Assembly: GCF_963676685.1 (NCBI RefSeq) | Contig: NC_092354.1 | Location: forward strand, 35,774,001-35,838,000 | DNA from: Mytilus edulis | Taxonomy: Eukaryota | Length of the DNA stretch: 64,000 bases | Reading direction: 5' to 3' | Shown here: in pieces, positions 1-64,000 of the stretch | Numbering within the stretch: position 1 is the first letter of the stretch | How the letters are laid out: every line of letters starts with the position of its first letter | Notes under the pieces: generated by a model | The model's database searches: none | Seen by the model: the letters and a program-made list of their open reading frames with translations, nothing else | Told to the model about the DNA's origin: nothing | Translations under genes and position numbers: made by a program

Positions 1-279
1 TATTTCCCTTAAACTTTCGAGAAACGGAAGTCGTAAAGACTTTGGACCTACACCAATCATCTTAAGTTTATGTGACCTTTAATCTGCACCCAAGGTCAAA
101 GGTCTCAAAGTGCAAAAAAAATTACGCTGTAATTTCAAGCTTGCATATTTAGAAAACGACCAGAGTTTGCTGCATACTTACAGCGTATAAAATGTTTCTC
201 TCGATGAGCTCTACTTTTTATACATTGAGCTCAAAAGTGTCCGACTGTCCGTTCAAAAAGTTACCACGGGATGATTCTT

Positions 280-770
280 AAAAGTATAGTATTGTGTGCA
301 TTGATATTCAGATATCGCAGATCAAATTTATTCGTTCATTGTGTAATCATACGTTTTTTGATTGAGTTAAATCTGCCAATTGATATTTTATCGTGTGTTT
401 TTCTATGTTGTGATGTTATGCTATTGTTTCAGAAAAAAGGGAGAAGGTTTGGATCCATTAAAACGTTTAATCCTGCTGCAAATGTTTGCACCTGTCCTAA
501 GTCAGGAATCTGATGTACAGTAGTTGTCGTTTGTATATGTAATATATACGTTTTTCTCGTTTTGTTTATATAGATTAGACCGTTGGTTTTCCCGTTTGAA
601 TGGTTTTACACTAGTAATTTTGGGGCCCTTTATAGCTTGTTGTTCGGTGTGAGCCAAGGCTCCGTGTTGAAGGCCGTACGTTAACCTATAATTGTTTACT
701 TTTTAAATTGTTACTTGGATGTAGAGTTGTCTCATTGGCACTCACACCACATCTTCCTAAATCTATATCT
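280..770 (+). repeat. Abundant dispersed non-coding repeat ending in a GAGTTGTCTCATTGGCA..CACCACATCTTC tail (SINE-like or non-autonomous retroelement)
   Basis: The same tail recurs at about 3540-3690 (+), and related sequence occurs at about 10700-10900 (-), 14985-15220 (+) and 54075-54250 (-). No ORF. Boundaries approximate. Confidence 0.6.
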
Positions 771-996
771 TTTAAAAGGTTACAGATGTCAACCAACTAT
801 AAAGTGAAATGATGATCAGTAATTCAAGACCGTCAGTGTCAGGTCATGATGAAATTTCACCTTGACCTTCTCAGAATACTATGACCTTGACCTTGTGATA
901 TTTGAAAGGTCAAGTGGTCCTGAGTTGATTGGTGGTAGTCTGCACGACTTCCGGTTCTCAAGTTTGGTATTGCATCATATATTTGATGATTAATTG

Positions 997-1262
997 TGAC
1001 ATGAATATCAATAATGTGGTCATTTTTATAAATTTCCTGTATAAAAAACTTTTTAAAAACTAAGGATTTTCTTATCCCAAGCATAGATTACCATAGCCGT
1101 ATTTGGCACAATTATTTGGAATTTTGGATCCTCAATTGCTCTTCAACTTTGTACTTGTTTGAGTTTATAAATATTTATGATATGAGCGTCACTGATGAGT
1201 ATTATGTAGACGAAACGCGCGTCTGGCGTACTTAATTATTATCCTGGAACCTTTGATAACTA
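997..1262 (+). mobile_element. Partial retrozyme unit (same family as 44151-44602)
   Basis: Colinear with about 44328-44600 (TGACATGAATATCAAT...CCTGG.ACCTTTGATAACTA) and contains the hammerhead motif. Confidence 0.8.
1186..1229 (+). ncRNA. Type I hammerhead ribozyme (stem II mismatch)
   Basis: GCGTCA-CTGATGA-GTAT/TATGT/AGAC-GAAA-CGCGCG-TC-TGGCGT. The core is intact; a C>A change weakens stem II relative to the 44168 copy. Confidence 0.8.
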
Positions 1263-1407
1263 GTGACCTTGATGAACTTTGAAATTGTCCCATTTTATTC
1301 TATAATGTTGTCCTTTAACTGTAGATCATTTAACGGATATGAAATATCTATTGTCGTTTGAGAGATAATGCAGTTTGAAATTTTGCGAGCGGCGGCATGC
1401 TTTTCTG

Positions 1408-1948
1408 CATCTTCGCCAGCCAAGGTTTACGATCCACTCGCGCTCTCTTCACCCTTGGTGGATTTAGCCAACATTTGTGATAACAATGTTGAGCCATCTA
1501 TCGGAAGATAAAAACCACGCCATTCCGAATAAATTTTTCTTGCCCAATGGTAGCATTTTAGTCTTCAATTTGGAGGTAAAAACACGGGATCGTCAGGATT
1601 CTACAAACTCGGTAAAGCCGGAAATGAAAATATACGTCAACATTCATGCATTTATGCATGAAACATACACAAGAACTTATATGTGTTGATTAAAAACATT
1701 CAAGTTGTCATTAAATATAGTCGTATGTTTAGGGGTGTACAGACTAGTTGCTCAATAAACACGTGGTAATTGTTTACAAACACTTTCTAAATTAACGTGT
1801 GATCATGATATAGGCGCTTTTTGATTGGATGCAGCGACTTTTGACTGCAACCAATAAACATCCTTACCTTGTGTCTCCGAAATGTTGGCTCAATCCGCCA
1901 AGGGTGAAGAAAGCGCGAGTGGATCGTAACCCTCGGCTAGCGAAGATG
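1408..1948. mobile_element. Non-autonomous DNA transposon (MITE) with about 68-bp TIRs, probably AcademH-type
   Basis: CATCTTCGCCAGCCAAGG...AGCCAACATT (1408-1476) is the inverted match of AATGTTGGCT...GCTAGCGAAGATG (1882-1948). Flanks GCTTTTCTG / GTATTTCTG form a 9-bp TSD with 2 mismatches. MuDR cannot be excluded. Confidence 0.75.
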
Positions 1949-2249
1949 GTATTTCTGAATCAATAACAGTTTACCACCTAAAATGTTTAAGAAATTGAAA
2001 AGGTTAACATAGTTAACTTTGACTAAATAACAAAATTATTCCATTTATCAAAACACCAAAAAATCATTTTGAAATTTTTATGTTTTGCATTGACTTTGTA
2101 AGTTTTATAACTTCTATTTATATCGTTGATATTGCATCATTTTTGTCACTTTGTCAAATGGGGTCATCTGATAAATCAAAATAAAGGGCCAAATAAACTC
2201 TACTTAAATATGAAAATTTTAATCCTCTTTTTCATCCCAGGGGGAAAGG

Positions 2250-2592
2250 TGGGATCATTAAGTGCAAAAATTCAAATTTCTCAGATGGCAAGGTTGCCGC
2301 ATTACAAATATTTTATTGACACAAACTCAATTACAACTAGTATCTCAATTGTTTGTAAAACAATTGACAGGTCTTTCCTGTAAAAGTGATGGTTTTGTAA
2401 TGTTCTTTGTACGACCTTTCGTTTGATATACAACAACCCTATCGTAAATTGAAAATTATTTTTTGCACTCAATGACCCCATCCAACCAATTTTTGGACGT
2501 CAATTTGAAACTGGAAATGTACGCTTTATGCATTGAGTGCAAAAAATAATTTTCAGTTTACGATAGGGTTGTTGTATATCAAATGAAAGGTC
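2250..2592. mobile_element. MITE (TIR GGG.TCATT.AGTGCAAAAA) followed by an inverted partial second copy, giving a 62-bp inverted repeat
   Basis: TIRs at about 2251-2270 and 2461-2480. Arms 2413-2474 and 2531-2592 are near-perfect reverse complements. Confidence 0.6.
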
Positions 2593-2759
2593 ATGATATG
2601 TACATGATTAATGCTATAGCAAACAGTAAATTTTATCTAATGAATATGAAAGAGATATACATAATAAAACTGAAGTATTAACTAATTACAGAAAACTAAA
2701 CCCGAATACATAATGCTAAGACCAACACAGAATAGACACACCCGACTGAACAGTATTTC

Positions 2760-2940
2760 ATGCTGCTGAAAGTTCCAATTTGCTTTGTCGATTGCTCTCA
2801 CAACTGACCAGTTCTTCTCGGAAAGTGATAGTAACGATGGATAATGAGTCTGACAGGCTAAGCGAATAGCATTGATCTTCTGAGTTGATATCTGTCCTTT
2901 TATAGAAGCTTTTCCTTGAAACACTTTCCTTTTTACATTT
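2760..2940 (-). pseudogene. BEN-domain gene, 3' part (split by Helentron insertion)
   Basis: Translates NVKRKVFQGKASIKGQISTQKINAIRLACQTHYP...W..VRAIDKAN, the second half of a BEN-like domain. Joins in frame with 8866 onward once the insertion is removed. Confidence 0.6.
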
Positions 2941-3535
2941 TTATACGACTTCGTCGTATATTGCTATCACGTTGGCGTCGTCGTCGTGGTCGTCCGAATA
3001 CTTTTAGTTTTCGCACTCTAACTTTGATAAAAATTAATAGAAATCTATGAAATTTTAACACAAGGTTTATGACCACAAAAGAAAGGTTGGGATTGATTTT
3101 GGGAGTTTTGGTCCCAACATTTTAGGAATTAGGGGCCAAAAAGGGCCAAAGTAAGCATTTTCTTGGTTTTCGCACTATAACTTTAGTTTAAGTTAATAGA
3201 AATCTATGAAATGTTGACACAAGGTTTATGACCACAAAAGAAAGGTTGGGATTGATTTTGAGAGTTTTGGTTCAAACAGTTTAGGAATAAGGGGCCAAAA
3301 AAGGGCCCAAATAAGCATTATTCTTGGTTTTCGCACAATAACTTTAGTTTAAGTAAATAGAAATCAATGAAATTTAAACACAATGTTTATGACCACAAAA
3401 GGAAGGTTGGTATTGATTTTGGGAGTTTAGGTCCCAACAGTTTAGGAATTAGGGACCGAAAAGGGACCCAAATAAGCATTTTTCTTGGTTTTCGCACCAT
3501 ACCTTTAGTATTCATAAATAGAAATCTATGAAATA
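2941..3535 (+). mobile_element. Non-autonomous Helentron (HINE/DINE-1-like), 5' half
   Basis: TTATACGAC subterminal repeat, (CGT)n microsatellite and about 160-bp internal tandem units (starts near 3041, 3200, 3361, 3522). Colinear with 43303-44010. Confidence 0.8.
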
Positions 3536-3989
3536 GATATGTTTTTGTTCATTTTTAGCTGACTATATGCGGTATGGGCTTTGCTCATTGTTGAATGCCG
3601 TACGGTGACCTATAATTGTTAATGTTTGTGTCATTTTTGTCTTTTGTGAATCGTTGTCTCATTGGCAATCATACCACATCTTCTTTTTTATATGTATTGA
3701 GAAAAAAGAACAACATTTCAATGACAAAAAGTCTTTATATGCAAGGGTATTAATACAGTAAAACATCATGTAATCAATAACAATTTTTTAACATGCAAGA
3801 CTGCATCTTTTTAACATCTTAAATTTAAAAGTCAAATTTATATTAACAATTAATATCTGCATTTTACTAGTTTATAAATCTAACATTTCTAATGGCACAT
3901 TTTTATAAATAAAAATAACTTTATTCAAGCAATCTGACAAGTTTTTTAATAACATTGTCCAACATTATGTGTTTTTTTAAAATTTACAG

Positions 3990-4140
3990 GCATAAAAAAA
4001 GGCTTCTATTCCTTGATTTATTTGTCGCCAGAAATTCTAATGAATTTTAGATACTGGCACCAAATTATTATTGAGTCCCCAGTATACCAGGAGCAGCTTT
4101 GTGGCATTGTTATAGATGAAGTTCATTTGCTAGAAACTTG
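3990..4140 (+). pseudogene. RecQ-like SF2 helicase exon (motif Ia to DEVH), probably the AcademH transposon helicase
   Basis: Bounded by tttacag and gtatat. Open frame IKKGFYSLIYLSPEILMNFRYWHQIIIESPVYQEQLCGIVIDEVHLLETW contains the RecQ-type SPE and DExH motifs. Confidence 0.75.
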
Positions 4141-5918
4141 GTATATATGATGCTATTTTAAGGACCAATCAATTAAAAGTCAAATTAAAAATCAAATTAA
4201 AGTTTGACTATGATATTTAATTTAGCACTAATGTCCCCTGGAAAATATCAATAAGGTTACAATTCCTTTATCATTCCTACTTCTCAGGGCTAACAAATAT
4301 ATGAAAATGTTCTTTTATCTTCTTTTCATTATTTATAACAGCAGTATCTATTATACTAGATAAGTTAACAGTACAACATCACATTAAGATTCTCTACAAT
4401 GGACAATTAGTCATACTTTTTTTTTTAAAGATATGAAAACAACAAACACATCGCACTATGCTCAGATAATTAACAATAGAAACATTTGTTACAGGCCTTT
4501 TTTTATATGAAAGTGCCACTAACATTTATCTTAATTATTTAACGTTATATGTTAAAAGTCTTTAAATCTTAAACAAAAATACAATATGTCCTCTCAGATT
4601 TTCATAAACTGACAACTATAGTCATACTCTTATTGATAAAAATTAAGAAAAATAAACAAACACAATCACTACGCTCATACATTATTAGAATAGAAACAAG
4701 TCTTAGAGTTGAATCCTTTTCTATGATAATAAAATGATAAATTCTAAAATTTGTACTAGAGGATGTCAGTTAGACAAACACACACAGATTATTGTATAAT
4801 TATATATATGCACATCCCAGCACTTCTGTTTCGCTGTCATTCTCTGTACTAAAAATAAAATCAAACAATGTCATTGTTTAAATAATATACTGGTATTAAA
4901 ATTTTTCATATTTTTCTATTTTTGCTCCATTTATATATTATACACTATATATATATATATAAATCTAAATAGGCGATTAACGGCATAGGTAGGGATGATT
5001 TCTCGTTCAATGACAGAAGTGTTTTTTCTTGTCAGGGAATGAGGAATCACAAAATACCAGTATGTCTTTGGCAATTTATTTGGAAAAAATTGATGCAACT
5101 TACCATTATGGAAAAGGAAAAACTACAATCAATCCTTTCTTAAGGATTCCTTATTTGCTACACCAATCGAGGGAGACGTCCTTACATTGGTAGCATATAA
5201 CTAGCACATGTCTTGTTACCGGTTTCTAAATATACTTTTTTTATATACATGTATATAAGTATATCACAGACGACACAAAGGTGAACAACCATATAAATTT
5301 TCTGAACAATTTTATGACACCTATCAATTAATAATGTACATTTCATTAGGGACTATCAATTGCTCTTTATTTATTTTTTTCATTTTCATAGTACATGTAC
5401 CTTCTGATATGTGTTTTTTTTTGGGGTTTTTTTTTTTTGTCTCTCAACATATATATATTTTCTAGTAATTCAGCAACCATGTTCGTCAAAGTTTCATAAG
5501 ATTACTCGCCAAAACGTAATACTAAAAATAAATTAAAGACTGAAAAAGTATAATTATATACATAATATCTTAAATTATGTTATATGAATTTAAGGCGCAA
5601 TTACTACATAAGTAAGCCGCCTTCCAAAACCAATAACAACAACAAGTGCTTCATGTGCTTTGTAATTTATTGCATGTCTATGTGTTGTATTGCTATAAAT
5701 GTCTTGTATGGTTAAAAGCTCATTAGAGCTTATGTTGTCTCCATATCTTGCAGACTTGAAATAAAGCTTATTTATTATTACCACATTATAGTTTATCAAG
5801 GATTTGTACAAATATGTGAGTCTATATGGCAGTTCTTTAAAGTGTATCTGTAAAAACTATTATAAATTTTCCTTATAATTCTCTATTCTGTTTCAGCACC
5901 CTATATTTACTGTGCTTC

Positions 5919-6665
5919 TTTTTTAGCTCACCTGACCTGAAAGGTCAAGTGAGCTTTTCTCATCACTTGGCGTCCGTCGTCCGTAAACTTTTACAAAAAT
6001 CTTCTCTGAAACTACTTGGCCAAATTTTACCAAACTAAGCCACAATCCTCCTTGGGGTATCTAGTTTAAAAAATGTGTGGCGTGACCTGTCAAACCTACA
6101 AAGATGGCCGCCATGGCTAAAAATAGAACATAGGGGTAAAATGCAGTTTTTGGCTTATAACTCAAAAACCAAAGCATTTAGAGCAAATCTGACAAGGGGT
6201 AAAATTGTTAATCGGGTCAAGATCTATCTGCCCTGAAATTTTCAGACGAATCGGACAACCTGTTGTTGGGTTGCTGCCTGTGAAATGGTTATTTTAAGGA
6301 AATTTTGCAGTTTTTGGTTATTATCTTGAATACTATTATAGATAGAGATAAACTGTAAACAGCAATAATGTTCAGCAAAGTAAGATCTACAAATAAGTCA
6401 GCATGATCAAAATTGTTAGAGGACCCCTTAAGGAGTTATTGCCCTTTATAGTCAATATTGAACAACTTTTCGTCATTTTTGTAACTTGTATAAAAATCAT
6501 TTCTAAAACTACTTGGCCAAATTTAACCAAACTTGGCCACAATCATAATACTAGGGTATCTTTTTTTTTAAAAAGTGTCTAATGACCCCGCCTACCAACG
6601 AAGATGGCCAACATCTGTAAACACATTAACAGGTGAGCGACACAGGCTCTTGAGAGCCTCTAGTT
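5919..6665 (+). mobile_element. Non-autonomous Helentron, second family (TTTAGCTCACCTG...CAGGTGAGCGA)
   Basis: Inverted subterminal repeats GCTCACCTG / CAGGTGAGC, CGTC microsatellite and 3' hairpin AGGCTCTTGAGAGCCT; inserted in a T run. Other copies at about 13895-14410 (-), 15385-15600 and 55610-56003 (-). Confidence 0.8.
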
Positions 6666-6827
6666 TGTTTTTTTTTTATCTTTTTTTCTATATTATTTAT
6701 TTTTTTCATATCATGACCTTCATGTCTTGCCCAATATATCATTCCCTTTTCTGTAAACCCCCTTCCAGATCATTTTGTAAATACAAATACTTGAGTCATT
6801 CTAATGAAACTAAGATATAAGCTTACA

Positions 6828-7542
6828 ATGATATTTTATTATTATTTCTTGGAGTTGTGAATGCTCCCTTGACAGCAGATGTAAAAATTGGCAATCTAGC
6901 TTCAATTTCTTTTATTGCAGGCATCCAACTAAACTCCTCTAAAGAATTTAATGACAGTTTCTTTGAGAGAAAGCGGTCTTTCTTCTTGACATGCTTTAAT
7001 TTATTTGATATTGTTTGTCTCATAACTTTAGCAAGAGCTCCTCTAGCTGCCTTGCTTTTCTTTAGCAAAATGTTGAAACAAGTCAAATATTTAGAGTCTT
7101 TTAGATTTGCTACTGCTCTGTCGATGAACCCTTTCGATGTCACTTTTTTTTACAGGTGATTGCAATATACTGACTCTCTTTCTTACAGGAGAAGCAAATA
7201 AAGGTCGAGAAAACGGTGAAATGCTTTCAACTGTTTTCGAAGGTGTTGAAAAAGACTGTTTTCTCTTGCCCAAGTAGGAGCGATCACACTTTGACCTTTC
7301 AAACTCATCAAATGTTTTTTTTTTGTACTATCTTTGAGGCCATCAATTTTGACACACAGAGAAGCACATGAGTCACATATATATAGGTTTTTTGTAGGTG
7401 TAACTGGTGAACCTACGCTTGTTTCAAGGATTTTGCGAACAGAAACTGCTGGGAACTTTGTATTACTGTCCACAGATTTTCTTTTATATCCTTTGTTTTT
7501 TTTCTCAAAATGTTTGCCACAATTTATGCAATTTTCCTCCAT
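6828..7542 (-). pseudogene. C4 zinc-finger (CxxC...CxxC) N-terminal region of a putative AcademH-type transposase, frameshifted
   Basis: MEENCINC...YICDSC continues, after a homopolymer frameshift and a stop, into LEEFSWMPAIKEIEARLP. Ends at a GTAAG donor and converges on the helicase exon. Confidence 0.5.
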
Positions 7543-8156
7543 TTTTACATAGACAATACTTTTTCTAAGTGACCATATTTGTTAAATTCTTCTCATACTA
7601 ATATGCACAGTATTCCATTATTTTTATTTTATTTGTATATCTATATATATATAATATTTATTGTATTGATGATACATAGGAAAATAAAGTTGAATGAAAG
7701 TTTTTTCATTTAGAAGGAAATATTGGAAATAACCTGATTACTGACCATTACCTCAATTTTAATAAGTCATTTGTTGTCCAAAAAGCCGAAAAAATAGCGA
7801 TTGTTCCGTGAAATTCGCGGTCGCGAAAACGTAAACAAACTTACATGTGTTTTTCGTTTAGAGTTATCTGTTCTTGAATATTTTATAAGTCACGTGACTT
7901 TTACACGAGAATAACGCAGATTCAAAATGGCAGTACAAAATAGGCGGAGAATTACACAAAAGGAAATAATCAGATAATAGTGTCAAGGAAATGAATATTC
8001 AAACATAAATAGGTACGTCATATCCTAGAAAAATATCTAACGAAACGAACTATATATATTGATAAGCTTTGCATTGATTATAAACAAAAACATTTTGGGA
8101 ACTAAGTGCGACCTGAACCTGGGTCGCGATTCCGAACGTTTTGAAATATGAAAAAT

Positions 8157-8225
8157 CCGTAGCTCTATGGTCCGCAAATAGTCAAAAAATAACATAAAGA
8201 CCTATGAGCTACGGTTCCGCAGCTA
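8157..8225 (-). mobile_element. Academ-type terminus (5'-TAGCTGCGGAACCGTAG) with subterminal inverted repeat
   Basis: Helentron sequence resumes just after CTA at 8225. CCGTAGCTCTATGGTC (8157) is the near-perfect inverse of GACCTATGAGCTACGG (8199). Confidence 0.5.
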
Positions 8226-8867
8226 AAATTCAGCAATAGCAAGAAATCTTCAATTGCACAGTATTGTGCAATAGCAAGAAATCTTCAATTGCACAGTATT
8301 GTGCAATAGCAAATATTTTCAATTGCAAAGTATTGCACAATAGCAAGAAATATCTAATTGCACAATATTGTGCAATAGCAAGAAATTCCAATTGGATTTC
8401 AATTGAAGTTATCTTTCTTTGTCCAGAATAGTAGTTGAATCAACTTAAATCATTGTTTTATACAATATACAATGAATATTCACTTTTACTACCAACTGAT
8501 AGATTAAAACAATCTTTATTATTCAGTCATTGTCAGTGATAACAAGCACTTTTTTTACATTTTAATATTTTATGATGTTTTTAATTTTTTTCATTTCAGA
8601 TTTCATAAATAAAAAGAAAATTTCTTCAAACATTATTTTGAGAGGATTTATATTCAACAGCATAGTGAATTGCTCAAAGGCAAAATTTTTTTTAGGTTCA
8701 TTAGACCACATGCATTCTGTGTCAGAAACCTATGCTGTGTCAACTATTTAATCACAATCCAAATTTAGAGCTGAATCCAGCTTGAATGTTGTGTCCATAC
8801 TTGCCCTAACCGTTCAGGGTTCAACCTCTGCGGTCGTATAAAGCTGCGCCCTGCGGAGCATCGGGTT
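8226..8867 (+). mobile_element. Non-autonomous Helentron, 3' half of the element starting at 2941
   Basis: Colinear with about 45015-45820. Ends with TGCGGTCGTATAAA subTIR plus GCTGCGCCCTGCGGAGC hairpin. Confidence 0.8.
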
Positions 8868-9340
8868 GTTCATTACATCTTCTGTGGAGAAAATATTCCT
8901 GAAGAGGTTGACGGCAAATCGTCTACAAGAATCGCCTGCAGATATATTGGCATCTTGCAGATGGTTGTCAGGGATCTGGTTGTATGGCGATATCGTAGGT
9001 GCTGGTTGAAACAAGTGCAAATTGGTGTTAACAGAAGTTTTGTTTTGTAAAATTGTTGTCGAACGCAAAGATAAAAACTGTGGGTAAATCACTGGTGTTC
9101 TAATGTTGAGAGAAATTGGCGCAATAAGTTCTTTATCTGGAATGTTGCTCGGGAATCTAGCAGTTCAGTTCAGCTAAGATGTCTCTGGCTGGTGATGTTG
9201 ACAATTTGTTGCTACTGTTTGTTGTTAGTTTATTTTGAAGATTAAGAAGAGTCATGCTGTTTGTTTCAGCCTAAATTATGTCCTGGAGAGGTATTTTTCT
9301 GCCATATATTTGTTTGTTCAATTCTGTTAATTGGCCTTCC
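8868..9340 (-). pseudogene. BEN-domain gene, 5' part
   Basis: Encodes SCRRFAVNLFRNIFSTEDVMN, matching the N-terminal helix pattern of BEN domains. Upstream frame is disrupted. Confidence 0.55.
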
Positions 9341-9699
9341 TTGTTAATGGTGCTGAATTTGAACTTTTTTTTATTGCTACATGTATTCCAATATTATTAA
9401 TGCCTTTGCCTTTTTGGCTCCTAAAAATAACTTTAATTGTTTTGATGGTCTTGGGGTTGCTAAAGAAATTCTGGACTTCAACAATCTATATTTAGCTCTC
9501 CGAACTCTTTTCAGGTAGTCTCTACCACTGATTCTGCTTTGTTTGTTGAAATGATTCCACAGGAAGGGCCTGGCAATACAGTGAACCCAGCCATCAATGA
9601 GCTTAGGACTCTTATGGAGATGAAGCACAACTTGAACACTGAAGAAGGGCTGACGTTAGCCAAGGGTTCAAATGACTAGATTTTTAACGTGGTCTTGTT

Positions 9700-10390
9700 T
9701 CCAGTTTATAATTTCAAATTTGCCAAGCCATAAGCCTTCTGTTTTGTTTCTATTCAGTTTGAGTCCAGAAAGGCTTCCAAAAGTTTCAATGATATTAAGG
9801 GCAATACTTATATCTTTGCGTGTATTTAAAAACAATTGAGTATCATCTGCCAGTTGACATATTTTTAGTGAGCAAGATTTTCCATCTTATTTGATTTCAA
9901 ATCCTTTTAATTCCTTATTTTCTCTTAATTTAATTGCCATTATTTCAACACACCATCCTTGTCTTATTCCACGAAATGTATTGAAGGGGGCAGAAACCCA
10001 TCCATTATTTAAAATACATCCTTTTATGTCTATATACATAGTTTCAACCCATTTACTGAATTCTTTTATTAAACCAAATTTTGTTAAAGATTCAAACGTA
10101 AAGCACCACTCGAGTGAGTCGAAAGCTTTAGTAAAGTCTTAAAATAAAATTGCACCATCTACATTAAATTTTTCAGAATAATCAATAATATCTTGGATTT
10201 GTCTTGCTGTCTTATGTTAAAACCTATGTATCTGTTTTTTTATGTAACCTTTTTGATCAGAGTGAAAATTTTTTGGTAGTACGCTAGTAATTTAACATCA
10301 TAGTTTAAGGGAGAGGGGATCATTTTTTTAAACAAAAGAGATATGGCTCCAATTTTTTGGGAGTTTGTTAATTCTTTTTTATAGCAATAG
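9700..10390 (-). pseudogene. Decayed L1/Tx1-clade LINE reverse transcriptase fragment
   Basis: Minus-strand motifs LNYDVK, RYIGFNIR, DFTKAFDSLEW, RGIRQG, QLADDT and SGLKLNRNKTEG, with stops and indels. Confidence 0.85.
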
Positions 10391-12119
10391 TTGCAAATTT
10401 GTCAAGAAGAACTTAACTTACATTGCCCCAGTAATTGGGCATCTTCATATTATGGAATCGACATTTATCACCAAACAGTACAAATTATTGAGAGGAATTC
10501 TTAATTGAAAATTATGCTTGCAACTTTCCTGTTTAAGAAACGTGTCATGCTTCAAATTTGTTTCAAGTCTCTTAACATTAAGATTGATTAAAAAAAAGAA
10601 GCACTACTTGAGTTCGTAAAGAACAAACTGAAAAAAAAACAGTTTACAATTTGGATTTGTATTCTATATTCCTTCACTTTTACAATTCGGTTCAATATAG
10701 AATGTATTAAATAAGGAGATGTGGTTGATTGCACATGATAAAAAAATTCAGCCACCGATATGAAAAATGGGAAACAGTTCAAACCAGAAATTTACGGACT
10801 ATTAAAAAAAACAATTTATGAAAAACAAATATGACATAAACCAACGACAACCACTGCAGTACAGATTTCTGACTTGCGACATGCAAATAAGGTATATGGG
10901 TGATTAAAACCAGTTTATGAGTGCTCTACCGTCCTCTGACCTGGGACAGTTATTCAACAGTACAATATAAAACAAACTAAAACTTAGTTGCCTTGATTAA
11001 ACTCAAAAAACGTACTCGCAGTCACTGAAAACTATCTCAAAGCCGGTTACAATTTTATTAATAGTCCATGCGTTTTCTCCAAGTCTTGAGTTTGCAAATA
11101 TATTTTTTTTAATATTTAACACTTTACAACCCTATATTACATACTGAGAATTCAAAATTACACACTGAGATTTTAAAAAGATACACGGAGATGAAATCAA
11201 TCGAAAAAAGACACACATAGAATTGCAAATAGATGTAAATATATTCTGAGGCGAATGCTTCTTTTATAGGTTTCGTTTATATAAGTATAGACAGAACAAC
11301 CTACTCAAACCTGGACCTAAAAATGTTTACTCCACTTTCTTTTTTTGATGAGATTATCCAGAGGCAGAGATGCAAACTGGTGATTTAAGAATAAATCTGG
11401 TCTTTCTTTTGATTGTCGGCGGTATTTATGCACAAAAAAAGATCCACGAAAATCGACTGTTTTTAGGTACCATACTATAGCTTAAAAGTTTACATACACA
11501 TTAACATTGAATTTAATAATATATGTAAAAATACATACTTTTAAAGCCCACAGTAATAGGTGTAAACAATTAAAATTTACTTATTTCGCCTTTCTTACAT
11601 TATTCTCTAACAAAGAACTTTTTTTTTAAATTTCAACTGTGTTTCCGCCTACAGAGGAGTTTTGCAGCTCAATGAAATGGGCCTATTCCTATTGTTACAG
11701 TAGTAGATACAATAGGCATTAAATGTCACTGCATTTTTGTTCTCTCTTTTAACAGTTTGTTCAAGTGGTTTTTTTTTAGAATTTTGATAAAAATGTTCAC
11801 TTTTTGGTTATATTTTGTGAGAGAAAAAAGGTATTTTTCTTGCTTTTTTAGTCAGGACATACACATTTTTTTTTCTATACGTTGAATCAATTTTTTTTAT
11901 TAAACATTTAACGCCATATTAAATACTTACGAGTTTTGTCCCCTAGGTGACAGATTCAGTATGCTAATTATATGAGCGCAAAAAAGTGCACACAAATTTC
12001 AGTGGGTGACTACAAAATTCAGTGCGAATTTTTCAGTTATTTCATCTCGTTTGTAATTTTCAGTTATCAGTGTGTAATTTTCAATTTGCATTGTGTAATT
12101 TTCAGTCTTTTTAATCTCA

Positions 12120-12900
12120 GTAAATTGAAACAACCACAGCTTTATTTAAAAATTAAACCATTTTCTCAGTATTATTTTTTCAGTTAATTTTTCTTTTTTT
12201 TAATATTCATTCAGATTTGACCTTTATTGGTAATTTTTAAAACATTCTACAGTAAATTTGACATTTTTTTTGGATAATTGTATATGATGTTACCTAAAAT
12301 TAGTCATTTGATCAAAATAGTTTTCTAATATCTATTGACGAATGTTTTAGAAATAAAATTGAAACAAGCAGAGTTTTTTTTTAAAAATAGCAACGTTTTC
12401 TCAGTAAAATTTTTCAGTAAATTTTACTACTTTTTTATATTCATTAAGATTTGACCTTTATTGGTAATTTTTAAAACATTCTACTTTAAATTTGACATTT
12501 TTTTGGATAATTGTATACGATGCGACTATAAATCGGTCATTTGATCAAGACAATTTTCTAATATGTATTGACAAATGTATAAGAAGTAAAATTGAAACAA
12601 CCACAGCTTTATTTAAAAATTACACCATTTTCTCAGTACTATTTTTTCAGTAATTTTTCTCTGCTTTTTGATTCATTCAGATTTGACCTTTATTCAAGTT
12701 GGTAATTTTTCAACATTTTACTGTTAATTTGAAATTTTTGGGGATAATTGAATACGATGTTACTTTAAATCGGTCATTTGAACAAGACAATTTTCTACTA
12801 TGTATTGACAAATGTATTAGAAGTAAAGTTGAAATAACCACAGTTTTATTTAAAAATTCAATCATTTTCTCAGTAACATTTTTTCAATAATTTTTTCTAC
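12120..12900 (+). repeat. Tandem repeat, about 235-bp unit, about 3.3 diverged copies
   Basis: AAATTGAAACAA... recurs at about 12122, 12356, 12589 and 12826. Confidence 0.8.
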
Positions 12901-12919
12901 GTATATTCACATTCATTGC

Positions 12920-13320
12920 CTAAATGGGGTATCAGTATTTGGCAGTACCTGATCCCTGGTGTAGACAAACTGTTACTAGTTTCTGTTCATTAAAACATAT
13001 TACAGTAAATATACAAAACCTTTGGGCTACTTTAGTTAACTTTGGAACTGGGATGAAATACATTTTTTTTGTGTTATTAAAATTTGCTGTTACAAAATAT
13101 CAGAAATTATTATAAATTAAGGAATGTATCTCCCTCATGCAAAGCTCTGATTCCTTTCACGGATTTGGCTATACTTTTTGGACCTTTTGGATTATAGCTC
13201 TTCGTCTTTTAAATAAGCTTTGGATTTCAAATATTTTGGCCACGGGCATCACTGAAGAGACATGTATTGTCGAAATGCACATCTGGTGCAAGAAATTTGG
13301 TACCGTTAATGTTATTATTT
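12920..13320 (+). mobile_element. Second retrozyme-like family member carrying a CUGAAGA hammerhead
   Basis: Same layout as the 44 kb unit (TTTTTGGACCTTTTGGA...GCTCTTC...ribozyme...GGTACC) but different sequence. Boundaries approximate. Confidence 0.6.
13246..13289 (+). ncRNA. Type I hammerhead ribozyme, CUGAAGA core variant
   Basis: GCATCA-CTGAAGA-GACA/TGTAT/TGTC-GAAA-TGCACA-TC-TGGTGC. Stems I and II pair fully; predicted cleavage after AUC at 13283. Confidence 0.8.
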
Positions 13321-13360
13321 AGGTGTATATTTTGATTTTTTTTTTTCATTAAGTTTGCAG

Positions 13361-13453
13361 ACAAATTCCTAGCTAGAATTTCATTGCATGTAACTCCAGC
13401 TGAATCTAATCAGAAGCGGAAGAGTATTGCCCGCTGTCTGATGATGTTTGAAG
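13361..13453 (+). CDS. Candidate 93-nt phase-1/phase-1 exon of unknown gene
   Basis: Poly-T tract plus TTTGCAG acceptor and AAG|GTAAC donor. Open frame KFLARISLHVTPAESNQKRKSIARCLMMFE. Confidence 0.4.
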
Positions 13454-15041
13454 GTAACTTTCAATAATTCTAATTACATATTAAATGTACCAGATTTTGT
13501 TTAATCTTGAATGTATTTGCTTTTTGATAAAACCAATGATTTAAACAATTATCTTTCTTATTCGTGATCTAGTTTCAGAACTGGATAATTATATAAAAAT
13601 GTTACCTTAATCATTTTTACTTTTGAAATATTGATGTATGATAACTTTTATTCCACATTTAACTCTTAATAACTTATTTTTTCTAGTACAGGGGGAAAGC
13701 TATGGATTTTTTTGGAAAAAAAAGTTTTGTTTCCAGTTTTGGGAGAAAAATTAATTTGTTTAAGACCCGAAGAAAAAACATTTGTTTGTTTCACCCTCAG
13801 CTGCCACTATATGTAATGCTAAAATTGAAAGAATAAAATTGTTTTCACTTGCCGCGAAAAAAATCAATTGTTTTTCGACTAAAAAAAATTTGAGGGTAGC
13901 TAGATCTTGACTTGATAAACAGATTTGCTCTAAATGCTTCGGTTTCAGAGTAATAAGCCAAAATCTACATTTTACCTCTATGTTCTATTTTTAGCCATGG
14001 TGGCCATCTTGGTGGGTTGGATCACGCCACACAATTTTTAAACTATATACCACATTGATGATTGTGCCCAAGTATTGTTAAATTTGGCCGAGTAGTTTCA
14101 GAGCAGAAAATTTTTGTAAAAGATAACTAAAATTTACGAAAAATTGGTAAAAAAATGACTATAAAGGGCAATAACTCCTTAAGGGGTCAACTGGTCATGT
14201 TGACTTATTTAAAGATCTTACTTTGCTGATCAGTATTGCTGTTTTCAGTTTATCTCTATCTACAATCATATTCAAGATATTCAAAAAAATGCTAATTTCC
14301 TTAAAATTGCCAATTCAGGAACAGCGACCCAACTACCGATTGTCCAATTAGTCTGAAAATTTCAGTGCAGCCAGATCTTGACTTGATAAACAATTTAACC
14401 CCTTGTCACTACTAGACGAAAAAACGTCTGTCCATACCAGTAACAGTCCCAACACGGAAAGCGTTGAAACAGTCATAAATAAACTGTTTAAACGCAGAAA
14501 AAGTTGTAACAGTTAAAATATGATAGCTACAATCATTGTATAGGCATAGCTAATTTATAAGCGTAGCAACTTCCAAACATTGATCACATGTAAATAGCAC
14601 GTCAGCAATCATGATTGAGGTAAAAAAATATTATCACTTGCAAGAAAAATTCATATTTTCACCGGACTTTTCCCAAACAATATACCATACATATATAAAT
14701 ACTAGTAGATGGACGTACTGTACAAGACCCGACAAAATAACTAGCGCCAGTGAAAGTTCAAATGTTCTTTTATTTCACATCACGGATTAGAACTTGATGT
14801 ATTCTTTAGACTCCGGTCTTATTAAATACTAAAGACTGATATCGGATTCTCTTATTTGGTTTCAGTTTATCCAAAATATTTGTTCAAATTCAAATTATTT
14901 AATCCTATAAATGCATGTACAATTATGACATATTATTCAATCAGTAAAGAAAACGAACAATGTAACTAGATGTACAGACAATATTTTGGGACCCTTTATA
15001 TTTTTTTGTTCAGTGTGAGCCGAGGCTCCATATTGAAGGCC

Positions 15042-15197
15042 CAGGGGCGGATCCAGCCATTTTAAAAAGGGGGCGTTCCTAACCCAGGACAAAGGGGGGT
15101 TACAATTACTTGTACCCATTCAAATGCCTTGATCGTTAAAAAAAGAGGGGGTTCACCCCCCCCCCCCCCCCCCCCCCCATCCATGGATCCGCGCCCG
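15042..15197. mobile_element. Small hAT-like MITE (CAGGGGCGGATCC...GGATCCGCGCCCG)
   Basis: Imperfect TIRs. Interrupts a copy of the abundant repeat; TSD not clear. Confidence 0.5.
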
Positions 15198-16403
15198 AGA
15201 CCGTTTATTGACCTATACTGGTTCAGTGCATTATACATGTATGACTTGTTATGCTTATTGTGTTGGAAACCAATTGGAAACATCTTGGGATATATATTCA
15301 GAAGGCATTTATTCAAAAGCAGATATAATGGATTTGTAGAAAAAACACGAATAAGGGCACAATTTGTTCATCATATTTGCTAACTTTAAACAAATCTTCT
15401 CCTCTAAAACTACTACTCAACCAACCTTCAACTGAATGATCAGTAGGGTGTATAAAATAAAGTTTGTTTTATTTTTTATTTCGTCTAAAAACATGGCCGT
15501 CAGCTATAATTCCCCTGAATTGTATTGATGATTTTTAAAGAAATTTTGCAGTTTTTGGTTATTATCTTGAATATTAACCATTCAAGATAATAACCAAAAA
15601 TTTTAATCGCATAAAAAGGGGGCTTGTTTACAAGTTTAGGATGGTAAGGTCAGAAGCTATATATGACTCACCAAGTTGGACCTTTAATATTTTTACTGTC
15701 AAAATTAAAGAAGAGTATCGACAAGGTAATAAAAAAAAAATGGTATATGAGGTTGGTAAAAAGTATTTGCATTTATGGCCTTTTTATTTCATGTGTTTGC
15801 GTGTTTTGGCGTTTTATTTCTAGTATTTGGTTTGAGATGCATTAATGACAACTGTCATTTACTTTAGTTTTCACCAGTTCTTATGCTTTTGATATATACT
15901 TTAAAGTAATATCATTATGAAGTTATTAATAGTTAATGTGTTGAACAGAATTAAACCTGACAATGTTACAACTTTTGATTTTGTAGATGTCATCATGAAG
16001 ACCTAGGTGGAATCACGGAACAGCAATTCAAGTGTCTGACAAAACTACAAACTTCCTAAAATTGGCTCCAAAAAGACAAGGTTTGAGAAACAAGAAGTTG
16101 AAGTTTCACTATTAATAAATAAATTCGTTCTAATTGTATCGTATTGAATATATCTGTACCATCAGTGGTTAAACATTAGAATACATGGGGTCGAAAGTGT
16201 CCGAACAGCAAACTTTGTTTATATTTTGATCATTTAGATATTTCAAATAGACATTGAGCAAAATTTGTGTATTAAGGATTGTGTGCTTTCGAAATAAATA
16301 TTTCTCTTGGATGATAATTTGTGTTGTTATATGCATATTGCTTATGTTTAAAAGAACATATGTGTTATTCAGTTGATTAGTTGTCATCAGCACTATGGTC
16401 ATT

Positions 16404-17148
16404 GATTGAATGGACCATGGACCAAAATAAGACGGAAATAACACATTAAATATATGTTAGTTCACATGATTATCATCATTAAATTTAGTATTATCAGTGA
16501 TTGAATGGACCAAAGTAAGACGGAAATACCATACTATATATATGTTAGTTCACATGAGTATCATCATTGATTGAATGGACTAAAGTAAGACGGAAATACC
16601 ATACTATATATATGTTAGTTCACATGAGTATCATCATTGATTGAATGGACCAAAGTAAGACGGAAATACCATACTATATATATGTTAGTTCACATGAGTA
16701 TCATCATTGATTGAATGGACCAAAGTAAGACGGAATTACCATACTATATATATGTTAGTTTACATGAGTATCATCATTGAAAGAATGGACCAAAGTAAGA
16801 CAGAAATACCACACACTATATATATGTTAGTTCACATGAGTATCATCATTGATTGAATGGACCAAAGTAAGACGGAAATACCATACTATATATATGTTAG
16901 TTCACATGAGTATCATCATTGATTGAATGGACCAAAGTAAGACGGAAATACCACACTATGTATATGTTTGTTCACATGAGTATCATCATTGATTGAATGG
17001 ACCAAAGTAAGACGGAAATACCACACTATGTATATGTTAGTTCACATGAGTATCATCTTTGATTGAATGGACCAAAGTAAGACGGAAATACCATACTATA
17101 TATGTGTTAGTTCACACGAGTATCATCATTGATTGAATGGACCAAAGT
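16404..17148 (+). repeat. 70-bp minisatellite, about 9 highly similar units plus degenerate ends
   Basis: GATTGAATGGACCAAAGTAAGACGGAAATACC...TATCATCATT at 16499, 16569, 16639, 16709, 16779, 16851, 16921, 16991, 17061 and 17131. Confidence 0.95.
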
Positions 17149-17394
17149 ATCTGTCAATGTCCAAACAATTATCATTGAAAGACTAAATATTGTTTTTTTT
17201 TTATAATGTCTCAAATCAATTTTATATATAGCCAATACAAATTTAAAACAGAATTTTAACTTATTTTTCCTTGATTTGCACACCCCTGGCTCCTCTTATA
17301 TGGAAAAATGTGTTATCTTGGTTGCTGGAATGTATTAATTATTTTTCTATTCTTGCATTATGTTGTTAAGAATAGTTATGTATGTACATTTTAG

Positions 17395-17567
17395 AAGCAA
17401 TTGTGCATGGTGTTGGGATATGTTTTTTTTTTGTTATTATATGCAGTACCAACATGGAAGTGCCCTAACTATTCATGTTCTGATAATCATATTGTGGATG
17501 TTAAAAGAAAAGTTACCAGAGACACTTTATATGCAAATGGATAATTGTGGTAGAGAGAATAAGAATC
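17395..17567 (+). pseudogene. DDE/DDD transposase exon remnant (QMDNCGRENKN motif; Sola-like)
   Basis: AIVHG...(frameshift in poly-T)...QYQHGSALTIHVL...LPETLYMQMDNCGRENKN, bounded by AG and GT. Confidence 0.6.
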
Positions 17568-17955
17568 GGTCAGATCATAACTTGTTTTGTTCTTGTATAT
17601 CTAACACAATATATCAGTTTATACATGTTTTTTAAGTTTTACGTTAATTGTCAATTTCAATTCGTGTTTAAAGTACAAAAATCGCACGTTATGCCCTATT
17701 TAAAAATAAACTGGTCAAATGTTGTTATGAATTCAAAATTGGACTAAGGGAGCGAACTCCAACTTATCCAATCAAACACAATTATTTCAAGGTTGAGGCA
17801 TTTTAAAAATTAAATTTAAGATTAAATTCAATTTAAAAAAACAACATTTTTTTAGAGTGAAAATATATGAATAAACATTAAATTCCTATAAATTATTGAT
17901 TTTTATGAAAGTTTTTTTTTCAGCGGGACTACCCCACTTTTACTTTTGCCTTGAA

Positions 17956-18375
17956 AATGGCAGACGACACACTCAGATGAGGAATTTCAGCCTTTCGAAG
18001 TAATGAGTGTGCAAGTTATTATTTATTTCCACATGAACATGATGCTATCAAAATTAAGTGTTGTGTTAAGGACTAGTCACATTAATAACGAGTGTTGGGA
18101 TTGCAACAGGAGGCTCTTATCGGCATTTTAGCTTTGGCGAATCTATGACAGGTCAAGTTATTTTGCATAGAGTCGGCATATATGAAGATCGTTTGTACAG
18201 GGATGTTACAGTGTGTCCACATCATCGTTACAAACTGGGAATATACTTCAAACAAAAACAAAAGAAATACAGCAACCCATCTCATTCTGGAATGGTAAAG
18301 CATACAGAGGAATAACAGTTCAAGGAAGTCGCGATGTTTTGCAATCTTTTTGTGCCCTTCTTCCAGTAGGTACAG
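17956..18375 (+). pseudogene. Cys/His-rich N-terminal region of a DNA transposase (Sola3-like)
   Basis: Motifs ILHRVG, VCPHHRYKLG and RGITVQGS...LLPVGT across frameshifts. Family assignment is from recollection. Confidence 0.4.
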
Positions 18376-18519
18376 ATAAGAAAACAAAGATTATAGATTT
18401 ATAAAAAACGGGTCCGAGCGGGTACAATCTTACGTGGGGGATTCACAACAAGTAATTGTATCATTAATCACAACTTAATACGACAGTTACTATTTCATTC
18501 AAACAACAATTAATGCAGT

Positions 18520-18650
18520 GTACAGGAAAGCTTTAAACGAGTCATTGATCTTCGCGAATTTTCGACTAGAAAAAAGTTACTGCAGGACGCTAAACTTACT
18601 TTGAATCGTTGTGTAGACAGACATCTGCCGCGCAAATGAAAAGACAAGTA
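18520..18650 (+). pseudogene. Gypsy gag fragment
   Basis: STRKKLLQDAKLTLNRCVD / ICRANE, a typical gag helix of animal Gypsy elements, with a frameshift. Confidence 0.5.
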
Positions 18651-19302
18651 TACAAATGAAAGATATTTCACAAGATGGACCAGTAGGTAGGGTGACTGGA
18701 TCAGAAAGGAAAAAGAAGAGGTAGGTCTTGTCATAATATTGTATTTAATGTTAACTTGTTCTCGTCCTGAACAAGCATGAAGTATAGGCCACTGGACGTT
18801 AAGAAACCATCAATCAATTTATCTTGACTGAAAGTACATTTTGATGATCTAGAAAAAGCTGACAAAAATCAGATTAATAAAGGATTCTCAAAAAAGTTGT
18901 AAGAACTGTCAAAGATGTTTAAATAATTGAAACACCTTGATGTCATTCCATATATATTGAGATGCTTCATGTATGCTTTCAAAGAAAAGACGGATCTGTG
19001 GAACATTCAGCTAGCTTTGGAAAGAACGGTTTAACACATCTTTGGATACCACACCTTGTATGAAAATGCTGAATGATGAAAAAAATCTATTGCATTTTAA
19101 GCAATATATTTTTAAATGCATGACAAGGACTAATATCGATTATGGTAATAATTAAAATGCAAATATACCTAATAAAACACTAGTAGATCGGATAAGATTG
19201 CCAACACGATAAATCTCCACTCAGTACCTAAAGTAGTTATAAAAATAATTAAAGGTCACGTCACAGTATAATGTTATATTTTAATTGTTTTGTATATTTC
19301 AG

Positions 19303-19335
19303 GCCTAATATCAACTTCAAGTCGTTCCCATCAGG
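19303..19335 (+). CDS. 33-nt micro-exon (phase 1/1), LISTSSRSHQ
   Basis: TATTTCAG acceptor and G|GTAAGT donor; length is a multiple of 3. Confidence 0.45.
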
Positions 19336-19533
19336 GTAAGTTTTATTCACATTGTTTAAAAAATCTTACATATTAACAGTTAACCACCATTGTATAATTC
19401 AGACAAAGAGATTTATCAGCATTGAATTTTCACTTGAGCCCTATACAACGTAGTGTTATGTAATAGCTCGCTCCTTAACATACTGTGAGTGGTACTTTTA
19501 CTCTGACAGATATTCTTTTTCTTTACCGTACAG

Positions 19534-19566
19534 TGTCAGCCTCCCAGGCCATCGAAAGGAAAAGTG
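19534..19566 (+). CDS. 33-nt micro-exon (phase 1/1), VSASQAIERKS
   Basis: Pyrimidine tract plus ACAG acceptor and G|GTAAGT donor; paralogous copy at 62581-62613. Confidence 0.5.
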
Positions 19567-19981
19567 GTAAGTTTATCCATATGTTTTTAAACAAAAATGC
19601 ACAGTATATATATTCCGTCGCTGGAAATTATTCATAAGTATGACAGTAACCAATTAAATGCCAAGGTCCCCGCTATGGACTTTTGAAGGTGAGTCCAGGG
19701 ACTTGTCATTTTTGGCCATGGTGAGTACAACAGCAAAAAGAATATTTTTATTGCAATATAATGTAATATTTTATCCTCCATGGCCTAACAGAGCAATGAA
19801 ATGACATTAAATCAGATTAATTTTTAAACTTTTGCTATAAATATATATTTTAATTTAACTGTGTTCAGTTTATACAAAATTTTACAATCTTGATGCATCT
19901 GTGGACTCACCAGTTTTGAAAATAGTGAGCCCAGACATATTTTGATGAGTCCAGGCCTTAGCGAGAACCCTGAAATGCCAC

Positions 19982-20169
19982 CGCCAGTTAAGATGAAACT
20001 ACACCAGGGCATTAAGTCATTACTTAACTGCAATTGAATGTTACTTGTTTAATACAGCTTTAGACTAACACATGTATACAATGATGTTTAGTTTACAATG
20101 GAGAGCGAAGAGAGAGAGAGCGAGCTAAAACATAGTTAACAGTTCCGGACAATAGAGCCTATTATGGCG
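19982..20169 (-). repeat. 3' LTR (188 bp)
   Basis: CGCCA...TGGCG ends; identical to 25479-25664 except for one extra AG unit. Confidence 0.95.
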
Positions 20170-20176
20170 TTACCAG

Positions 20177-20194
20177 TTTTTCTTTTCTTTCCTC
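20177..20194 (-). other. Polypurine tract
   Basis: Minus strand GAGGAAAGAAAAGAAAAA, separated from the LTR by CTGGTAA. Confidence 0.75.
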
Positions 20195-20442
20195 ATATAT
20201 TAAATTAAAGTTACTTTTAAATATAAGACTTTGCATAATTGTTACAAGAACAAACATATTAATTGTTGAAAAAAACACACTTTCATAGGGTAGACTGCCA
20301 TCAAGTGTTATCGTGGATTATTCTGCCCCACTTATACATAATAATAATCAAACAAATAATAGTTCAAATTTGCTATTCCAACGCAAATTGGTTTTGTGCT
20401 TATGGTCCACACTAGTTATATTAGTACACAATGATTTGTCTC

Positions 20443-23400
20443 TCACTGAGATAGAAAATAATTGTCTTGAAGAAATTTAGGAGGATGGCATTTCCGTGTG
20501 GATCGTCGAATTACATCGGTGTTTACTTGATCATCAGGGTCGTGTTGTAATTCATTTTCGCCTATTGGTAAGCTTAAGTCACTTGGTTCGTTTTCGAAAA
20601 GTTCCGGTTCTAACTCCTGTGAATGAGGAATGGATATTACATTCGGAATGTCAGTAGGTTTAGGCGGGCTTTGTGTTTTTACTGTATTATCGTCCTCGTC
20701 TGAAGATGTAGAATTGTCGTGACTATAAGTATCCTGTTGGCGTAAAGTGTTTAATAGTGACGGGACTTTATAACAATCACTCCTTTTTACACGGTATGAT
20801 GTATTGCGTAACTGAGAACCAACAAATTTTCTTATGTTGCACCAAGAATTGTCTGTAGAAACAACTAGGTATCGGTCACGAGCACAAGTTTTGTTTCGGT
20901 CGTTATATAAGTAAACTAGATCACCAACTTCTAAATGCGGAGTTTCGGGTAGGGCTCCAGAGGGAGCTTTAGGAATTTCGCTGTAACTGTGGTTCGACTT
21001 TCGTAACTCATGTTGACGCTGAATAAGATTCTGATCTGTCAAAGGTATTTGGTTGTTTGAGAATTGATCACGTTGAGTCCACATTTCTCTTGCGGATAAC
21101 CCACGGTTACGAATGCGAGAATTTAAACGGGCAATAGCCAGAGTGAGTGACAGGGGTGATATACATCGTGTATTCGGGTCTTGTCGCAAAATTTCGTCTT
21201 CTAACTCTTGAATTGCCTTGTCGGCTACAGGGTTTTTGTTTTTGTTTTTGAAACGACCAACTTCTATGGTAATTCTATGTCGGCGCAAAAGTTCATCGTT
21301 GACCAGGGCTTGGAATCCTGGTGCAGGGTCGGTACGAACAACGGCAAATGGTCCATCGAGTGGACATAGTTCAACACAAAGACACAATAAAGACTCACGT
21401 AAAGTTTCTTGGCGCTCGTCTGTGATCAAGCGAGCGGCTGTGTATGACGTAACATATTCACGCACAACTAGGATAAGCTGTCGTTCACGCTTCATCACAT
21501 CTGCAGCAAATGCAGACCCTATTGTCTCTGGTGGGTCACCTGTAGATTGTACATTTAACTTGTGAGGAATTTTTTGAAGAGCGGCACATTGATGACATCC
21601 ATTACTGACAGTTTCAATTGCTTTATCCATATCAAGTGCGAAGAAGTAACGGTGTACGACAGATTTAAGTTGATAGGTTGAAGGATGGTCGAGTTTAATG
21701 TGTAACGATGTAAGTAGTCCGTCTAAAACCTGACGAGGAACAACAATACATTCACGTGTTGGAGCCATCGGCTCGTTTCTCTTGACAACGAGTAAACCGT
21801 CTTTAGCAATACACGCATTGTTTAGATAGCGTTTTATGTCCTTTACATTAGTAAGTTTTTTTGACGGTCGGGTCCCTTGGCGCAAGTGAGCATGTGTACG
21901 CCGTAAGTCCGAGCATTCTGTTTGGATTGATATCCAGGCGTTCCTGCTTGTAAACGGAAGTTTTTGAATCCCTTCAAGAATGTCTTTTGTTGAGATATGT
22001 CTAACAACTGAATTTTCAGTAAATTGCACAAATGTACAGATTTGACAGGCTGAATCCTCACAGTCTGGTGCATTGCGACTTGCAAAATCGGACGGAAGTA
22101 TAGCAGCTCCTGCTACATGTCTTACTGTTACTTGATATCTACAGGCTGTTGAAAGAAATGTCGAAACACGTGGGCTTGCTGAAAATTCTCCCCTACACAG
22201 CTTCTCGAATGCCTGAACACAGGGTTTACTATCGGTCAATATGCACGTGTTATGTTTTGATTGTATGATATACGGACTAAAGTGCTTAATAGCTGAGGCA
22301 ATAGACAGTGCTTCGATTTCACAAGGCAGCCACGTTAATTGGCGTTTTCGCAGTTTTGCACTAAAAAATCCGGAAACATGTATTTTATCATCACGTGTTA
22401 TGTAAAGGGTAGCGCCTAAGCCATGTTTTTTCACAGAACCATCGGTAACTATCCATAGTTGATCATTTGGTTGAGGTAAAAATATTGAACGATTTGTTGA
22501 AAGAGCTTTCTGTGCCTGCGAGAATATATCAGTAAGTTCGTCCGACCATTTTATAGTTTCTTTAGATTCTCGACCGGCTACCATATCATCAAGTTTACCT
22601 AGTAATGAAGCGCAATCTGGTATTACTCGTGCGAGTACTTTATACGCTCCAATAAAAGACCGTAAACCACATACTTTGTCTGGTTGTGGACAAACTGATA
22701 ATGTAGAAATACGATGCGGGTTGGCTTTGATAGTTCCTAATTGCCAAATCCATCCAAGAATAGTTGTAGTTTTGGGTGCGATAATCGTTTTAGAAGCAGA
22801 CAAATTTAGACTGTTCTTTTGCAGAGCCTGTAGAACCCTTGTCCAGTTTTGTAGTAATTCGAGTTGGGTATTTCCACCGCAATAAAGATCATCAGCTATT
22901 TTAGCTACAACACCTTCTTCTACCAGATCACCTAAAACACGACACATTAGCTCCTCAAGTGCTGTTTCTGAGCCTGGCATGCCCATTGCAGAGCGCACAT
23001 ACACACGCACACCTTTAAAGGGGGTTACTACACCACAGTATTTCATTGAATCACTCGAAAGTGGAATTTGGTAGAACGATTTAGTAAGGTATGTTGCTAT
23101 TATGTATTTCCACTGTGCTATTTGACGTAAGGTTGAATCAACATCTGGCATGAGTGACGGTTGGGGTTTGCTATATCGGCCTACGTCTGCAAATGCGGTA
23201 ACTAAACGGAAACTGCCATTTGGTTTCTTAACTAAAAATGACGGGTTAACATATTCTACAGATACGCCAATATCTTCTGGGCGTTTGAAAACACCAATTG
23301 CTTCAAGTTCATCAAATTTTTGTTGAAGTTCTACTAGTTGATTACGGGAATATTGCGGCACACGGCCTTTGCGTTGCGGTGGTTGGACTGGTCCCATGTT

Positions 23401-24171
23401 CACTCTAGCTTGAAATGGACCGGCGGCACCATTGTATCCCTTGAAATATGGGTCGAAAACATCATCAAAGTCTTTGACCGTATCCCTGAATTTTACTTTT
23501 AACTCTTGAGATAACAAATTATCTGGGTCAATTTTTACTGATTCTGAATGATTTGTCAATCTTGGGTGATTTATTTTATCAATGTTCTCAGTTGATTCGA
23601 CGGCATCACTTATACACTCTGGAACATATGTTGATCGTATTTGACAAAAGTGTTCGTTGCGTCTTAAACTATGGGGTTCCTGTGTCAAATTTGGAATACG
23701 AATTCTGCCGGCAACGCTTGTAATCAAATTTGGCGGGGGCCACACGTTTGAATCCTTTCCAGCATGCATTGATGAAACATGCGACTCTAATCTTGGTTCA
23801 ATGGCGAATGTATCATCAGTTGAGCAAATATCAGATGGTAATTGCATTTCAAGAAAATCACCAGGCCAAATAGTTGTAAATTGAGCCGGAGCACGTAAAA
23901 CGTGTGCCCGACGGACTGTATGATGTTCGGACGTGTTTTGAACGGAGCCATAAGTATAAACGGTATTGTTACCCAGTATTACTTGACGTTTAGCGGGACG
24001 GATAGAAATGTCATTTTTTTCCATAAAAGGAATACCAGCCAAGATGTCTACATCCAAAGTTTCGACGACTAAACCCTCAAAATGTAGTTCACGTCCATCA
24101 CGTGTGAAATTAGTGTGCACTTCCCCAATGACTTTGAGGGGTGAAGATCCATCGGCCTGATGTGCAGATTG
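20443..24171 (-). CDS. pol: Pol: protease C-terminal part, reverse transcriptase, RNase H, integrase
   Basis: ILAG protease motif; RT MGMPGS and IADDL; RNase H TDGS, EIEAL and TDSKP; integrase H-x4-H...CHQC, FAAD and RTD. Same frame as gag, separated by a single TAA. Confidence 0.9.
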
Positions 24172-25314
24172 TTAGCTAGACTTTATTTCAATACCCATTC
24201 GTTTAGCTGCGGAAGCACGTAACATATTGCCGGTCGCACCACTATCAATAGTTAAACGCGTGTTATAATGTGTATGGAACACGTCAAGATACGGATACTG
24301 GCGGACTTGGACTCGGTTTACTGAATGCATAGGTTTAGAAACATTGTCGACTTCTACGTCTGACAATTCGTCATCTGAATTATCTAATATTCCGGCAATT
24401 TGTCGGGCTTTAACCATGTATTTTCGGTCGCTGTTCGGTAAGAAAGAGCACTTGCTGAGGAAGTGGCGGTCGGGTCTGCCTGTTGCTTTACACAACGGAC
24501 AACTTTTAATAGAGCGTGGATAAGATAATTTGAGTTTTTCTTCATGAACAAACTTGGATTTTGCAGGAAAGTTAGAAGTAGCTGCTCGCATAACTTTTGC
24601 ATCCTCAGAATTACGGAGTTCCTCAAGTAATGAGTCAAGCGCTTGCGAAACTTCCGGTTTTATTGACGACAATGTTCGCGATCTCAATTCTGTTCCATAT
24701 CTTTGTTTGACCAATTTCGGTAGGTCTGTATGTATTAGTCTTAACCATGTTAGAACGACAAAGTTTTCAAGTGACGGTGTCATTTCTTCATCTTCCTCGA
24801 TTGCGCCCCCGTGATGCGTTATTTGGGTATCGCGACGGAGCAGGTTGTCTTCCACAAAAGCCATTATTCGTTGATAAAGGTCTTCTGGACGTTCGTTCGG
24901 TTCAAAATGTATTGCTGCAAAGTCTATAAAATGAGCACCCGTTGATTGGAATCCATAATGTAAACGGATGGTTTGCCATATATTTTCAATAGAAGTAGAA
25001 TTTTTTACTATTGTGTTTCTAGATATAACTGGGCAATAATTGGCTATTTGACCAAGCATTAATTCTAACATGCTGACTTTTTGTTCACGTGTACGCCTAT
25101 TTGCTTCGGCTACATCTTCACCATCATTCAAAAAGCCACGGTTGGGACCAAACCTAGTTTTCTTTTGCCATTGTACGTTGTCTCCTAAGAATGGTGCAAA
25201 ATGTGGGTCTAATGATAACGTGTATATTATGTTTTGTCTCCAGTTTTCAAATGAGTTTACAGTTTCAATTTTAGTAAGACACCACTGTTTAGGTGCTCTG
25301 TGAGTATTAGCCAT
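24172..25314 (-). CDS. gag: Gag plus protease N-terminal part (DSG active site)
   Basis: 380 aa; CPLC...H...C knuckle and TIDSGATG. Ends at an in-frame TAA inside the protease. Confidence 0.9.
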
Positions 25315-25467
25315 TGTGTTAAATGCTTTTGCTTATTTATAATGCAGTTTAAGTTTCACGGTAAATATTTATTTACGGATGACCTAGACAGGTTTTAGTC
25401 AGTCCCGATGTTCGTCTCAACAATATGATGAATAATAAACCTTTCTTGTAGGCGTAAATTCGAATCA

Positions 25468-25478
25468 CGCTGCCACCA
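25468..25478 (-). other. Primer-binding site complementary to the tRNA-Leu 3' end
   Basis: Minus strand TGGTGGCAGCG abuts the 5' LTR. Gapped similarity extends to TTCGAATC (tRNA T-loop). Confidence 0.8.
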
Positions 25479-25664
25479 CGCCAGTTAAGATGAAACTACA
25501 CCAGGGCATTAAGTCATTACTTAACTGCAATTGAATGTTACTTGTTTAATACAGCTTTAGACTAACACATGTATACAATGATGTTTAGTTTACAATGGAG
25601 AGCGAAGAGAGAGAGCGAGCTAAAACATAGTTAACAGTTCCGGACAATAGAGCCTATTATGGCG
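25479..25664 (-). repeat. 5' LTR (186 bp)
   Basis: Direct repeat of 19982-20169. Confidence 0.95.
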
Positions 25665-26264
25665 CACTTTTAATGGCTGTATTGTCAGGTTAAAAAGGAA
25701 TTCATGGATAAATAACCGCTGCATTGGTGTTACATAATTGTGCAGACATATAATTAAAACAATGACAAAGAAATGACTTGTTTAATGAATAGGGTTAATA
25801 AACTGATGCACATCAACTGTTGAGTTGTTGAATGTTAAATCCGTGTCTTGTGTCCGGAATTTCTGGTTTATATGTATCGATCATACACAATCTGGTATAT
25901 TTCATGTGAAGTTGAGTCACAGGCATGTGTTCAGTTTTCCCTGACAGTTTTTTAAAGCTGCACTGGCATAATTACATACAAATAAAACATAACAGATAGC
26001 AAATATTGACAGTTCCTGTACATCAGAGTTAGTTTTTGGATATAAAGATAACACGATTATGTAACTACTTAATATTGACTACTTATGCATGTGGAAATTT
26101 TTGGGTTTTATCAGTCAACGTCAAATTTACAATTGAATATCCCACAGTCACACGTAAAAATACATCAAATATTTAATAGTATTCAGTCATAGAATCCGAG
26201 CAAGAAAAAGAACATGAAATTTTTAAGTTGAAACCTTCATCCGGTACTATCTAAACAAAAATTA

Positions 26265-26710
26265 AAAAAACAAGTGAAACTGCGAGCTACTGCTCACTGA
26301 TGATACCCCCGCCGCAAGTGGATAATATAAAAAGTGTAAAAATATGTAAGTGTTCTGTAAACAGGAAGTTGTTGAGTGATGAATCTGAAAACGCATCACA
26401 CGGTATAGCTGATAATATAAATCCTGAAACCAAATTTCAGAAATCCTTGTATTGTATTTCCTGAGAAAAATGTGACGAAAATTTTCAACTTGGCTATCAT
26501 GTGTAAAATCATACAAGTGTTTGGTAAACAGGAAGTTGTCAAGTGATCAATCTGAAAACGCATCACACAGTATAGCTGACTTAGATAAACCCTGAAACCA
26601 AATTTCAGAAATCCTTGTATTGTAGTTCCTGAGAAAAATATTCATGGGACGAACGGACTGACGGAGGTAAAACAGTATACCCCCCTTTTTTTTAAACGGG
26701 GGTATAAAAA
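26265..26710 (-). mobile_element. Non-autonomous Helentron, third family
   Basis: GTATACCCCC...CGGGGGTATAAAAA terminal hairpin, GACG microsatellite, two internal tandem units and a GATACCCCCG subTIR. Confidence 0.65.
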
Positions 26711-27208
26711 TATATATCATCATTACACTAACACCTCTATAACATTCTTGCTTGGAATGGATTCTTTTTATATATTTTTTAATTTAGAAACATCAATTGG
26801 GTGGACATCATGCAAAATTTGACCATACGACAACAATACAAACAACCAATTTTCAGTTGAAGCAAGTTAATACATCATTTCAAAAGAATTTCTTTTTTCC
26901 AATTCAAGATCACAGGAGAAATTAAATTTTCCTTTTATTCCAAGCAGACATAAACCTTATATGTTTACCTCTATAATTACGTGGAGTTTACAAACATTAG
27001 TGGGGCAGCGGTGGCTAAGAAAATAAAAACAAATATATACACAGCTGACAAGACAGGATTCCCAGTCTAGCTCAGTATATTGTGTTTAATAGAAGACATA
27101 ATCTCTAAATCGCATAGGAGAAAGTCGCCTATGCTTTAGGGAACCAGTTACTTCTTTACCTTATTTTATTAGTCGTGATAATCTCTGAATTGATTGGTAT
27201 AAAATAGA

Positions 27209-27970
27209 TTATTTAGATAATGAAACTTTACAACTATGTTTTCTTGTATCTGAAGAAAGATGGAAGACATTGCCATTAACATGTATAATGTTCTTCTTAA
27301 AATCCATTTGAGCCCCAAATTTATCTAGTAAATCAACCCCTAATTTCCCCGACTGTGGAATATCAGCAACAACAACTTGCTGAGTAAAAAACATGTACAC
27401 CGACTTTAATATCAACAGAAGTGGTACCAAGTGAAGTGATTATTTCTCCACTTACAGTTTTAAACTGCAAGTTATTTTCGGACAAAGGATATAAAACAGG
27501 GTTTCCTATTGTAATCCATTTCTAAATTTAATTAAGAGATAGTAGAACCAGTATCAACCAAAAATCTTATATTTTCTTTTTCTATCTTGGTATTCAAATA
27601 TGAGGCAGCAAGCTGACTAATGTTCAGGGTGTGTTCATCAGGCAGACGGTGGCCCCACCATCTACCCATACCTGTTTTAATACCCATTTGAACAATTTCT
27701 CTTAAAATGGTTCAAGTCCCAACAATTCCAACATCTTCTCTTAGAAAAAATATCTCAAAAGGTTGTTACATTGCCTTGGGACTGACCTGTAAATCCAGTA
27801 TTTTGGTTAGGATAATTAAAATAATCTTTATTTTGGTTTTGACCATTGAATTGGCCAGGAGAATTATATCTCCCTCTGGGCACCTCTTCCATAATTTCCT
27901 CTCCCTCTTCCTTTATATCTGTTACCATATCCACCCCTTTTTCCTAAGTTCGGAGTATTCCCCGCGGGTA
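27209..27970 (-). pseudogene. Decayed Gypsy gag zinc knuckle plus aspartic protease
   Basis: CWNCWDLNHFKRNC (CX2CX4HX4C), FLVDTGSTIS and VVADI..GKLGVDLL. Confidence 0.8.
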
Positions 27971-28025
27971 TCTGAATTGGCGCGACGATGTATATTCAGA
28001 AGACAGTATTGCCGATTACGACAGT

Positions 28026-28620
28026 ATGGAACAAGACAAAACATGTGACGAGACGAATGAACAAGGTTCAGAATCATTCGAGAACATCACTGATTATGAT
28101 GAAAAAAGACTCACTGAAAATCTAAAAGACATTGAGGAATTTTGTGAAATAAGTTCTATATGATACCTTCGCCTCATCGCTTGAATATGCAACCAGTATT
28201 AATGAACAAAATGAGGTCTGGTGTGAATCAAAATGGTCAATTGACTGTCATTTTGAAAGTGTTTGGACCAATGAATTCGGTGCATTAAAAATATTAGCAT
28301 GTTTTCACAGACACATTTGACCGTTTTTGCCTGTAAAGATATTACGGATACTATAAAATCTATATTCCATGGTGCTGAACATTCCCACATTTTAAACTAT
28401 AAGTATCTGATGTCTTTTGTGCAGAAATACCTGATTAAAGAAGTTTAAGAAGTTTCCTACCGTGAATCTTGCTTTGAAGTATTCCCGGATAACTTAGAAC
28501 TTGTTAGATGAAGTACCGAGAATTGCACAGGGTGTCGTTTTAATCGAGATGGTCAACCAAGAAGATGTTTTATTTTTGCTGATATAAAGAACCAACTGAA
28601 AGATCTGTTGCAGTCCCCAG
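28026..28620 (+). pseudogene. Possible EnSpm/CMC-type transposase N-terminal exon remnant
   Basis: SCFEVFPD...ENCTGCRFNRDGQPRRCFIFADIKNQLKDLLQSPG ending at a GTAAT donor; stops and frameshifts upstream. Confidence 0.35.
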
Positions 28621-29809
28621 GTAATATCTCAAATATTTATAAACTCCTCCACATACATGCCATCGTGTTCAATCTAAGGTGCGCCATTCCAACCATTTTT
28701 GTCATCCTGGCACAATATATATTGTCATCTTGGTCGAATCTGGTGCACTGAATAATTTTACAAATGTTTAAATCGAGGTAAAACACTCTTTTTTTCCAAC
28801 TTTAAATATTTTATTTCACTACTGGTTGTGAACAATGTCCCTTAGCGCTACAACAAGGACTTAATTAGCAAAATATATGTTATATTTATATCTTGTTTTA
28901 GTTGCATTTTACAAAGTATTCATACGAGCACACAATACATATATATTTTTTTAGTCATCTATATTCATGTATTTAAACAATCTTATACGAAAGTACATTT
29001 AATAAAAAGAAGAAAACCAGATAACCAGATTTTTGCCCGTCATTTGTTTTAATTATACAAAGGTAGTTTAACCGAAAGTAGAATGATCAAGCATGGGTGA
29101 CCTCTTGGCTTGACAAAAAAAAATCATGAAATGGTGAGTAGTTTATTACAGTTGTCCAGTCGCTTATCAAATGTTTAAAATTTTAAACTTATAATAATCG
29201 AATATTTCAGGTAAGTAAGAATGAAGTATATTGCCCCCTGATCTTGATTGAATTCTAAATTACTAATTGATTGATTTTTTTGTTATTTAAACACTTTAGT
29301 ATTTATATAAGGTACAATTCTCATAAAATAGAAATATAATCAAAGTTTTGATATTTTTCAATGAAATTTTCTCAAAAAAAGGCGATCTGGATGATATAAC
29401 ATTTGTGTTTCAGTTTCATTTTTTAGAACTGACGACATGTTCAAAAATTTATTTCTCTTTTCTGATAAATAAAAACATTCATAAATCACAAAAAAAATCA
29501 TTGTTATGACATCGTTAAGTGTATAATATTCAATATCTTCAATTGTATATTCAAGTAAAAGATTTTTAAGACAGAAGACATGTTGGTCTATGTTAAAATA
29601 CATAAATATGTCATGGATTATTGACCAATAATTTATTACCCATTTACATTCAAAGAAAAAATGACTATAGTTATCACATTTGGAACAAATTTGGATTATC
29701 AGATATTTTCCAACGATGCCAATTATGATTAATTGCTGTAGTATTATGCAGTAATTTCCATCTAAACATTTTCATTCTATTATTTTTTTTAAAATAGAAT
29801 GTAAAAGTA

Positions 29810-30125
29810 AGAGTAAAGAAGCAGATGTGAACACATGTGATTCTGAAGTCGCAGTTAAGACCACTCATCAAAGTAAAGAAGCAGATGTGAACACATGTGA
29901 TGCTAAAGTAGCAGTTAAGACCACTCATAAAAGTAAAGAAGCAGATGTGAACACATGTGATGCTGAAGTAGCAGTTAAGAACATTCATAAGAGTAAAGAA
30001 GCAGATGTGAACACACGTGATGCTGAAGTAGAAGTTTAAGAACATTCGTAAGAGAAAAGAAGCAGATGTGAACACATGTGATGCTGAAGTAACAGTCAAG
30101 AACAATAAGAAGAGTAAGGAAGCAG
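29810..30125 (+). repeat. 60-bp tandem repeat encoding a 20-aa unit (SKEADVNTCDAEVAVKTTHK), about 5 copies
   Basis: Period 60. Preceded by a poly-T...ATAG acceptor; a 1-bp insertion near 30035 breaks the frame. Confidence 0.85.
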
Positions 30126-31895
30126 TAATAAAGTACAGACTAAAGCTCCTGAAGTGACTGTAGTGAGTTGTCCCCTTTTTGGAACTCTTCAGTTATAAGA
30201 GAGAAAAGATCTACACAAATGTCAACAACTAAATCATTTTTTTAATTACCCATTAGTAGTGAAGGTACTTTCTTTAGGAAATTTGCATCCATCAATTGTA
30301 ATCCGACAATACCATTAAATTTGAACAGTTTCAATCAACAGACTAAAATACAACTTTTTGTAGACCTAGGGCTTATACATTGTGACTCCAATCCTCATGA
30401 TGATATTGGTAAAACTGTTGTGAACCTTCTGCTGTTTTCTGCTCTATGATTCCATTCGCAATTTTATATTCAGTTTGATTTACATATATATTTCTTATTA
30501 TTCAGATAAACACGATAACGTTAATCAACTGTTAATACGTTCCATGTTTTTTTATGTGTTGTGTTGTTTGTGTTAAACTTTAACGGATTTTTACGCCGAT
30601 AAACAATAATTCTAGTGTATATGTATAACGAGATTTACATTTACGAGATTATTAGTGATAGGCAGACATCAATGAATATGTTAGTCATGTAGTGGTAAGT
30701 TATACTGTTAAAGAAATATCACATGACTAACTTATTAAAATAAAGTTAAGCACACAGAGACAAGAAATGTAAAGCCCTCATTGTTACAATATGTGGCAAT
30801 AGGTCTTAAAAGAATAATATTCGATGTGTTTACTTCCATTAGGACACAATTGTGATGAATGGAATGATAGTGTTGTGAGCATATGCATAGTTAACCCTTA
30901 AAATGTGCATCATTTTAAATTTGATTTATTCTCTATTAAATATTAATGTAACAAAACCTCTTATAAAAAAATGAATATGATTTGTATTTTGAAAGGGTTG
31001 ATCAGTTTTCTAGTTTTGAAGTATGTATATATTAGACATATGTGAAATATTATGGGTTTTTTGATATATTCACCAAGTTGTATTCAGTTGTAAAAGTAAT
31101 CTTTGGAAAAATGGAATGTATATTCTGAAGAGTAAGAAATGACTGCAACCACCTAAAGTTTTTGAATAACCTTTTGTAAAAAATAAAAACATTTTGACTT
31201 ACCAGAATTTCTAGACAAAATACACTACAAATTACAGGACTGCAACTAAACATATGAGTATGAGTTAAGATGTTATTCTTATAAAAAAAATCCATTCAAA
31301 CTAGAGGGTGCCATGCAAGAACAAATTTGTAAAGATATAGAAAATTCTTTACTTAATGATGAAAACAACAGACTTAAAAGCAGTGTATAAAGAAACAGAC
31401 TGTCCTACTAGTGGCCACAGACTGCTACCAGATGTTTTTAGAGGAACCAATCGCCTGTACACTGATATCAGGATACAGATGTATACATTGTTCATGTAAG
31501 ACATTTACATCACTGGTAAGTATTAAGATCAATTGAATAAATAAATTATGACTGGGTTGCACAAACATCAGTTTGAATTGAACAACATTTGATATTCAGA
31601 ATAACTTGAATTTATATGATTTATTGACAATTCAATGTACTATTTAAGCATTATTTACCAACATGAACTGAGTGGATGTACATTTACTTTAGATTTTAGA
31701 AGGAAGCATACATTGTTATTGACAGAGACATTCTGTTGATTCCTTACAAAGATAATTGTTTCTGTCTAGAGTAACAGTACAGGCAGGAGTGTGGATAGAA
31801 GCATGAATAAATAACACCAATTTATCAAATTAGAGAAACTCTAAAGAAGGACCTAGATGAATGACATATGTATATGTGTATTATATCATTTGCAG

Positions 31896-32037
31896 GTTAT
31901 AAGAAGCTTTGCTCCAACAGAACATGTGAAGCTGACATACCATATGATGGCAGAGATGATTGCATTATGAACATTGGATCTATTTAAGTTCACTATGATG
32001 TTTCGAGAGACCTCATGTTCCTGTATCTGTACTCAAG
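31896..32037 (+). pseudogene. KDZ-superfamily (CxC-domain) transposase exon remnant
   Basis: Bounded by TTGCAG and GTATG. YKKLCSNRTCEADIPYDGRDDCIMNIGSI*VHYDVSRDLMFLYL resembles the C..C..YDG...N pattern of KDZ/HMGXB3-like proteins. Confidence 0.4.
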
Positions 32038-33766
32038 GTATGATATTCATTGGATAGCATGAATGCTGAAATGATCAGTTATGGATGTTTAAAGTTCATA
32101 AGTGTATGAATCATTTATGAACGGCAAGTAATAAGAACAAAGAATACAACGATTGACCAAAAGGTATGACCCTGAGTCAATGATTAAAGTCTACAGATTG
32201 CTTAAAAGCAATTGTATCCCAAAAAACTTTGGTGTATTGGATTCCCCTGCATGTAGTTAATATCAATTTGTGCTCTACAACTTCGTAAATGAGCTGGTCA
32301 CAGTTTTATATTGAAGCAGTTCGTTAAAAAGAGCAATATTTCGTATAAGATGAAGTAAAGAGTATGCCTTGTATGTATAAAGAATATTGGCTTTGATATT
32401 TTAAGAAATTAAAAACTAAGTTTTACATGTTGTTTATATCTCTTACACCAAATTTAACAGTGGATTTTTGGAAAAACAGTTTTTGATGATAAAAAACAAA
32501 TAATTCAAAATAAAGTCCTTTGCTTTTTCAAGTGATCTTATAATCATCCACATCACAGGATAAATCCATAAACATATACAAATTGAAGAGACCAATCCAC
32601 AAATTATGTTAACTAACTGATGATTGAAATTACATCCCTCTATTGAAACAATGAACGTCTGATTTGGCTTTAATAAACAATTTCTCAGACCAAAACACTG
32701 CAACTGTAGTATGCTGCTGGTCGAAATTCATCAATCGATTGAGCTAAAAAAAAAAACATCCGTGTTACACACTGAAACGCCTCAAATATAAGAGAACTAC
32801 GACACAACAGAACCACAACACTTACATTTGACACATACAGAAAAAGATATCAACTTTCTTGTTTTACCTGTACCTTGTCTTTTATTTAAAACCTCTAATG
32901 CACACGGTATGTGACACTGTCTCATAATCCTGTCAGCCATAGTAAACAATGCGTCTGATGTTCAAGTGGTAAGAAGCGCCGACTCAGAAAACACTTACAC
33001 AGATTACCTAGATTAAGAATGGATTGGGGAAAGAACCAGCCTTAGAAGGTTTTAATTTTTTTTTATAAAGACAGATTTGAGATTATATGTATTACAATCA
33101 AGAAAAGAATTCTTCCAAAAACTCCAGGTTAAAAAAACACGATGGCGTTGGAATTTATATAGGACACAATCAGCAGTGCTAACATGCCTGTACCAAGTCA
33201 GAAATATGACGGTTCTTGTCCATTCGATTTTGATGCGTTTTGTTATTTGATTTTGCCATGTGATTATGGACTTTCCGAATTGATTTTGCTGTTAGTTCAT
33301 TACTTTTGTGATTTTACTTTTGACTCGTTGGACATGGAATGTTTTACGAACGTAAAATGATTAAAGAAACCCCGGCAGTAGTGAAAGCAATGAAGACACG
33401 AACTCCGAAATTAAAAGAGAATTATATAAACTGTTTACACAGATGACCCTGTTAGTGATTACTACCTATTTAAAGTTATGGATTTTCCTCATGTTCTTGG
33501 TGTCGACACAATAAATTTATGGGGCTCCATATTGCCAACTGAGACAAGTGTTATCAGTGGATTGCATTATGATAATAAAACTTCATCACCCCTATTTTGT
33601 AAACTTGTATCGAAAAAGGGCAATTGTTCCAACAGAATCGATAGTTTATTATGTTCCGAAATTGACGCATCTAGAAATAGTCATGGCTCTCAGTTTTAAG
33701 TGTATTTTTCTCAAAATTAGTATCGCAGCTAAAATATGTTAACAAAAAACACTACATCCACAGACC

Positions 33767-34640
33767 ATGAAAGATTCAGAGATGTGACAGACGCTGAATG
33801 AGAATAATTAATAAAGGAACAAAAAAGCAAAAATACATCTCACCACCTTTCAATCATATTTGAAAACTAAACATAATGATACAAAAAAAAAATTGATGAA
33901 ATCCCTCCGCATGAATTGGACCGCTTTTTATGTTACTTTTTTATGAGTGCCACAAAAGAAAGACAAACCAATAGCACAATGGAGCACGAACCAACATCGT
34001 TGAAATCCATCCAACAAAGTACCAGTCGGTATCTTAAAGACAGCAAATACCAATGCAAAATCATGACGGATGATGAATTTAAAAAAAACACCACATTTTT
34101 TGAGTGCAAAATTTAAAAAACAAAAAGTCTCTTGGATTTTGAAATAAACCAAATGCTGCTGGCCCATTAACAGATGATGACGCAAATAAGTTCTTCTCTC
34201 AAAATGTAATAGGTGCAACAACTCCGCGCTCTCTAATGACTACAGTATATATAACAAACAACTACCACTTTGGTATACGGGGGGTAACAGAACATTACAA
34301 AAACTCTTGATGTCCAGTATTTGCATTCAAACTTTTTTTTTTTTTATCAGAAACAATGGAAAAAGATGATTCCCAATTTTACAAACAATCAACAACATTT
34401 CAAGGTAATAAGTATGGCTAAAAATTAATGTGGTATAAAGGTCAAAGGCTCGGTACAAAATCAATTCAAAACATGATAAAAAGTATGGCAACTGAAGCAC
34501 TGCCTAATAATAACAAGAGGCTCACGGGTCACAGTGCAAGGAAAGGGTCGATAAAAAAAAAAAAAGATGCAAGAGTTCAGAACATCAAAATGTGAAGTCT
34601 CTCCTCATATTAAAAAAGTAGCTTAGAGCAGCAGAAAAGA
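33767..34640 (+). pseudogene. Crypton-type tyrosine recombinase remnant (DUF3504/ZMYM-like)
   Basis: LDRFLCYFF, EPTSLKSIQ..RYL, NKPNAAGPLT, HFGIRG and KRLTGHSARK (catalytic HxxR), with many indels. Confidence 0.8.
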
Positions 34641-35129
34641 CTTCTTTAGTGTTATCAAATTCATCCGCATTTGTGTTCCCACACATTTCGTCCCACTGCC
34701 TCTACTTGAACCTCCGCGATCTCCTCTCCGCATTGTCGTAGATGAAATCGATCGTATATATTCTCGTTTGGTTATAGTCTTGCAATATCGGAAGTACATG
34801 TGTTGACAATGTGACGTTAGACTTCGTTTTTTCTCCGGAAATTGCCGATCGATAAAATCGCCTTAGGTGTGAATACTAATACAAAATTCACCTGTGTGGA
34901 TATCTTTTTTAATATGCTGAATTTTGAAATCATGTTTTTGCAATCGATTACGAAATTTATTTGAAAGAGATAAAATCATAAAAAAACTATTTCAACATTT
35001 AGACAGATATGGCACTTTAATTACATCTTTGTTATATTGGCGTAATTATTGATTTTCTTGATAAGCCTGTAGATAAATGATTGTCGTTGCGATTGGTTCA
35101 TGTCTGTTGTATTTGTTTTACGTAAACCT

Positions 35130-35390
35130 TTTTTTTATTGCACCCGCCGTAGCGCAAGGAGCATTTGTTCAACCCTTGTCCGTCCGTACGTCCTGTCATA
35201 CGCAAGTACGTACCAAAATTGTTTTCCATATCTAACTTTTGTTGGACTCGATCAAATGTTAGGAAACGTATACATAATGCTTCTTACCACAAAACACAAA
35301 TCGAGTTTAAATTTTGAAAGCGTCACTTTTACCGTTCGAGAGGTATTAACCTTTACAAATGGAAATATCGCTAATTTTTCGTTTCAATAA
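35130..35390 (+). mobile_element. Helentron-like 5' fragment
   Basis: T-run start, short hairpin and GTCC/GTAC microsatellite. Confidence 0.4.
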
Positions 35391-35502
35391 GAAAGAAAAC
35401 AATATTGTAACGTGTAAACCTGAGTGATCAAAAGGTTAAGTACCGAAATAAACAAATTCCAAGTTTCCAAAGTATATCCCGAAAAATCAATCAGAATCGT
35501 TA

Positions 35503-35679
35503 CTGTAAACCAACTTATATTCGCGGTTACTTTATTTCGCGTTTTACCCTTTATTGACCACCTCGCGGCTATTAAATTTCGCGATTATCTGGTTTACTTG
35601 ATGAAGTTTTTTTTAAGGAAAATCAAAGATTGACATATTCGCGCTATTTTTCTACTCGCGAAATTAAGTTGGTTTACAG
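35503..35679. mobile_element. Tc1/mariner-type MITE
   Basis: TIRs CTGTAAACCAACTTA / TAAGTTGGTTTACAG flanked by TA on both sides. Confidence 0.8.
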
Positions 35680-36349
35680 TATTTGCTAGTCACCCCATTA
35701 TTTAACAATGATAACCAAAACACATATGTATAACTATGACACAAGAAACACTTGCAAGCGCACTATAAAACAGTTGATTTATACCACAGCCAGGTAGAAT
35801 TTAGTTAAAACACACACTTTTGAAATATATCTTTGTACAGCACAATGAAAGAAATACAATTGAAATGGCACCGTCAATCTGCACAGTACAATGGAACAAA
35901 ACAAGCCAATGCCACTACCAATTTGCACTATCTGTCAAATTGATCACTATGTAGCAAAATGAAATACATTCTATAATTATTTTAATACGACAATAACAGA
36001 ATACACCAACATTGCGAAATGAATTAATAATACTATACACTATTCAAATCAATTAACCCAACTTTACTAAATAAAGAAGCAAATTCAACACTTTATATTT
36101 TCACTGCCAAATAGCTATCACTATTTATTCCCTGGATATTTTATTCGCTGTAAAATATTTTCTTTTATTTAGTTAACTTTCCTTTACATATTCGATAATT
36201 TCCTCTCTACACTGGTTTGCTTTCTTCTTATTAGAACTACATATTATTCCATTTCGTTTCCATGCTTTCATCGTTGTTGGTGTTGCTTTTCAACAATATG
36301 TTTCTGCAAACTTTTCAGCAAGACTTGGTATTAAAATGACATCTATATA

Positions 36350-36735
36350 CAAAAAGACAATTTACCAATAAAGAATTTTGAAATCTACAAGTTACATATT
36401 GACAATTATCAAATGAAGAATGTTGAGTTTTGAAACAAATATACAAGTTACAAATCGACCATTTACGAATGAAGCATTATGAAATTGCACAGTTACAAAC
36501 ACACTGATAATTTACCGATTAAGAATGTTGAAACTACAAAGGTGCAAGTTACAAATTGACAATTTACGAATAAAGCATTATGAATTACACAGTAACAAGT
36601 AACAAATTGACAATTTACGAATAAAGCATTATGAATTACACAGTAACAAGTAACAAATTAACAATTTACGAATTGACAATTTAGAAATTACACTGTTACA
36701 AGTAACGAATTGACAAGTTACGAATTAAGAATTTT
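36350..36735 (+). repeat. Degenerate minisatellite (CAAGTTACAAATTGACAATTTACGAAT core)
   Basis: Core motif recurs about 8 times at 40-55 bp spacing. Confidence 0.7.
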
Positions 36736-36771
36736 GACCCCGTTGAAAAGGCTACCCAAAATAATGACAAT

Positions 36772-38043
36772 AAACCACAAATACTTCAATTCTATAATAA
36801 AAACATGGGCGGGGTTGATCTGGCAGACATGATGGTAACGCATTATAAAGACAATAGGAAAACTTTTAAGGTATGGAAGAAAGTTGCATTTAATTTCTTG
36901 CAAGGTACCACTTCAAATTAATTGACGCATATATCTTGTATTACACGTCTGATCAACCAGTCAAGAGTTGACAACAGTTTGTACAATCACTTATAGAAGA
37001 TCTTTCATGCGATTATCTGCTATCTCGTGAAATGGATGCACAAGTTAACCTAAGATAACTCGCTTGCGGAAAATTGCCAAGTATAAGGATTGATCCATGT
37101 GTTCGTATAGAGACGGATTTGGTGGTCGTCATCGAACAAAAAACGGTGTTCAGAAACTGTTCCAAATTCTTACAGAAAGATTGTATGAATAATCATGTGT
37201 GTATTGAAGAATAAATTATTCGTTTCATATTTTCTCTTAAATATTATAATATTGTGAACGCTTTAGTTTTGCCTTGTCTATTTAATGGCAATAACTAAAT
37301 AAACAATTTACAGGATGGCAGAAAAAAACAAAAATTGACTGGTAATATCATTACAAAAAATATTTAAAACAGGATATAAAAAGTCAAACTATGAGTCTAC
37401 AAAATGTGTATAGAACTGAAGATTGAGTAACATTATCTTTACTTAAAAGAACACACAGAACAGGAGCAGGCACTGCTTTATGTGTTCCCGACGTTGCATG
37501 TATCAGATAAGTTTTTAAGTTTTAAAAAGATATGTGTAAAGGCACATTTTAAATAAAAGTGATCTGGACTGGTTAAACCAGAACTTGAAAATTGGTATTT
37601 GCTTTTCCGCTAGTACAACACCAGGTATATATTCAAATATCATCGTCAATATGCATGTGAGTGTAACCTACCAATTCAGAGATAGATGTGACCCGAAAAA
37701 TTCAAAGGTAGCTGTCAAAAAATCTCTTAATCTTCACTTTGGAACGAAAAAAATAAGTTTAGGAGTGATGAATTTATTATAAAAATATACTATTTTAAGG
37801 ACACTATTCATCAAATGCGTATATAGTAATAAATTATGATTTACACGCACCTTACTTAATTTTAAAATAAAATAAAGAATTTTGCGCGCTTTGTGTATTT
37901 TATAGGAGCCATAACAATGACGTTACGTCTCAAAACATTTTCAGCATCAGAGAAAAAATAAAACAATGGCCCAAAAGTGGCACTTTAGTACTTAACGTAG
38001 TACGAAAAAGATGGCACAAAAGTGGCCCATGGCACAGAGATGG
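36772..38043 (+). mobile_element. piggyBac transposon, 3' part
   Basis: KPQILQFYNKNMGGVDLAD...RKTFKVWKKV, a decayed Cys-rich tail, and terminus ...GGCACAGAGATGG followed by TTAA (38044-38047). Confidence 0.85.
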
Positions 38044-38389
38044 TTAAACAATTGGGGTCCGTAGGTGACCCGTTTTTAAACAAAATTTCGGCCCCTATCC
38101 AATATACTAGAACCCTCATTTTAAAGTGAACGTTACAAATTCTCACACCTTCAACCCCAAATGGCCTCTTTCTTATTGTATTTAGTGTAACAGAAAATTC
38201 ATAAAATGCTGGCTATATTCCTGTTCATATTGGTTCCCATCTTATCCGTGTCCAGAGAAGACGCAATAAACTATCTTGCGTTACCAATATTTGTGATTCC
38301 TTTTCAAATTTGTGTCAACTATAAAATGTATGTTATTCAAGATTCCAAATTCTAAAACCGATATTTCGACTGAAGCTAAGGTATTGAAA

Positions 38390-39030
38390 AGGGTGAGTTT
38401 AAAAGCAGATTTCGCTTCGAAAATTACCTTTTGCAGGAAAATTTTAGATATAGACATTATTTAACAAAATTCCGTATCAGTGCACACGATTTAGAGATTG
38501 AGAGGGGAAGGTACAAAAATCTGACAGTGTCAGAACGTATCTGTAAATTGTGTGGTACTGAGGTTTAGGATGAAATTCATTTTCTTCTTCAGTGCCACAA
38601 ACTTTCAAATATTCGTTTCAACTTTTTAAATGAAATAAAACAACTGTTTAAAAATTTTAGTGGTTTAGATATTAAATCACAGTTTATTTGGCTAATGTCC
38701 TCTGAAGATACTTTCATACTCCAGAAACTAGGAGAATTATTGGAAAATTTATCCTCATATAGGAAAGTTTCCTTAAATAATATATAGATACAGAAATGCC
38801 CAGTGACCCCCCCCCCCCCCCCTTATATTATTAAACACTGTGCTTGTTGTATTCTTGTACTTGTCTTTATAAATATTTTTTGGTTTTGTTTTGTTTTTTT
38901 TTCTTTTCTTTTTATAACATTGTGTCTTAATCATATTGAATCACTTGTAATCATGTGTATGTAATTAATGTTGATTGTTCTGCTCCTTGTGGGCGCTTTG
39001 ATTAGCAATAACATATTTGAATTTGAATTT
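38390..39030 (+). mobile_element. 5'-truncated LINE 3' end (RTE-X-like)
   Basis: LTKFRISAHDLEIERGRY...ERICKLC...DEIHFLLQC zinc finger and a (TTTGAA)n tail. Confidence 0.75.
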
Positions 39031-39517
39031 ATTAGTGCGTACATGAACATGAAACTAGACCAAGTAAGTGCAAAGATTGGTCGACCACTATTAATTTTCA
39101 AAAAAAATTGTTCACAAGATCAGCCTGTTATTAGTGTAGTGAATTGTGCACAAGTACTGGTATGTTGATGTCCTCAATCTAAACTTCCGAAGGTTGACTG
39201 GGGAATTGGAAGTACAGTCACTCAAATCTTTTCCAATTATGCGAAGAATGAGAAATTAAGTATACCCCATATAGAGATAAGATGACATAACAAGGACTAT
39301 TTCGTACACTGTCACTCATATCCCATCTTTCATCTATAAAGTAAATATAATCATTGTTTTCACATCCTCAAAAATTTTGCAAATAGAGTTAATAGATGTT
39401 TAGTGATATTTGTAAGAACAAACTCCATATCAAAATAGATGGCAGCACTACTAAACGACAAGGTCAGAGAAACACTAAGAACACGGAAACTGCAGTTACA
39501 TTACAAGTGTATATAAT

Positions 39518-40385
39518 TGTAACAGGAGGGTCGGGCTTGGATTCTTCCGTCCCCTCTAGTTAGTTGTTTATGTCGTGTTAATAACTTGAGATATCTGACT
39601 CTATACACCAAATATACTGATATATATATATAATGTGTTGACGAGTGAGATCATTGGACTATCTCTGTTCTTATAGTTCTTCTCAGGGAACTGAGCTATG
39701 GCAATAAGAAAAAAATAAACATGATGTAAAGCAACAAAAACATTATACAATATCAACAAGTGTAAAATTGTCTAAAAGGTAAATTAATTTCAACAGTTTA
39801 TAAGTTTAACAATAGTAAAATAATATTCTGAGTAGTATAACAATTATATTTCAAGATAAATTGAGTATTCGAGTGGACCTAAAGTTTTTTAACCCGTTTT
39901 TTGTTTTGACCTATTATTTATAACTTTTGGTTTATATTTAGAACTGTATTAAATACTTTAATTTAGTCTAATTGTTAAAGACTGTAAAAGAACACGCTGT
40001 GGTACTATTAAGGAAAGGACTTTCAAAATTATAGAATTAACTTTTCTACATCTTAGGTCTATTACCTAGACATACCTAGTGTCAGTAATAAATGAATACT
40101 GTATAATTGTGAGCCTTATATTAGCTACTGGTCTGAAGACAAACCAATATTTGAACTTAGATGATATGTATAAATTGATTATTTACGATACTAAGGTTAC
40201 ATGTAATTTTTCCTTCAAAAATATTTATTTTTACTCGGAATTTTTCCAAGATTTATAAAAAGTGATAACTTATAAAGATCATATATTATAACTTTAATTT
40301 ACTTAACAATATTAAACTTATAACAAAATAATTAAATAAGCACAAGGGAGATAATTAATCTTTATCTTATAGCGACATTGTTACA
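39518..40385 (-). repeat. Putative 3' LTR (868 bp) of a second LTR retrotransposon
   Basis: TGTAACA...TGTTACA inverted termini, with a G7A polypurine tract (40386-40393, minus) directly adjacent. Partner LTR not seen. Confidence 0.65.
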
Positions 40386-40667
40386 TCCCCCCCTAAGAAT
40401 CAATTTATATGAAAAATATACATTATTATTGACTAACATATATATCTAATTTTCAACAATTTAGCTAATATTTAAACATCTGAAATTTAATAGTTGCATG
40501 TAATTAACAACTTCCCTTATATCTATATATTTGTTTTTTATAAAGTCCAAATCAATTGCAAAATAACCAAAACAATAACAGTCCTAAATGACTTTCACCA
40601 TCCGGGTTTCTTTTTTAACTGCAATACCTGCCCTTCCTTCATATTCGGCATCTGGAAATCATATGCT

Positions 40668-41137
40668 TCATGGTCTCTGGGAACGATTACAGCTCCATGT
40701 AACATTCGGAAATAATTCCTTCTTATTCATTTGCTCACTAAGAATGCGTCTTTCCTTCTTAGCTGCTTCTCTTGCTTGTACGTTTACCTTTGGTCTTATA
40801 ACTCGTTTGATTATCTTGCCGGGGTCAATATAATTCATATTATCTACCAGCTGAGGGATGGTGTTCATCACTTCTTCTGTGCGGTCTTTAATACTAAGCT
40901 TATGATGGTCCCTCAAATGCTGAAGAAGGTAACATCTTCTTCCTAACTTCCTCTGACAGAGACGGCATATAATTATTGAGGTTGTCTTGGCATGAAAACG
41001 GAGCCAGTGTTTACAATACATTCCTAACCTCTTGATAACAGGGTTTTTTACACCCCTTTACCTCACAGGACAATCATTCATCCGGCCAATACTCCCTCGG
41101 AAGGTATAACAAATTTGGCTACTGACTTTTCAGACAT
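40668..41137 (-). pseudogene. Double C2H2 zinc-finger accessory ORF, copy 2 (stop plus frameshifts in the 5' part)
   Basis: SCEVKGC...YCKHWLRFH...ICRLC...LLQHLRDHH...NMNYIDPG; ATG preceded by TTTTACCTTTTTCAG. Confidence 0.6.
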
Positions 41138-41167
41138 GCTGAAAAAGGTAAAATACAATATTAAACA

Positions 41168-41524
41168 TTATAAAAATTTCGTTCTATGAAGTTTTCCCTT
41201 AGGATTTATAAATCTCTTATTAGTACAAGAAATAGAGTAAACTGTTGCAGTACGTTCTGCCGCAATATCTTTCTCTAAAAGGTGGCTCGTTCTATAATGT
41301 CGGCCTAGTTCACATCTGTATTTAAATTTTCTGTTGCACATAGTACATTTATACATAGGAATATTTTCTAAATGTACAAGTTTCCAATGTTTTATGTAAC
41401 GTGAGTAGTTCCGGGAAAATACGGTATTACACCCGGTTACATCACAATGCATGCCATTTTGTGGAAATGTTTCTCTCAAATCATCATCTAGACGAAGTAT
41501 TTCTCTATCTTCCATAATTATCAT
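41168..41524 (-). CDS. Double C2H2 zinc-finger accessory ORF, copy 1
   Basis: HCDVTGC...YIKHWKLVH...YKCTMC...F...LGRHYRTSH...NKRFINPKG. Confidence 0.7.
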   Translation of the reverse strand: MIIMEDREILRLDDDLRETFPQNGMHCDVTGCNTVFSRNYSRYIKHWKLVHLENIPMYKCTMCNRKFKYRCELGRHYRTSHLLEKDIAAERTATVYSISCTNKRFINPKGKLHRTKFL

Positions 41525-44167
41525 TGACGTCTGCTTCAGCCATTATGAAGTATTTATAAATATCACAAAAATGAGTTTTTAGATAATGATGAAATAACTA
41601 GTATGAAGAGACACTTTTATAAAAGATACATGAAAGATAAAGAATGATTTAGTACACAACATCATCCTTTTTATCCTGAAATTTTGGCAACTTCAACTTC
41701 CAATTTTTTTAAATCTTGAAAGTCCTCCAAATCATGTATTATTTTCAAGGCAGCTAACATATACATTGAGCACATAATTTTCTTTAAAAAACATCTTTTG
41801 ACAAGAAATTTCAGTAAATATGATGCCATACTATAATAATCTAAAAAGGTGTTTGGAAAAATAATGAAAAACAGTTCAATACCTTGATAATAGGGCGACA
41901 GAGGACGGTCGACATCGAAATTTTCTGGTACTAAGTGGCAAGTTTTGGAGTATAAAGAATTATGTATAAGAAAACGATTTATAAAGCGGCACCCTCATCC
42001 AATGAGTGGAAATGCTTTAAATTAAATGAATTCTTAACGTGTTTACTTTCTTTTCTATTTCTCTCCGCCTCCTTAGTACCCAATATCCGGTCGCGATGAT
42101 ACAGAGTGATAATATAATGTATCTAATCATATGATTGTTAGAAATATTGTTTTTGCATTGTGTGTGATAATAACAAATATGTATTGTTTCTCACAGATTG
42201 TGCCCTCTCGAAAACATATTTTACTCTTAAGTATTATTTTTTTTTGTAGGTCATGAATAAATATTTTGCTTATATTTTACTTTTATAGATTGGAATGTGG
42301 AAGAGAAGATTTTGCATATATATGATACACTTCACAAAACCAGAGAAACTGAGACAAAATGTATTGTGTATGTAGAAATAAAGATTGATGATATTCTGAG
42401 ATACTCTGAAGGAGGTCGTGAATGCTTGAACAGTTAACCACAAAATAAGTGTTATCTTTGCTAACTATATGGTGTTCATGGTCTTGAACAATATATAAAC
42501 ATAACTTCGAAAGGGTAGCAGATTGCTCCACATGTGACACCCGTCGTGCTGCGCAGTTATGTTAAAACACACCCAGTAATAAGTCTTAATTGGTAAGTAA
42601 TTCTGGGGGATTCATAATTTATCAATCGAAAATGAAAAAAATCTTCTACCTTCAGGTATCATTACTTGATTTCCTTATATTTTCAAAGCACATTTAATGA
42701 AAAAAATAGTGGGTTGAACCTTGTTTAATGGCTAACCAAACCTCAAGCTTTGTGACGATGTTAAACAATATCGCTGAAATGAGAACACTGCGTGACAGAA
42801 ATGAGGAACAGACACACTCATCACAGAGAATTGCACAAACAAATAATATAAAGTCGACACAACATACGAAGTGTAGCTAAACCCTTAAGCAGATAATAAA
42901 ATAAAAGCCGCCAAACATCCAAAAGAATGGAAAACAAGTCATATTCCTGATTGGTACAGGCAAATGTTTGGTGTCAATAAGGGCAAGCAGAATGTACTAA
43001 GTGAATATTTGAAGATTCGAAATACATATTGAGTTAAATTTCTTAATGACATATATTTTAACCAAATATATGTATTTAACGATCAAAATATGATTGCACT
43101 ATAACCTGCCATCCATTATGCTTTAATACGTTCAACTAGGTTGGTTGATCTGGGGAATATCGTTTTATAAGAAATCTCTTATGGAACTTCATGATTTTAT
43201 ATCGACTCGAAAATGAATCTTTAGCAGATGCATCAAAATATGTTTTTTTGTTATGATTATGGCGATCCTATTATAGTACGTAACCTGGGACATTCAGGGT
43301 GATTTTTATACGACCGCAAATTTTGAAAAAATTTTCGTCGTATATTGCTATAACGTTGGCGTCTGCGTCGTCGTCGTCGTCGTCGTCCGGCGTCCGAATA
43401 CTTTTAGTTTTCGCACTCTAACTTTAGTAAAAGTGAATAGAAATCTATGAAATTTTAACACAAGGTTTATGACCATAAAAGGAAGGTTGGTATTGATTTT
43501 GGGAGTTTTGGTCCCAACATTTTAGGAATAAGGGGCCAAAAAGGGCCCAAATAAGCATTTTCTTGGTTTTCGCACCATAACTTTAGTTTAAGTTAATAGA
43601 AATCTATGAAATTTTGACACAAGGTTTATGACCACAAAAGAAAGATTGGGATTGATTTTGGGAGTTTTGGTTTCAATAGTTTAGGAATAAGGGGCCAATA
43701 AAGGGCCCAAATAAGCATTTTTCTTGGTTTTTGCACAATAACCTTAGGTTAAGTAAATGGAAATCTATGAAATTTAAACACAATGTTTATGACCACAAAA
43801 GGAAGGTTGGTATTTATTTTGGGAGTTTAGGACCCAACAGATTAGGAATTAGGGGCCAAAAAGGGACCCAAATAAGCATTTTTCTTGGTTTTCGCACTAT
43901 AATGTTAGTATAAGTAAATACAAATCTATGAAATTTAAACACAAGGCTTATGACCATAAAAGGAAGGTTGGTATTGATTTTAGGAGTTTTGGTCCCAACA
44001 GTTTAGGAAAAAAGGGGCCCAAAATTGAATAATTGGGGTTCTTTGATATGCCGAATCTAACTGTATATGTAGATTCTCAACTTTTGGTCCCGTTTTCAAA
44101 TTGGTCTACATTAAGGTCCAAAGGGTCCAAAATTATTGGCCCCTTATTCCTAACTATTTTGATATGA

Positions 44168-44211
44168 GCGTCACTGATGAGTCTTATGTAGACGAAACGC
44201 GCGTCTGGCGT
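44168..44211 (+). ncRNA. Type I hammerhead ribozyme
   Basis: Stem I GCGUCA/UGGCGU, CUGAUGA, stem II GUCU-UAUGU-AGAC, GAAA, minimal stem III within palindrome ACGCGCGU; predicted cleavage after GUC at 44205. Confidence 0.92.
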
Positions 44212-44523
44212 ATAAAATTATAATCCTGGTACTTTTGATAACTATTTACACCACTGGGTCGATGCCACTGCTGGTGGACGTTTCGTCCCCGAGGGTATCA
44301 CCAGCCCAGTAGTCAGCACTTCGGTGTTGACATGAATATCAATTATATGGTCATTTTTATAAATTTTCTGTTTAAAAAACTTTGAATTTTTCGAAAAACT
44401 AAGGATTTTCTTACCCCAGGAGTAGATTACCTTAGCCGTATTTGGCACAACTTTTTGGAATTTTAGGTCCTGAATGCTCTTCAACTTTGTATTTATTTGG
44501 CTTTTTTAACTATTTTGATATGA

Positions 44524-44567
44524 GCGTCACTGATGAGTCTTATGTAGACGAAACGCGCGTCTGGCGT
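44524..44567 (+). ncRNA. Type I hammerhead ribozyme (identical second copy)
   Basis: Same sequence; predicted cleavage after 44561. Confidence 0.92.
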
Positions 44568-46877
44568 ATAAAATTATAATCCTGGTACTTTTGATAACTA
44601 TTAGTTTGATTTTGACAAAAAATGAATCGGTTGGGTTCTTTGATATGTTGAATCTAAAAATGTACTTAGATTCTTGATTATTGAAGTTTTTTTGGTCCAG
44701 TTTTCAAATTGGTCTACATTAAGGTCCAAAGGGTCCAAAATTAAACTTTGTTTGATTTCATCAAAAATTGAATCCTTGGGGTTCTTTGATATGCCAAATC
44801 TAACTGTGTATGTAGATTCTTCATTTTTGGTCCTGTTTTCAAATTTCAAATTCTACATTAAAGTCCAAAGGGTCCAAAATTAAACTAAGTTTGATTTTAA
44901 CAAAAATTGAATTCTTGGGCCTCTTTGATATGCTGAATCTAAACATGTACGTAGATTTTTGATTATGGGCCCAGTTTTCAAGTTGGTCCAAATCAGGATC
45001 TAAAATTATTATATTAAGTATTGTGCAATAGCAAGTCTTTTCAATTGCACAGTATTGTGCAATGGCAAGAAATATCTAATTGCACAATATTGTGAAATAG
45101 CAAATTTTTTTTTTAATTAGAGTTATCTTTCTTTGTCCAGAATAGTAAGCAAGAAATATCATATTTGTGCAATAGCAAGAATTTTTTTTAATTGGAGTTA
45201 TCTTTCTTTGTCCAGAATCAACTTAAATCTTTGTTATATACAATATACAATGTATATACACTTTTTACTACCAACTGATAAATTTAAATAATCTTTACCA
45301 TTCAGTGATAACAAGCAGTTTTTTTACATCTTAATATTTTATGATGTATTTAAATGAGTAGTTATTGTTGCAAACTCTATTAGAAATTTGAATTGATATC
45401 AGTTTTGAAAAAGGGAAACGGGGATGTGAAAAAAAAGGGGGGGGGGTAAATTTTTCTCATTTCAGATTTCATAAATAAAAAGAAAATTTCTTCAAACATT
45501 TTTTTGAGAGGATTAATATTCAACAGCATAGTGATTTGCTCAAAGGCAAAAAAAACCTTTTAAGTTCATTAGACCACATTCATTCTGTGTCAGAAACCTA
45601 TGCTGTGTCAACTATTTAATTTTAGATTTAAAAAGTTTGAAGAAGAAATCTTTAATTGATTTGTAAAATCTTGGCATTTGTTTTGTGTAAAAAAAAACCA
45701 TGTAATGTCAAAAATTTGATCACAATCCAAATTCAGAGCTGTATCATGCTTGAATGTTTTGTCCATACTTGCCCCAACTGTTCAGGGTTCGACCTCTGCG
45801 GTCGTATAAAGCTACGCCCGGTTTATCAGTGTACAAAAGGAGTCTGAAAAGACTTGAATGTTTTATTCTATAATCAAATCCTATTTTCTTATTTTATTTT
45901 AAAATTCATATCATATATAAAATATAAATATATATTGCAAAAAAAAAACCCAACATGTCTCATGTCTTTACGTTATAACCTATTGCCGACGCGAAACTGA
46001 CCCCGCCTAACATTTTACAGAAAATATAGAAAATGGCCGTTTGAAATAAAGGCAACAGTAGTATACCGCTGTTCAAACTAATAAATCCTTGGACAAAAAA
46101 ACAAATCGAGGTAACAATCTAAAACTGAGGGAAACACATTAAATATAAGAGGAGAACAACGACACAACACTACAATGTAACACACACAGAAACGGACCAA
46201 GCATCAGACACTCAAAAACATGGTGGGTTGAACCTGGTTTTGTGGCATGCCCAACCTCCCTCTTTTATAGCCATGTGAAATATAACATTAAAATGACAAC
46301 TCAACACCACAGGACTACAATATAAATAAATTGGAGAACACAATTTACAAAGAAACACACGAACAACAGCCAACAAAAGGCAACAAGTTCAAAATTTTAA
46401 TACGCCAGAAGTGCATTTTGTCCACACGAGATCTACTAGTGTAAAAGTTTTAATTTGCTCCGCTATCATATCACTTTGTATAAATCTTACCAGGCAAACC
46501 GATTGCTCCAGAGGATCCCTAACATGTATGAGGGTATCACGATCAGTTTTAAGATGTGGAAAAGGGGTGCAGTGTGTTGAGATTACACCCCCCCCCCCCC
46601 CCCCCCCAAACCAGTCACGTGACCTGCTCTTCCCCATTCACTAGGCTAAGAGTAGAGCAGGAGCACGGGATTACAACGTCAGGATGTCAGATCAGGTGTA
46701 AGACTTATTATAAATCTTTCTTTATTCAAATATGAATGGTATCTTAATTTTTATCAATTGTTACCCCCCTTCCAGCTACTGTTTCATATAGTCATACTGT
46801 ACCCCTACCTGTTGGAAAGAAAATTTATTTTTCCAAGATTTTATTCGAAATCACAAGATTTATTCAAACGATGATAA

Positions 46878-47308
46878 TGATTGATTGATTGATTACTGGT
46901 TGCTTAACGTCCAGTGGCAAATATTTCATGCATATTCAGGACGAGAACAAGTTCACAATAAATACAATAGGTAGGTTGATACAATAGAGGCCATTCAGGA
47001 ATTATGGTCGGAGAAATTTGGACTGTCACCGGAAAAGGAGGGTATATGGATAGGGACAGAAATTTTGCCTTGCATCAGGCCACCTACGGACCCATCAAAG
47101 AGTTGCTGAAAGGGTTCTTAACGTGCAAAGAGCGTGGCACTCTCTTTACACGAGGCATCGGATTTAAGATCTCCAATCTGACCGGACGTGACTGCGAACT
47201 TGATACATCCCGCACAGCCAAACGGACGCCCCACTTCGGCAAGCGTTTTCCTGCCGGTCGGGAGAAGACCAAGTGACCATATTTCTATACCCCTATCACC
47301 CTTGGGGG
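46878..47308 (-). mobile_element. Full-length SINE with Meta/Deu-like central domain and Nimb-like (TCAA)n tail
   Basis: TSD TCAAACGATGATAA at 46864-46877 and 47309-47322; central GCACGTTAAGAACCC. Other copies at about 61930-62180 (+), 55240-55405 (-) and a tail at 18750-18820 (+). Confidence 0.85.
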
Positions 47309-47318
47309 TCAAACGATG

Positions 47319-47353
<35 letters not shown>

Positions 47354-47808
47354 TCCGATGTGTGTAAAAATTCCAAAATTTTAAAACAAATTCGAAAGAT
47401 TGATGACATGTTACATTAACACCTCATGAAACCTCGAGATGATCCACATTCCGCTTCGATAAACTTCGGAATAGCTCTGAGGTACAATAAAGGATCATTC
47501 AACTTATTTTATTCAAGATTGTTTTCTTAAACCCATATTTTATAATTTTCAACGGAAAACCGTTAAGTAAACCAAATAATTGATTGATTGATTGTTGGTT
47601 GCTTTACGCCGCATTAGCACAAAAAGGCTATATCGCGGCGAGAGCTAATTCGAATATTTTAACAATTTAAAGCATATTTTTAAAATAAGACAAAAGGTCC
47701 TTCAATACACTAAAATTCTTGACTAAAGCAAATTGATTATATACAAATAAAAATCAACAGTAAAATAACGTGATAAAAATTAAAATCGATTTAAATATAA
47801 TAACATTT

Positions 47809-50800
47809 TTATATTTTATAATAAATTCCAATTTCTTTTAAAAAAGCAACAATATTTGTAAATGAAACATTATTAAATAAATCATACATATTATTGACAT
47901 TGAAATGCTTCTTACGAATATCAGCAAAGTCAATACAATTAATTAAAACATGTTTAATAGTATACTTGCAGTTGCAAGGAACACATTGTGGTTCATCTTC
48001 ATTTTTTAAAAGATACTCGTGTGTTATTTTAGTATGACCAATACGACATCTAGTAATAACACACTGATCTTTTCTGCACATAATATTATCAAAAGGTTTG
48101 CCTAAATTAGGTTTAATTTCATGCAATTTATTATCGTCTTTTTTACTCCATTTATTTTTCAATATATTAAAAACATATTCTCTAATATTAGATTTAAAAT
48201 CAGTATATGGTATATCACAGTTAGATAGAGGGTCACCCAGGGCATTCTTTGCCTCAAGGTCTACAGCTGTGTTTCCAAGGATTCCAACATGACTCGGAAC
48301 CCATAGAAATATTATTTCTTTCAGAAGAATTTTTAAATTCCTCATTACATATAAAATTTTCAGGATTGTTGGGTTTTTAATTTTAGTATTTCGTATAGCT
48401 TGTAAGCATGAAAGTGAATCCGAACATATAATAAATTTGGATTTATCTGAAGAAGCAATAAATTTCAAAGCCAAAATTATTGCTTCTGCTTCAGCAGTAA
48501 AGATGGATGCATCAGATGGCAAACGGAGGGTTGCAGCTCTGTCCCTGAAGACAGCAGCAGATGCAACTCTATCACCATCTTTTGATCCATCAGTATAGAC
48601 AGTTGAAAAATCGAGATAATCGGCTTTAATTTCAGCATAGTGTTGCTGAATTAAAAGAGGATTTGTTTTATTTTTATTGTGTTCACGGAGATCAAATATC
48701 ATTTTTGGTTTGGGAAGTTCCCATGGAGGACATTTGCAAGTTTGAACTTGAGCAACAGATTTTAAATCAAAAGAAGCTAAATGTGGTTTTAAACGTAAAC
48801 CTAACGGAGGAATTTTATGTTCATGTTTTGCAAAAATATCTTCATAAATCGGATTAAAAACACAGCTGTAGGCAGGATTATCTGAATGGGCTTTTAGTTT
48901 GACAGCATATTGAAGTCCAAGCTTCAAACGTCTGTCAGTGAGTGAGTGCTCATCAGCCTCTACATACAGACTCTCAACTGGTGAGGTTTTAAATGCGCCA
49001 AGACAGAGACGCAAACCTTGGTGATGCACAGCATCGAGAATCTGTATGTAGGACTTCCTTGCAGAGCCATACACTATAGAGCCATAATCTAGTTTAGATC
49101 TAACAAGAGATCTATATAAATTGAGTAAAATGTTGCGATCAGCACCCCAGTCAGTGCTGCCGACAACTTTTAAAATATCTAAAGCTTTTAAACATCTCGC
49201 TTTTAACATTTTGATATGGGGTAGAAAGGTTAACTTTTTATCGAAAATTAACCCAAGAAATTTGGTTTCATCAACCATTTTAATTGGGTTGCCGTACAAA
49301 GTTAGTTCTGGATCAAGATGCAATTTTCTTTTGTTACAAAAATGCATCCCGACCGTTTTTGAAGTGGAAAATTTAAAACCATTTTCCGAGGCCCATTTTT
49401 CAATTCTTCCAAGACATAATTGTAATTGTCTTTCAATGTTATTCATATTTTTGCCTCTGTAACATATTAAAAAATCATCAACGTACAATGAACCTTCAAT
49501 ATTACTTTTTAAAACTTCAACAAGGCTGTTGATTTTAAGACTAAATAATGTAACAGATAAAATACTGCCCTGAGGGACACCCATCTCTTGATCATAAAGA
49601 TCAGACATGGTCGAATTAACTCTAACATTAAATTGTCTGTTAGAGAGAAAATTAGAAATAAAATTAGGCATATTGCCTTTCAACCCCATATCAAATAGAT
49701 CTTTTAAAATACCATATTTCCATGCAGTATCATAGGCCTTCTCAAGGTCGAAAAAGACCGACACCACATGCTCATTTTTCGCAAAACCATTACGGACAAA
49801 TGATTCGAATCGAACAAGATGATCAAGAGTACTGCGACCCTGTCGGAATCCACACTGAATATTGGCTAATAGCCCATTGGATTCCAGGAACCAAACAAGG
49901 CGATCATTGACCATCCGTTCGAGTGTTTTACAGACACAACTGGTAAGAGCAATTGGTCGATAATTAATAGGATCCGTATGATCTTTACTTGGTTTTGGAA
50001 TAGGCACGACGGTTGCAAGCTTCCAGATTGATGGTAAATCACCAGATTCCCAGATGTTATTCATGAGCTGCAAGAGAGCTTCTAGCGAGGAATCTGGCAA
50101 GTGTTTTAAGAGTTGGTAGTGAATATTATCAGGCCCACAAGCTGTATCATGGGCTTTTGACAGAGATGTTTTAAGTTCTTCAAGAGAAAATAGTTTATTA
50201 TAATTTTCACCATTTTTTGATTTAAAGTTTAATTTAATTTTTTCCTTTTGTTTTTTAACTTTTTTAAAGTCTTCCCTGTAGTTGTTACAAGAAGAAGACT
50301 TTGCAAAAGTTTCACCAAGTTTGTTGGCAATATCCTTTTCAGATGTTAATAAATTATTGCCGTCTTTCAAATGTTTTACAGTGGCTTTAGAATTTTTACC
50401 TTTTATTTTATTTACCATATTCCAAACTTTTGTCATCGGAGTGCGAGATGTAATCCCCGAGACAAATTTTTTCCAGGATGTTCGTCGGGCTTGCCTACAA
50501 GTCCGCCGTGCCTTAGCGCGAAAAATACGGAAATTACTCAAGTTTTCCGTCGTTGGTTGTTGATTGAACCGTCTTTCAGATTTTTTACGGTCACCTATGG
50601 CTTGATCACATGCGTCATCAAACCATGGTTTACTGGGATGTTTTGGATTTGCCGAGGTCTTAGGAATAGTTCTGTCAGCAATTGACGTTAGAACTGTATT
50701 AAAAGTTAAAATTGGATCTTGCACAGTCTCAAACATCTTTGACTGAAGTTCCGTTCGACAGAGATTCTCAAACAAGGACCAGTCCGCCTTGTCAAGTTTC

Positions 50801-51480
50801 CAACGTGGTACTCTCTGTTGGGCAGAATTAAAAAAATGTTCAAGTACTATTGGAAAGTGATCACTTCCACATAGATCATCATGAACACGCCATGAATAAT
50901 CCAGGAGCAGAGAGGGATCGCATATAGTGATATCAATAGAAGAATAAGACCCGTTTCCAGGATGAAGATACGTATTAGATCCATCATTAAAAATGCATAA
51001 TCCTTCTTGAGAGACAAAGTCCTCAATGATCTTACCTTTGGCATTATGAGTCTTGCTACCCCATAATTGATTGTGGGCATTGAAGTCGCCCATAAGTATA
51101 AATGGTGAGGGTAATTGATCAGTGAGGTTTTTGAGTTTTGCTTTATCGATAATTGAATTAGGTGGAATATATATCGAACATAATGTAATTGTTTTGTCTA
51201 ATGATAAACGAATTGCAACTGCTTGCAGATCCGTTGTGAGTTGGACTGTGCTATGAATGACGTTGTCCTTCACAAAAATGGATGATCCGCCTGCAGCACG
51301 TTCATCTACCTTAGAAAATGTGCTATACATGTTGTATCCTTTTAAAGATACGTTGTCACTTTCTTTTAGATGAGTTTCTTGAAGACAAAATGCAATAAGT
51401 AAAAAAGACTGAACTAGAAGTGTTAACTCGAGAAGATTTATTTTAAGACCTCGGCAATTCCATTGGATTATATTTGTCAT
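47809..51480 (-). CDS. LINE ORF2: AP endonuclease, reverse transcriptase, RNase H and CCHC finger (1223 aa, intact)
   Basis: QWNCRG, LQET, GDFNAH, SDHFP; YRPIAL, DLEKAYD, GVPQG, YVDD; YTDGS, AEAEAI, SDSLS, GNTAVD; CVPC...H....C. Confidence 0.97.
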   Translation of the reverse strand: MTNIIQWNCRGLKINLLELTLLVQSFLLIAFCLQETHLKESDNVSLKGYNMYSTFSKVDERAAGGSSIFVKDNVIHSTVQLTTDLQAVAIRLSLDKTITLCSIYIPPNSIIDKAKLKNLTDQLPSPFILMGDFNAHNQLWGSKTHNAKGKIIEDFVSQEGLCIFNDGSNTYLHPGNGSYSSIDITICDPSLLLDYSWRVHDDLCGSDHFPIVLEHFFNSAQQRVPRWKLDKADWSLFENLCRTELQSKMFETVQDPILTFNTVLTSIADRTIPKTSANPKHPSKPWFDDACDQAIGDRKKSERRFNQQPTTENLSNFRIFRAKARRTCRQARRTSWKKFVSGITSRTPMTKVWNMVNKIKGKNSKATVKHLKDGNNLLTSEKDIANKLGETFAKSSSCNNYREDFKKVKKQKEKIKLNFKSKNGENYNKLFSLEELKTSLSKAHDTACGPDNIHYQLLKHLPDSSLEALLQLMNNIWESGDLPSIWKLATVVPIPKPSKDHTDPINYRPIALTSCVCKTLERMVNDRLVWFLESNGLLANIQCGFRQGRSTLDHLVRFESFVRNGFAKNEHVVSVFFDLEKAYDTAWKYGILKDLFDMGLKGNMPNFISNFLSNRQFNVRVNSTMSDLYDQEMGVPQGSILSVTLFSLKINSLVEVLKSNIEGSLYVDDFLICYRGKNMNNIERQLQLCLGRIEKWASENGFKFSTSKTVGMHFCNKRKLHLDPELTLYGNPIKMVDETKFLGLIFDKKLTFLPHIKMLKARCLKALDILKVVGSTDWGADRNILLNLYRSLVRSKLDYGSIVYGSARKSYIQILDAVHHQGLRLCLGAFKTSPVESLYVEADEHSLTDRRLKLGLQYAVKLKAHSDNPAYSCVFNPIYEDIFAKHEHKIPPLGLRLKPHLASFDLKSVAQVQTCKCPPWELPKPKMIFDLREHNKNKTNPLLIQQHYAEIKADYLDFSTVYTDGSKDGDRVASAAVFRDRAATLRLPSDASIFTAEAEAIILALKFIASSDKSKFIICSDSLSCLQAIRNTKIKNPTILKILYVMRNLKILLKEIIFLWVPSHVGILGNTAVDLEAKNALGDPLSNCDIPYTDFKSNIREYVFNILKNKWSKKDDNKLHEIKPNLGKPFDNIMCRKDQCVITRCRIGHTKITHEYLLKNEDEPQCVPCNCKYTIKHVLINCIDFADIRKKHFNVNNMYDLFNNVSFTNIVAFLKEIGIYYKI

Positions 51481-53001
51481 TATTTAATAAAAGAAGGGCG
51501 AATGCTGTCGAGTTTGCCAGCATTCTTATTTCGCTCACCCTGAGATCGTGATCTTTCGGGTGGCGGAACACTTTCGGTTTCCATTTCAGTTTCGATGATA
51601 AGTGTTGAAAATCTGTTGTGCGAGGAGAGTCGTCGATCTCCAGGACTACGCGCAGCTGGTGTTACTCCGCCTCGACCCCTACCCCGCGACCTCGAATCAG
51701 AAGACTTCTGAGAGGATGAATTTCCTGGCTTCTTTTGGACATCCTTCTTTTCTTGAGAACGAAGAGGAGATGGGGCTCTGGTAGACTGTTTACTGGACGA
51801 AGAAGATACCTTCTTGGATGCAGATGAAGGAAGACTTTTGGAGGTGGAAGAATCATCTATATCACTGGGAAGATCCCAGACAGATTCACCGCTCCAATTG
51901 TGTATTTCTACTGTTTCTTTTTTATTTGATTTTTTTTTCTCATTTTTTTTTTGGTGATGATAGTGAGCTCTGTAGGGAAGATTGAGTTGACTGAGTACTG
52001 GTTTTGGAAGATATTGGTTTTCTTGGAATTAATATTCTATCGGTAGGTTCTGTTTCAACAGGCAGCATTTTAAAATTGTCCGCATCAATTGGCCAAGTCA
52101 TGCGAGTTTGTGTATTCTCGTGACTGAATGAGCGGACAACTTTGCTGGCGTACGATGGTCTGTTTGAAACAAGGAGATCATTCGAAACAGAAGCTATCTG
52201 TTTAGCTTCTGGGTAACTAATGTTTCTTTCTGTTTTAATTTTAATAATATTTTTTTCTTTAAGGTAAACAGGGCAGTCCCTAGACGATGAAAAATGGGAT
52301 TCACCACAGTTTACACATTTAGAAGATTCAGAGTGACAGTTTGTTCCCTCGTGTCCTTCGTCAGAACACTTGAAGCATCTCTGCTTACCACGACATTGTT
52401 TGCTTCCATGACCAACCTTTTGACAAGTAAAGCATCGAATTGGGTTAGGGATAAACATGTCAACTCTGATTCCGAAGCAACCTAAAGTAATAGATGGAGG
52501 AGGAGTTGGAGTTCTAAAGGTCAAAAGATAAGTATTTAATTTGATTATATTTCCATTCTTTTTAATTTGAAATCTAATAACATTAGTTACACCTTGGCTT
52601 GAAAGTTCCTCACCGATTTCTTCCACGGTAAGGTCACCAAGGTATTGACTTCTGTCTCGAATGATCCCCTTACAGCTGTTCAAACTGTTATGAGGAGAGG
52701 CAGAAACAGGAAAGTTTGATATTGTAGACATTGTAAGTAAATTTGTTGATTGACTTTTGTTGGAACATTCAACCAACAAATTGCCAGATCTCATTTTTAA
52801 AACTTTTTTAACAGTACCAGCAACGCTTTGAATTTGTTTGTGAATTACAAAGGGCGATATTTTTGAAATTGGTTTTTCTTCTGTTCCTTTTATTACAATA
52901 AATCTGGGCCAACTGTCATCTTCCCGACAGGGCTCTGAATCATCACATTTTCTTTTCTTATGTATTAAAGCTGATATCGAGGGTTTGTTTTGTTGTGCCA
53001 T
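51480..53001 (-). CDS. LINE ORF1: gag-like protein with three CCHC knuckles; one extra A in an A10 run (51943-51952)
   Basis: Likely start ATG at 53001 (MAQQN). Knuckles CFTCQKVGHGSKQC, CFKCSDEGHEGTNC and CVNCGESH. Removing one A extends the frame through NRFSTL to TAA at 51482-51480. Confidence 0.88.
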
Positions 53002-53749
53002 ATGAAAGGAGAAAGATTCACCATTCTTGCCATCCACCCACCTCGGAGTGCCTACAAGGGCGATGCTGTGTTTCCGTGGCGAACCGGGATCGAGTGCTAA
53101 TGCTGAAAACGAGCTCCATATATAATGTAGCTGGTCCTCAAAATCAGCACCCAAGATCCACTGCGGAAAGCACCAGATGTTCCAAGAATAGTATACTCAA
53201 GCAGAGCGTATCCATCAAGCGAAAAAGAAAGCGTACCACTTGATTGACCCATGAGCCATCGCCTTCTTCAGTTATCCAAAATATAAATAGCTTAATTTAA
53301 AATACATGTGTATATTATGAAAATTGTTACAAGAAAGCTTATTGTTGAGGATTAACTGAAGGGCTCGACATGACCAGCCGATTGATCGAACCGGGTCCAT
53401 CCGACCTCCCGTTTAGATGATTTCGAAGCCAAAGCAGCTTATTGAACTATAGTCTCGTCCGTCCGGGTATTTTCTGACCGTAAGGAGTCTGGCTATAGCC
53501 CTCATCCACAAGGATCTCGTCAACCACCGACACGGGTAGCAACCCACGGCAAACGGGTTGGAGAGCCTATTTTATTTAAAACATCGGGCATCTCACGATG
53601 TTCGGATCACTTTAGTCTGGTCTCTACCCTTCGACCTGTCCAGCATGGGTAACCCTACCAGGAGACGAAGCTCCAGCTGGCATAGCTCTTGGGGTCACTG
53701 AGACACGCAAGCCCTCCGACCACGGCAAGGATAGCGATCCACCGGAGGG
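53002..53749 (-). promoter_or_regulatory. About 750-nt GC-rich, structured LINE 5' UTR
   Basis: Lies between the TSD and the ORF1 ATG and contains multiple complementary segments (see findings). Confidence 0.7.
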
Positions 53750-54504
53750 AACCAAATAATTAAAGAAGTAATATGTATCAATGAACTTAATTACATATGT
53801 TTTGAAACGGTACCGCGGATTATATTATAAACATCCGGTTGTTCTAGTGTATCATTAGTACATGAAAAAATGTATTTAATTCTTGCATTTTTTAAATTTC
53901 TTTTTGAAACAGTGATTGAGGGTAATTCAAGAGAAGAAACAGGTTAAGTGGTATCCTTCTGTGGTTAAAGAAGAGCCCACAGACCACCTTCCCACCACTG
54001 CAAATTGTGAGGAGTCAATTCTTGGTATGTTATTAATATAAAAAGAATTAAAAAAAAAACATCAACAGACAATATAAAAAAAGATGTGGTATGATTGCCA
54101 ATCAGAAAATTTTCTACAAGAGACCAAAATGAAACGGAAATTAAGAACTGTAGATCAGCATATACCCTTCAACAATGAGCAAAACCCATACCGCATAGTG
54201 ATCTATAACAGGTCTGGAAATAACAATATAAAACAATTCAAACGAGAAAACTAAATTCAGGTCGAAATTTCAAATGTACTCAAAGATTCGGACTCCTTTA
54301 CCTTTTTTTTCGACAGAAATGCATAATTTTTTTAATTTATTTTAAAAAAGAAACACAAGCTTGTTTTTTTAATCTATTTGTAAATTCCGTTTTATATAAA
54401 TCGTAAATGTCCTGAAAATTGGCGCATTTTCAAAATCTACATTCAGAATAAATTTACCGCGTATCTATATATGAAGATAAACATATTTTACTAAATCTTT
54501 CGAG

Positions 54505-55135
54505 CCTCTTGACTGTTCCACGGACAATGCCGTATACGGAATCGAATGTACTTTGTGTGGACTACTTTATGTTGTTGAAACTCGTCAAACTTAGCATAAA
54601 AGAATGAATCAACACCGGTCTGATAATAAAGATCCTCAATTTAGGGTTCTTTATAACCATTTTAATCAACTGGACCATGATCTTTCTTTATCTATGAAAG
54701 TACGCATCATTGAGAAAATTTATTTTCAAAATCAGTCTGTTCCTATTGTATCCTACAATTACACCAAAACCATTACACCTAAAATATTTAACTACAAACA
54801 AGCATTGCAGGACCTTAACTTAGAACAATACCTAAAAACCCTCAGACATGTGACTGTTCCCATTCGCCTTATAATTACAGCCCCTCTGGTCATGTTATAA
54901 CTGGGAATCTTAACATAATTCAACATGATAGGTGATTTATCATGGTCCTAAGTTTAGAGAACCCCAACACATCAATTGGAACCATAACTTCAAAAATAAT
55001 TATGGATTGCATTCTGGACTACGCCAGAGCAAGGGCTAAGCGAGAAGAAGTTGAACTGGGCACTTTGTCAGAATGGGTTAAAACTATCAAGTCTCTGATA
55101 AAACGTCGCATTCAACAGTTGAAAAACTGTGTAAA
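54505..55135 (+). pseudogene. Penelope-like element fragment with GIY-YIG endonuclease upstream of the pre-RT region (Naiad/Chlamys-type order)
   Basis: CSTDNAVYGIECTLCGLLYVVET...RMNQHR...HF...H, then KIFNYK, HVITGNL, GPKFREP and LSEWVK. Confidence 0.7.
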
Positions 55136-57374
55136 TAAACTCAGCATAGATGATACCAGGACTAAATTTTGTATAAACGCCACACGCGCGTTTCGTCTAC
55201 AAAAATCTTCGAAAATCATAAGAAAGTAAAATATAAGTGAACAAGTTACCAATAAATACAATTGGTAGGTCCTGTCATAATAAAGGCCATTCGGGATGAT
55301 GGTCTAGGAAATTTGGACTGCCACTGGAATTTGAGTGTATGTATATTGGTTAGGGACAGAAATTTTGCCTTTCAAAAGGCCACATATGAACCCCTCTAAG
55401 AGTAGTTAATTTATTGGATATATAATATTGATTATGTTATCAGTACCTTAAAAGCAAATTAAATATTTCTAGTATGCTATATACATATACACATTCATGG
55501 ATCTACAATACAATTTGTTTATATATATTGTTATGTCATATCAAATTTTAAAGAAGTTTGGTATGACATTATTGTTGTTTACAGGTTATCTCTATATATT
55601 ATAAAATATCCAAGATAACAACCAAAAACGACAAAATTCCCTTTAAATTACCAATTTTGGGGCAGCAACCCAACAACGAATTTTCCGATTCATCTGAAAA
55701 TTTCCGGGCAGATAGATCTTGACCTGATAAACAATTTAACCCCAGATATGCTCTAAATGCTTTGGTTTCAGAAATATAAACAAAAATCTACATTTTACCC
55801 CTATGTTCTATTTTTAGCCATGATGACCATTTTGGATGGTTGACCGTGTCACTGGACACTTTTTTTAAACTGCATACCCCAATGATGAGTGTGGTCAAGT
55901 TTGGTTTAATTTGACCCAGTAGTACCAGAGCAGATTTTTGCAAATTTTAACAACGACGACGGACGCAAAGTGATTAGAAAAGCTCACGAAGGGCCAGGTG
56001 AGTCAAGAACAATTACATATAAGTTGATGTTTGAAATGATAAATCTGTCCAAAAATACTTCTTTTCATTATTAAAAATGTCGTATAACCCGAGTCAAAAA
56101 TACACATACTAAAACACATTTTAAGCTTACATTTAGTAGCCTTTTAACCATTTATATACTGTATATATTGGATTCCTGTTTTTAATTATAAAGTTATCTA
56201 TTAAACTAAACCAAACACAGAAGATAAAGACAGAGAAAATGTTTTCCATTCATCTTGAAATTTTGCAATTATATAAAAGTTAGTTTATTTTTCGAGACTT
56301 CTAACTTCACGTCAGTGTGTATGGTCAATCCAACGTACACTCAATTATATTGCAGAGTGATACCGTTTGAAGAACCAGTCGAGTGATTAATAAATGGGAT
56401 TCATTCTTAAGGTTATTAATACATTTAACATTAAGCCGAACCTTTTCCTGTGTTTTCAGACTTATACAGAAAATAGTTGGTAAATGTATTTTGTACGTAT
56501 ATTTTAAAATGTTCTGGACATCTATGCAGTAAAGCTATGATACTTGCATGTTATCTTTTTCTTTACCTTAACTACATTTTTTATCTTTAATATCAAATAT
56601 AAAGTAGGTTAATGACACATCAACGAAGTGAGCTCTCAGAGAGACATTAACCAACATACATTCATCTCCAAAAAAATTTATAAATGCCTTACCGGAAAGA
56701 GCTTTAACAAAAGAAAACAAAAGATTGATAACATGCAATTAGTCTTTACATTTTTCCAACACACAACTGTCAAAAGGGGATTACCATTAGTGTAAATTCA
56801 ACAATGGGTGAGTGACGTACATTGCAAGTTTACTTTTGTCATTTACTGTTTAAAGTTCTTATTATGAAGTTGAAACCAAATCAGTTTGCTTCCAATGTCG
56901 TTGATACAAAGGTTCAACTATCAACATTTTAGTCCCTCCAAAACAATTTATTCAATTAAAATTCATATAAGGGAAGACAACGTATTTTTCGTATTTTCAG
57001 AGACATACCATAAGATAACCGCATCGCCATATCAGATAGAAAACATTACAAGTTAACAATAAGGTCCTGGACATTGGGACTGTCACTTGAAAATGAGTTC
57101 ATTAGATTGTTGCTGGCGTTCTAACCGTGCAGATTGCGTGGAGCTTCCTGTAAAGGATGCATTGGATTTTACGTCCCACACCACCGAAAAGACGCCCGAC
57201 TTTTTGGCTAGCATGTTGCTGCCATTCGGCCTTACTTCTAATGACCAGTCACACTTTTGGGGATTTATGAAAGAGGAAATCAACTCACAAGTGGTGGTAC
57301 ATAATTCACTACTTAATGCAATAAACAGGCTGTCCATGTGAGAAAACTAAGGAATACTAGCAGTGGTCAGACAA

Positions 57375-57645
57375 TTTTACAAATATTTCAAATCAATTTG
57401 ACCCTCTGGCCATGTATGTGAAAAATGATAAATTTTCAACCACTTAATCTTATTTTCACCAAAAAGTATACAGATCATTTGACCATCATAAGAAACAACT
57501 ATGTTAAGTTTCATAAAATTTGGATAAGTCGTTCTCAAGTTACGGTGCGACATGTTTACGCCGGACGGACAGACGGACGGACAGACACCGGACATTTGTA
57601 TACCATAATATGTCCCGTCAAAATTTTGACGGGCGTATAAAAAAA
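57375..57645 (-). mobile_element. Helentron 5' fragment
   Basis: CCCGTCAAAATTTTGACGGG hairpin next to TATAAAAA and a (GACG/GACA)n microsatellite. Confidence 0.6.
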
Positions 57646-59319
57646 TGAATGAAAAACAAATATGTAACCACATAGACAAACGACAACCACTGAATTACCA
57701 TGATTACAGGCTCCGGACTTGCAACAGGCACATACATAAGCTACATGTGTGAAAGGCATGAAACATGTGAAATGACATAAAAAATGTAAAGCAATTTAAT
57801 TAAAAAAAAATATATAAAATGACCATACAACATAGATTAAGGAGATAAAAATCCAACAAAATATTCAACGGACATCTAGAGGGAGATTTTGCTACATTTT
57901 TACTGCAAACTAATGCCAGACAAAAACGCCAGATTAATTATCAAAATAATGAATTTTAGATAGAGCATGCGGTATACAGGTCATATATTATGTACATATG
58001 AATGAGTTAGCAGTTGGGAGTCCTTAAAACAAGGAAAGGGAGGCTTGTTTATAAGGACCTTTTCTGGGAAGTCAGAATTTACCCTTTTGAGGTCTAAGTG
58101 ATTCCCTATATAATCAACCAATCAAAAAAAAGGGGGGGGGAACCCTTATGGATTTTATTCACCATCTATTGATTCGTAGGGGGTCAGTAGTTAACTGTAT
58201 AATGAAAATGCTGCCTTTTGATAAAAATAAACAATGAAACACAACATTAATAGATGATGTCACCATTAACGTGTCATGAACTCCCTACTATGGTCTCATA
58301 GGGGGTCACCATAAGATGGCGTTAAACCAATCACGTCATAATCTTCCCGCTGTGCGATAAAAGCAAATATTGGAACTTTAATGACCTTATTTTTATATTT
58401 TTGATAGTTTCCCAATATTTTTACATATTCTAAAGCTGGAATTTGAAAAAAAAAGACTTATTCAGTGACTGTTAGGCACTACAAATGTTCAATGATGGAT
58501 AATAAACTTAATTCACATAGTTTTTTCACCCCCCCCCCCCCCTTCTTAACTTAATTTTGAAAAAATTGATTGACCAATAGGGATATATATATATATGTAT
58601 GTAAAATCGATTTTGGATTATCAAAACTTGCAGCAATGTTGACCCCCAACCCCAAACTATTTGATTTAAGTTTTTTTATCCCACATCGATCTTTTGATGT
58701 CGTCCCTTATTGTCTAGGTGTCCCAGAATATTTTTTTTTTAGTGGTCATAATTATTTTGACTTAAGACGATATGTTACCACCACAGTGATATTGTTTGCC
58801 TTAAATAAATGGAGAATAAAGGCTTTTTCCCGTGGAGAAAAATCCCAATTTGAAACAAAAATGGCTTAAAATTATTCCCAAAAAGTCAACTTTTTTCACA
58901 AACAATGCAGTCTTAGTAGTAAAAGTGCATGAATTCAAACAGAAAAACACTCTTTCAGACATTTTTCATGCCTAAAATGACTATATGTGCAGATTTGAGG
59001 GTATATTTATGCATCTTCACTGACAATAAGGGGTATAACTTGAAATGAAGGTTTACCTCTAGAAAGGGGGTCTGCAAATTTAAGTTCCAGTCAAATTCCT
59101 GGTTTATTTTATATTTCCCAATTGGAAAAAAATGACACATATTTTCCCAATAAAAATGGGTAGAGGTAGTTTTGAAAAAAGCCAACAATATCACTGCACC
59201 AGATTGCAATGAGACTTGCCTATCAACCAGTGACCAAATGAAGTAAATATTAGTAACCATTGGTCCTAACAATAAACAAAACCAAAACTTGTACCAAGCT
59301 ATTATACTAAAATAAGGCC

Positions 59320-59564
59320 TAGTCCAAGTAATTATGACGTCTGGCAAGGCTATTTTAATTTTTATCCTGGGACGCTAGGAAGGTGTCCCAGAAAAAAATT
59401 AAAATAGCCTTGCCAGACGTCATAATTATTAAAACTAAATGAAATAAGGCCTATTCCAAATAATTATGACGTCTGGCAAGGCTATTTTAATTTCTTCGGC
59501 GTCCCCAAGGACTTATATATATAAAATAAATTAGCCTTGCCAGACATCATAATTATTTGGACTA
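59320..59564. mobile_element. Tandem pair of palindromic Academ-type MITEs (TAG...CTA) with 9-bp TSD AATAAGGCC
   Basis: Copies at 59320-59437 and 59452-59564; AATAAGGCC at 59311, 59443 and 59565. Confidence 0.8.
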
Positions 59565-61100
59565 AATAAGGCCCAGACAAAACAAAACATAAACAAATTC
59601 CAACAAAACACTGACAGCCTAATTTATCAACACGACTACAAAAGAACAAATATAATATTCGCATACTGACTTCAGATGCACATACAGAATAAGGTAGGGT
59701 TTTGTCTAGGCGTGGTTAAATATGTTAAAAGAAAATGAGGGGGGGGGGGGGCTAAATCCTCCTTCATTATCATATCAATTAATTAAATAAGTTATGACTT
59801 TTGCAAGGTTAATTTTATTCTTATCTATGATATCTTGATAGGCTGATTTTTTTGTTTGTTACTAGATAATAACATTATAAATTGATCACCAGAAATGATT
59901 AGCAGGTGCTCACAACAAATAAACAACAATTTTTACGAAGCAACCCTGTGACAGTGCCGCAGCTATCGGGAATGCAAGTGGTAAAAGTGGTAGCATACGT
60001 ACTAATTCATTTCATCCGCTCCTCTATCAATATTTAAAAATGAAAGTCAATTATGCCTTTTTTAATTTCCCCCATCTGAACACGTGTAGCATGTTTGCCA
60101 AAGCTAAACTCGTTTTTTTCTAACTCTCCACCTTTTTTCATCTACTAAAATGGATGAATTACAAAGTAAACAACTTACATTCATTAATGCTTACATATTT
60201 TGTAGCTGTCACTTACTTTTGTCGGTATATTTCCACACATTAGAGAAAATAATTGCTCCGGCAAGGTGCTTCCATTCTGCAAACTTCCAAGCATCTAATG
60301 ACGGCGATTTGGGGTCGATCGGCTTCTCATTGGTTGCTACTCGGAAGTAGGCGGGGTGTAATCCCGGCAATAAAAACATCTATTGCAACCATTTATTATA
60401 TATTTTCAACAAAAAAATGCCGTAATCTTGTTTTAATAATCAAATGACATCATACCAGTATCCCTTTTTTATCCGCATGCCTGCATGCAGTTTGTATTTT
60501 ACAATTTTATCGATGGACGCTGCTTACGGAATCCGCCATTGATGAATATATAATGAGGTAATTGCGGAGTTACCTTCCCCTGACAAAAATTCCGCGAAAT
60601 TCGGCGAAATTGCCTTAACATCACTGCGCAATTATCAAAAAGATTTCTAAAATGAATCATGCTAACAGAACTATATGGTAAGGGATTGATTTTGGGGGTT
60701 CTATGGTTCAATGCAAATTCTAAGTTTGTGATAATCTCAAGTTTAACATGAACCACTAATGAATGCTAGGTCATTGGTATTATACTTTAACTTGATTTAA
60801 CGATTCAAATAATGACTTCAATACCCTGCGTCAATTTGCAACAGACGAGACATATCTCTGTGTTAACAGTTTATTTTATATTTTTCTTCCAATTTTGATG
60901 TGTTTTTTTAATCTCAGTTCTATAAAACTATCCTTTTTAATGAAACCTCTGGACAGCTTACGTACTTGTATAGCAATTCAAAGTTCAAAGATATCTCGGA
61001 TGACAAACTATACAAGCTTATCAACAATCGAGCAAAGAGATGTCCAACGTATCCTTAAAAGTTCAATCAAATTCATCATAGATACCAGATTTTAATATTT

Positions 61101-61144
61101 ACGTAAGACGCGCGTTTCGTCTTTACAAGACTCATCAGTGACGC
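61101..61144 (-). ncRNA. Type I hammerhead ribozyme within a retrozyme remnant (about 61075-61365)
   Basis: Minus strand GCGTCA-CTGATGA-GTCTT/GTA/AAGAC-GAAA-CGCGCG-TC-TTACGT; one mismatch in stem I. Confidence 0.75.
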
Positions 61145-61397
61145 TCGATCAAATATGTTTTAAAAGGCCAAATAGAGTACGAAGTTGAAGAGCATTGAGG
61201 AACAAAAATTCCTAAATGTTTTGCCAAATACAGCTACGGTAATTTATTTCCTGAGGTAGAAAAGCCTATTCAAAGTTGAACACAGTTCATTCATAATTAT
61301 GAATATATCAATGATTTTAAGTAAACACATAAGTGCTGACTACTGGGATGGTGCTATCCTGGGCAAAATAAATCAACCAGATGGCATGCTCACGTAA

Positions 61398-61641
61398 GGC
61401 AGCAAACATTTGATTTTCTTGTGGGGGATGGATCTTTTTTTTTCCAGTTTTTGGAGAACAAAATAATTTGCTTTTGACCTTGAGAAAAATAAAATTTTGT
61501 TTCACCCTCAGCTGCCACTATATGTAATGCTAAAATTGAGAGAGAAAAAATGATTTCAACTTGTCGATAAAAAAAATAGATTGTTTTTCGCCGAAGAAAA
61601 AATCCATAGCTCTCCCCCCAGAAAATCAAATGGTTGCTGCC
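61398..61641. mobile_element. PIF/Harbinger-type MITE
   Basis: TIRs GGCAGCAAACATTTGATTTTCT / AGAAAATCAAATGGTTGCTGCC with TAA on both flanks; related sequence at about 13690-13885. Confidence 0.7.
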
Positions 61642-62466
61642 TAAGCAGTTGTCATCAGTTCGTCAGTGTGATCTTTTGATCGTGATTATTACTTCTATTT
61701 TATAATGAAAAAATACTATTGTATTTAGCAACACTTTTCGAGGCAGAATATGTAGTAAAATCCCAAGATAAAATTGAACTAAGATATATTCGACAAAGAA
61801 AAGACCCCTACCAAAAGTTTATCGTCAACATCCATAATACTACCTCGTCAATTGAGAAATGGACCTACAGTTGATATATATTTATAATCAATCCTCCACA
61901 AATTCAATTTTAAAATATTCATAGTATAGGGAACCCGAAGGGTGACTGAGGAAACGAAATATGGTCAGTAAAACGTTTGCCGTTTGGCTGTGCGGGATGT
62001 ATCAAGTTCGCAATCATGTCCGATTCGGGACGTTAGATGGGATGCCTCGTCTAAAGAGAATGCCACTTTTTAGCACGTTGAGAACCCTTGCAACAACTCT
62101 TTCAGGAGTCAGTAGGCTGTTGCAAGGCAACATTTCTATTGCTATCCAATAAACCCTCATTTTCCAGTGGCAGTCCAAAGAACTAAAACTGTTCCGCTAC
62201 ATAAATAAGTGTTTAAATGGCCACAAATTTGTCATTTCTATAAAGGCAAGATGCGTGTGATGCTATGTGAAGTAGATTTTGTGTGGTGTTGACGTAACCT
62301 TTTTCTTACTCGATTTTCACATCTTAAAAAGGAAGACTATCGGAATGTTGAAAGTAAATTTCTTCCTTGTTCTCCTCAGGTGATTTCTAATTATATTACT
62401 CTATAATGTGAATATCGGACAAAGAGATTATTTGACCAACATTTAATGCTGTCTTAGATACACAAC

Positions 62467-63020
62467 ATTGAATTTTCACTTGAGCCTCACACAACATAGG
62501 GCTAGTTAATTGTTTGCAACTTTACATACTATTGATTGCTATATTACTGTGACATATATTTTGTTGTCTTTACATTACAGTGTCAGCCTCCAATGCCGTT
62601 GAAAGAAAAAGTGTCAAGTTTATCCATATGTTTTTATAAACAGATATGCACAGTACAGATATTCCGGCGCTGGAAAATGTTGAGTTTGACAGTATTGAAT
62701 TTGTGTGCTTACAGGTAAGGAAGAGTTCATGGACAAATATCAACCGTTACATTGGTGTTTCTAAATTGTCAAAATACTAACAAAAAAATTACTTTTTTAA
62801 TGAATAGGCTACATAAATTGATGCACATCAACTGTTGTGTTGTTAAATGTCTAAATTTAAAACAGTGTATTAATGTGTCTGGAATTTCTGGTTTTATCAT
62901 TTGTATCGAACATACACATTCTTGTATATTTCACGTCAAGTTGAATCTCAGGCATGTGTTTTAGTTTCCCTGACAGTATTTTAAGCTGAACTTACATAAT
63001 AACATACTTAAATACAAACT
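62467..63020 (+). repeat. Diverged paralogue of 19421-19630 plus 25680-25990, including the micro-exon
   Basis: Colinear blocks ATTGAATTTTCACTTGAGCC, TGTCAGCCTCC, TGATGCACATCAACTGTTG and CAGGCATGTGTT. Confidence 0.8.
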
Positions 63021-64000
63021 GTTGGTACCATTACCCCGAAAATCAATCCCAACCTTCCTTTTTGGTATTGAACCTTGTAGTAAAATTTCATGGATACTAT
63101 GTAATTATCCGGAAACCATATTTGTCGACATACATCGCTTACGACGACATCATGCCATAATACGCCTCAATTTTTTTCTTCGAACTTATAAAAATCAGGA
63201 CGCTGTTTTTTTACTTTTTAATTGTTTAACATTTTACAATGTGGGTTTTTATTTTAAAATAGCTTATTACAATATATGTGGTAATCATTTTGGCTAAAGG
63301 TTGAAAGCAAACCACTGAACTGTCATTGTTCATACAGATAGTTTTCATGGGCAATCTTAGCACATCTCTTTATTTTTACATGATAATCATTGTAAAAATC
63401 AGTCATGGTTATTTGTGAAAACCCTTCATAGAATTTACTGAAACTTGAATATGAGCTAAACCATTTTTATGATTAAAAATTTCAAAATACTTTTATTTCC
63501 TGTATCTAATTGATTAAGGATTTTAGTTTTTTTAAGTTTACATTTACCGGTAGCTACTTTCTAGGGTTAAATATAAAACCAAGGGTGCACAGACATGAAA
63601 ACTAAGCAAGATGATTTATATCACTCATTTATCTTGGAAAGTTGAATTGTCAGTTTGGTTCTCAGAAGAGGGTTTTTTTCTGAAAAAAAAAGGTATACTA
63701 TTAATTTATACAATATTGTTAAACAAGAGGTTTACTAGCAAATAATTTTTATGATGAATACCGTACATCTTTATTCAAGCATTGATACACACATAGCATG
63801 AAAGTTTGAAATTATTCATTGGTAAAATAGTTCATGGCTTGCAATTTAAAAATATAAATATCAATAATTTAAGAAATGATAAGTCAATTTGTTACACAAC
63901 CATGACAACCCTGATATTTAAGATGAGTTCTGAAAATATGTCAGTTGTTCTGTAGAACCTTGTTGACTTACGTTTCAACTGAAAGTTCAGTTAAAGAAAT

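Follow-up and report, generated by a model that had tools for sequence, protein, structure and literature searches.

LTR retrotransposons of the Troyka group, which inhabit aquatic animals, have been described with CG ends, a 3-bp target-site duplication (TSD) and empty sites, Mytilus included, and are now placed outside Gypsy as a proposed superfamily of their own (Kojima 2025, PMC12440569). According to that description, their termini read CGCCA..TGGCG, their LTRs measure 100-400 bp, and a single gag-pol frame encodes a CX2CX8-10HX4C knuckle and lacks both a GPF/Y motif and env; they are common in bivalves, Mytilus among them. The Kuafuorterviruses (Gong and Han 2024, PMC11673190), 5-6 kb in length with an IADD, LADD or VADD motif in reverse transcriptase (RT), are Troyka by a different name. 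In their main texts, neither study reports functional work; that of PMC12440569 says nothing of primer, primer-binding site (PBS), polypurine tract (PPT) or tRNA and gives no target preference, and that of PMC11673190 does not discuss termini, PBS or PPT.

The window analyzed here, a stretch of 64,000 nucleotides from Mytilus edulis, contains an LTR retrotransposon of 5,683 bp at 19982-25664, which lies antisense, on the minus strand. The element is a member of Troyka/Kuafuortervirus. Our main reading, to which we assign a probability of roughly three in four, is that of a Troyka element that has CG termini and duplicates 3 bp of its target, for which priming by tRNA-Leu at two sites and a U3 cDNA end extended by three bases are likely. 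The features are as follows.

19979..19981, no strand: left copy of the 3-bp TSD, CAC on the plus strand and GTG in element sense; present once in the empty allele
19982..20169, minus strand: 3' LTR of 188 nt, CGCCA..TGGCG, from LTR comparison
20170..20176, minus strand: 7 nt between pure purine run and LTR; the last five fit RR-YHR, with YHR at 20170-20172
20177..20194, minus strand: pure purine part of the polypurine tract, from sequence
20443..24171, minus strand: pol portion of gag-pol (last part of protease, then RT, RNase H, integrase), from translation
21217..21249, minus strand: lineage-specific integrase active-site loop K-N-x-N-K-N-P-V-A, from sequence comparison
22888-22899, minus strand: RT motif IADD
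24172-24174, minus strand: premature in-frame stop, from translation
24172..25314, minus strand: gag and start of protease, in the same frame as pol, from translation
24448-24501, minus strand: Gag knuckle motif CX2CX8HX4C
25450..25466, minus strand: second tRNA-pairing box, predicted to form a 17-bp helix (G:U pairs included) with tRNA-Leu at its T and variable arms
25468..25478, minus strand: PBS of 11 nt, flush with the LTR, whose complement is the 3' terminus of mature tRNA-Leu, from sequence match
25479..25664, minus strand: 5' LTR of 186 nt, CGCCA..TGGCG, from LTR comparison
25665..25667, no strand: right copy of the 3-bp TSD (CAC), from flank reading and the empty allele

Whichever strand is read, both LTRs begin with CGCCA and finish with TGGCG; a 2-nt indel inside a GA microsatellite is the one difference between them. 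The original prediction had named these termini, the CAC duplication, a PBS abutting the LTR without a spacer and a purine tract 7 nt from the 3' LTR, and each was borne out at the positions listed. The copy is a recent insertion that is now broken, in which it differs from the elements described in PMC12440569: the single frame, in the order Gag-PR-RT-RH-IN and without env, is interrupted by one stop, and one catalytic position each of RT and integrase carries an atypical residue. The element is ordinary for Troyka.

The RT tree, with no published Troyka, Mag or Steamer reference among its taxa, separated 14 Troyka-type RTs from five gypsy-type RTs (YxDD/FxDD) of the same genome with 100/100 support. 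The element's RT (IADD) is 24-25% identical to these five, while about four in five of its residues equal the published Oxygymnocypris row by eye. The Kuafuortervirus RT rows likewise nearly match by eye, and in the S1 rows of that study the PBS is flush as well and the PPT is spaced alike (PMC11673190). An I/L/VADD motif occurred in 112/120 homologues, and the GPF/Y motif, missing from the C-terminal part of the element's integrase, was seen in 1/67 homologues scored. The element has neither the TG..CA termini with a 4-6 bp TSD nor the YxDD-type RT of Metaviridae/Gypsy. The prediction of a Troyka-like element was right, the element agreeing with Troyka in ends, TSD and motifs, but the group, there called Gypsy-like, now stands outside Gypsy. 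CG ends and the 3-bp TSD are already published, and the element is a member of a known group. A search of viral contigs for relatives returned none.

The PBS abuts the LTR, and its 11 nt match tRNA-Leu at the CCA terminus. Across hosts the tRNA-Leu PBS spans 10-13 nt, flush with the LTR, and it was present in 69/83 foreign loci; in 73 leaders it followed TGGCG directly 62 times and a variant end 11 times. One short copy (L138) carries a 38/39-nt match to the reverse complement of mature tRNA-Leu(UAG), the sole mismatch lying at tRNA position 58; beyond the tRNA part, a microhomology marks the change to the 3' region of the element. The captured segment amounts to 33-39 nt of mature tRNA. Because its last 7 nt could derive from the element, UAG is favoured as the priming isoacceptor, not proven. 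Methylated A58 (m1A58) is a known plus-strand stop in retroviruses (PMC13191261), and L138 preserves, as a fossil formed in nature, a read-through into the tRNA that includes a misread of the m1A58 type. As this one genomic copy shows, plus-strand synthesis can continue past the end of the LTR and directly into the tRNA.

Located 13-35 nt behind the LTR, the second box may pair with the T and variable arms of the tRNA, as in the bipartite PBS of Ty1. Against dinucleotide shuffles, 27 of 44 distinct leaders reached p<=0.05 and 17/44 were not significant (mean z -2.2), where the leaders share ancestry and hence are not independent, and where one locus that is probably not Troyka (L129) was counted as a miss. 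The D-arm control gave a mean z of +0.2, and both downstream windows were weaker than the box (Wilcoxon p about 1e-7). An internal hairpin of the box with the LTR-PBS junction, which could coexist with tRNA pairing, was not favoured: pairable bases numbered 10/51 for the hairpin versus 41/51 for the tRNA model (17/44 leaders with a clear core). The arrangement resembles that described for Ty1 of yeast, which combines a short acceptor-stem PBS with boxes pairing to the T arm (PMC4974528, PMC5371799). However, Ty1 is a copia element with tRNA-iMet as primer, TG..CA ends and additional pairing to the D arm (PMC4974528, PMC5371799, PMC8487063), while in the leaders examined the first 45 nt from the LTR showed no pairing to the D arm. 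From these sequence comparisons, priming by a tRNA-Leu held at two sites is likely.

Alternatively, the box might not anchor initiation, and instead serve as an acceptor for over-extended plus-strand DNA, for which the primer over-extension sequence of lentiviruses (PMC13191261) is a described case, or be a decaying relic of tRNA read-through. L138 documents that read-through beyond position 58 happens, and the box often has an A facing A58 (12/38), both of which fit this alternative. A test for wobble-compatible change, which did not reveal selection for pairing (C>T 88/304 vs G>A 16/76, p=0.20; A>G was rarer than T>C), weighs on the same side. Yet the box is retained in families whose Gag is just 67-76% identical, whereas nt 12-18 are lost in most leaders. 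Moreover, a PBS mismatch is inherited among many copies of family C, so that routine recopying of this region from the tRNA does not take place. We regard an acceptor or relic as doubtful.

At the other end of the element, an RR-YHR motif preceded the 3' LTR in 19/19 PPT junctions, compared to 4/49 host flanks. Among foreign loci with an integrase end, 18/38 gave no PPT junction, and of 15 loci inspected, 13 of them from those 18, most end early or are damaged. The distance of the purine run from the LTR varies between 3 and 7 nt among relatives, 7 nt being special to this family. Because RR-YHR is fixed in all junctions, the 7-nt offset is more aptly seen as a spacer of 3 nt that is similar to CCA. 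The run is unbroken to -4 and then meets a pyrimidine in 9/19 junctions; in the other 10/19, a pyrimidine interrupts the tract at -6, and therefore pyrimidines alone do not mark the cut. RNase H would cut the PPT after RR, giving a U3 end that starts with YHR, and the U5 end may gain three matching bases from the CCA of the tRNA; integrase may then trim three bases from the ends. No cDNA end came to light; LTR-LTR junctions were absent for families A and C in the M. edulis genome, and none in the fetched loci was convincing, both of which copy number makes uninformative.

A serious rival, whose chances we nevertheless put well below even, holds that the ends are flush: the PPT primer would include YHR, and RNase H would cut exactly at the LTR boundary and at the junction with the tRNA, with no 3' processing by the integrase. 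Ty1 offers a precedent, as its cDNA ends need no processing (PMC8487063) and its PBS is also bipartite (PMC4974528). The zero spacer at the PBS and the 10/19 tracts already interrupted at -6 point the same way, but flush ends do not account for the nine pure runs that stop exactly at -4 before a pyrimidine, nor for YHR being CCA in 3/19 junctions, from three families, which mirrors the U5 side. Slightly less probable again are unequal or one-base ends, with three extra bases at U3 and none or one at U5, or one base at each end (the -1 purine and an A left over from the tRNA). Retroviruses usually retain a single ribo-A, a purine occupies -1 in 19/19 junctions, and the TSD is mildly asymmetric (p=0.03); against this, the asymmetry is weak (n=31), and the invariant pyrimidine at -3 and the three CCA junctions would be left unexplained.

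Tabulated over genomic copies, the TSD measured 3 bp in 31/32 two-ended insertions from three families of the M. edulis genome and 4, 5 or 6 bp in 0/32, which rules out shifted LTR boundaries with a 4-6 bp TSD; the single exception has a decayed end. The predicted empty allele with one CAC was found in 3/4 public runs, in which contigs connect 19978 with 25665 and omit 5686 bases, 3 letters being compatible with either side; the fourth run lacked this connection, which argues for neither view. The flank TGCCAC does resemble the PBS over 6 nt, as originally remarked, but this is chance: the likeness is host DNA already there in the empty allele and occurs in 1/32 insertions, the rest reaching <=4 nt, and targeting of PBS-like sequence is thereby ruled out. 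Hence, despite that one flank, the idea that CG ends and 3-bp TSD are a boundary artefact, or that PBS-like or tRNA-like sequence is targeted, is refuted by the 31/32 insertions, the empty allele, the 1/32 flanks and three gypsy controls of the same genome with TG..CA ends and 4-5 bp TSDs.

Targets are cut by the integrase with a 3-nt stagger, and C-W-G is preferred. The best structural matches of the integrase model (pLDDT 82) were the PFV (4bac/3l2q; Z 18.0, rmsd 5.4, 318 aligned) and Ty3 (7q5b; Z 17.1, rmsd 7.0, 322 aligned) integrases. The model predicts the same fold over ~320 residues, although identity is 12-15% and a PDB sequence search with the integrase gave no match. Before the last catalytic residue, retroviral and Ty3 integrases have P-x-x-x-G-x-x, in contrast to K-N-x-N-K-N-P-V-A here, and they act on CA ends, in contrast to CG and a 3-bp stagger. 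We infer that a retrovirus-type DDE integrase with this lineage-specific loop exposes CG-3'OH; retroviral integrases are known to take off di- or trinucleotides (PMC3395085). The suggestion of an atypical end-processing geometry is supported for the stagger and the CG ends; the 7-nt offset is family-specific (3-7 nt in relatives), the conserved part being RR and the 3-nt YHR. Tentatively, and with the odds against it, the two cDNA tips could match: three bases at U5 from the tRNA CCA and three at U3 from YHR as an encoded CCA mimic, both trimmed by an integrase whose unique loop reads CG instead of CA and which cuts the target three bases apart.

The tRNA-Leu PBS, the tRNA capture, the second box, the RR-YHR motif, the C-W-G bias and the integrase loop are absent from the main texts of Gong and Han 2024 and Kojima 2025. 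What this work contributes is an anatomy of cis elements, including a named primer tRNA, for a superfamily that was proposed only in 2024-25. The PBS and PPT motifs provide an annotation handle for elements that finders based on TG..CA would miss. Why these elements have CG ends and a 3-bp TSD is reduced to a yes/no question, namely whether the cDNA ends carry 0, 1 or 3 additional bases, and to a single loop of the integrase. If true, three-base tips combined with a bipartite tRNA-Leu PBS would amount to a replication strategy of the entire proposed Troyka superfamily.

The element in the window is a real, young and broken member of an LTR retrotransposon group that has already been described.

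Features of the window element
Window 19982-25664, minus strand: LTR retrotransposon, 5,683 bp
Window 24172-24174: in-frame stop within the protease of this copy

As the original prediction had it, the LTRs (188 and 186 nt) start with CGCCA and finish with TGGCG, CAC stands on either side, and the primer-binding site (PBS) lies immediately behind the 5' LTR with no gap. A 2-nt indel in a GA run is the sole difference between the two LTRs, which makes the insertion recent; copies of its family (family A) elsewhere are 92-99% identical. The copy is broken: besides the protease stop, it carries residues at one RT and one integrase catalytic position that are foreign to nearly all scored homologues. 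On its left, a medium-copy host repeat (~19620-19972) ends 6 nt short of the TSD, and on its right lies a very high-copy host repeat (~26270-26700; contig depth 2-5 x 10^5). The window also holds a LINE (47809-53196, minus strand) whose 1224-aa endonuclease-RT frame has a weak RNase H-like match at its end; two upstream frames (418 and 182 aa) gave no Pfam hits.

Troyka elements are defined by CGCCA..TGGCG ends, 3-bp TSDs, a CX2CX8-10HX4C knuckle and the lack of a GPF/Y motif, are present in 70 of 86 bivalve genomes, and have confirmed empty sites in Mytilus (Kojima 2025, PMC12440569); the IADD/LADD/VADD motif marks the same group as described by Gong and Han 2024 (PMC11673190). We found each of these published features in the window element (ends, TSD, knuckle, GPF/Y absence and an IADD-type motif), in agreement with the predicted Troyka-like identity, and the headline finding was therefore already known. 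The original prediction called Troyka Gypsy-like, whereas the group has since been proposed as a superfamily outside Gypsy (Kojima 2025, PMC12440569). In an RT tree without named references, the window element and 13 relatives stood apart from five gypsy-type RTs (100/100, long branches). Judged by eye, about four in five residues of the Oxygymnocypris RT row printed in PMC11673190 are the same as in the window RT. Three Troyka families, A, B (L025) and C (L026), occur side by side in the window's own genome (G000), with RTs 70-77% identical, and the family-B RT is nearly identical to P0028, a homologue labelled Mytilus galloprovincialis at source, which makes a mussel-type host likely. One family-A copy, L024 (G000:C8:89.84 Mb), sits in a 38-bp tandem array. 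Troyka gag was also seen in three records labelled bacterial MAGs (L244-L246), likely host DNA contamination.

Searching the own genome for LTRs and RTs yielded these three families. We tabulated the 32 of their insertions in which the two ends could be paired; copies with one end only, a repeat entry of one site and a solo LTR whose start is deleted were set aside. A 3-bp duplication, as predicted, fitted 31/32, and 4, 5 or 6 bp fitted 0/32, so that shifted LTR boundaries with 4-6 bp TSDs are rejected. In this genome, three gypsy-type elements used as controls had TG..CA ends and TSDs of 4-5 bp. The expected empty allele with a single CAC was present: in three of four public DNA runs, contigs pass straight from 19978 to 25665 with a 3-nt overlap that suits either side, implying that the insertion is polymorphic among the individuals sampled. 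The noted likeness of the flank to the PBS amounted to 6 nt of host DNA at one of the 32 sites. The target bias of own-genome insertions is palindromic; relative to flank composition, the first TSD base was C in 13/31 (p=3e-4), the middle base A/T in 30/31 (p=2e-4) and the last base G in 17/31 (p=4e-7). A slight asymmetry was seen at the 31 sites (purine adjoining the 5' LTR in 27, mirror pyrimidine in 17; p=0.03).

The predicted 7-nt offset between the pure purine run and the 3' LTR was measured in the window element, but proved peculiar to its family in a comparison of 19 distinct PPT-LTR junctions (16 foreign, 3 own), filtered on positions -18 to -7 alone. All 19 have purines at -5 and -4, a pyrimidine at -3, no G at -2 and a purine at -1, a pattern that fits 4/49 host flanks. 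The purine run is unbroken to -4 in nine, and three read CCA, mirroring the U5-side tRNA end. We infer a PPT cut after -4, which would leave a three-base tip at U3, and the U5 tip of the cDNA may derive from the CCA of the tRNA. Three extra bases at both cDNA ends have a probability of roughly 0.3. Flush ends, with a Ty1 precedent (PMC8487063), are about as probable, and three extra bases at U3 only, or one-base ends, are equally or slightly less so. Retroviruses show both di- and trinucleotide end processing (PMC3395085), and we infer end trimming for Troyka; an own-genome LTR-LTR search (families A and C) and the fetched loci revealed no Troyka circle junction.

The modelled integrase of the window element (pLDDT 82, pTM 0.52) resembles the integrases of PFV and Ty3 and further retroviral ones. 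The loop that precedes the last catalytic residue is K-N-x-N-K-N-P-V-A in the homologues caught by a pattern with fixed N and P (74 of 120), and P-x-x-x-G-x-x in four gypsy-type controls. The matching PFV loop (residues 212-214) touches the DNA end (PMC3395085), and the Troyka loop is a plausible candidate for reading the CG ends.

The 3' end of tRNA-Leu(AAG/UAG) is the complement of the PBS; the tRNA genes examined do not encode the CCA. The PBS was detected in 69/83 foreign loci. Among 73 leaders, the stretches behind the 5' LTR (four from G000), it lies directly behind TGGCG in 62 and behind a variant end in 11, and of 44 distinct leaders 38 match perfectly over 10-13 nt. The primer assignment for Troyka is solid.

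Beyond the PBS, most leaders carry a second box that can pair with the T arm and variable arm of tRNA-Leu; in the window (25450-25466) the predicted helix is 17 bp. When 44 leaders, clustered at ~65% identity, were compared with dinucleotide shuffles, pairing reached p<=0.05 in 27 (mean z -2.2); a D-arm control was null (mean z +0.2), and two windows downstream paired less well (p about 1e-7). Pairing beyond shuffles was absent in 17/44, the leaders are related by descent, and wobble-compatible changes in the box showed no enrichment. An internal hairpin fitted more poorly than tRNA pairing. With fair confidence, we predict that the box pairs with the tRNA. Bipartite PBSs exist in Ty1 and Ty3 (PMC4974528 and PMC5371799), and lentiviruses carry a primer over-extension sequence (PMC13191261). 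The principle is known; in Troyka it appears unreported in the main texts of PMC12440569 and PMC11673190, and the supplements of the former or Repbase Reports 2008 may mention a PBS.

A captured tRNA was found in one family-C derivative.

G000:C4:860221-861219: L138, 1 kb, comprising a 5' LTR, a tRNA piece and the element's 3' end

Behind its LTR, 39 nt correspond to reverse-complement mature tRNA-Leu(UAG), matched at 38/39 with the sole mismatch at tRNA position 58. From there the sequence switches to the element's 3' region, the two sharing up to 7 nt of microhomology; since the final 7 nt may belong to the element, the certain tRNA part is 33 nt. The CG ends of L138 are normal, and CAG is duplicated at its insertion site. 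Since plus-strand synthesis in retroviruses usually stops at m1A58 (PMC13191261), the mismatch makes L138 a likely read-through product past position 58, and it likely arose by misdirected plus-strand transfer.

In family-C copies (e.g. L026, L027), TGGCGG replaces TGGTGG at 13/30 LTR-PBS junctions; one, L129, is probably not Troyka. This variant mispairs with the tRNA discriminator base and is handed on by young copies, and its inheritance suggests that recopying of the PBS from the tRNA is not routine, as PMC5371799 reports for Ty1 and Ty3. A conventional gypsy-type element with TG..CA ends, L058 (G000:C2:80.71 Mb), uses the same tRNA-Leu through a full 18-nt PBS set off by a 1-nt spacer; its TSD is 5 bp, and it serves as a useful internal control.

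Follow-up and report, generated by a model that had tools for sequence, protein, structure and literature searches.

Which genes lie next to the LTR remnant in this 64-kb window (the whole 64,000-nucleotide stretch of mussel DNA analysed here), and do they belong to the element? An earlier note had read the region as an LTR element end carrying a cassette of several small accessory ORFs, two of them encoding paralogous double-C2H2 zinc-finger (ZnF) proteins, with a splice acceptor for each ORF. We found that the window copy is a dead 3' fragment in which both ZnF ORFs are broken (Table 1). Because the third ORF of the cassette, 52 aa long, proved to be noise, the cassette reduces to the two paralogous ZnF genes, and it is these that complete relatives carry downstream of pol.

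Results

The window copy

The reading of 39518-40385 as a repeated LTR was borne out by its termini, by the polypurine tract directly upstream, and by 28 further matching places genome-wide, one of which is a full-length solo LTR (88%) with a 4-bp target duplication. TG...CA ends with an adjacent polypurine tract, as in Ty3/Gypsy elements, are found at 39518-40394, and the last 19 bases of the LTR are common to that of a complete element, L063. As had been noted, pol is absent from the window, and a second LTR was likewise not found within the 64 kb. Among the copies fetched from the subfamily to which the window copy belongs, none was linked to pol. Since the window copy and the examined subfamily copies lack pol, the assignment to Ty3/Gypsy was made through homology of the LTR end and of both ZnF genes. 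No Rfam match was found in 39000-43500.

Table 1. Features of the locus (window coordinates).
Feature	Position	Strand	Remarks
3' LTR, decayed Gypsy family	39518..40385	-	868 bp, TGTAACA...TGTTACA
Polypurine tract AGGGGGGGA	40386..40394	-	abuts LTR
ZnF-B gene, decayed	40595..41137	-	ATG 41137; frame breaks near 41094, 41049, 40703
Predicted splice acceptor (polypyrimidine tract + CAG)	41139..41153	-	one base before ZnF-B ATG
ZnF-A gene	41168..41543	-	natural start 41543; frame broken near 41528; residual 118-aa ORF 41524-41168
Element homology boundary	~41548		unrelated dispersed repeats beyond
Unrelated dispersed repeats	41549..41784		contain remainder of 52-aa ORF
52-aa ORF	41671..41829	-	chance frame across unrelated repeats, outside element
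High-copy dispersed repeat	41777..42127		contains 52-aa ORF start and supposed acceptor

Both ZnF ORFs have the shared motifs first described for them, C-x4-C...HW-x3-H, C-x2-C...H-x4-H and N-x2-F/Y-x2-P; no Pfam family above cut-off covered the last, closing motif in the window proteins. The A type consists of the double-C2H2 module alone, without a tail, while the B type adds a C-terminal helix and hairpin. The 118-aa ORF does hold the fingers but is not an intact gene: comparison with a 95%-identical copy (L060) revealed its natural start, the frame break and the loss of its acceptor. The second paralogue is decayed, as had been proposed, and an open 182-aa copy of its subfamily was found (L076). 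Only one of the three acceptors named earlier, the strong polypyrimidine-CAG before ZnF-B, is real in the window copy, because that of ZnF-A is lost and the supposed acceptor of the 52-aa ORF belongs to a dispersed repeat.

The 52-aa ORF had been counted as a gene of the element. Its start lies inside a high-copy repeat and its remainder in other repeats (40 places scored of 205 candidates for 41784-41549). In the single repeat copy inspected, GTG stands at the position of its ATG, and no second genomic copy of the peptide was found. On these grounds we rejected it as an accessory or fusogen-like gene.

A third gene in complete relatives

It had been set beforehand that ZnF ORFs should lie after pol and ahead of the 3' LTR in other copies, and they do so in complete homologous Gypsy elements, with the order LTR-gag-pol-ZnF(-ZnF)-LTR, identical LTRs and 4-bp target duplications. 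Complete elements with ZnF ORFs after pol include L063 (LTRs of 1102 bp with 0 mismatches, target duplication CAAC), L061 (TACT), L064, L079, L082, L084, L085, L088 and L089. Gag, a pol ordered PR-RT-RH-IN, a PBS and a target duplication, all absent from the window copy, are present in L061, L063 and others.

The gene is much more widespread than the earlier note supposed. Among 40 loci of this genome picked on integrase alone, 34 have a C2H2 ORF, either downstream of pol or as a fusion with it. Six lack one (L136, L138, L166, L151, L172 and L174); three of these (L136, L138, L166) are broken off or deleted relative to sister copies that have the finger ORF, and in L172/L174, which form one family, it was not seen. 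The third-gene proteins, from many lineages, are 120-580 aa long, with tandem C2H2 fingers right after the acceptor, sometimes duplicated.

These ZnF genes are under purifying selection. The proposed check for dN/dS below 1 gave that result in 19/19 ZnF pairs, which are not independent, with values mostly of 0.07-0.28 and P<0.05 in 15; for A-type genes, significance was reached in only one of four pairs. The Cys and His residues, spaced C-x2-4-C...H-x3-5-H as in classical C2H2 transcription factors, are invariant in a 60-sequence alignment with identities to the reference of 21-48%. The A/B duplication is old, and both paralogues have been kept in three families.

Splicing

A YAG lies within 15 nt of the ATG in 9/9 family ZnF ORFs, seven of them with at least 8 of 12 pyrimidines. 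In the integrase-picked families an acceptor precedes the ATG in 21/22 (19 strong) versus 255/2500 window ATGs, a count that is inflated because start codons were chosen partly by their acceptor. Support from RNA for splicing of the ZnF gene is thin. The spliced reads expected to run from the 5' LTR to each acceptor did not appear: in 8 runs there was no LTR or leader joint to either acceptor. One contig from X3, a run guessed to be RNA, joins at the exact base after the acceptor AG, and its 85-nt upstream piece is foreign and lies outside the element. Among the runs that the search listed as containing the sequence, none was on record as RNA. In X21 (373 reads) and X24 (4 reads), raw RNA reads were sparse, lay on both strands and contained no splice joint. 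Of five leaders, one has a GT donor near gag, and no conserved donor was found. Skips inside the LTR in X3 and X7 were rejected as splicing; their ends are not GT-AG, and they resemble other LTR families with the common terminus.

Fold, fingers and tails

The ZnF protein model (mean pLDDT 89) has two fingers. The structures closest to it are those of C2H2 finger proteins, most of which bind DNA, and all scores are weak (Foldseek best E 0.025; VIA best Z 5.6). Fold searches of PDB and BFVD gave nothing at or below E 0.001, which does not imply a new fold, and the ESM Atlas returned only unnamed or generic C2H2 clusters. For an A-type protein, the single-sequence model reached only pLDDT 43. The recognition-helix residues are suggestive of a DNA reader. 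Arg stands at -1 of the finger-2 helix in 17/29 element proteins versus 3/69 host repeat copies, and the combination of Arg at -1 with Asp/Glu at +3 occurs in 11/29 element proteins, more rarely in small homologues (4/54). L061-B, for example, reads RRCELTRH against RSDELTRH in EGR1. In place of a TGEKP-type sequence, the fingers are joined by linkers such as LENIPMYK and IPVVPIYQ.

Tails vary across families and may be acidic or Ser/Thr/Pro-rich, RS, coiled or BTB. BTB_2 tails (L150, L155) and H3-like peptides are features of clades other than the window's. In the clade of L163/L167/L170 and its homologues, the N-termini match 4-6 of 9 residues of the genome's H3 tail, in register. Matches of at least 4 occurred in only 2/887 ORFs of the sampled DNA, which equals the number of clade members counted there; the peptide had no PDB match by phmmer.

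Discussion

What might the third gene do? We consider it likely that in the relatives it regulates the element, by turning it on or by protecting it from silencing by the host. For the more specific proposal, that the ZnF protein would bind DNA and regulate the LTR or the chromatin of its own element, we put the chances at about even; it draws on position, conservation, purifying selection, the acceptor before the ATG, the predicted two-finger fold and the A/B duplication in three families. An mRNA spliced to the acceptor would yield the ZnF protein, whose fingers would recognise a short stretch of DNA. Host chromatin factors would then be recruited or decoyed by the variable tail (acidic or Ser/Thr/Pro-rich, coiled or BTB, with the H3-like N-terminal peptide in other clades), and the tail-less A paralogue may modulate or partner the B protein. 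A search for a target motif common to the LTRs of 6 families yielded just the terminus plus, in 4 of them, a weak AGnGTGTTCT, and CpG enrichment or a common CpG-rich motif was absent (CpG o/e 0.49-1.16).

A broader version of the regulator reading is possible, if doubtful. A large branch of animal Gypsy elements would be "complex", with an ancestral spliced C2H2 chromatin regulator that mirrors host ZnF silencers; its fingers would read the LTR, and exchangeable tails (acting as H3-tail decoy, BTB adaptor or acidic domain) would defeat silencing. Molluscan hosts would have repeatedly retaken the module as multi-repeat proteins. Molluscan host proteins do hold up to 21 repeats of the double-finger module, and these repeats need at least two origins (98-column alignment). 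The ZnF genes of the elements may be a source of zinc-finger proteins in the host, and a set of mussel gene models labelled "uncharacterized C2H2" is explained as element genes.

Because the element carries splice acceptors, it could instead need an RNA-export factor, and the ZnF protein might, like Rev or CERV, bind unspliced element RNA and export it from the nucleus. C2H2 fingers are able to bind RNA, most tails are basic or helical, and one family, L155, has an RS-rich stretch. The slot and the predicted spliced design are also those of CERV from the C. elegans element Cer1 (PMC10309623). However, CERV, with its C4 loop and G-like domain, was not seen to resemble the ZnF protein in sequence or fold, the recognition helices look like those of DNA readers, and the BTB and H3-like parts point to chromatin, so that we regard export as rather unlikely.

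A somewhat smaller chance attaches to an integration tether, in which the ZnF protein would bind DNA or chromatin together with integrase, in the manner of the chromodomain of chromoviruses. One clade (L154, L156/L159 and L169; support 99/96) has its finger pair fused in frame to the integrase C-terminus, with no acceptor before the internal Met. Loss of the pol stop could, however, be enough to account for this fusion, and in most families the fingers form a separate ORF behind its own acceptor. The target duplications seen (ATAT, ATAC, CTAC, CATG, CATA, CAAC, TACT and TATG) show no strict site.

It is less probable again that the protein binds LTRs to hold copy number down, as a self-limiting repressor or as a factor against competitors. 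The BTB-plus-finger architecture of some elements resembles that of host repressors. The sisters L085 and L089, moreover, are least alike in the ZnF ORF (82-87% versus 93-99% in the flanks), as expected under conflict. Yet a positive need more easily explains why the gene has persisted in most lineages under strong purifying selection, and tails that are acidic or rich in Ser/Thr/Pro are rather a mark of activators.

Functionless captured host fragments or an env-like entry gene, which the multi-copy module proteins of molluscs and the env position of the slot might suggest, are barely credible: low dN/dS, invariant Cys/His and the retention of both paralogues in three families exclude a neutral passenger, and the proteins are small and basic, with no evident membrane segment on inspection, no env family match in Pfam scans and a predicted soluble two-finger fold rather than an errantivirus-type membrane glycoprotein ORF3.

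Comparison with known systems

The usual picture of an env-less animal Gypsy element shows gag and pol alone. In this one genome, most sampled Gypsy families carry a third, selected, transcription-factor-like gene, and our literature search found no description of such a ZnF gene in Gypsy elements. It provides a candidate, open to direct test, for the way in which LTR elements in animals turn themselves on or resist silencing. The regulator that we favour would have functional counterparts in foamy virus Tas, HTLV Tax and HIV Tat, which are encoded by small spliced genes near the 3' LTR and act on their own LTR. The small gene near the 3' LTR and its predicted splicing are alike in the mussel elements, which differ in lacking env; none of the three viral factors is known to be a tandem C2H2 protein.

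Among Ty3/Gypsy elements, the product of the 3' ORF of Cer1, CERV, is described as a Caenorhabditis-specific protein of 517 aa that is joined to an N-terminal half, contains a C4 loop and acts in RNA export (PMC10309623). The mussel proteins, in contrast, vary in length, start right after the acceptor, span many lineages and have a C2H2 pair where CERV has its C4 cysteine loop along with H, M and G domains. Plant Tat/Ogre/Retand elements also have extra 3' ORFs beside gag-pol, with no assigned role (PMC2774666, PMC6431247; see also PMC11963269), and the sections consulted in the first two describe no C2H2 pair. Chromoviruses bear a chromodomain at the integrase C-terminus (PMC2774666), where the mussel fusion clade has its finger pair; there is no chromodomain in the pol of L061 or L063, and the fingers are mostly a separate ORF.

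At the level of the protein, the finger fold is common to the mussel ZnF and to Tramtrack (2DRP), EGR1/Zif268 and Kaiso, with weak scores only, and the finger-2 helix of L061-B equals that of EGR1 at positions -1, 3, 4, 5 and 6. The mussel module is set apart from these two-finger DNA-binding domains by its non-canonical linker, its HW-x3-H first finger and its N-x2-F/Y-x2-P closing motif.

The Window Copy and Its Genes

Judged from its sequence and its relatives, the window fragment is a marker for an accessory gene that is real, under selection and widespread in mussel Gypsy elements. Close protein hits bear Mytilus names, which makes the host a mussel. The window copy itself is a dead fragment. 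As the earlier note had proposed, its end is a repeated LTR: 28 further genomic sites match it, and one of them is a solo LTR, 88% identical, with TATG flanking both sides. Two related frames with double C2H2 zinc fingers (ZnF genes A and B) lie upstream of this LTR; both are present and related as claimed, but gene A is damaged as well as gene B. Element homology stops at ~41548, with unrelated high-copy repeats beyond, and the window holds neither a second LTR nor the pol of the ZnF element, the latter absence having been remarked before. A 52-aa ORF previously counted in the accessory cassette proved to be noise and was rejected as an element gene, since it sits wholly inside these foreign repeats, its peptide is single copy in the genome, and the repeat copy inspected has GTG in place of its ATG.

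Features in the window and third ORFs at two other genome loci
Feature	Position	Strand	Remarks
Gene A	true start 41543	minus	out of frame near 41528; acceptor lost (compared with the 95%-identical copy L060)
Gene B	41137-40595	minus	frame breaks near 41094, 41049 and 40703
LTR, TGTAACA...TGTTACA	40385-39518	minus	purine tract AGGGGGGGA directly ahead
LINE-type endonuclease-RT ORF	47809-51480	minus	intact, 1223 aa
Other full-length gag-pol LTR element	~19975-25665	minus	ORFs of 386 and 1242 aa
KCTD-type BTB_2 joined to C2H2 fingers, third ORF	L150:3056-4423		E 1e-7
KCTD-type BTB_2 joined to C2H2 fingers, third ORF	L155:3518-4567		E 3e-14; also an RS-rich stretch

Complete Elements

A genome search with the 118-aa peptide, a remnant of gene A, gave 50 matches. 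For 36 places, 10 kb of surrounding sequence was examined: 15 had a related pol upstream on the same strand, two had an LTR on either side of the ZnF but no pol, and the remainder were fragments. Complete elements such as L061 (duplication TACT) and L063 (identical LTRs of 1102 bp, duplication CAAC) have the order LTR-PBS-gag-pol(PR-RT-RH-IN)-ZnF-PPT-LTR, which bears out the anticipated position of the ZnF ORF, behind pol and ahead of the 3' LTR. Two ZnF genes, as in the window, occur in L061/L065 and L063/L064, and one in elements of the L079, L085/L089, L115 and L078 types. In a module tree of 99 rows and 98 columns, with bootstrap incompletely settled, the A types (finger module without a tail) form one clade (99/87) and the B types (module plus C-terminal helix and hairpin) another (97/84) within a joint clade (96/84), so the A/B duplication is older than the three families. 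Because no copy of the window's subfamily among those fetched had pol, the window is assigned to Gypsy elements by homology of both genes and of the LTR end. L078 and L080 are young, internally deleted elements lacking pol (LTRs 99.7-99.9% identical) in which the ZnF ORF survives, still open in L078 but truncated in L080; their pol-bearing relative appears to be L136. One contig (~6% of the genome) holds 28 of the 50 matches as well as nearly all decayed window-subfamily copies, and may be a transposon graveyard or reflect search bias.

Selection and Possible Exchange

In the dN/dS check suggested earlier, every one of the 19 ZnF pairs, which share members, came out below 1 (range 0.07-0.73; P<0.05 in 15). 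Window gene A against L060 gave 0.73, non-significant, as expected of young dead copies. Across 60 sequences, 20-51% identical to the first, the Cys/His ligands are invariant or nearly so. Despite low dN/dS, the ZnF gene was the most diverged segment between sister elements in the three pairs compared: synonymous divergence was 0.88 in ZnF versus 0.08-0.10 in pol (L085 and L089), 0.60 versus 0.01 (L063 and L070) and 0.21 versus 0.07 (L079 and L082), which suggests that cassettes have been exchanged between subfamilies.

Spread among Gypsy Elements and Beyond

Forty new loci were selected by integrase similarity alone: 14 close (50-65% to L061) and 26 distant (37-44%), the latter hand-picked from 105 for long open frames. 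A C2H2 ORF followed pol or was fused to it at 12 close and 22 distant loci, with six misses. The window-type module, W-P...C-x4-C...HW-x3-H...C-x2-C...H-x4-H...N-x2-F/Y-x2-P, marks a single integrase clade (100/99); other clades have different finger pairs, and behind these come tails that are acidic or rich in Ser/Thr/Pro, an RS stretch or BTB_2. The third ORFs of one clade match the genome's own H3 tail at 4-6 of 9 N-terminal residues, with L163, L167, L170, P0195, P0201, P0202 and P0205 starting M-[APV]-[NK]-T-K-x-T-[PA]-R in register with it. The window's other gag-pol element (short LTRs with 137 nt identical, non-canonical ends CGCCA...TGGCG) is very distant, with pol just 20% identical to L061 and no third ORF.

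Among the best 150 hits of a profile search over 1.8 billion cluster representatives were dozens of single-module proteins of 120-260 aa (4 of 20 looked up bore a mollusc name: two Mytilus, Mizuhopecten and Argopecten) and giant proteins (P0011-P0031) with 4-21 module repeats. Those giants that carry a species name come from Sinanodonta woodiana or Gigantopelta aegis; in Gigantopelta a G-patch domain is also present. The giants' repeats require at least two origins in the module tree and are placed among element-type rows, suggesting that these proteins may be domesticated.

Splice Acceptors and RNA

The claim that each gene has its own splice acceptor fails for gene A in the window copy but is supported by sequence signals across the family: in 9 of 9 family ORFs a YAG stands no more than 15 nt from the ATG (seven with a strong pyrimidine tract) versus 1 of 72 spacer ATGs. 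In integrase-picked families a predicted acceptor was present in 21 of 22 (19 strong), a count somewhat inflated by starts partly chosen on the acceptor, versus 255 of 2500 window ATGs. RNA evidence for splicing is thin. The predicted spliced reads from the 5' LTR did not appear in eight runs mapped on L063, where raw RNA reads were sparse. A contig from run X3, presumed to be RNA, spans gene B and the LTR, leaves the element exactly one base past the acceptor AG and continues for 85 letters absent from the element; this is what would be expected if a foreign exon had been joined to the acceptor. In run X5, a contig crosses the A-B spacer unspliced, and a GT donor near gag was found in only one of five leaders.

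Possible Roles and Known Systems

Fingers, variable effector tails, an LTR-adjacent slot and signs of exchange together fit best a protein that would regulate the element's own DNA or chromatin, a role to which we give about an even chance. In the predicted B-type model (pLDDT 89), extra strands link the two fingers, and a long helix and a hairpin follow; its structural neighbours, all weak matches, are C2H2 proteins that mostly bind DNA. RNA export is unlikely, its appeal being by analogy to CERV, the 3' ORF product of the C. elegans element Cer1; according to PMC10309623, most such 3' ORFs are without known function. An integration tether, suggested by a clade whose two fingers share the reading frame of the integrase C-terminus (L154, L156, L159, L169), seems rather improbable, and self-repression would be quite surprising.

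The full-text literature searched, which leaves out Repbase Reports and subscription journals that may already annotate such ORFs, gave no account of animal Gypsy elements with a C2H2 third ORF. The main text of a mollusc LTR survey (PMC6238403) contains neither "zinc" nor "ORF", the text seen of PMC10294476 lacks "zinc", and the passages of PMC6431247 mention no C2H2 pair. Portions of other sources note extra genes in Tat-clade and fungal elements (PMC2774666) and a zinc-finger double domain in SnRV-like retroviruses of frogs (PMC4131045). Of 29 element proteins, 17 have Arg at -1 of the finger-2 helix, paired in 11 with Asp/Glu at +3; host repeats differ, with Arg at -1 in 3 of 69, and the pair is less frequent in small unplaced homologues (4 of 54). 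The same pair is present in EGR1, whose helix RSDELTRH compares with RRCELTRH in the B protein of L061.

Follow-up and report, generated by a model that had tools for sequence, protein, structure and literature searches.

How does a non-coding RNA repeat that cuts itself come to be written into a genome? The question is raised here by a young hammerhead repeat of Mytilus edulis, found within the 64,000-nt stretch of DNA that was analysed (the window) and lodged in an old element of Helentron type. The answer that we hold with good confidence is that this 1.27-unit repeat, from which a 356-nt RNA is predicted to be excised and then circularised, was written into its host by a Naiad reverse transcriptase (RT). 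The copy itself is an ordinary young member of a known family of self-cutting RNA repeats with thousands of relatives, and its importance lies in the family anatomy that can be read from it. Its closest known counterparts are the non-LTR retrozymes of Mytilus galloprovincialis (Cervera and de la Pena 2020, PMC7229834; this and other published work is cited from those parts of the text that were available). These are likewise non-coding, low-GC repeats of 350-390 nt with a type I hammerhead, occurring in thousands of copies and in tandem arrays, without PBS or PPT, and expressed as a family; our repeat is likened to the published Mg353 type by size range and anatomy. In its available text that paper is silent on insertion ends and priming site and names Penelope-like elements (PLEs) only as candidate helpers, and a 2020 review, in its available part, describes metazoan retrozymes as having no conserved motif that would indicate a helper.

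Table 1. Positions in the window of the retrozyme, its parts and its surroundings
Feature	Position	Strand	Basis or remark
Host HINE (non-autonomous Helentron)	43303..45824	+	anatomy matched to published HINE features
5'-junction filler, 15 nt	44136..44150	+	inverted copy of host 43681-43701
Retrozyme insertion	44151..44602	+	452 nt, 1.27 units
Type I hammerhead 1	44168..44211	+	motif and pairing; predicted cut after 44205
Predicted monomer or circle, 356 nt	44206..44561	+	arithmetic on both cut sites; release and circle predicted after PMC7229834
Naiad-type hairpin, 21 pairs	44250..44312	+	55/63 nt identical to the hairpin before the Naiad family C ORF
Second hairpin, 8 bp, UUCG loop	44312..44331	+	conserved, with altered pairs, in the divergent relative L243
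Type I hammerhead 2	44524..44567	+	same sequence as 1; motif and pairing; predicted cut after 44561
Family-wide fixed 3' end	44598..44602	+	likely start of reverse transcription; in-unit equivalent 44242-44246, just before the hairpin
Neighbouring Naiad family B 3' fragments	46044..46441	-	include a decayed retrozyme remnant in the 3' UTR

The insertion runs from unit position 302 to position 41 past the cut site and contains a 96-nt perfect direct repeat (44151-44246 and 44507-44602, spacing 356). A sequence-only reading of this DNA had pointed out two identical hammerheads 356 nt apart, and judged by motif and stems both are complete and of type I. In the first, stem I pairs 44168-44173 with 44206-44211 (6 pairs, three of them G-U), the core CUGAUGA begins at 44174 and GAAA at 44194, stem II has 4 bp and a 5-nt loop, stem III has 2 bp (A44197-U44204 and C44198-G44203) with a GCGC loop, and the cleavage triplet GUC has its last base at 44205; the parts of the second lie 356 nt further on. 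The ribozymes are called from motif and pairing because a scan of the whole window with Rfam at gathering scores gave no match. The 356-nt RNA foreseen by the same reading agrees with both predicted cuts. The piece between them has 37.6% GC and a longest stop-free stretch of 87 codons, with no long ORF. Size, hammerhead type, low GC and a high copy number with dispersed copies all fit the proposed identity as a non-LTR retrozyme, a class with units of 150-450 nt to which a 356-nt, non-coding, low-GC unit forming arrays of up to 8.8 units conforms. The claim that the copy is young also holds: it differs by a single change from each of 8 units in an array on another contig, and by 1-3 changes per unit from young arrays on other contigs. 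One base, at unit position 267 (window 44472), is private to it.

The same reading had placed a minimal stem III inside a palindrome and expected such hammerheads to cleave as dimers. The 8-nt palindrome, ACGCGCGU, is indeed present, but the word minimal denotes in the cited literature a motif without helix III, and here a helix III of 2 bp exists. The PLE-type minimal, dimer-dependent class has no helix III or a single pair; this motif has two pairs and a tetraloop. Type I motifs of invertebrates whose helix III has 2 bp are reported to cut singly, the mussel repeat at a rate of about 0.1 per min, and amphibian motifs to require dimers (PMC7229834, PMC7761336). Since a 2-bp helix III is reported to cut as a monomer, dimers are, by analogy, probably unneeded here; the palindrome permits a dimer without demanding one. 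The fold of the whole circle has no unusual stability (z -1.4), and the minimum-energy fold lacks the active ribozyme shape. RNA reads cover the retrozyme family with a strand bias and are not assignable to this copy; they show no heaping of ends at the cut sites and no locus-specific signal.

Across the genome, the 32-nt ribozyme core has 8,118 exact occurrences and its reversed control none, so the core is not a product of chance; roughly 5,000 copies had been reported for a draft assembly (PMC7229834). These copies share one end. In 36 of 37 independent best-match insertions the last matching unit position falls at 37-44, while the 5' ends are scattered from 2 to 348 and the lengths range from 1.1 to 8.8 units. 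In another sample, the first 40 loci of contig C1 selected by the exact core, 37 end at position 34-48, and 27 of the 40 are shorter than one unit. None of these 77 other loci ends at the cut site, which eliminates as template a linear monomer primed at its cut 3' end; because the 40-locus sample required the exact core, copies ending at the cut site would have been caught in it. A 3' end lying some 40 nt beyond the cut site, combined with scattered 5' ends, is on sequence grounds what would be left by reverse transcription that is primed internally and crosses the cut site. Short target duplications are enriched: those of at least 5 nt accompany 9 of 36 copies (3.1 expected by permutation), while 11 or more of the 36 have no duplication, as does this copy; in the published description of metazoan retrozymes they exceed 4 bp when present.

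Right behind the fixed end lies a second feature that, like the end itself, the sequence-only reading overlooked: a 63-nt hairpin (folding z -3.1) that is 87% identical to, and covaries with, the one preceding the ORF of Naiad family C. A model of this hairpin, built from 18 retrozyme copies alone, scores 76-77 bits at all 7 family C loci and 55-62 bits at 4 of 6 family B loci, the other 2 giving no match. Its matches to family A are weak (18-20 bits, E 0.02-0.1 in 7 of 15 loci; 8 of 14 family A stretches have none), and blastn over 50 GIY-YIG loci did not detect the family A hairpin. At E values up to 10, the model matches nothing in 18 other GIY-YIG loci, nor in the LINE and Gypsy ORFs of the window; these GIY-YIG-bearing elements, one LINE and one Gypsy form the set of rival helpers compared. 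A whole-versus-whole comparison score was set aside because it is contaminated by a captured retrozyme tip. In a sequence-only alignment 96.7% of cells pair, compared with 36-54% in slid controls, and 6 of the 21 pairs are changed on both sides. At all 7 Naiad C loci examined, terminal copies end 4-7 nt short of the stem, and the retrozymes end mostly 6-9 nt before it. The hairpin is likely to be the binding site of the helper RT, a candidate named from its sequence and position; that it is shared shows ancestry or a common factor, without proving present-day use.

These observations argue for Naiads as the likely helper in copying the retrozyme. The features that mark dependence on Naiads are a fixed 3' end with variable 5' truncation and a terminal signal held in common at the same place, and the retrozyme has them. 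As described by Craig et al. 2021 (PMC8557442), Naiads have a fixed 3' end, heavy 5' truncation, partial tandems and AT-rich landing sites, as does the retrozyme; in our comparison, a hairpin just behind the end is a feature of both. The two differ in that the retrozyme is non-coding and has hammerheads, which Naiads lack, and only the 63-nt hairpin is common to the retrozyme and family C. An inverted 5' retrozyme copy, a frequent arrangement in Naiads, was not seen among the young loci. The Naiad ORFs of all three families carry an N-terminal GIY-YIG, CxC and DKA, and 41 of 50 family C elements among the matches listed have open frames of at least 975 aa.

In the mechanism that we propose, the ribozyme would cleave as a single motif and the ends would be joined by an RtcB-type ligase into abundant circles, as in the published mussel retrozymes. 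Naiad protein would bind the hairpin on the RNA and nick AT-rich DNA, and copying would start a few bases 5' of the hairpin. The RT would pass the joined cut site and continue around the circle before dropping off, and host repair would then seal the 5' junction, a short inverted filler being used in this copy. The binding and priming role given to the Naiad protein follows the in vitro precedent of another PLE clade, and mobilisation in trans by that protein is likewise suggested by analogy. For the Poseidon PLE of Anolis (Frangieh et al. 2024, PMC11167929), reverse transcription begins inside the RNA, depends on RNA lying 3' of the start site and favours ATT, so that a fixed internal start, a required 3' RNA and an AT-rich target are points of likeness; the different clade, a start site inside the ORF, a linear template and assays that involved no non-autonomous partner are points of difference.

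The template might instead be an uncleaved read-through transcript of a tandem array, copied with the same Naiad helper, the circles being a by-product with no role in copying. An uncleaved multimeric transcript would yield the same ends as a circle: the cut site would be read through and the 3' end would again be the fixed one. The Poseidon enzyme, moreover, used unprocessed RNA as its dominant substrate (PMC11167929), the mussel ribozyme is slow (PMC7229834), and adjoining units of one array have a few variants in common. On the side of the reading favoured here, two units of one array differ by 2.35 changes and units of different arrays by 9.3, and unit variants comprise 84 singletons against 6 of intermediate frequency. 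Up to 8 units of one array are identical, and no ordered set of variants recurs across arrays, only 7 scattered recurrences; circles are also the main form in mussel tissue (PMC7229834). Neither point is decisive, and we regard a read-through template as a serious, if rather unlikely, alternative to the circle.

It is less probable still that another RT, from a hammerhead-bearing PLE or a LINE, copies the family and that the Naiad hairpin is a mere ancestral relic. Earlier papers favoured hammerhead-bearing PLEs, in Xenopus retrozymes match the pLTRs of annotated PLEs (bioRxiv 10.64898/2026.07.22.740005), and our search for autonomous elements scored 150 of 858 GIY-YIG candidates. Yet the hairpin has kept its pairing and its identity to the apparently active family C, the distance from end to stem is nearly equal in retrozymes and Naiads, and none of the 18 other GIY-YIG loci has the hairpin or ends in the retrozyme ribozyme or 3' tip. 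The preprint just cited (Li, Clavereau and Pollet 2026) resembles our case in reporting sequence common to vertebrate retrozymes and PLE termini and co-occurrence of the two. It differs in its vertebrate focus, with no mollusc, and in finding Naiads only in a coral, unlinked to retrozymes; its available text describes no fixed end or structured signal and ascribes arrays to local amplification.

Two further relations between retrozymes and autonomous elements were considered. An origin of the retrozyme body from the 3' UTR of Naiad B is the less likely direction, as the match stops exactly at the retrozyme fixed end and the ribozyme core is decayed; for the same reasons it is more likely, from the sequences compared, that Naiad B captured a retrozyme remnant. 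A 3' tail held in common with an autonomous element, in the manner of SINEs and LINEs, was not found; in Naiad family A, the retrozyme tip of 27-29 nt is a 3' UTR insertion about 440 nt before the true end.

At the locus itself, the 15-nt filler at the 5' junction has 3-nt microhomology at either side, and the target lost about 3 nt without a duplication. The empty-site joint of 44135 to 44601 appears in 509 reads, and among the matches listed no contig of the DNA runs bridges a junction of the insertion. A templated inverted filler is typical of end-joining repair and no read is assigned to this copy, as would be expected if the 96-nt repeat had arisen on the spot, by DNA duplication or accidental repair, and the copy were a silent relic. 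This we consider very improbable: the 3' end is the fixed end of the family and the unit is within 1-3 changes of young arrays on other contigs, so the 96-nt repeat came in with the insertion. Silence of the copy itself is possible.

The host, described earlier as a Helentron, is by its anatomy a HINE, with subterminal inverted repeats (subTIRs) at 43305-43318 and 45797-45810 and an interior of (GTC)n plus 161-bp, 139-bp and 35-bp arrays. It shares the 5' subTIR, IR, microsatellite, central 160-bp arrays and 3' subTIR with the bivalve HINEs Cg_HINE, Pearl and MgE (PMC7492417), the likeness to MgE being one of features. It differs from them in its 3' palindrome, which is partly deleted in this copy only (one copy against 2,134 intact ends). 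The earlier suggestion that the Helentron carries the retrozyme and spreads it by rolling-circle transposition can draw on the position of the insertion between two HINE modules, on at least 2,134 intact 3' ends of that HINE and on the known carriage of internal sequence by Helentrons (PMC7492417), but is most improbable given that both retrozyme/host junctions are single-copy in the genome even when 1 mismatch is allowed, that the host flanks 0 of 37 and 0 of 40 other retrozyme loci, and that the 3' palindrome deletion is unique. The search for further Helentron copies with the same insertion, which had been proposed as a check, found none in this assembly. The Helentron is likely only the landing site of this retrozyme.

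Taken together, a specific helper (Naiad family C), an RNA signal and a start site can now be named, and the question of how retrozyme circles enter the genome therefore becomes one for a direct in vitro test. In its available part the 2026 preprint (bioRxiv 10.64898/2026.07.22.740005) makes the link to PLE termini for frogs only and without a mechanism. In the literature searched, with subscription journals largely outside it, we found no earlier statement of a link between retrozymes and Naiads and no report of the Naiad hairpin in bivalve non-autonomous elements; the available text of Craig et al. 2021 (PMC8557442) mentions no hairpin or stem-loop. On balance we favour the view, drawn from the sequences, that ribozyme circles parasitise hammerhead-free Naiads through a captured RT-positioning hairpin, by rolling-circle, target-primed copying from inside the circle. 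If so, the bond between a retrozyme and its helper would not lie in a shared hammerhead, the missing helper would have a name, and with a portable 63-nt signal any circular RNA could be written into DNA by a telomerase-like RT. For Naiads, the dominant elements of this kind in bivalve genomes, the hairpin would also be the first candidate for an RNA recognition element.

Each copy of the perfect 96-nt repeat bounding the insertion holds a complete type I hammerhead (table below), and the 356-nt segment between the predicted cut sites is non-coding. At gathering scores, an Rfam scan of the window gave no match. The sequence-only reading had placed two hammerheads 356 nt apart at these coordinates, correctly. 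It had also held that such motifs cleave as dimers, which is probably wrong here because published accounts describe invertebrate hammerheads with a two-pair helix III as cleaving as monomers and amphibian ones as needing dimers (PMC7229834, PMC7761336). The palindrome would nevertheless permit a dimer.

Features of the window and of two comparison loci (L101, L243)
Feature	Position	Strand	Details
Retrozyme insertion	44151-44602	+	452 nt, 1.27 units
Direct repeats, 96 nt	44151-44246; 44507-44602	+	perfect; each with stem I of 6 pairs, CUGAUGA, stem II of 4 pairs, GAAA; stem III of 2 pairs, GCGC loop, within palindrome ACGCGCGU
GUC cleavage triplets	end at 44205 and 44561	+	predicted cut sites
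Naiad-type hairpin	44250-44312	+	63 nt
Filler	44136-44150		inverted-orientation copy from 43681-43701; short microhomologies
Host HINE	43303-45824	+	non-autonomous Helentron
Second host copy	2938-3534 + 8233-8870		about 4.7 kb other sequence between; 3' palindrome intact
Older truncated retrozyme relatives	997-1262; 13160-13297	+	
Older truncated retrozyme relatives	61075-61363; 55154-55204	-	
Family-B Naiad copy	46221-46441	-	with decayed retrozyme piece
Further family A/B Naiad fragments	54479-55135; 33222-33325	+	
Further family A/B Naiad fragment	2606-2745	-	
LINE	47809-53196	-	upstream 418-aa frame; 1,224-aa frame (AP endonuclease, RT, RNase H-like domain)
Gypsy-like element	20443-25332	-	386-aa and 1,242-aa frames (RT, RNase H, integrase zinc finger)
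Retrozyme 3' tip in family-A Naiad	L101:90-118	-	27-29 nt, in 3' UTR
Divergent retrozyme family	L243:5309-5660		

Genome-wide there are 8,118 exact matches to the 32-nt ribozyme core (reversed control, 0), and arrays of near-identical units, 1.1 to 8.8 units long, are spread over many contigs. The window unit lies one base from all eight units of one array; the differing base, at unit position 267 from the predicted cut site, is private to the window copy, which is therefore very young. The earlier identification of a young non-LTR retrozyme holds; it is a further copy of an already known kind of element. By its described features, the family fits the published Mytilus type, which is reported to have repeats of 350-390 nt, some 5,000 ribozymes, a cloned repeat that self-cleaves slowly, and plentiful circles, with ligation by RtcB (PMC7229834). 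The older relative at 13252 has another core variant, likewise present at L098, L106, L108 and L246. The divergent family at L243 has a different hammerhead sequence and retains the Naiad hairpin (77 bits) and, with changed pairs, a UUCG hairpin.

One stranded raw-read run of a related label covers 44206-44561 to a depth of about 750-1,050 in the dominant orientation and 110-290 in the opposite one; given the usual protocol, the former means ribozyme-sense RNA. Since most reads are 90-99% alike, they derive from the family and are not assignable to this locus. No pile-up of read ends at the cut sites appears in the stranded run. The family is also present in three contig RNA runs.

The host, with its subterminal inverted repeats, (GTC)n tract and central arrays, matches the arrangement described for HINEs (PMC7492417), and the insertion lies between its 161-bp and 139-bp arrays. 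Reads of other host copies reveal the empty site, with 44135 joined to 44601 and three letters between (509 reads); therefore the insertion cost about 3 nt of target and made no target duplication. Among the DNA contig matches listed, none spans a junction of this insertion. Inverted fillers comparable to the one here occur at two other retrozyme loci, L034 (15 nt) and L059 (37 nt). At L059 the retrozyme landed in a family-C Naiad fragment, at its 3' end, and the target is duplicated. Spread by the Helentron, as had been proposed, is unsupported, since both junctions occur once only in the genome, none of the 37 + 40 other retrozyme loci searched (0/77) is flanked by this host, and the terminal palindrome of this host copy carries a deletion private to it (1 versus 2,134 intact ends).

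Insertion ends were compared in two samples. The first comprised 37 loci from a best-match list, which, with one duplicate dropped, a triple counted once and the window added, gave 37 insertions; the match stops at unit position 37-44 in 36, and the 5' ends are scattered between 2 and 348. The second, the first 40 exact-core loci listed on one contig, selected without regard to length and including one duplicate pair, has 37 ends at 34-48 and three at 23, 158 and 343; 27 insertions fall short of a full unit, and no insertion of the 40 stops at the cut site. Within arrays, units are 2.35 changes apart, versus 9.3 between arrays, most variants being singletons (84, with 6 intermediate); flanking duplications of at least 5 nt accompany 9/36 insertions, where permuted ends would give 3.1. 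The pattern is that of target-primed reverse transcription with a fixed start inside a template continuous across the cut site, whether circle or uncleaved multimer.

A candidate helper came from a GIY-YIG search in which 150 of 858 candidates were scored. L101 is an intact Penelope-like element (PLE) with N-terminal endonuclease and C-terminal RT, and its group is very large, at 49,674 candidates. It belongs to family A of three families whose proteins all carry YVG, CxC, DKA and YIDD in Naiad order; assignment to Naiads follows protein diagnostics from PMC8557442 rather than a tree. Of the 50 family-C matches listed, 41 have an open frame of 975 aa or longer, and no hammerhead core was found within family B and C units. 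Among other PLEs, L096 and L114 have a hammerhead-like motif with very short stem III adjoining one C-terminal GIY-YIG family, probably that family's own pLTR ribozyme and unlike the retrozyme hammerhead; L103, L107 and L117 represent two C-terminal GIY-YIG families in which the RT frame is preceded by a second one of about 420 aa.

Retrozymes and Naiads share a hairpin directly behind the fixed end. Folding z is -3.1 for retrozyme 44253-44310 and -3.8 for the corresponding L101 stretch; aligned locally, the two score 43, whereas 5,000 shuffles reach at most 29, 17 other loci 20-27, and the LINE and Gypsy regions 25 and 23. A covariance model built from 18 retrozyme copies alone matches family C at 76-77 bits (7/7 loci), family B at 55-62 bits (4/6) and, weakly, family A (L101 and 6/14 stretches, E 0.02-0.1, the stem holding a 27-nt insert); 18 other GIY-YIG loci gave no match. 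Family C and the window hairpin are identical at 55/63 nt and have no other sequence in common. In a 10-row sequence-only alignment 96.7% of cells pair, versus 36-54% for slid structures; both sides change in 6/21 pairs (28/500 shuffles reach 6), and the covariation score is reached by 0/500 shuffles, a control that ignores relatedness. Retrozymes end mostly 6-9 nt ahead of the stem, terminal family-C copies 4-7 nt ahead (7/7 loci), readable family-B copies at a similar place, and family A at a T-run ahead of the stem.

Retrozyme pieces also occur inside Naiads. A young family-A subfamily with the retrozyme tip in its 3' UTR (5/30 loci examined) has spread it, with 39 exact junction matches genome-wide (L101 and 38 further places). 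In 6/6 family-B loci (L234-L238, L244) the 3' UTR holds a decayed piece of 270 nt that stops at the fixed end; many of the genome's degenerate hammerhead-like fragments are accounted for in this way.

The only full PLE to have been characterised biochemically begins reverse transcription at a site within its RNA and depends on sequence 3' of that site (PMC11167929), the same geometry as that of the fixed end and hairpin here. Beyond the observed anatomy, copy number, ends and shared hairpin of the retrozyme family, a complete chain is probable: read-through transcription of this copy would yield RNA for cleavage, ligation and circle formation, as carried over from published mussel work; a Naiad protein would bind the hairpin, prime at an AT-rich nick and roll round the circle; and repair would close the 5' junction. 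A multimer in place of the circle, compatible with the same Naiad helper and with a template continuous across the cut site, is rather unlikely. A helper other than a Naiad is less likely still. The insertion ends exclude priming at the end of a cut linear monomer.

A general tie between retrozymes and PLEs has already been published (PMC7229834; bioRxiv 10.64898/2026.07.22.740005); the literature searched yielded neither the Naiad hairpin nor a fixed start nor a candidate helper family for retrozymes. The locus is an ordinary one, yet it opens to direct testing a question already posed: how retrozyme circles enter the genome.
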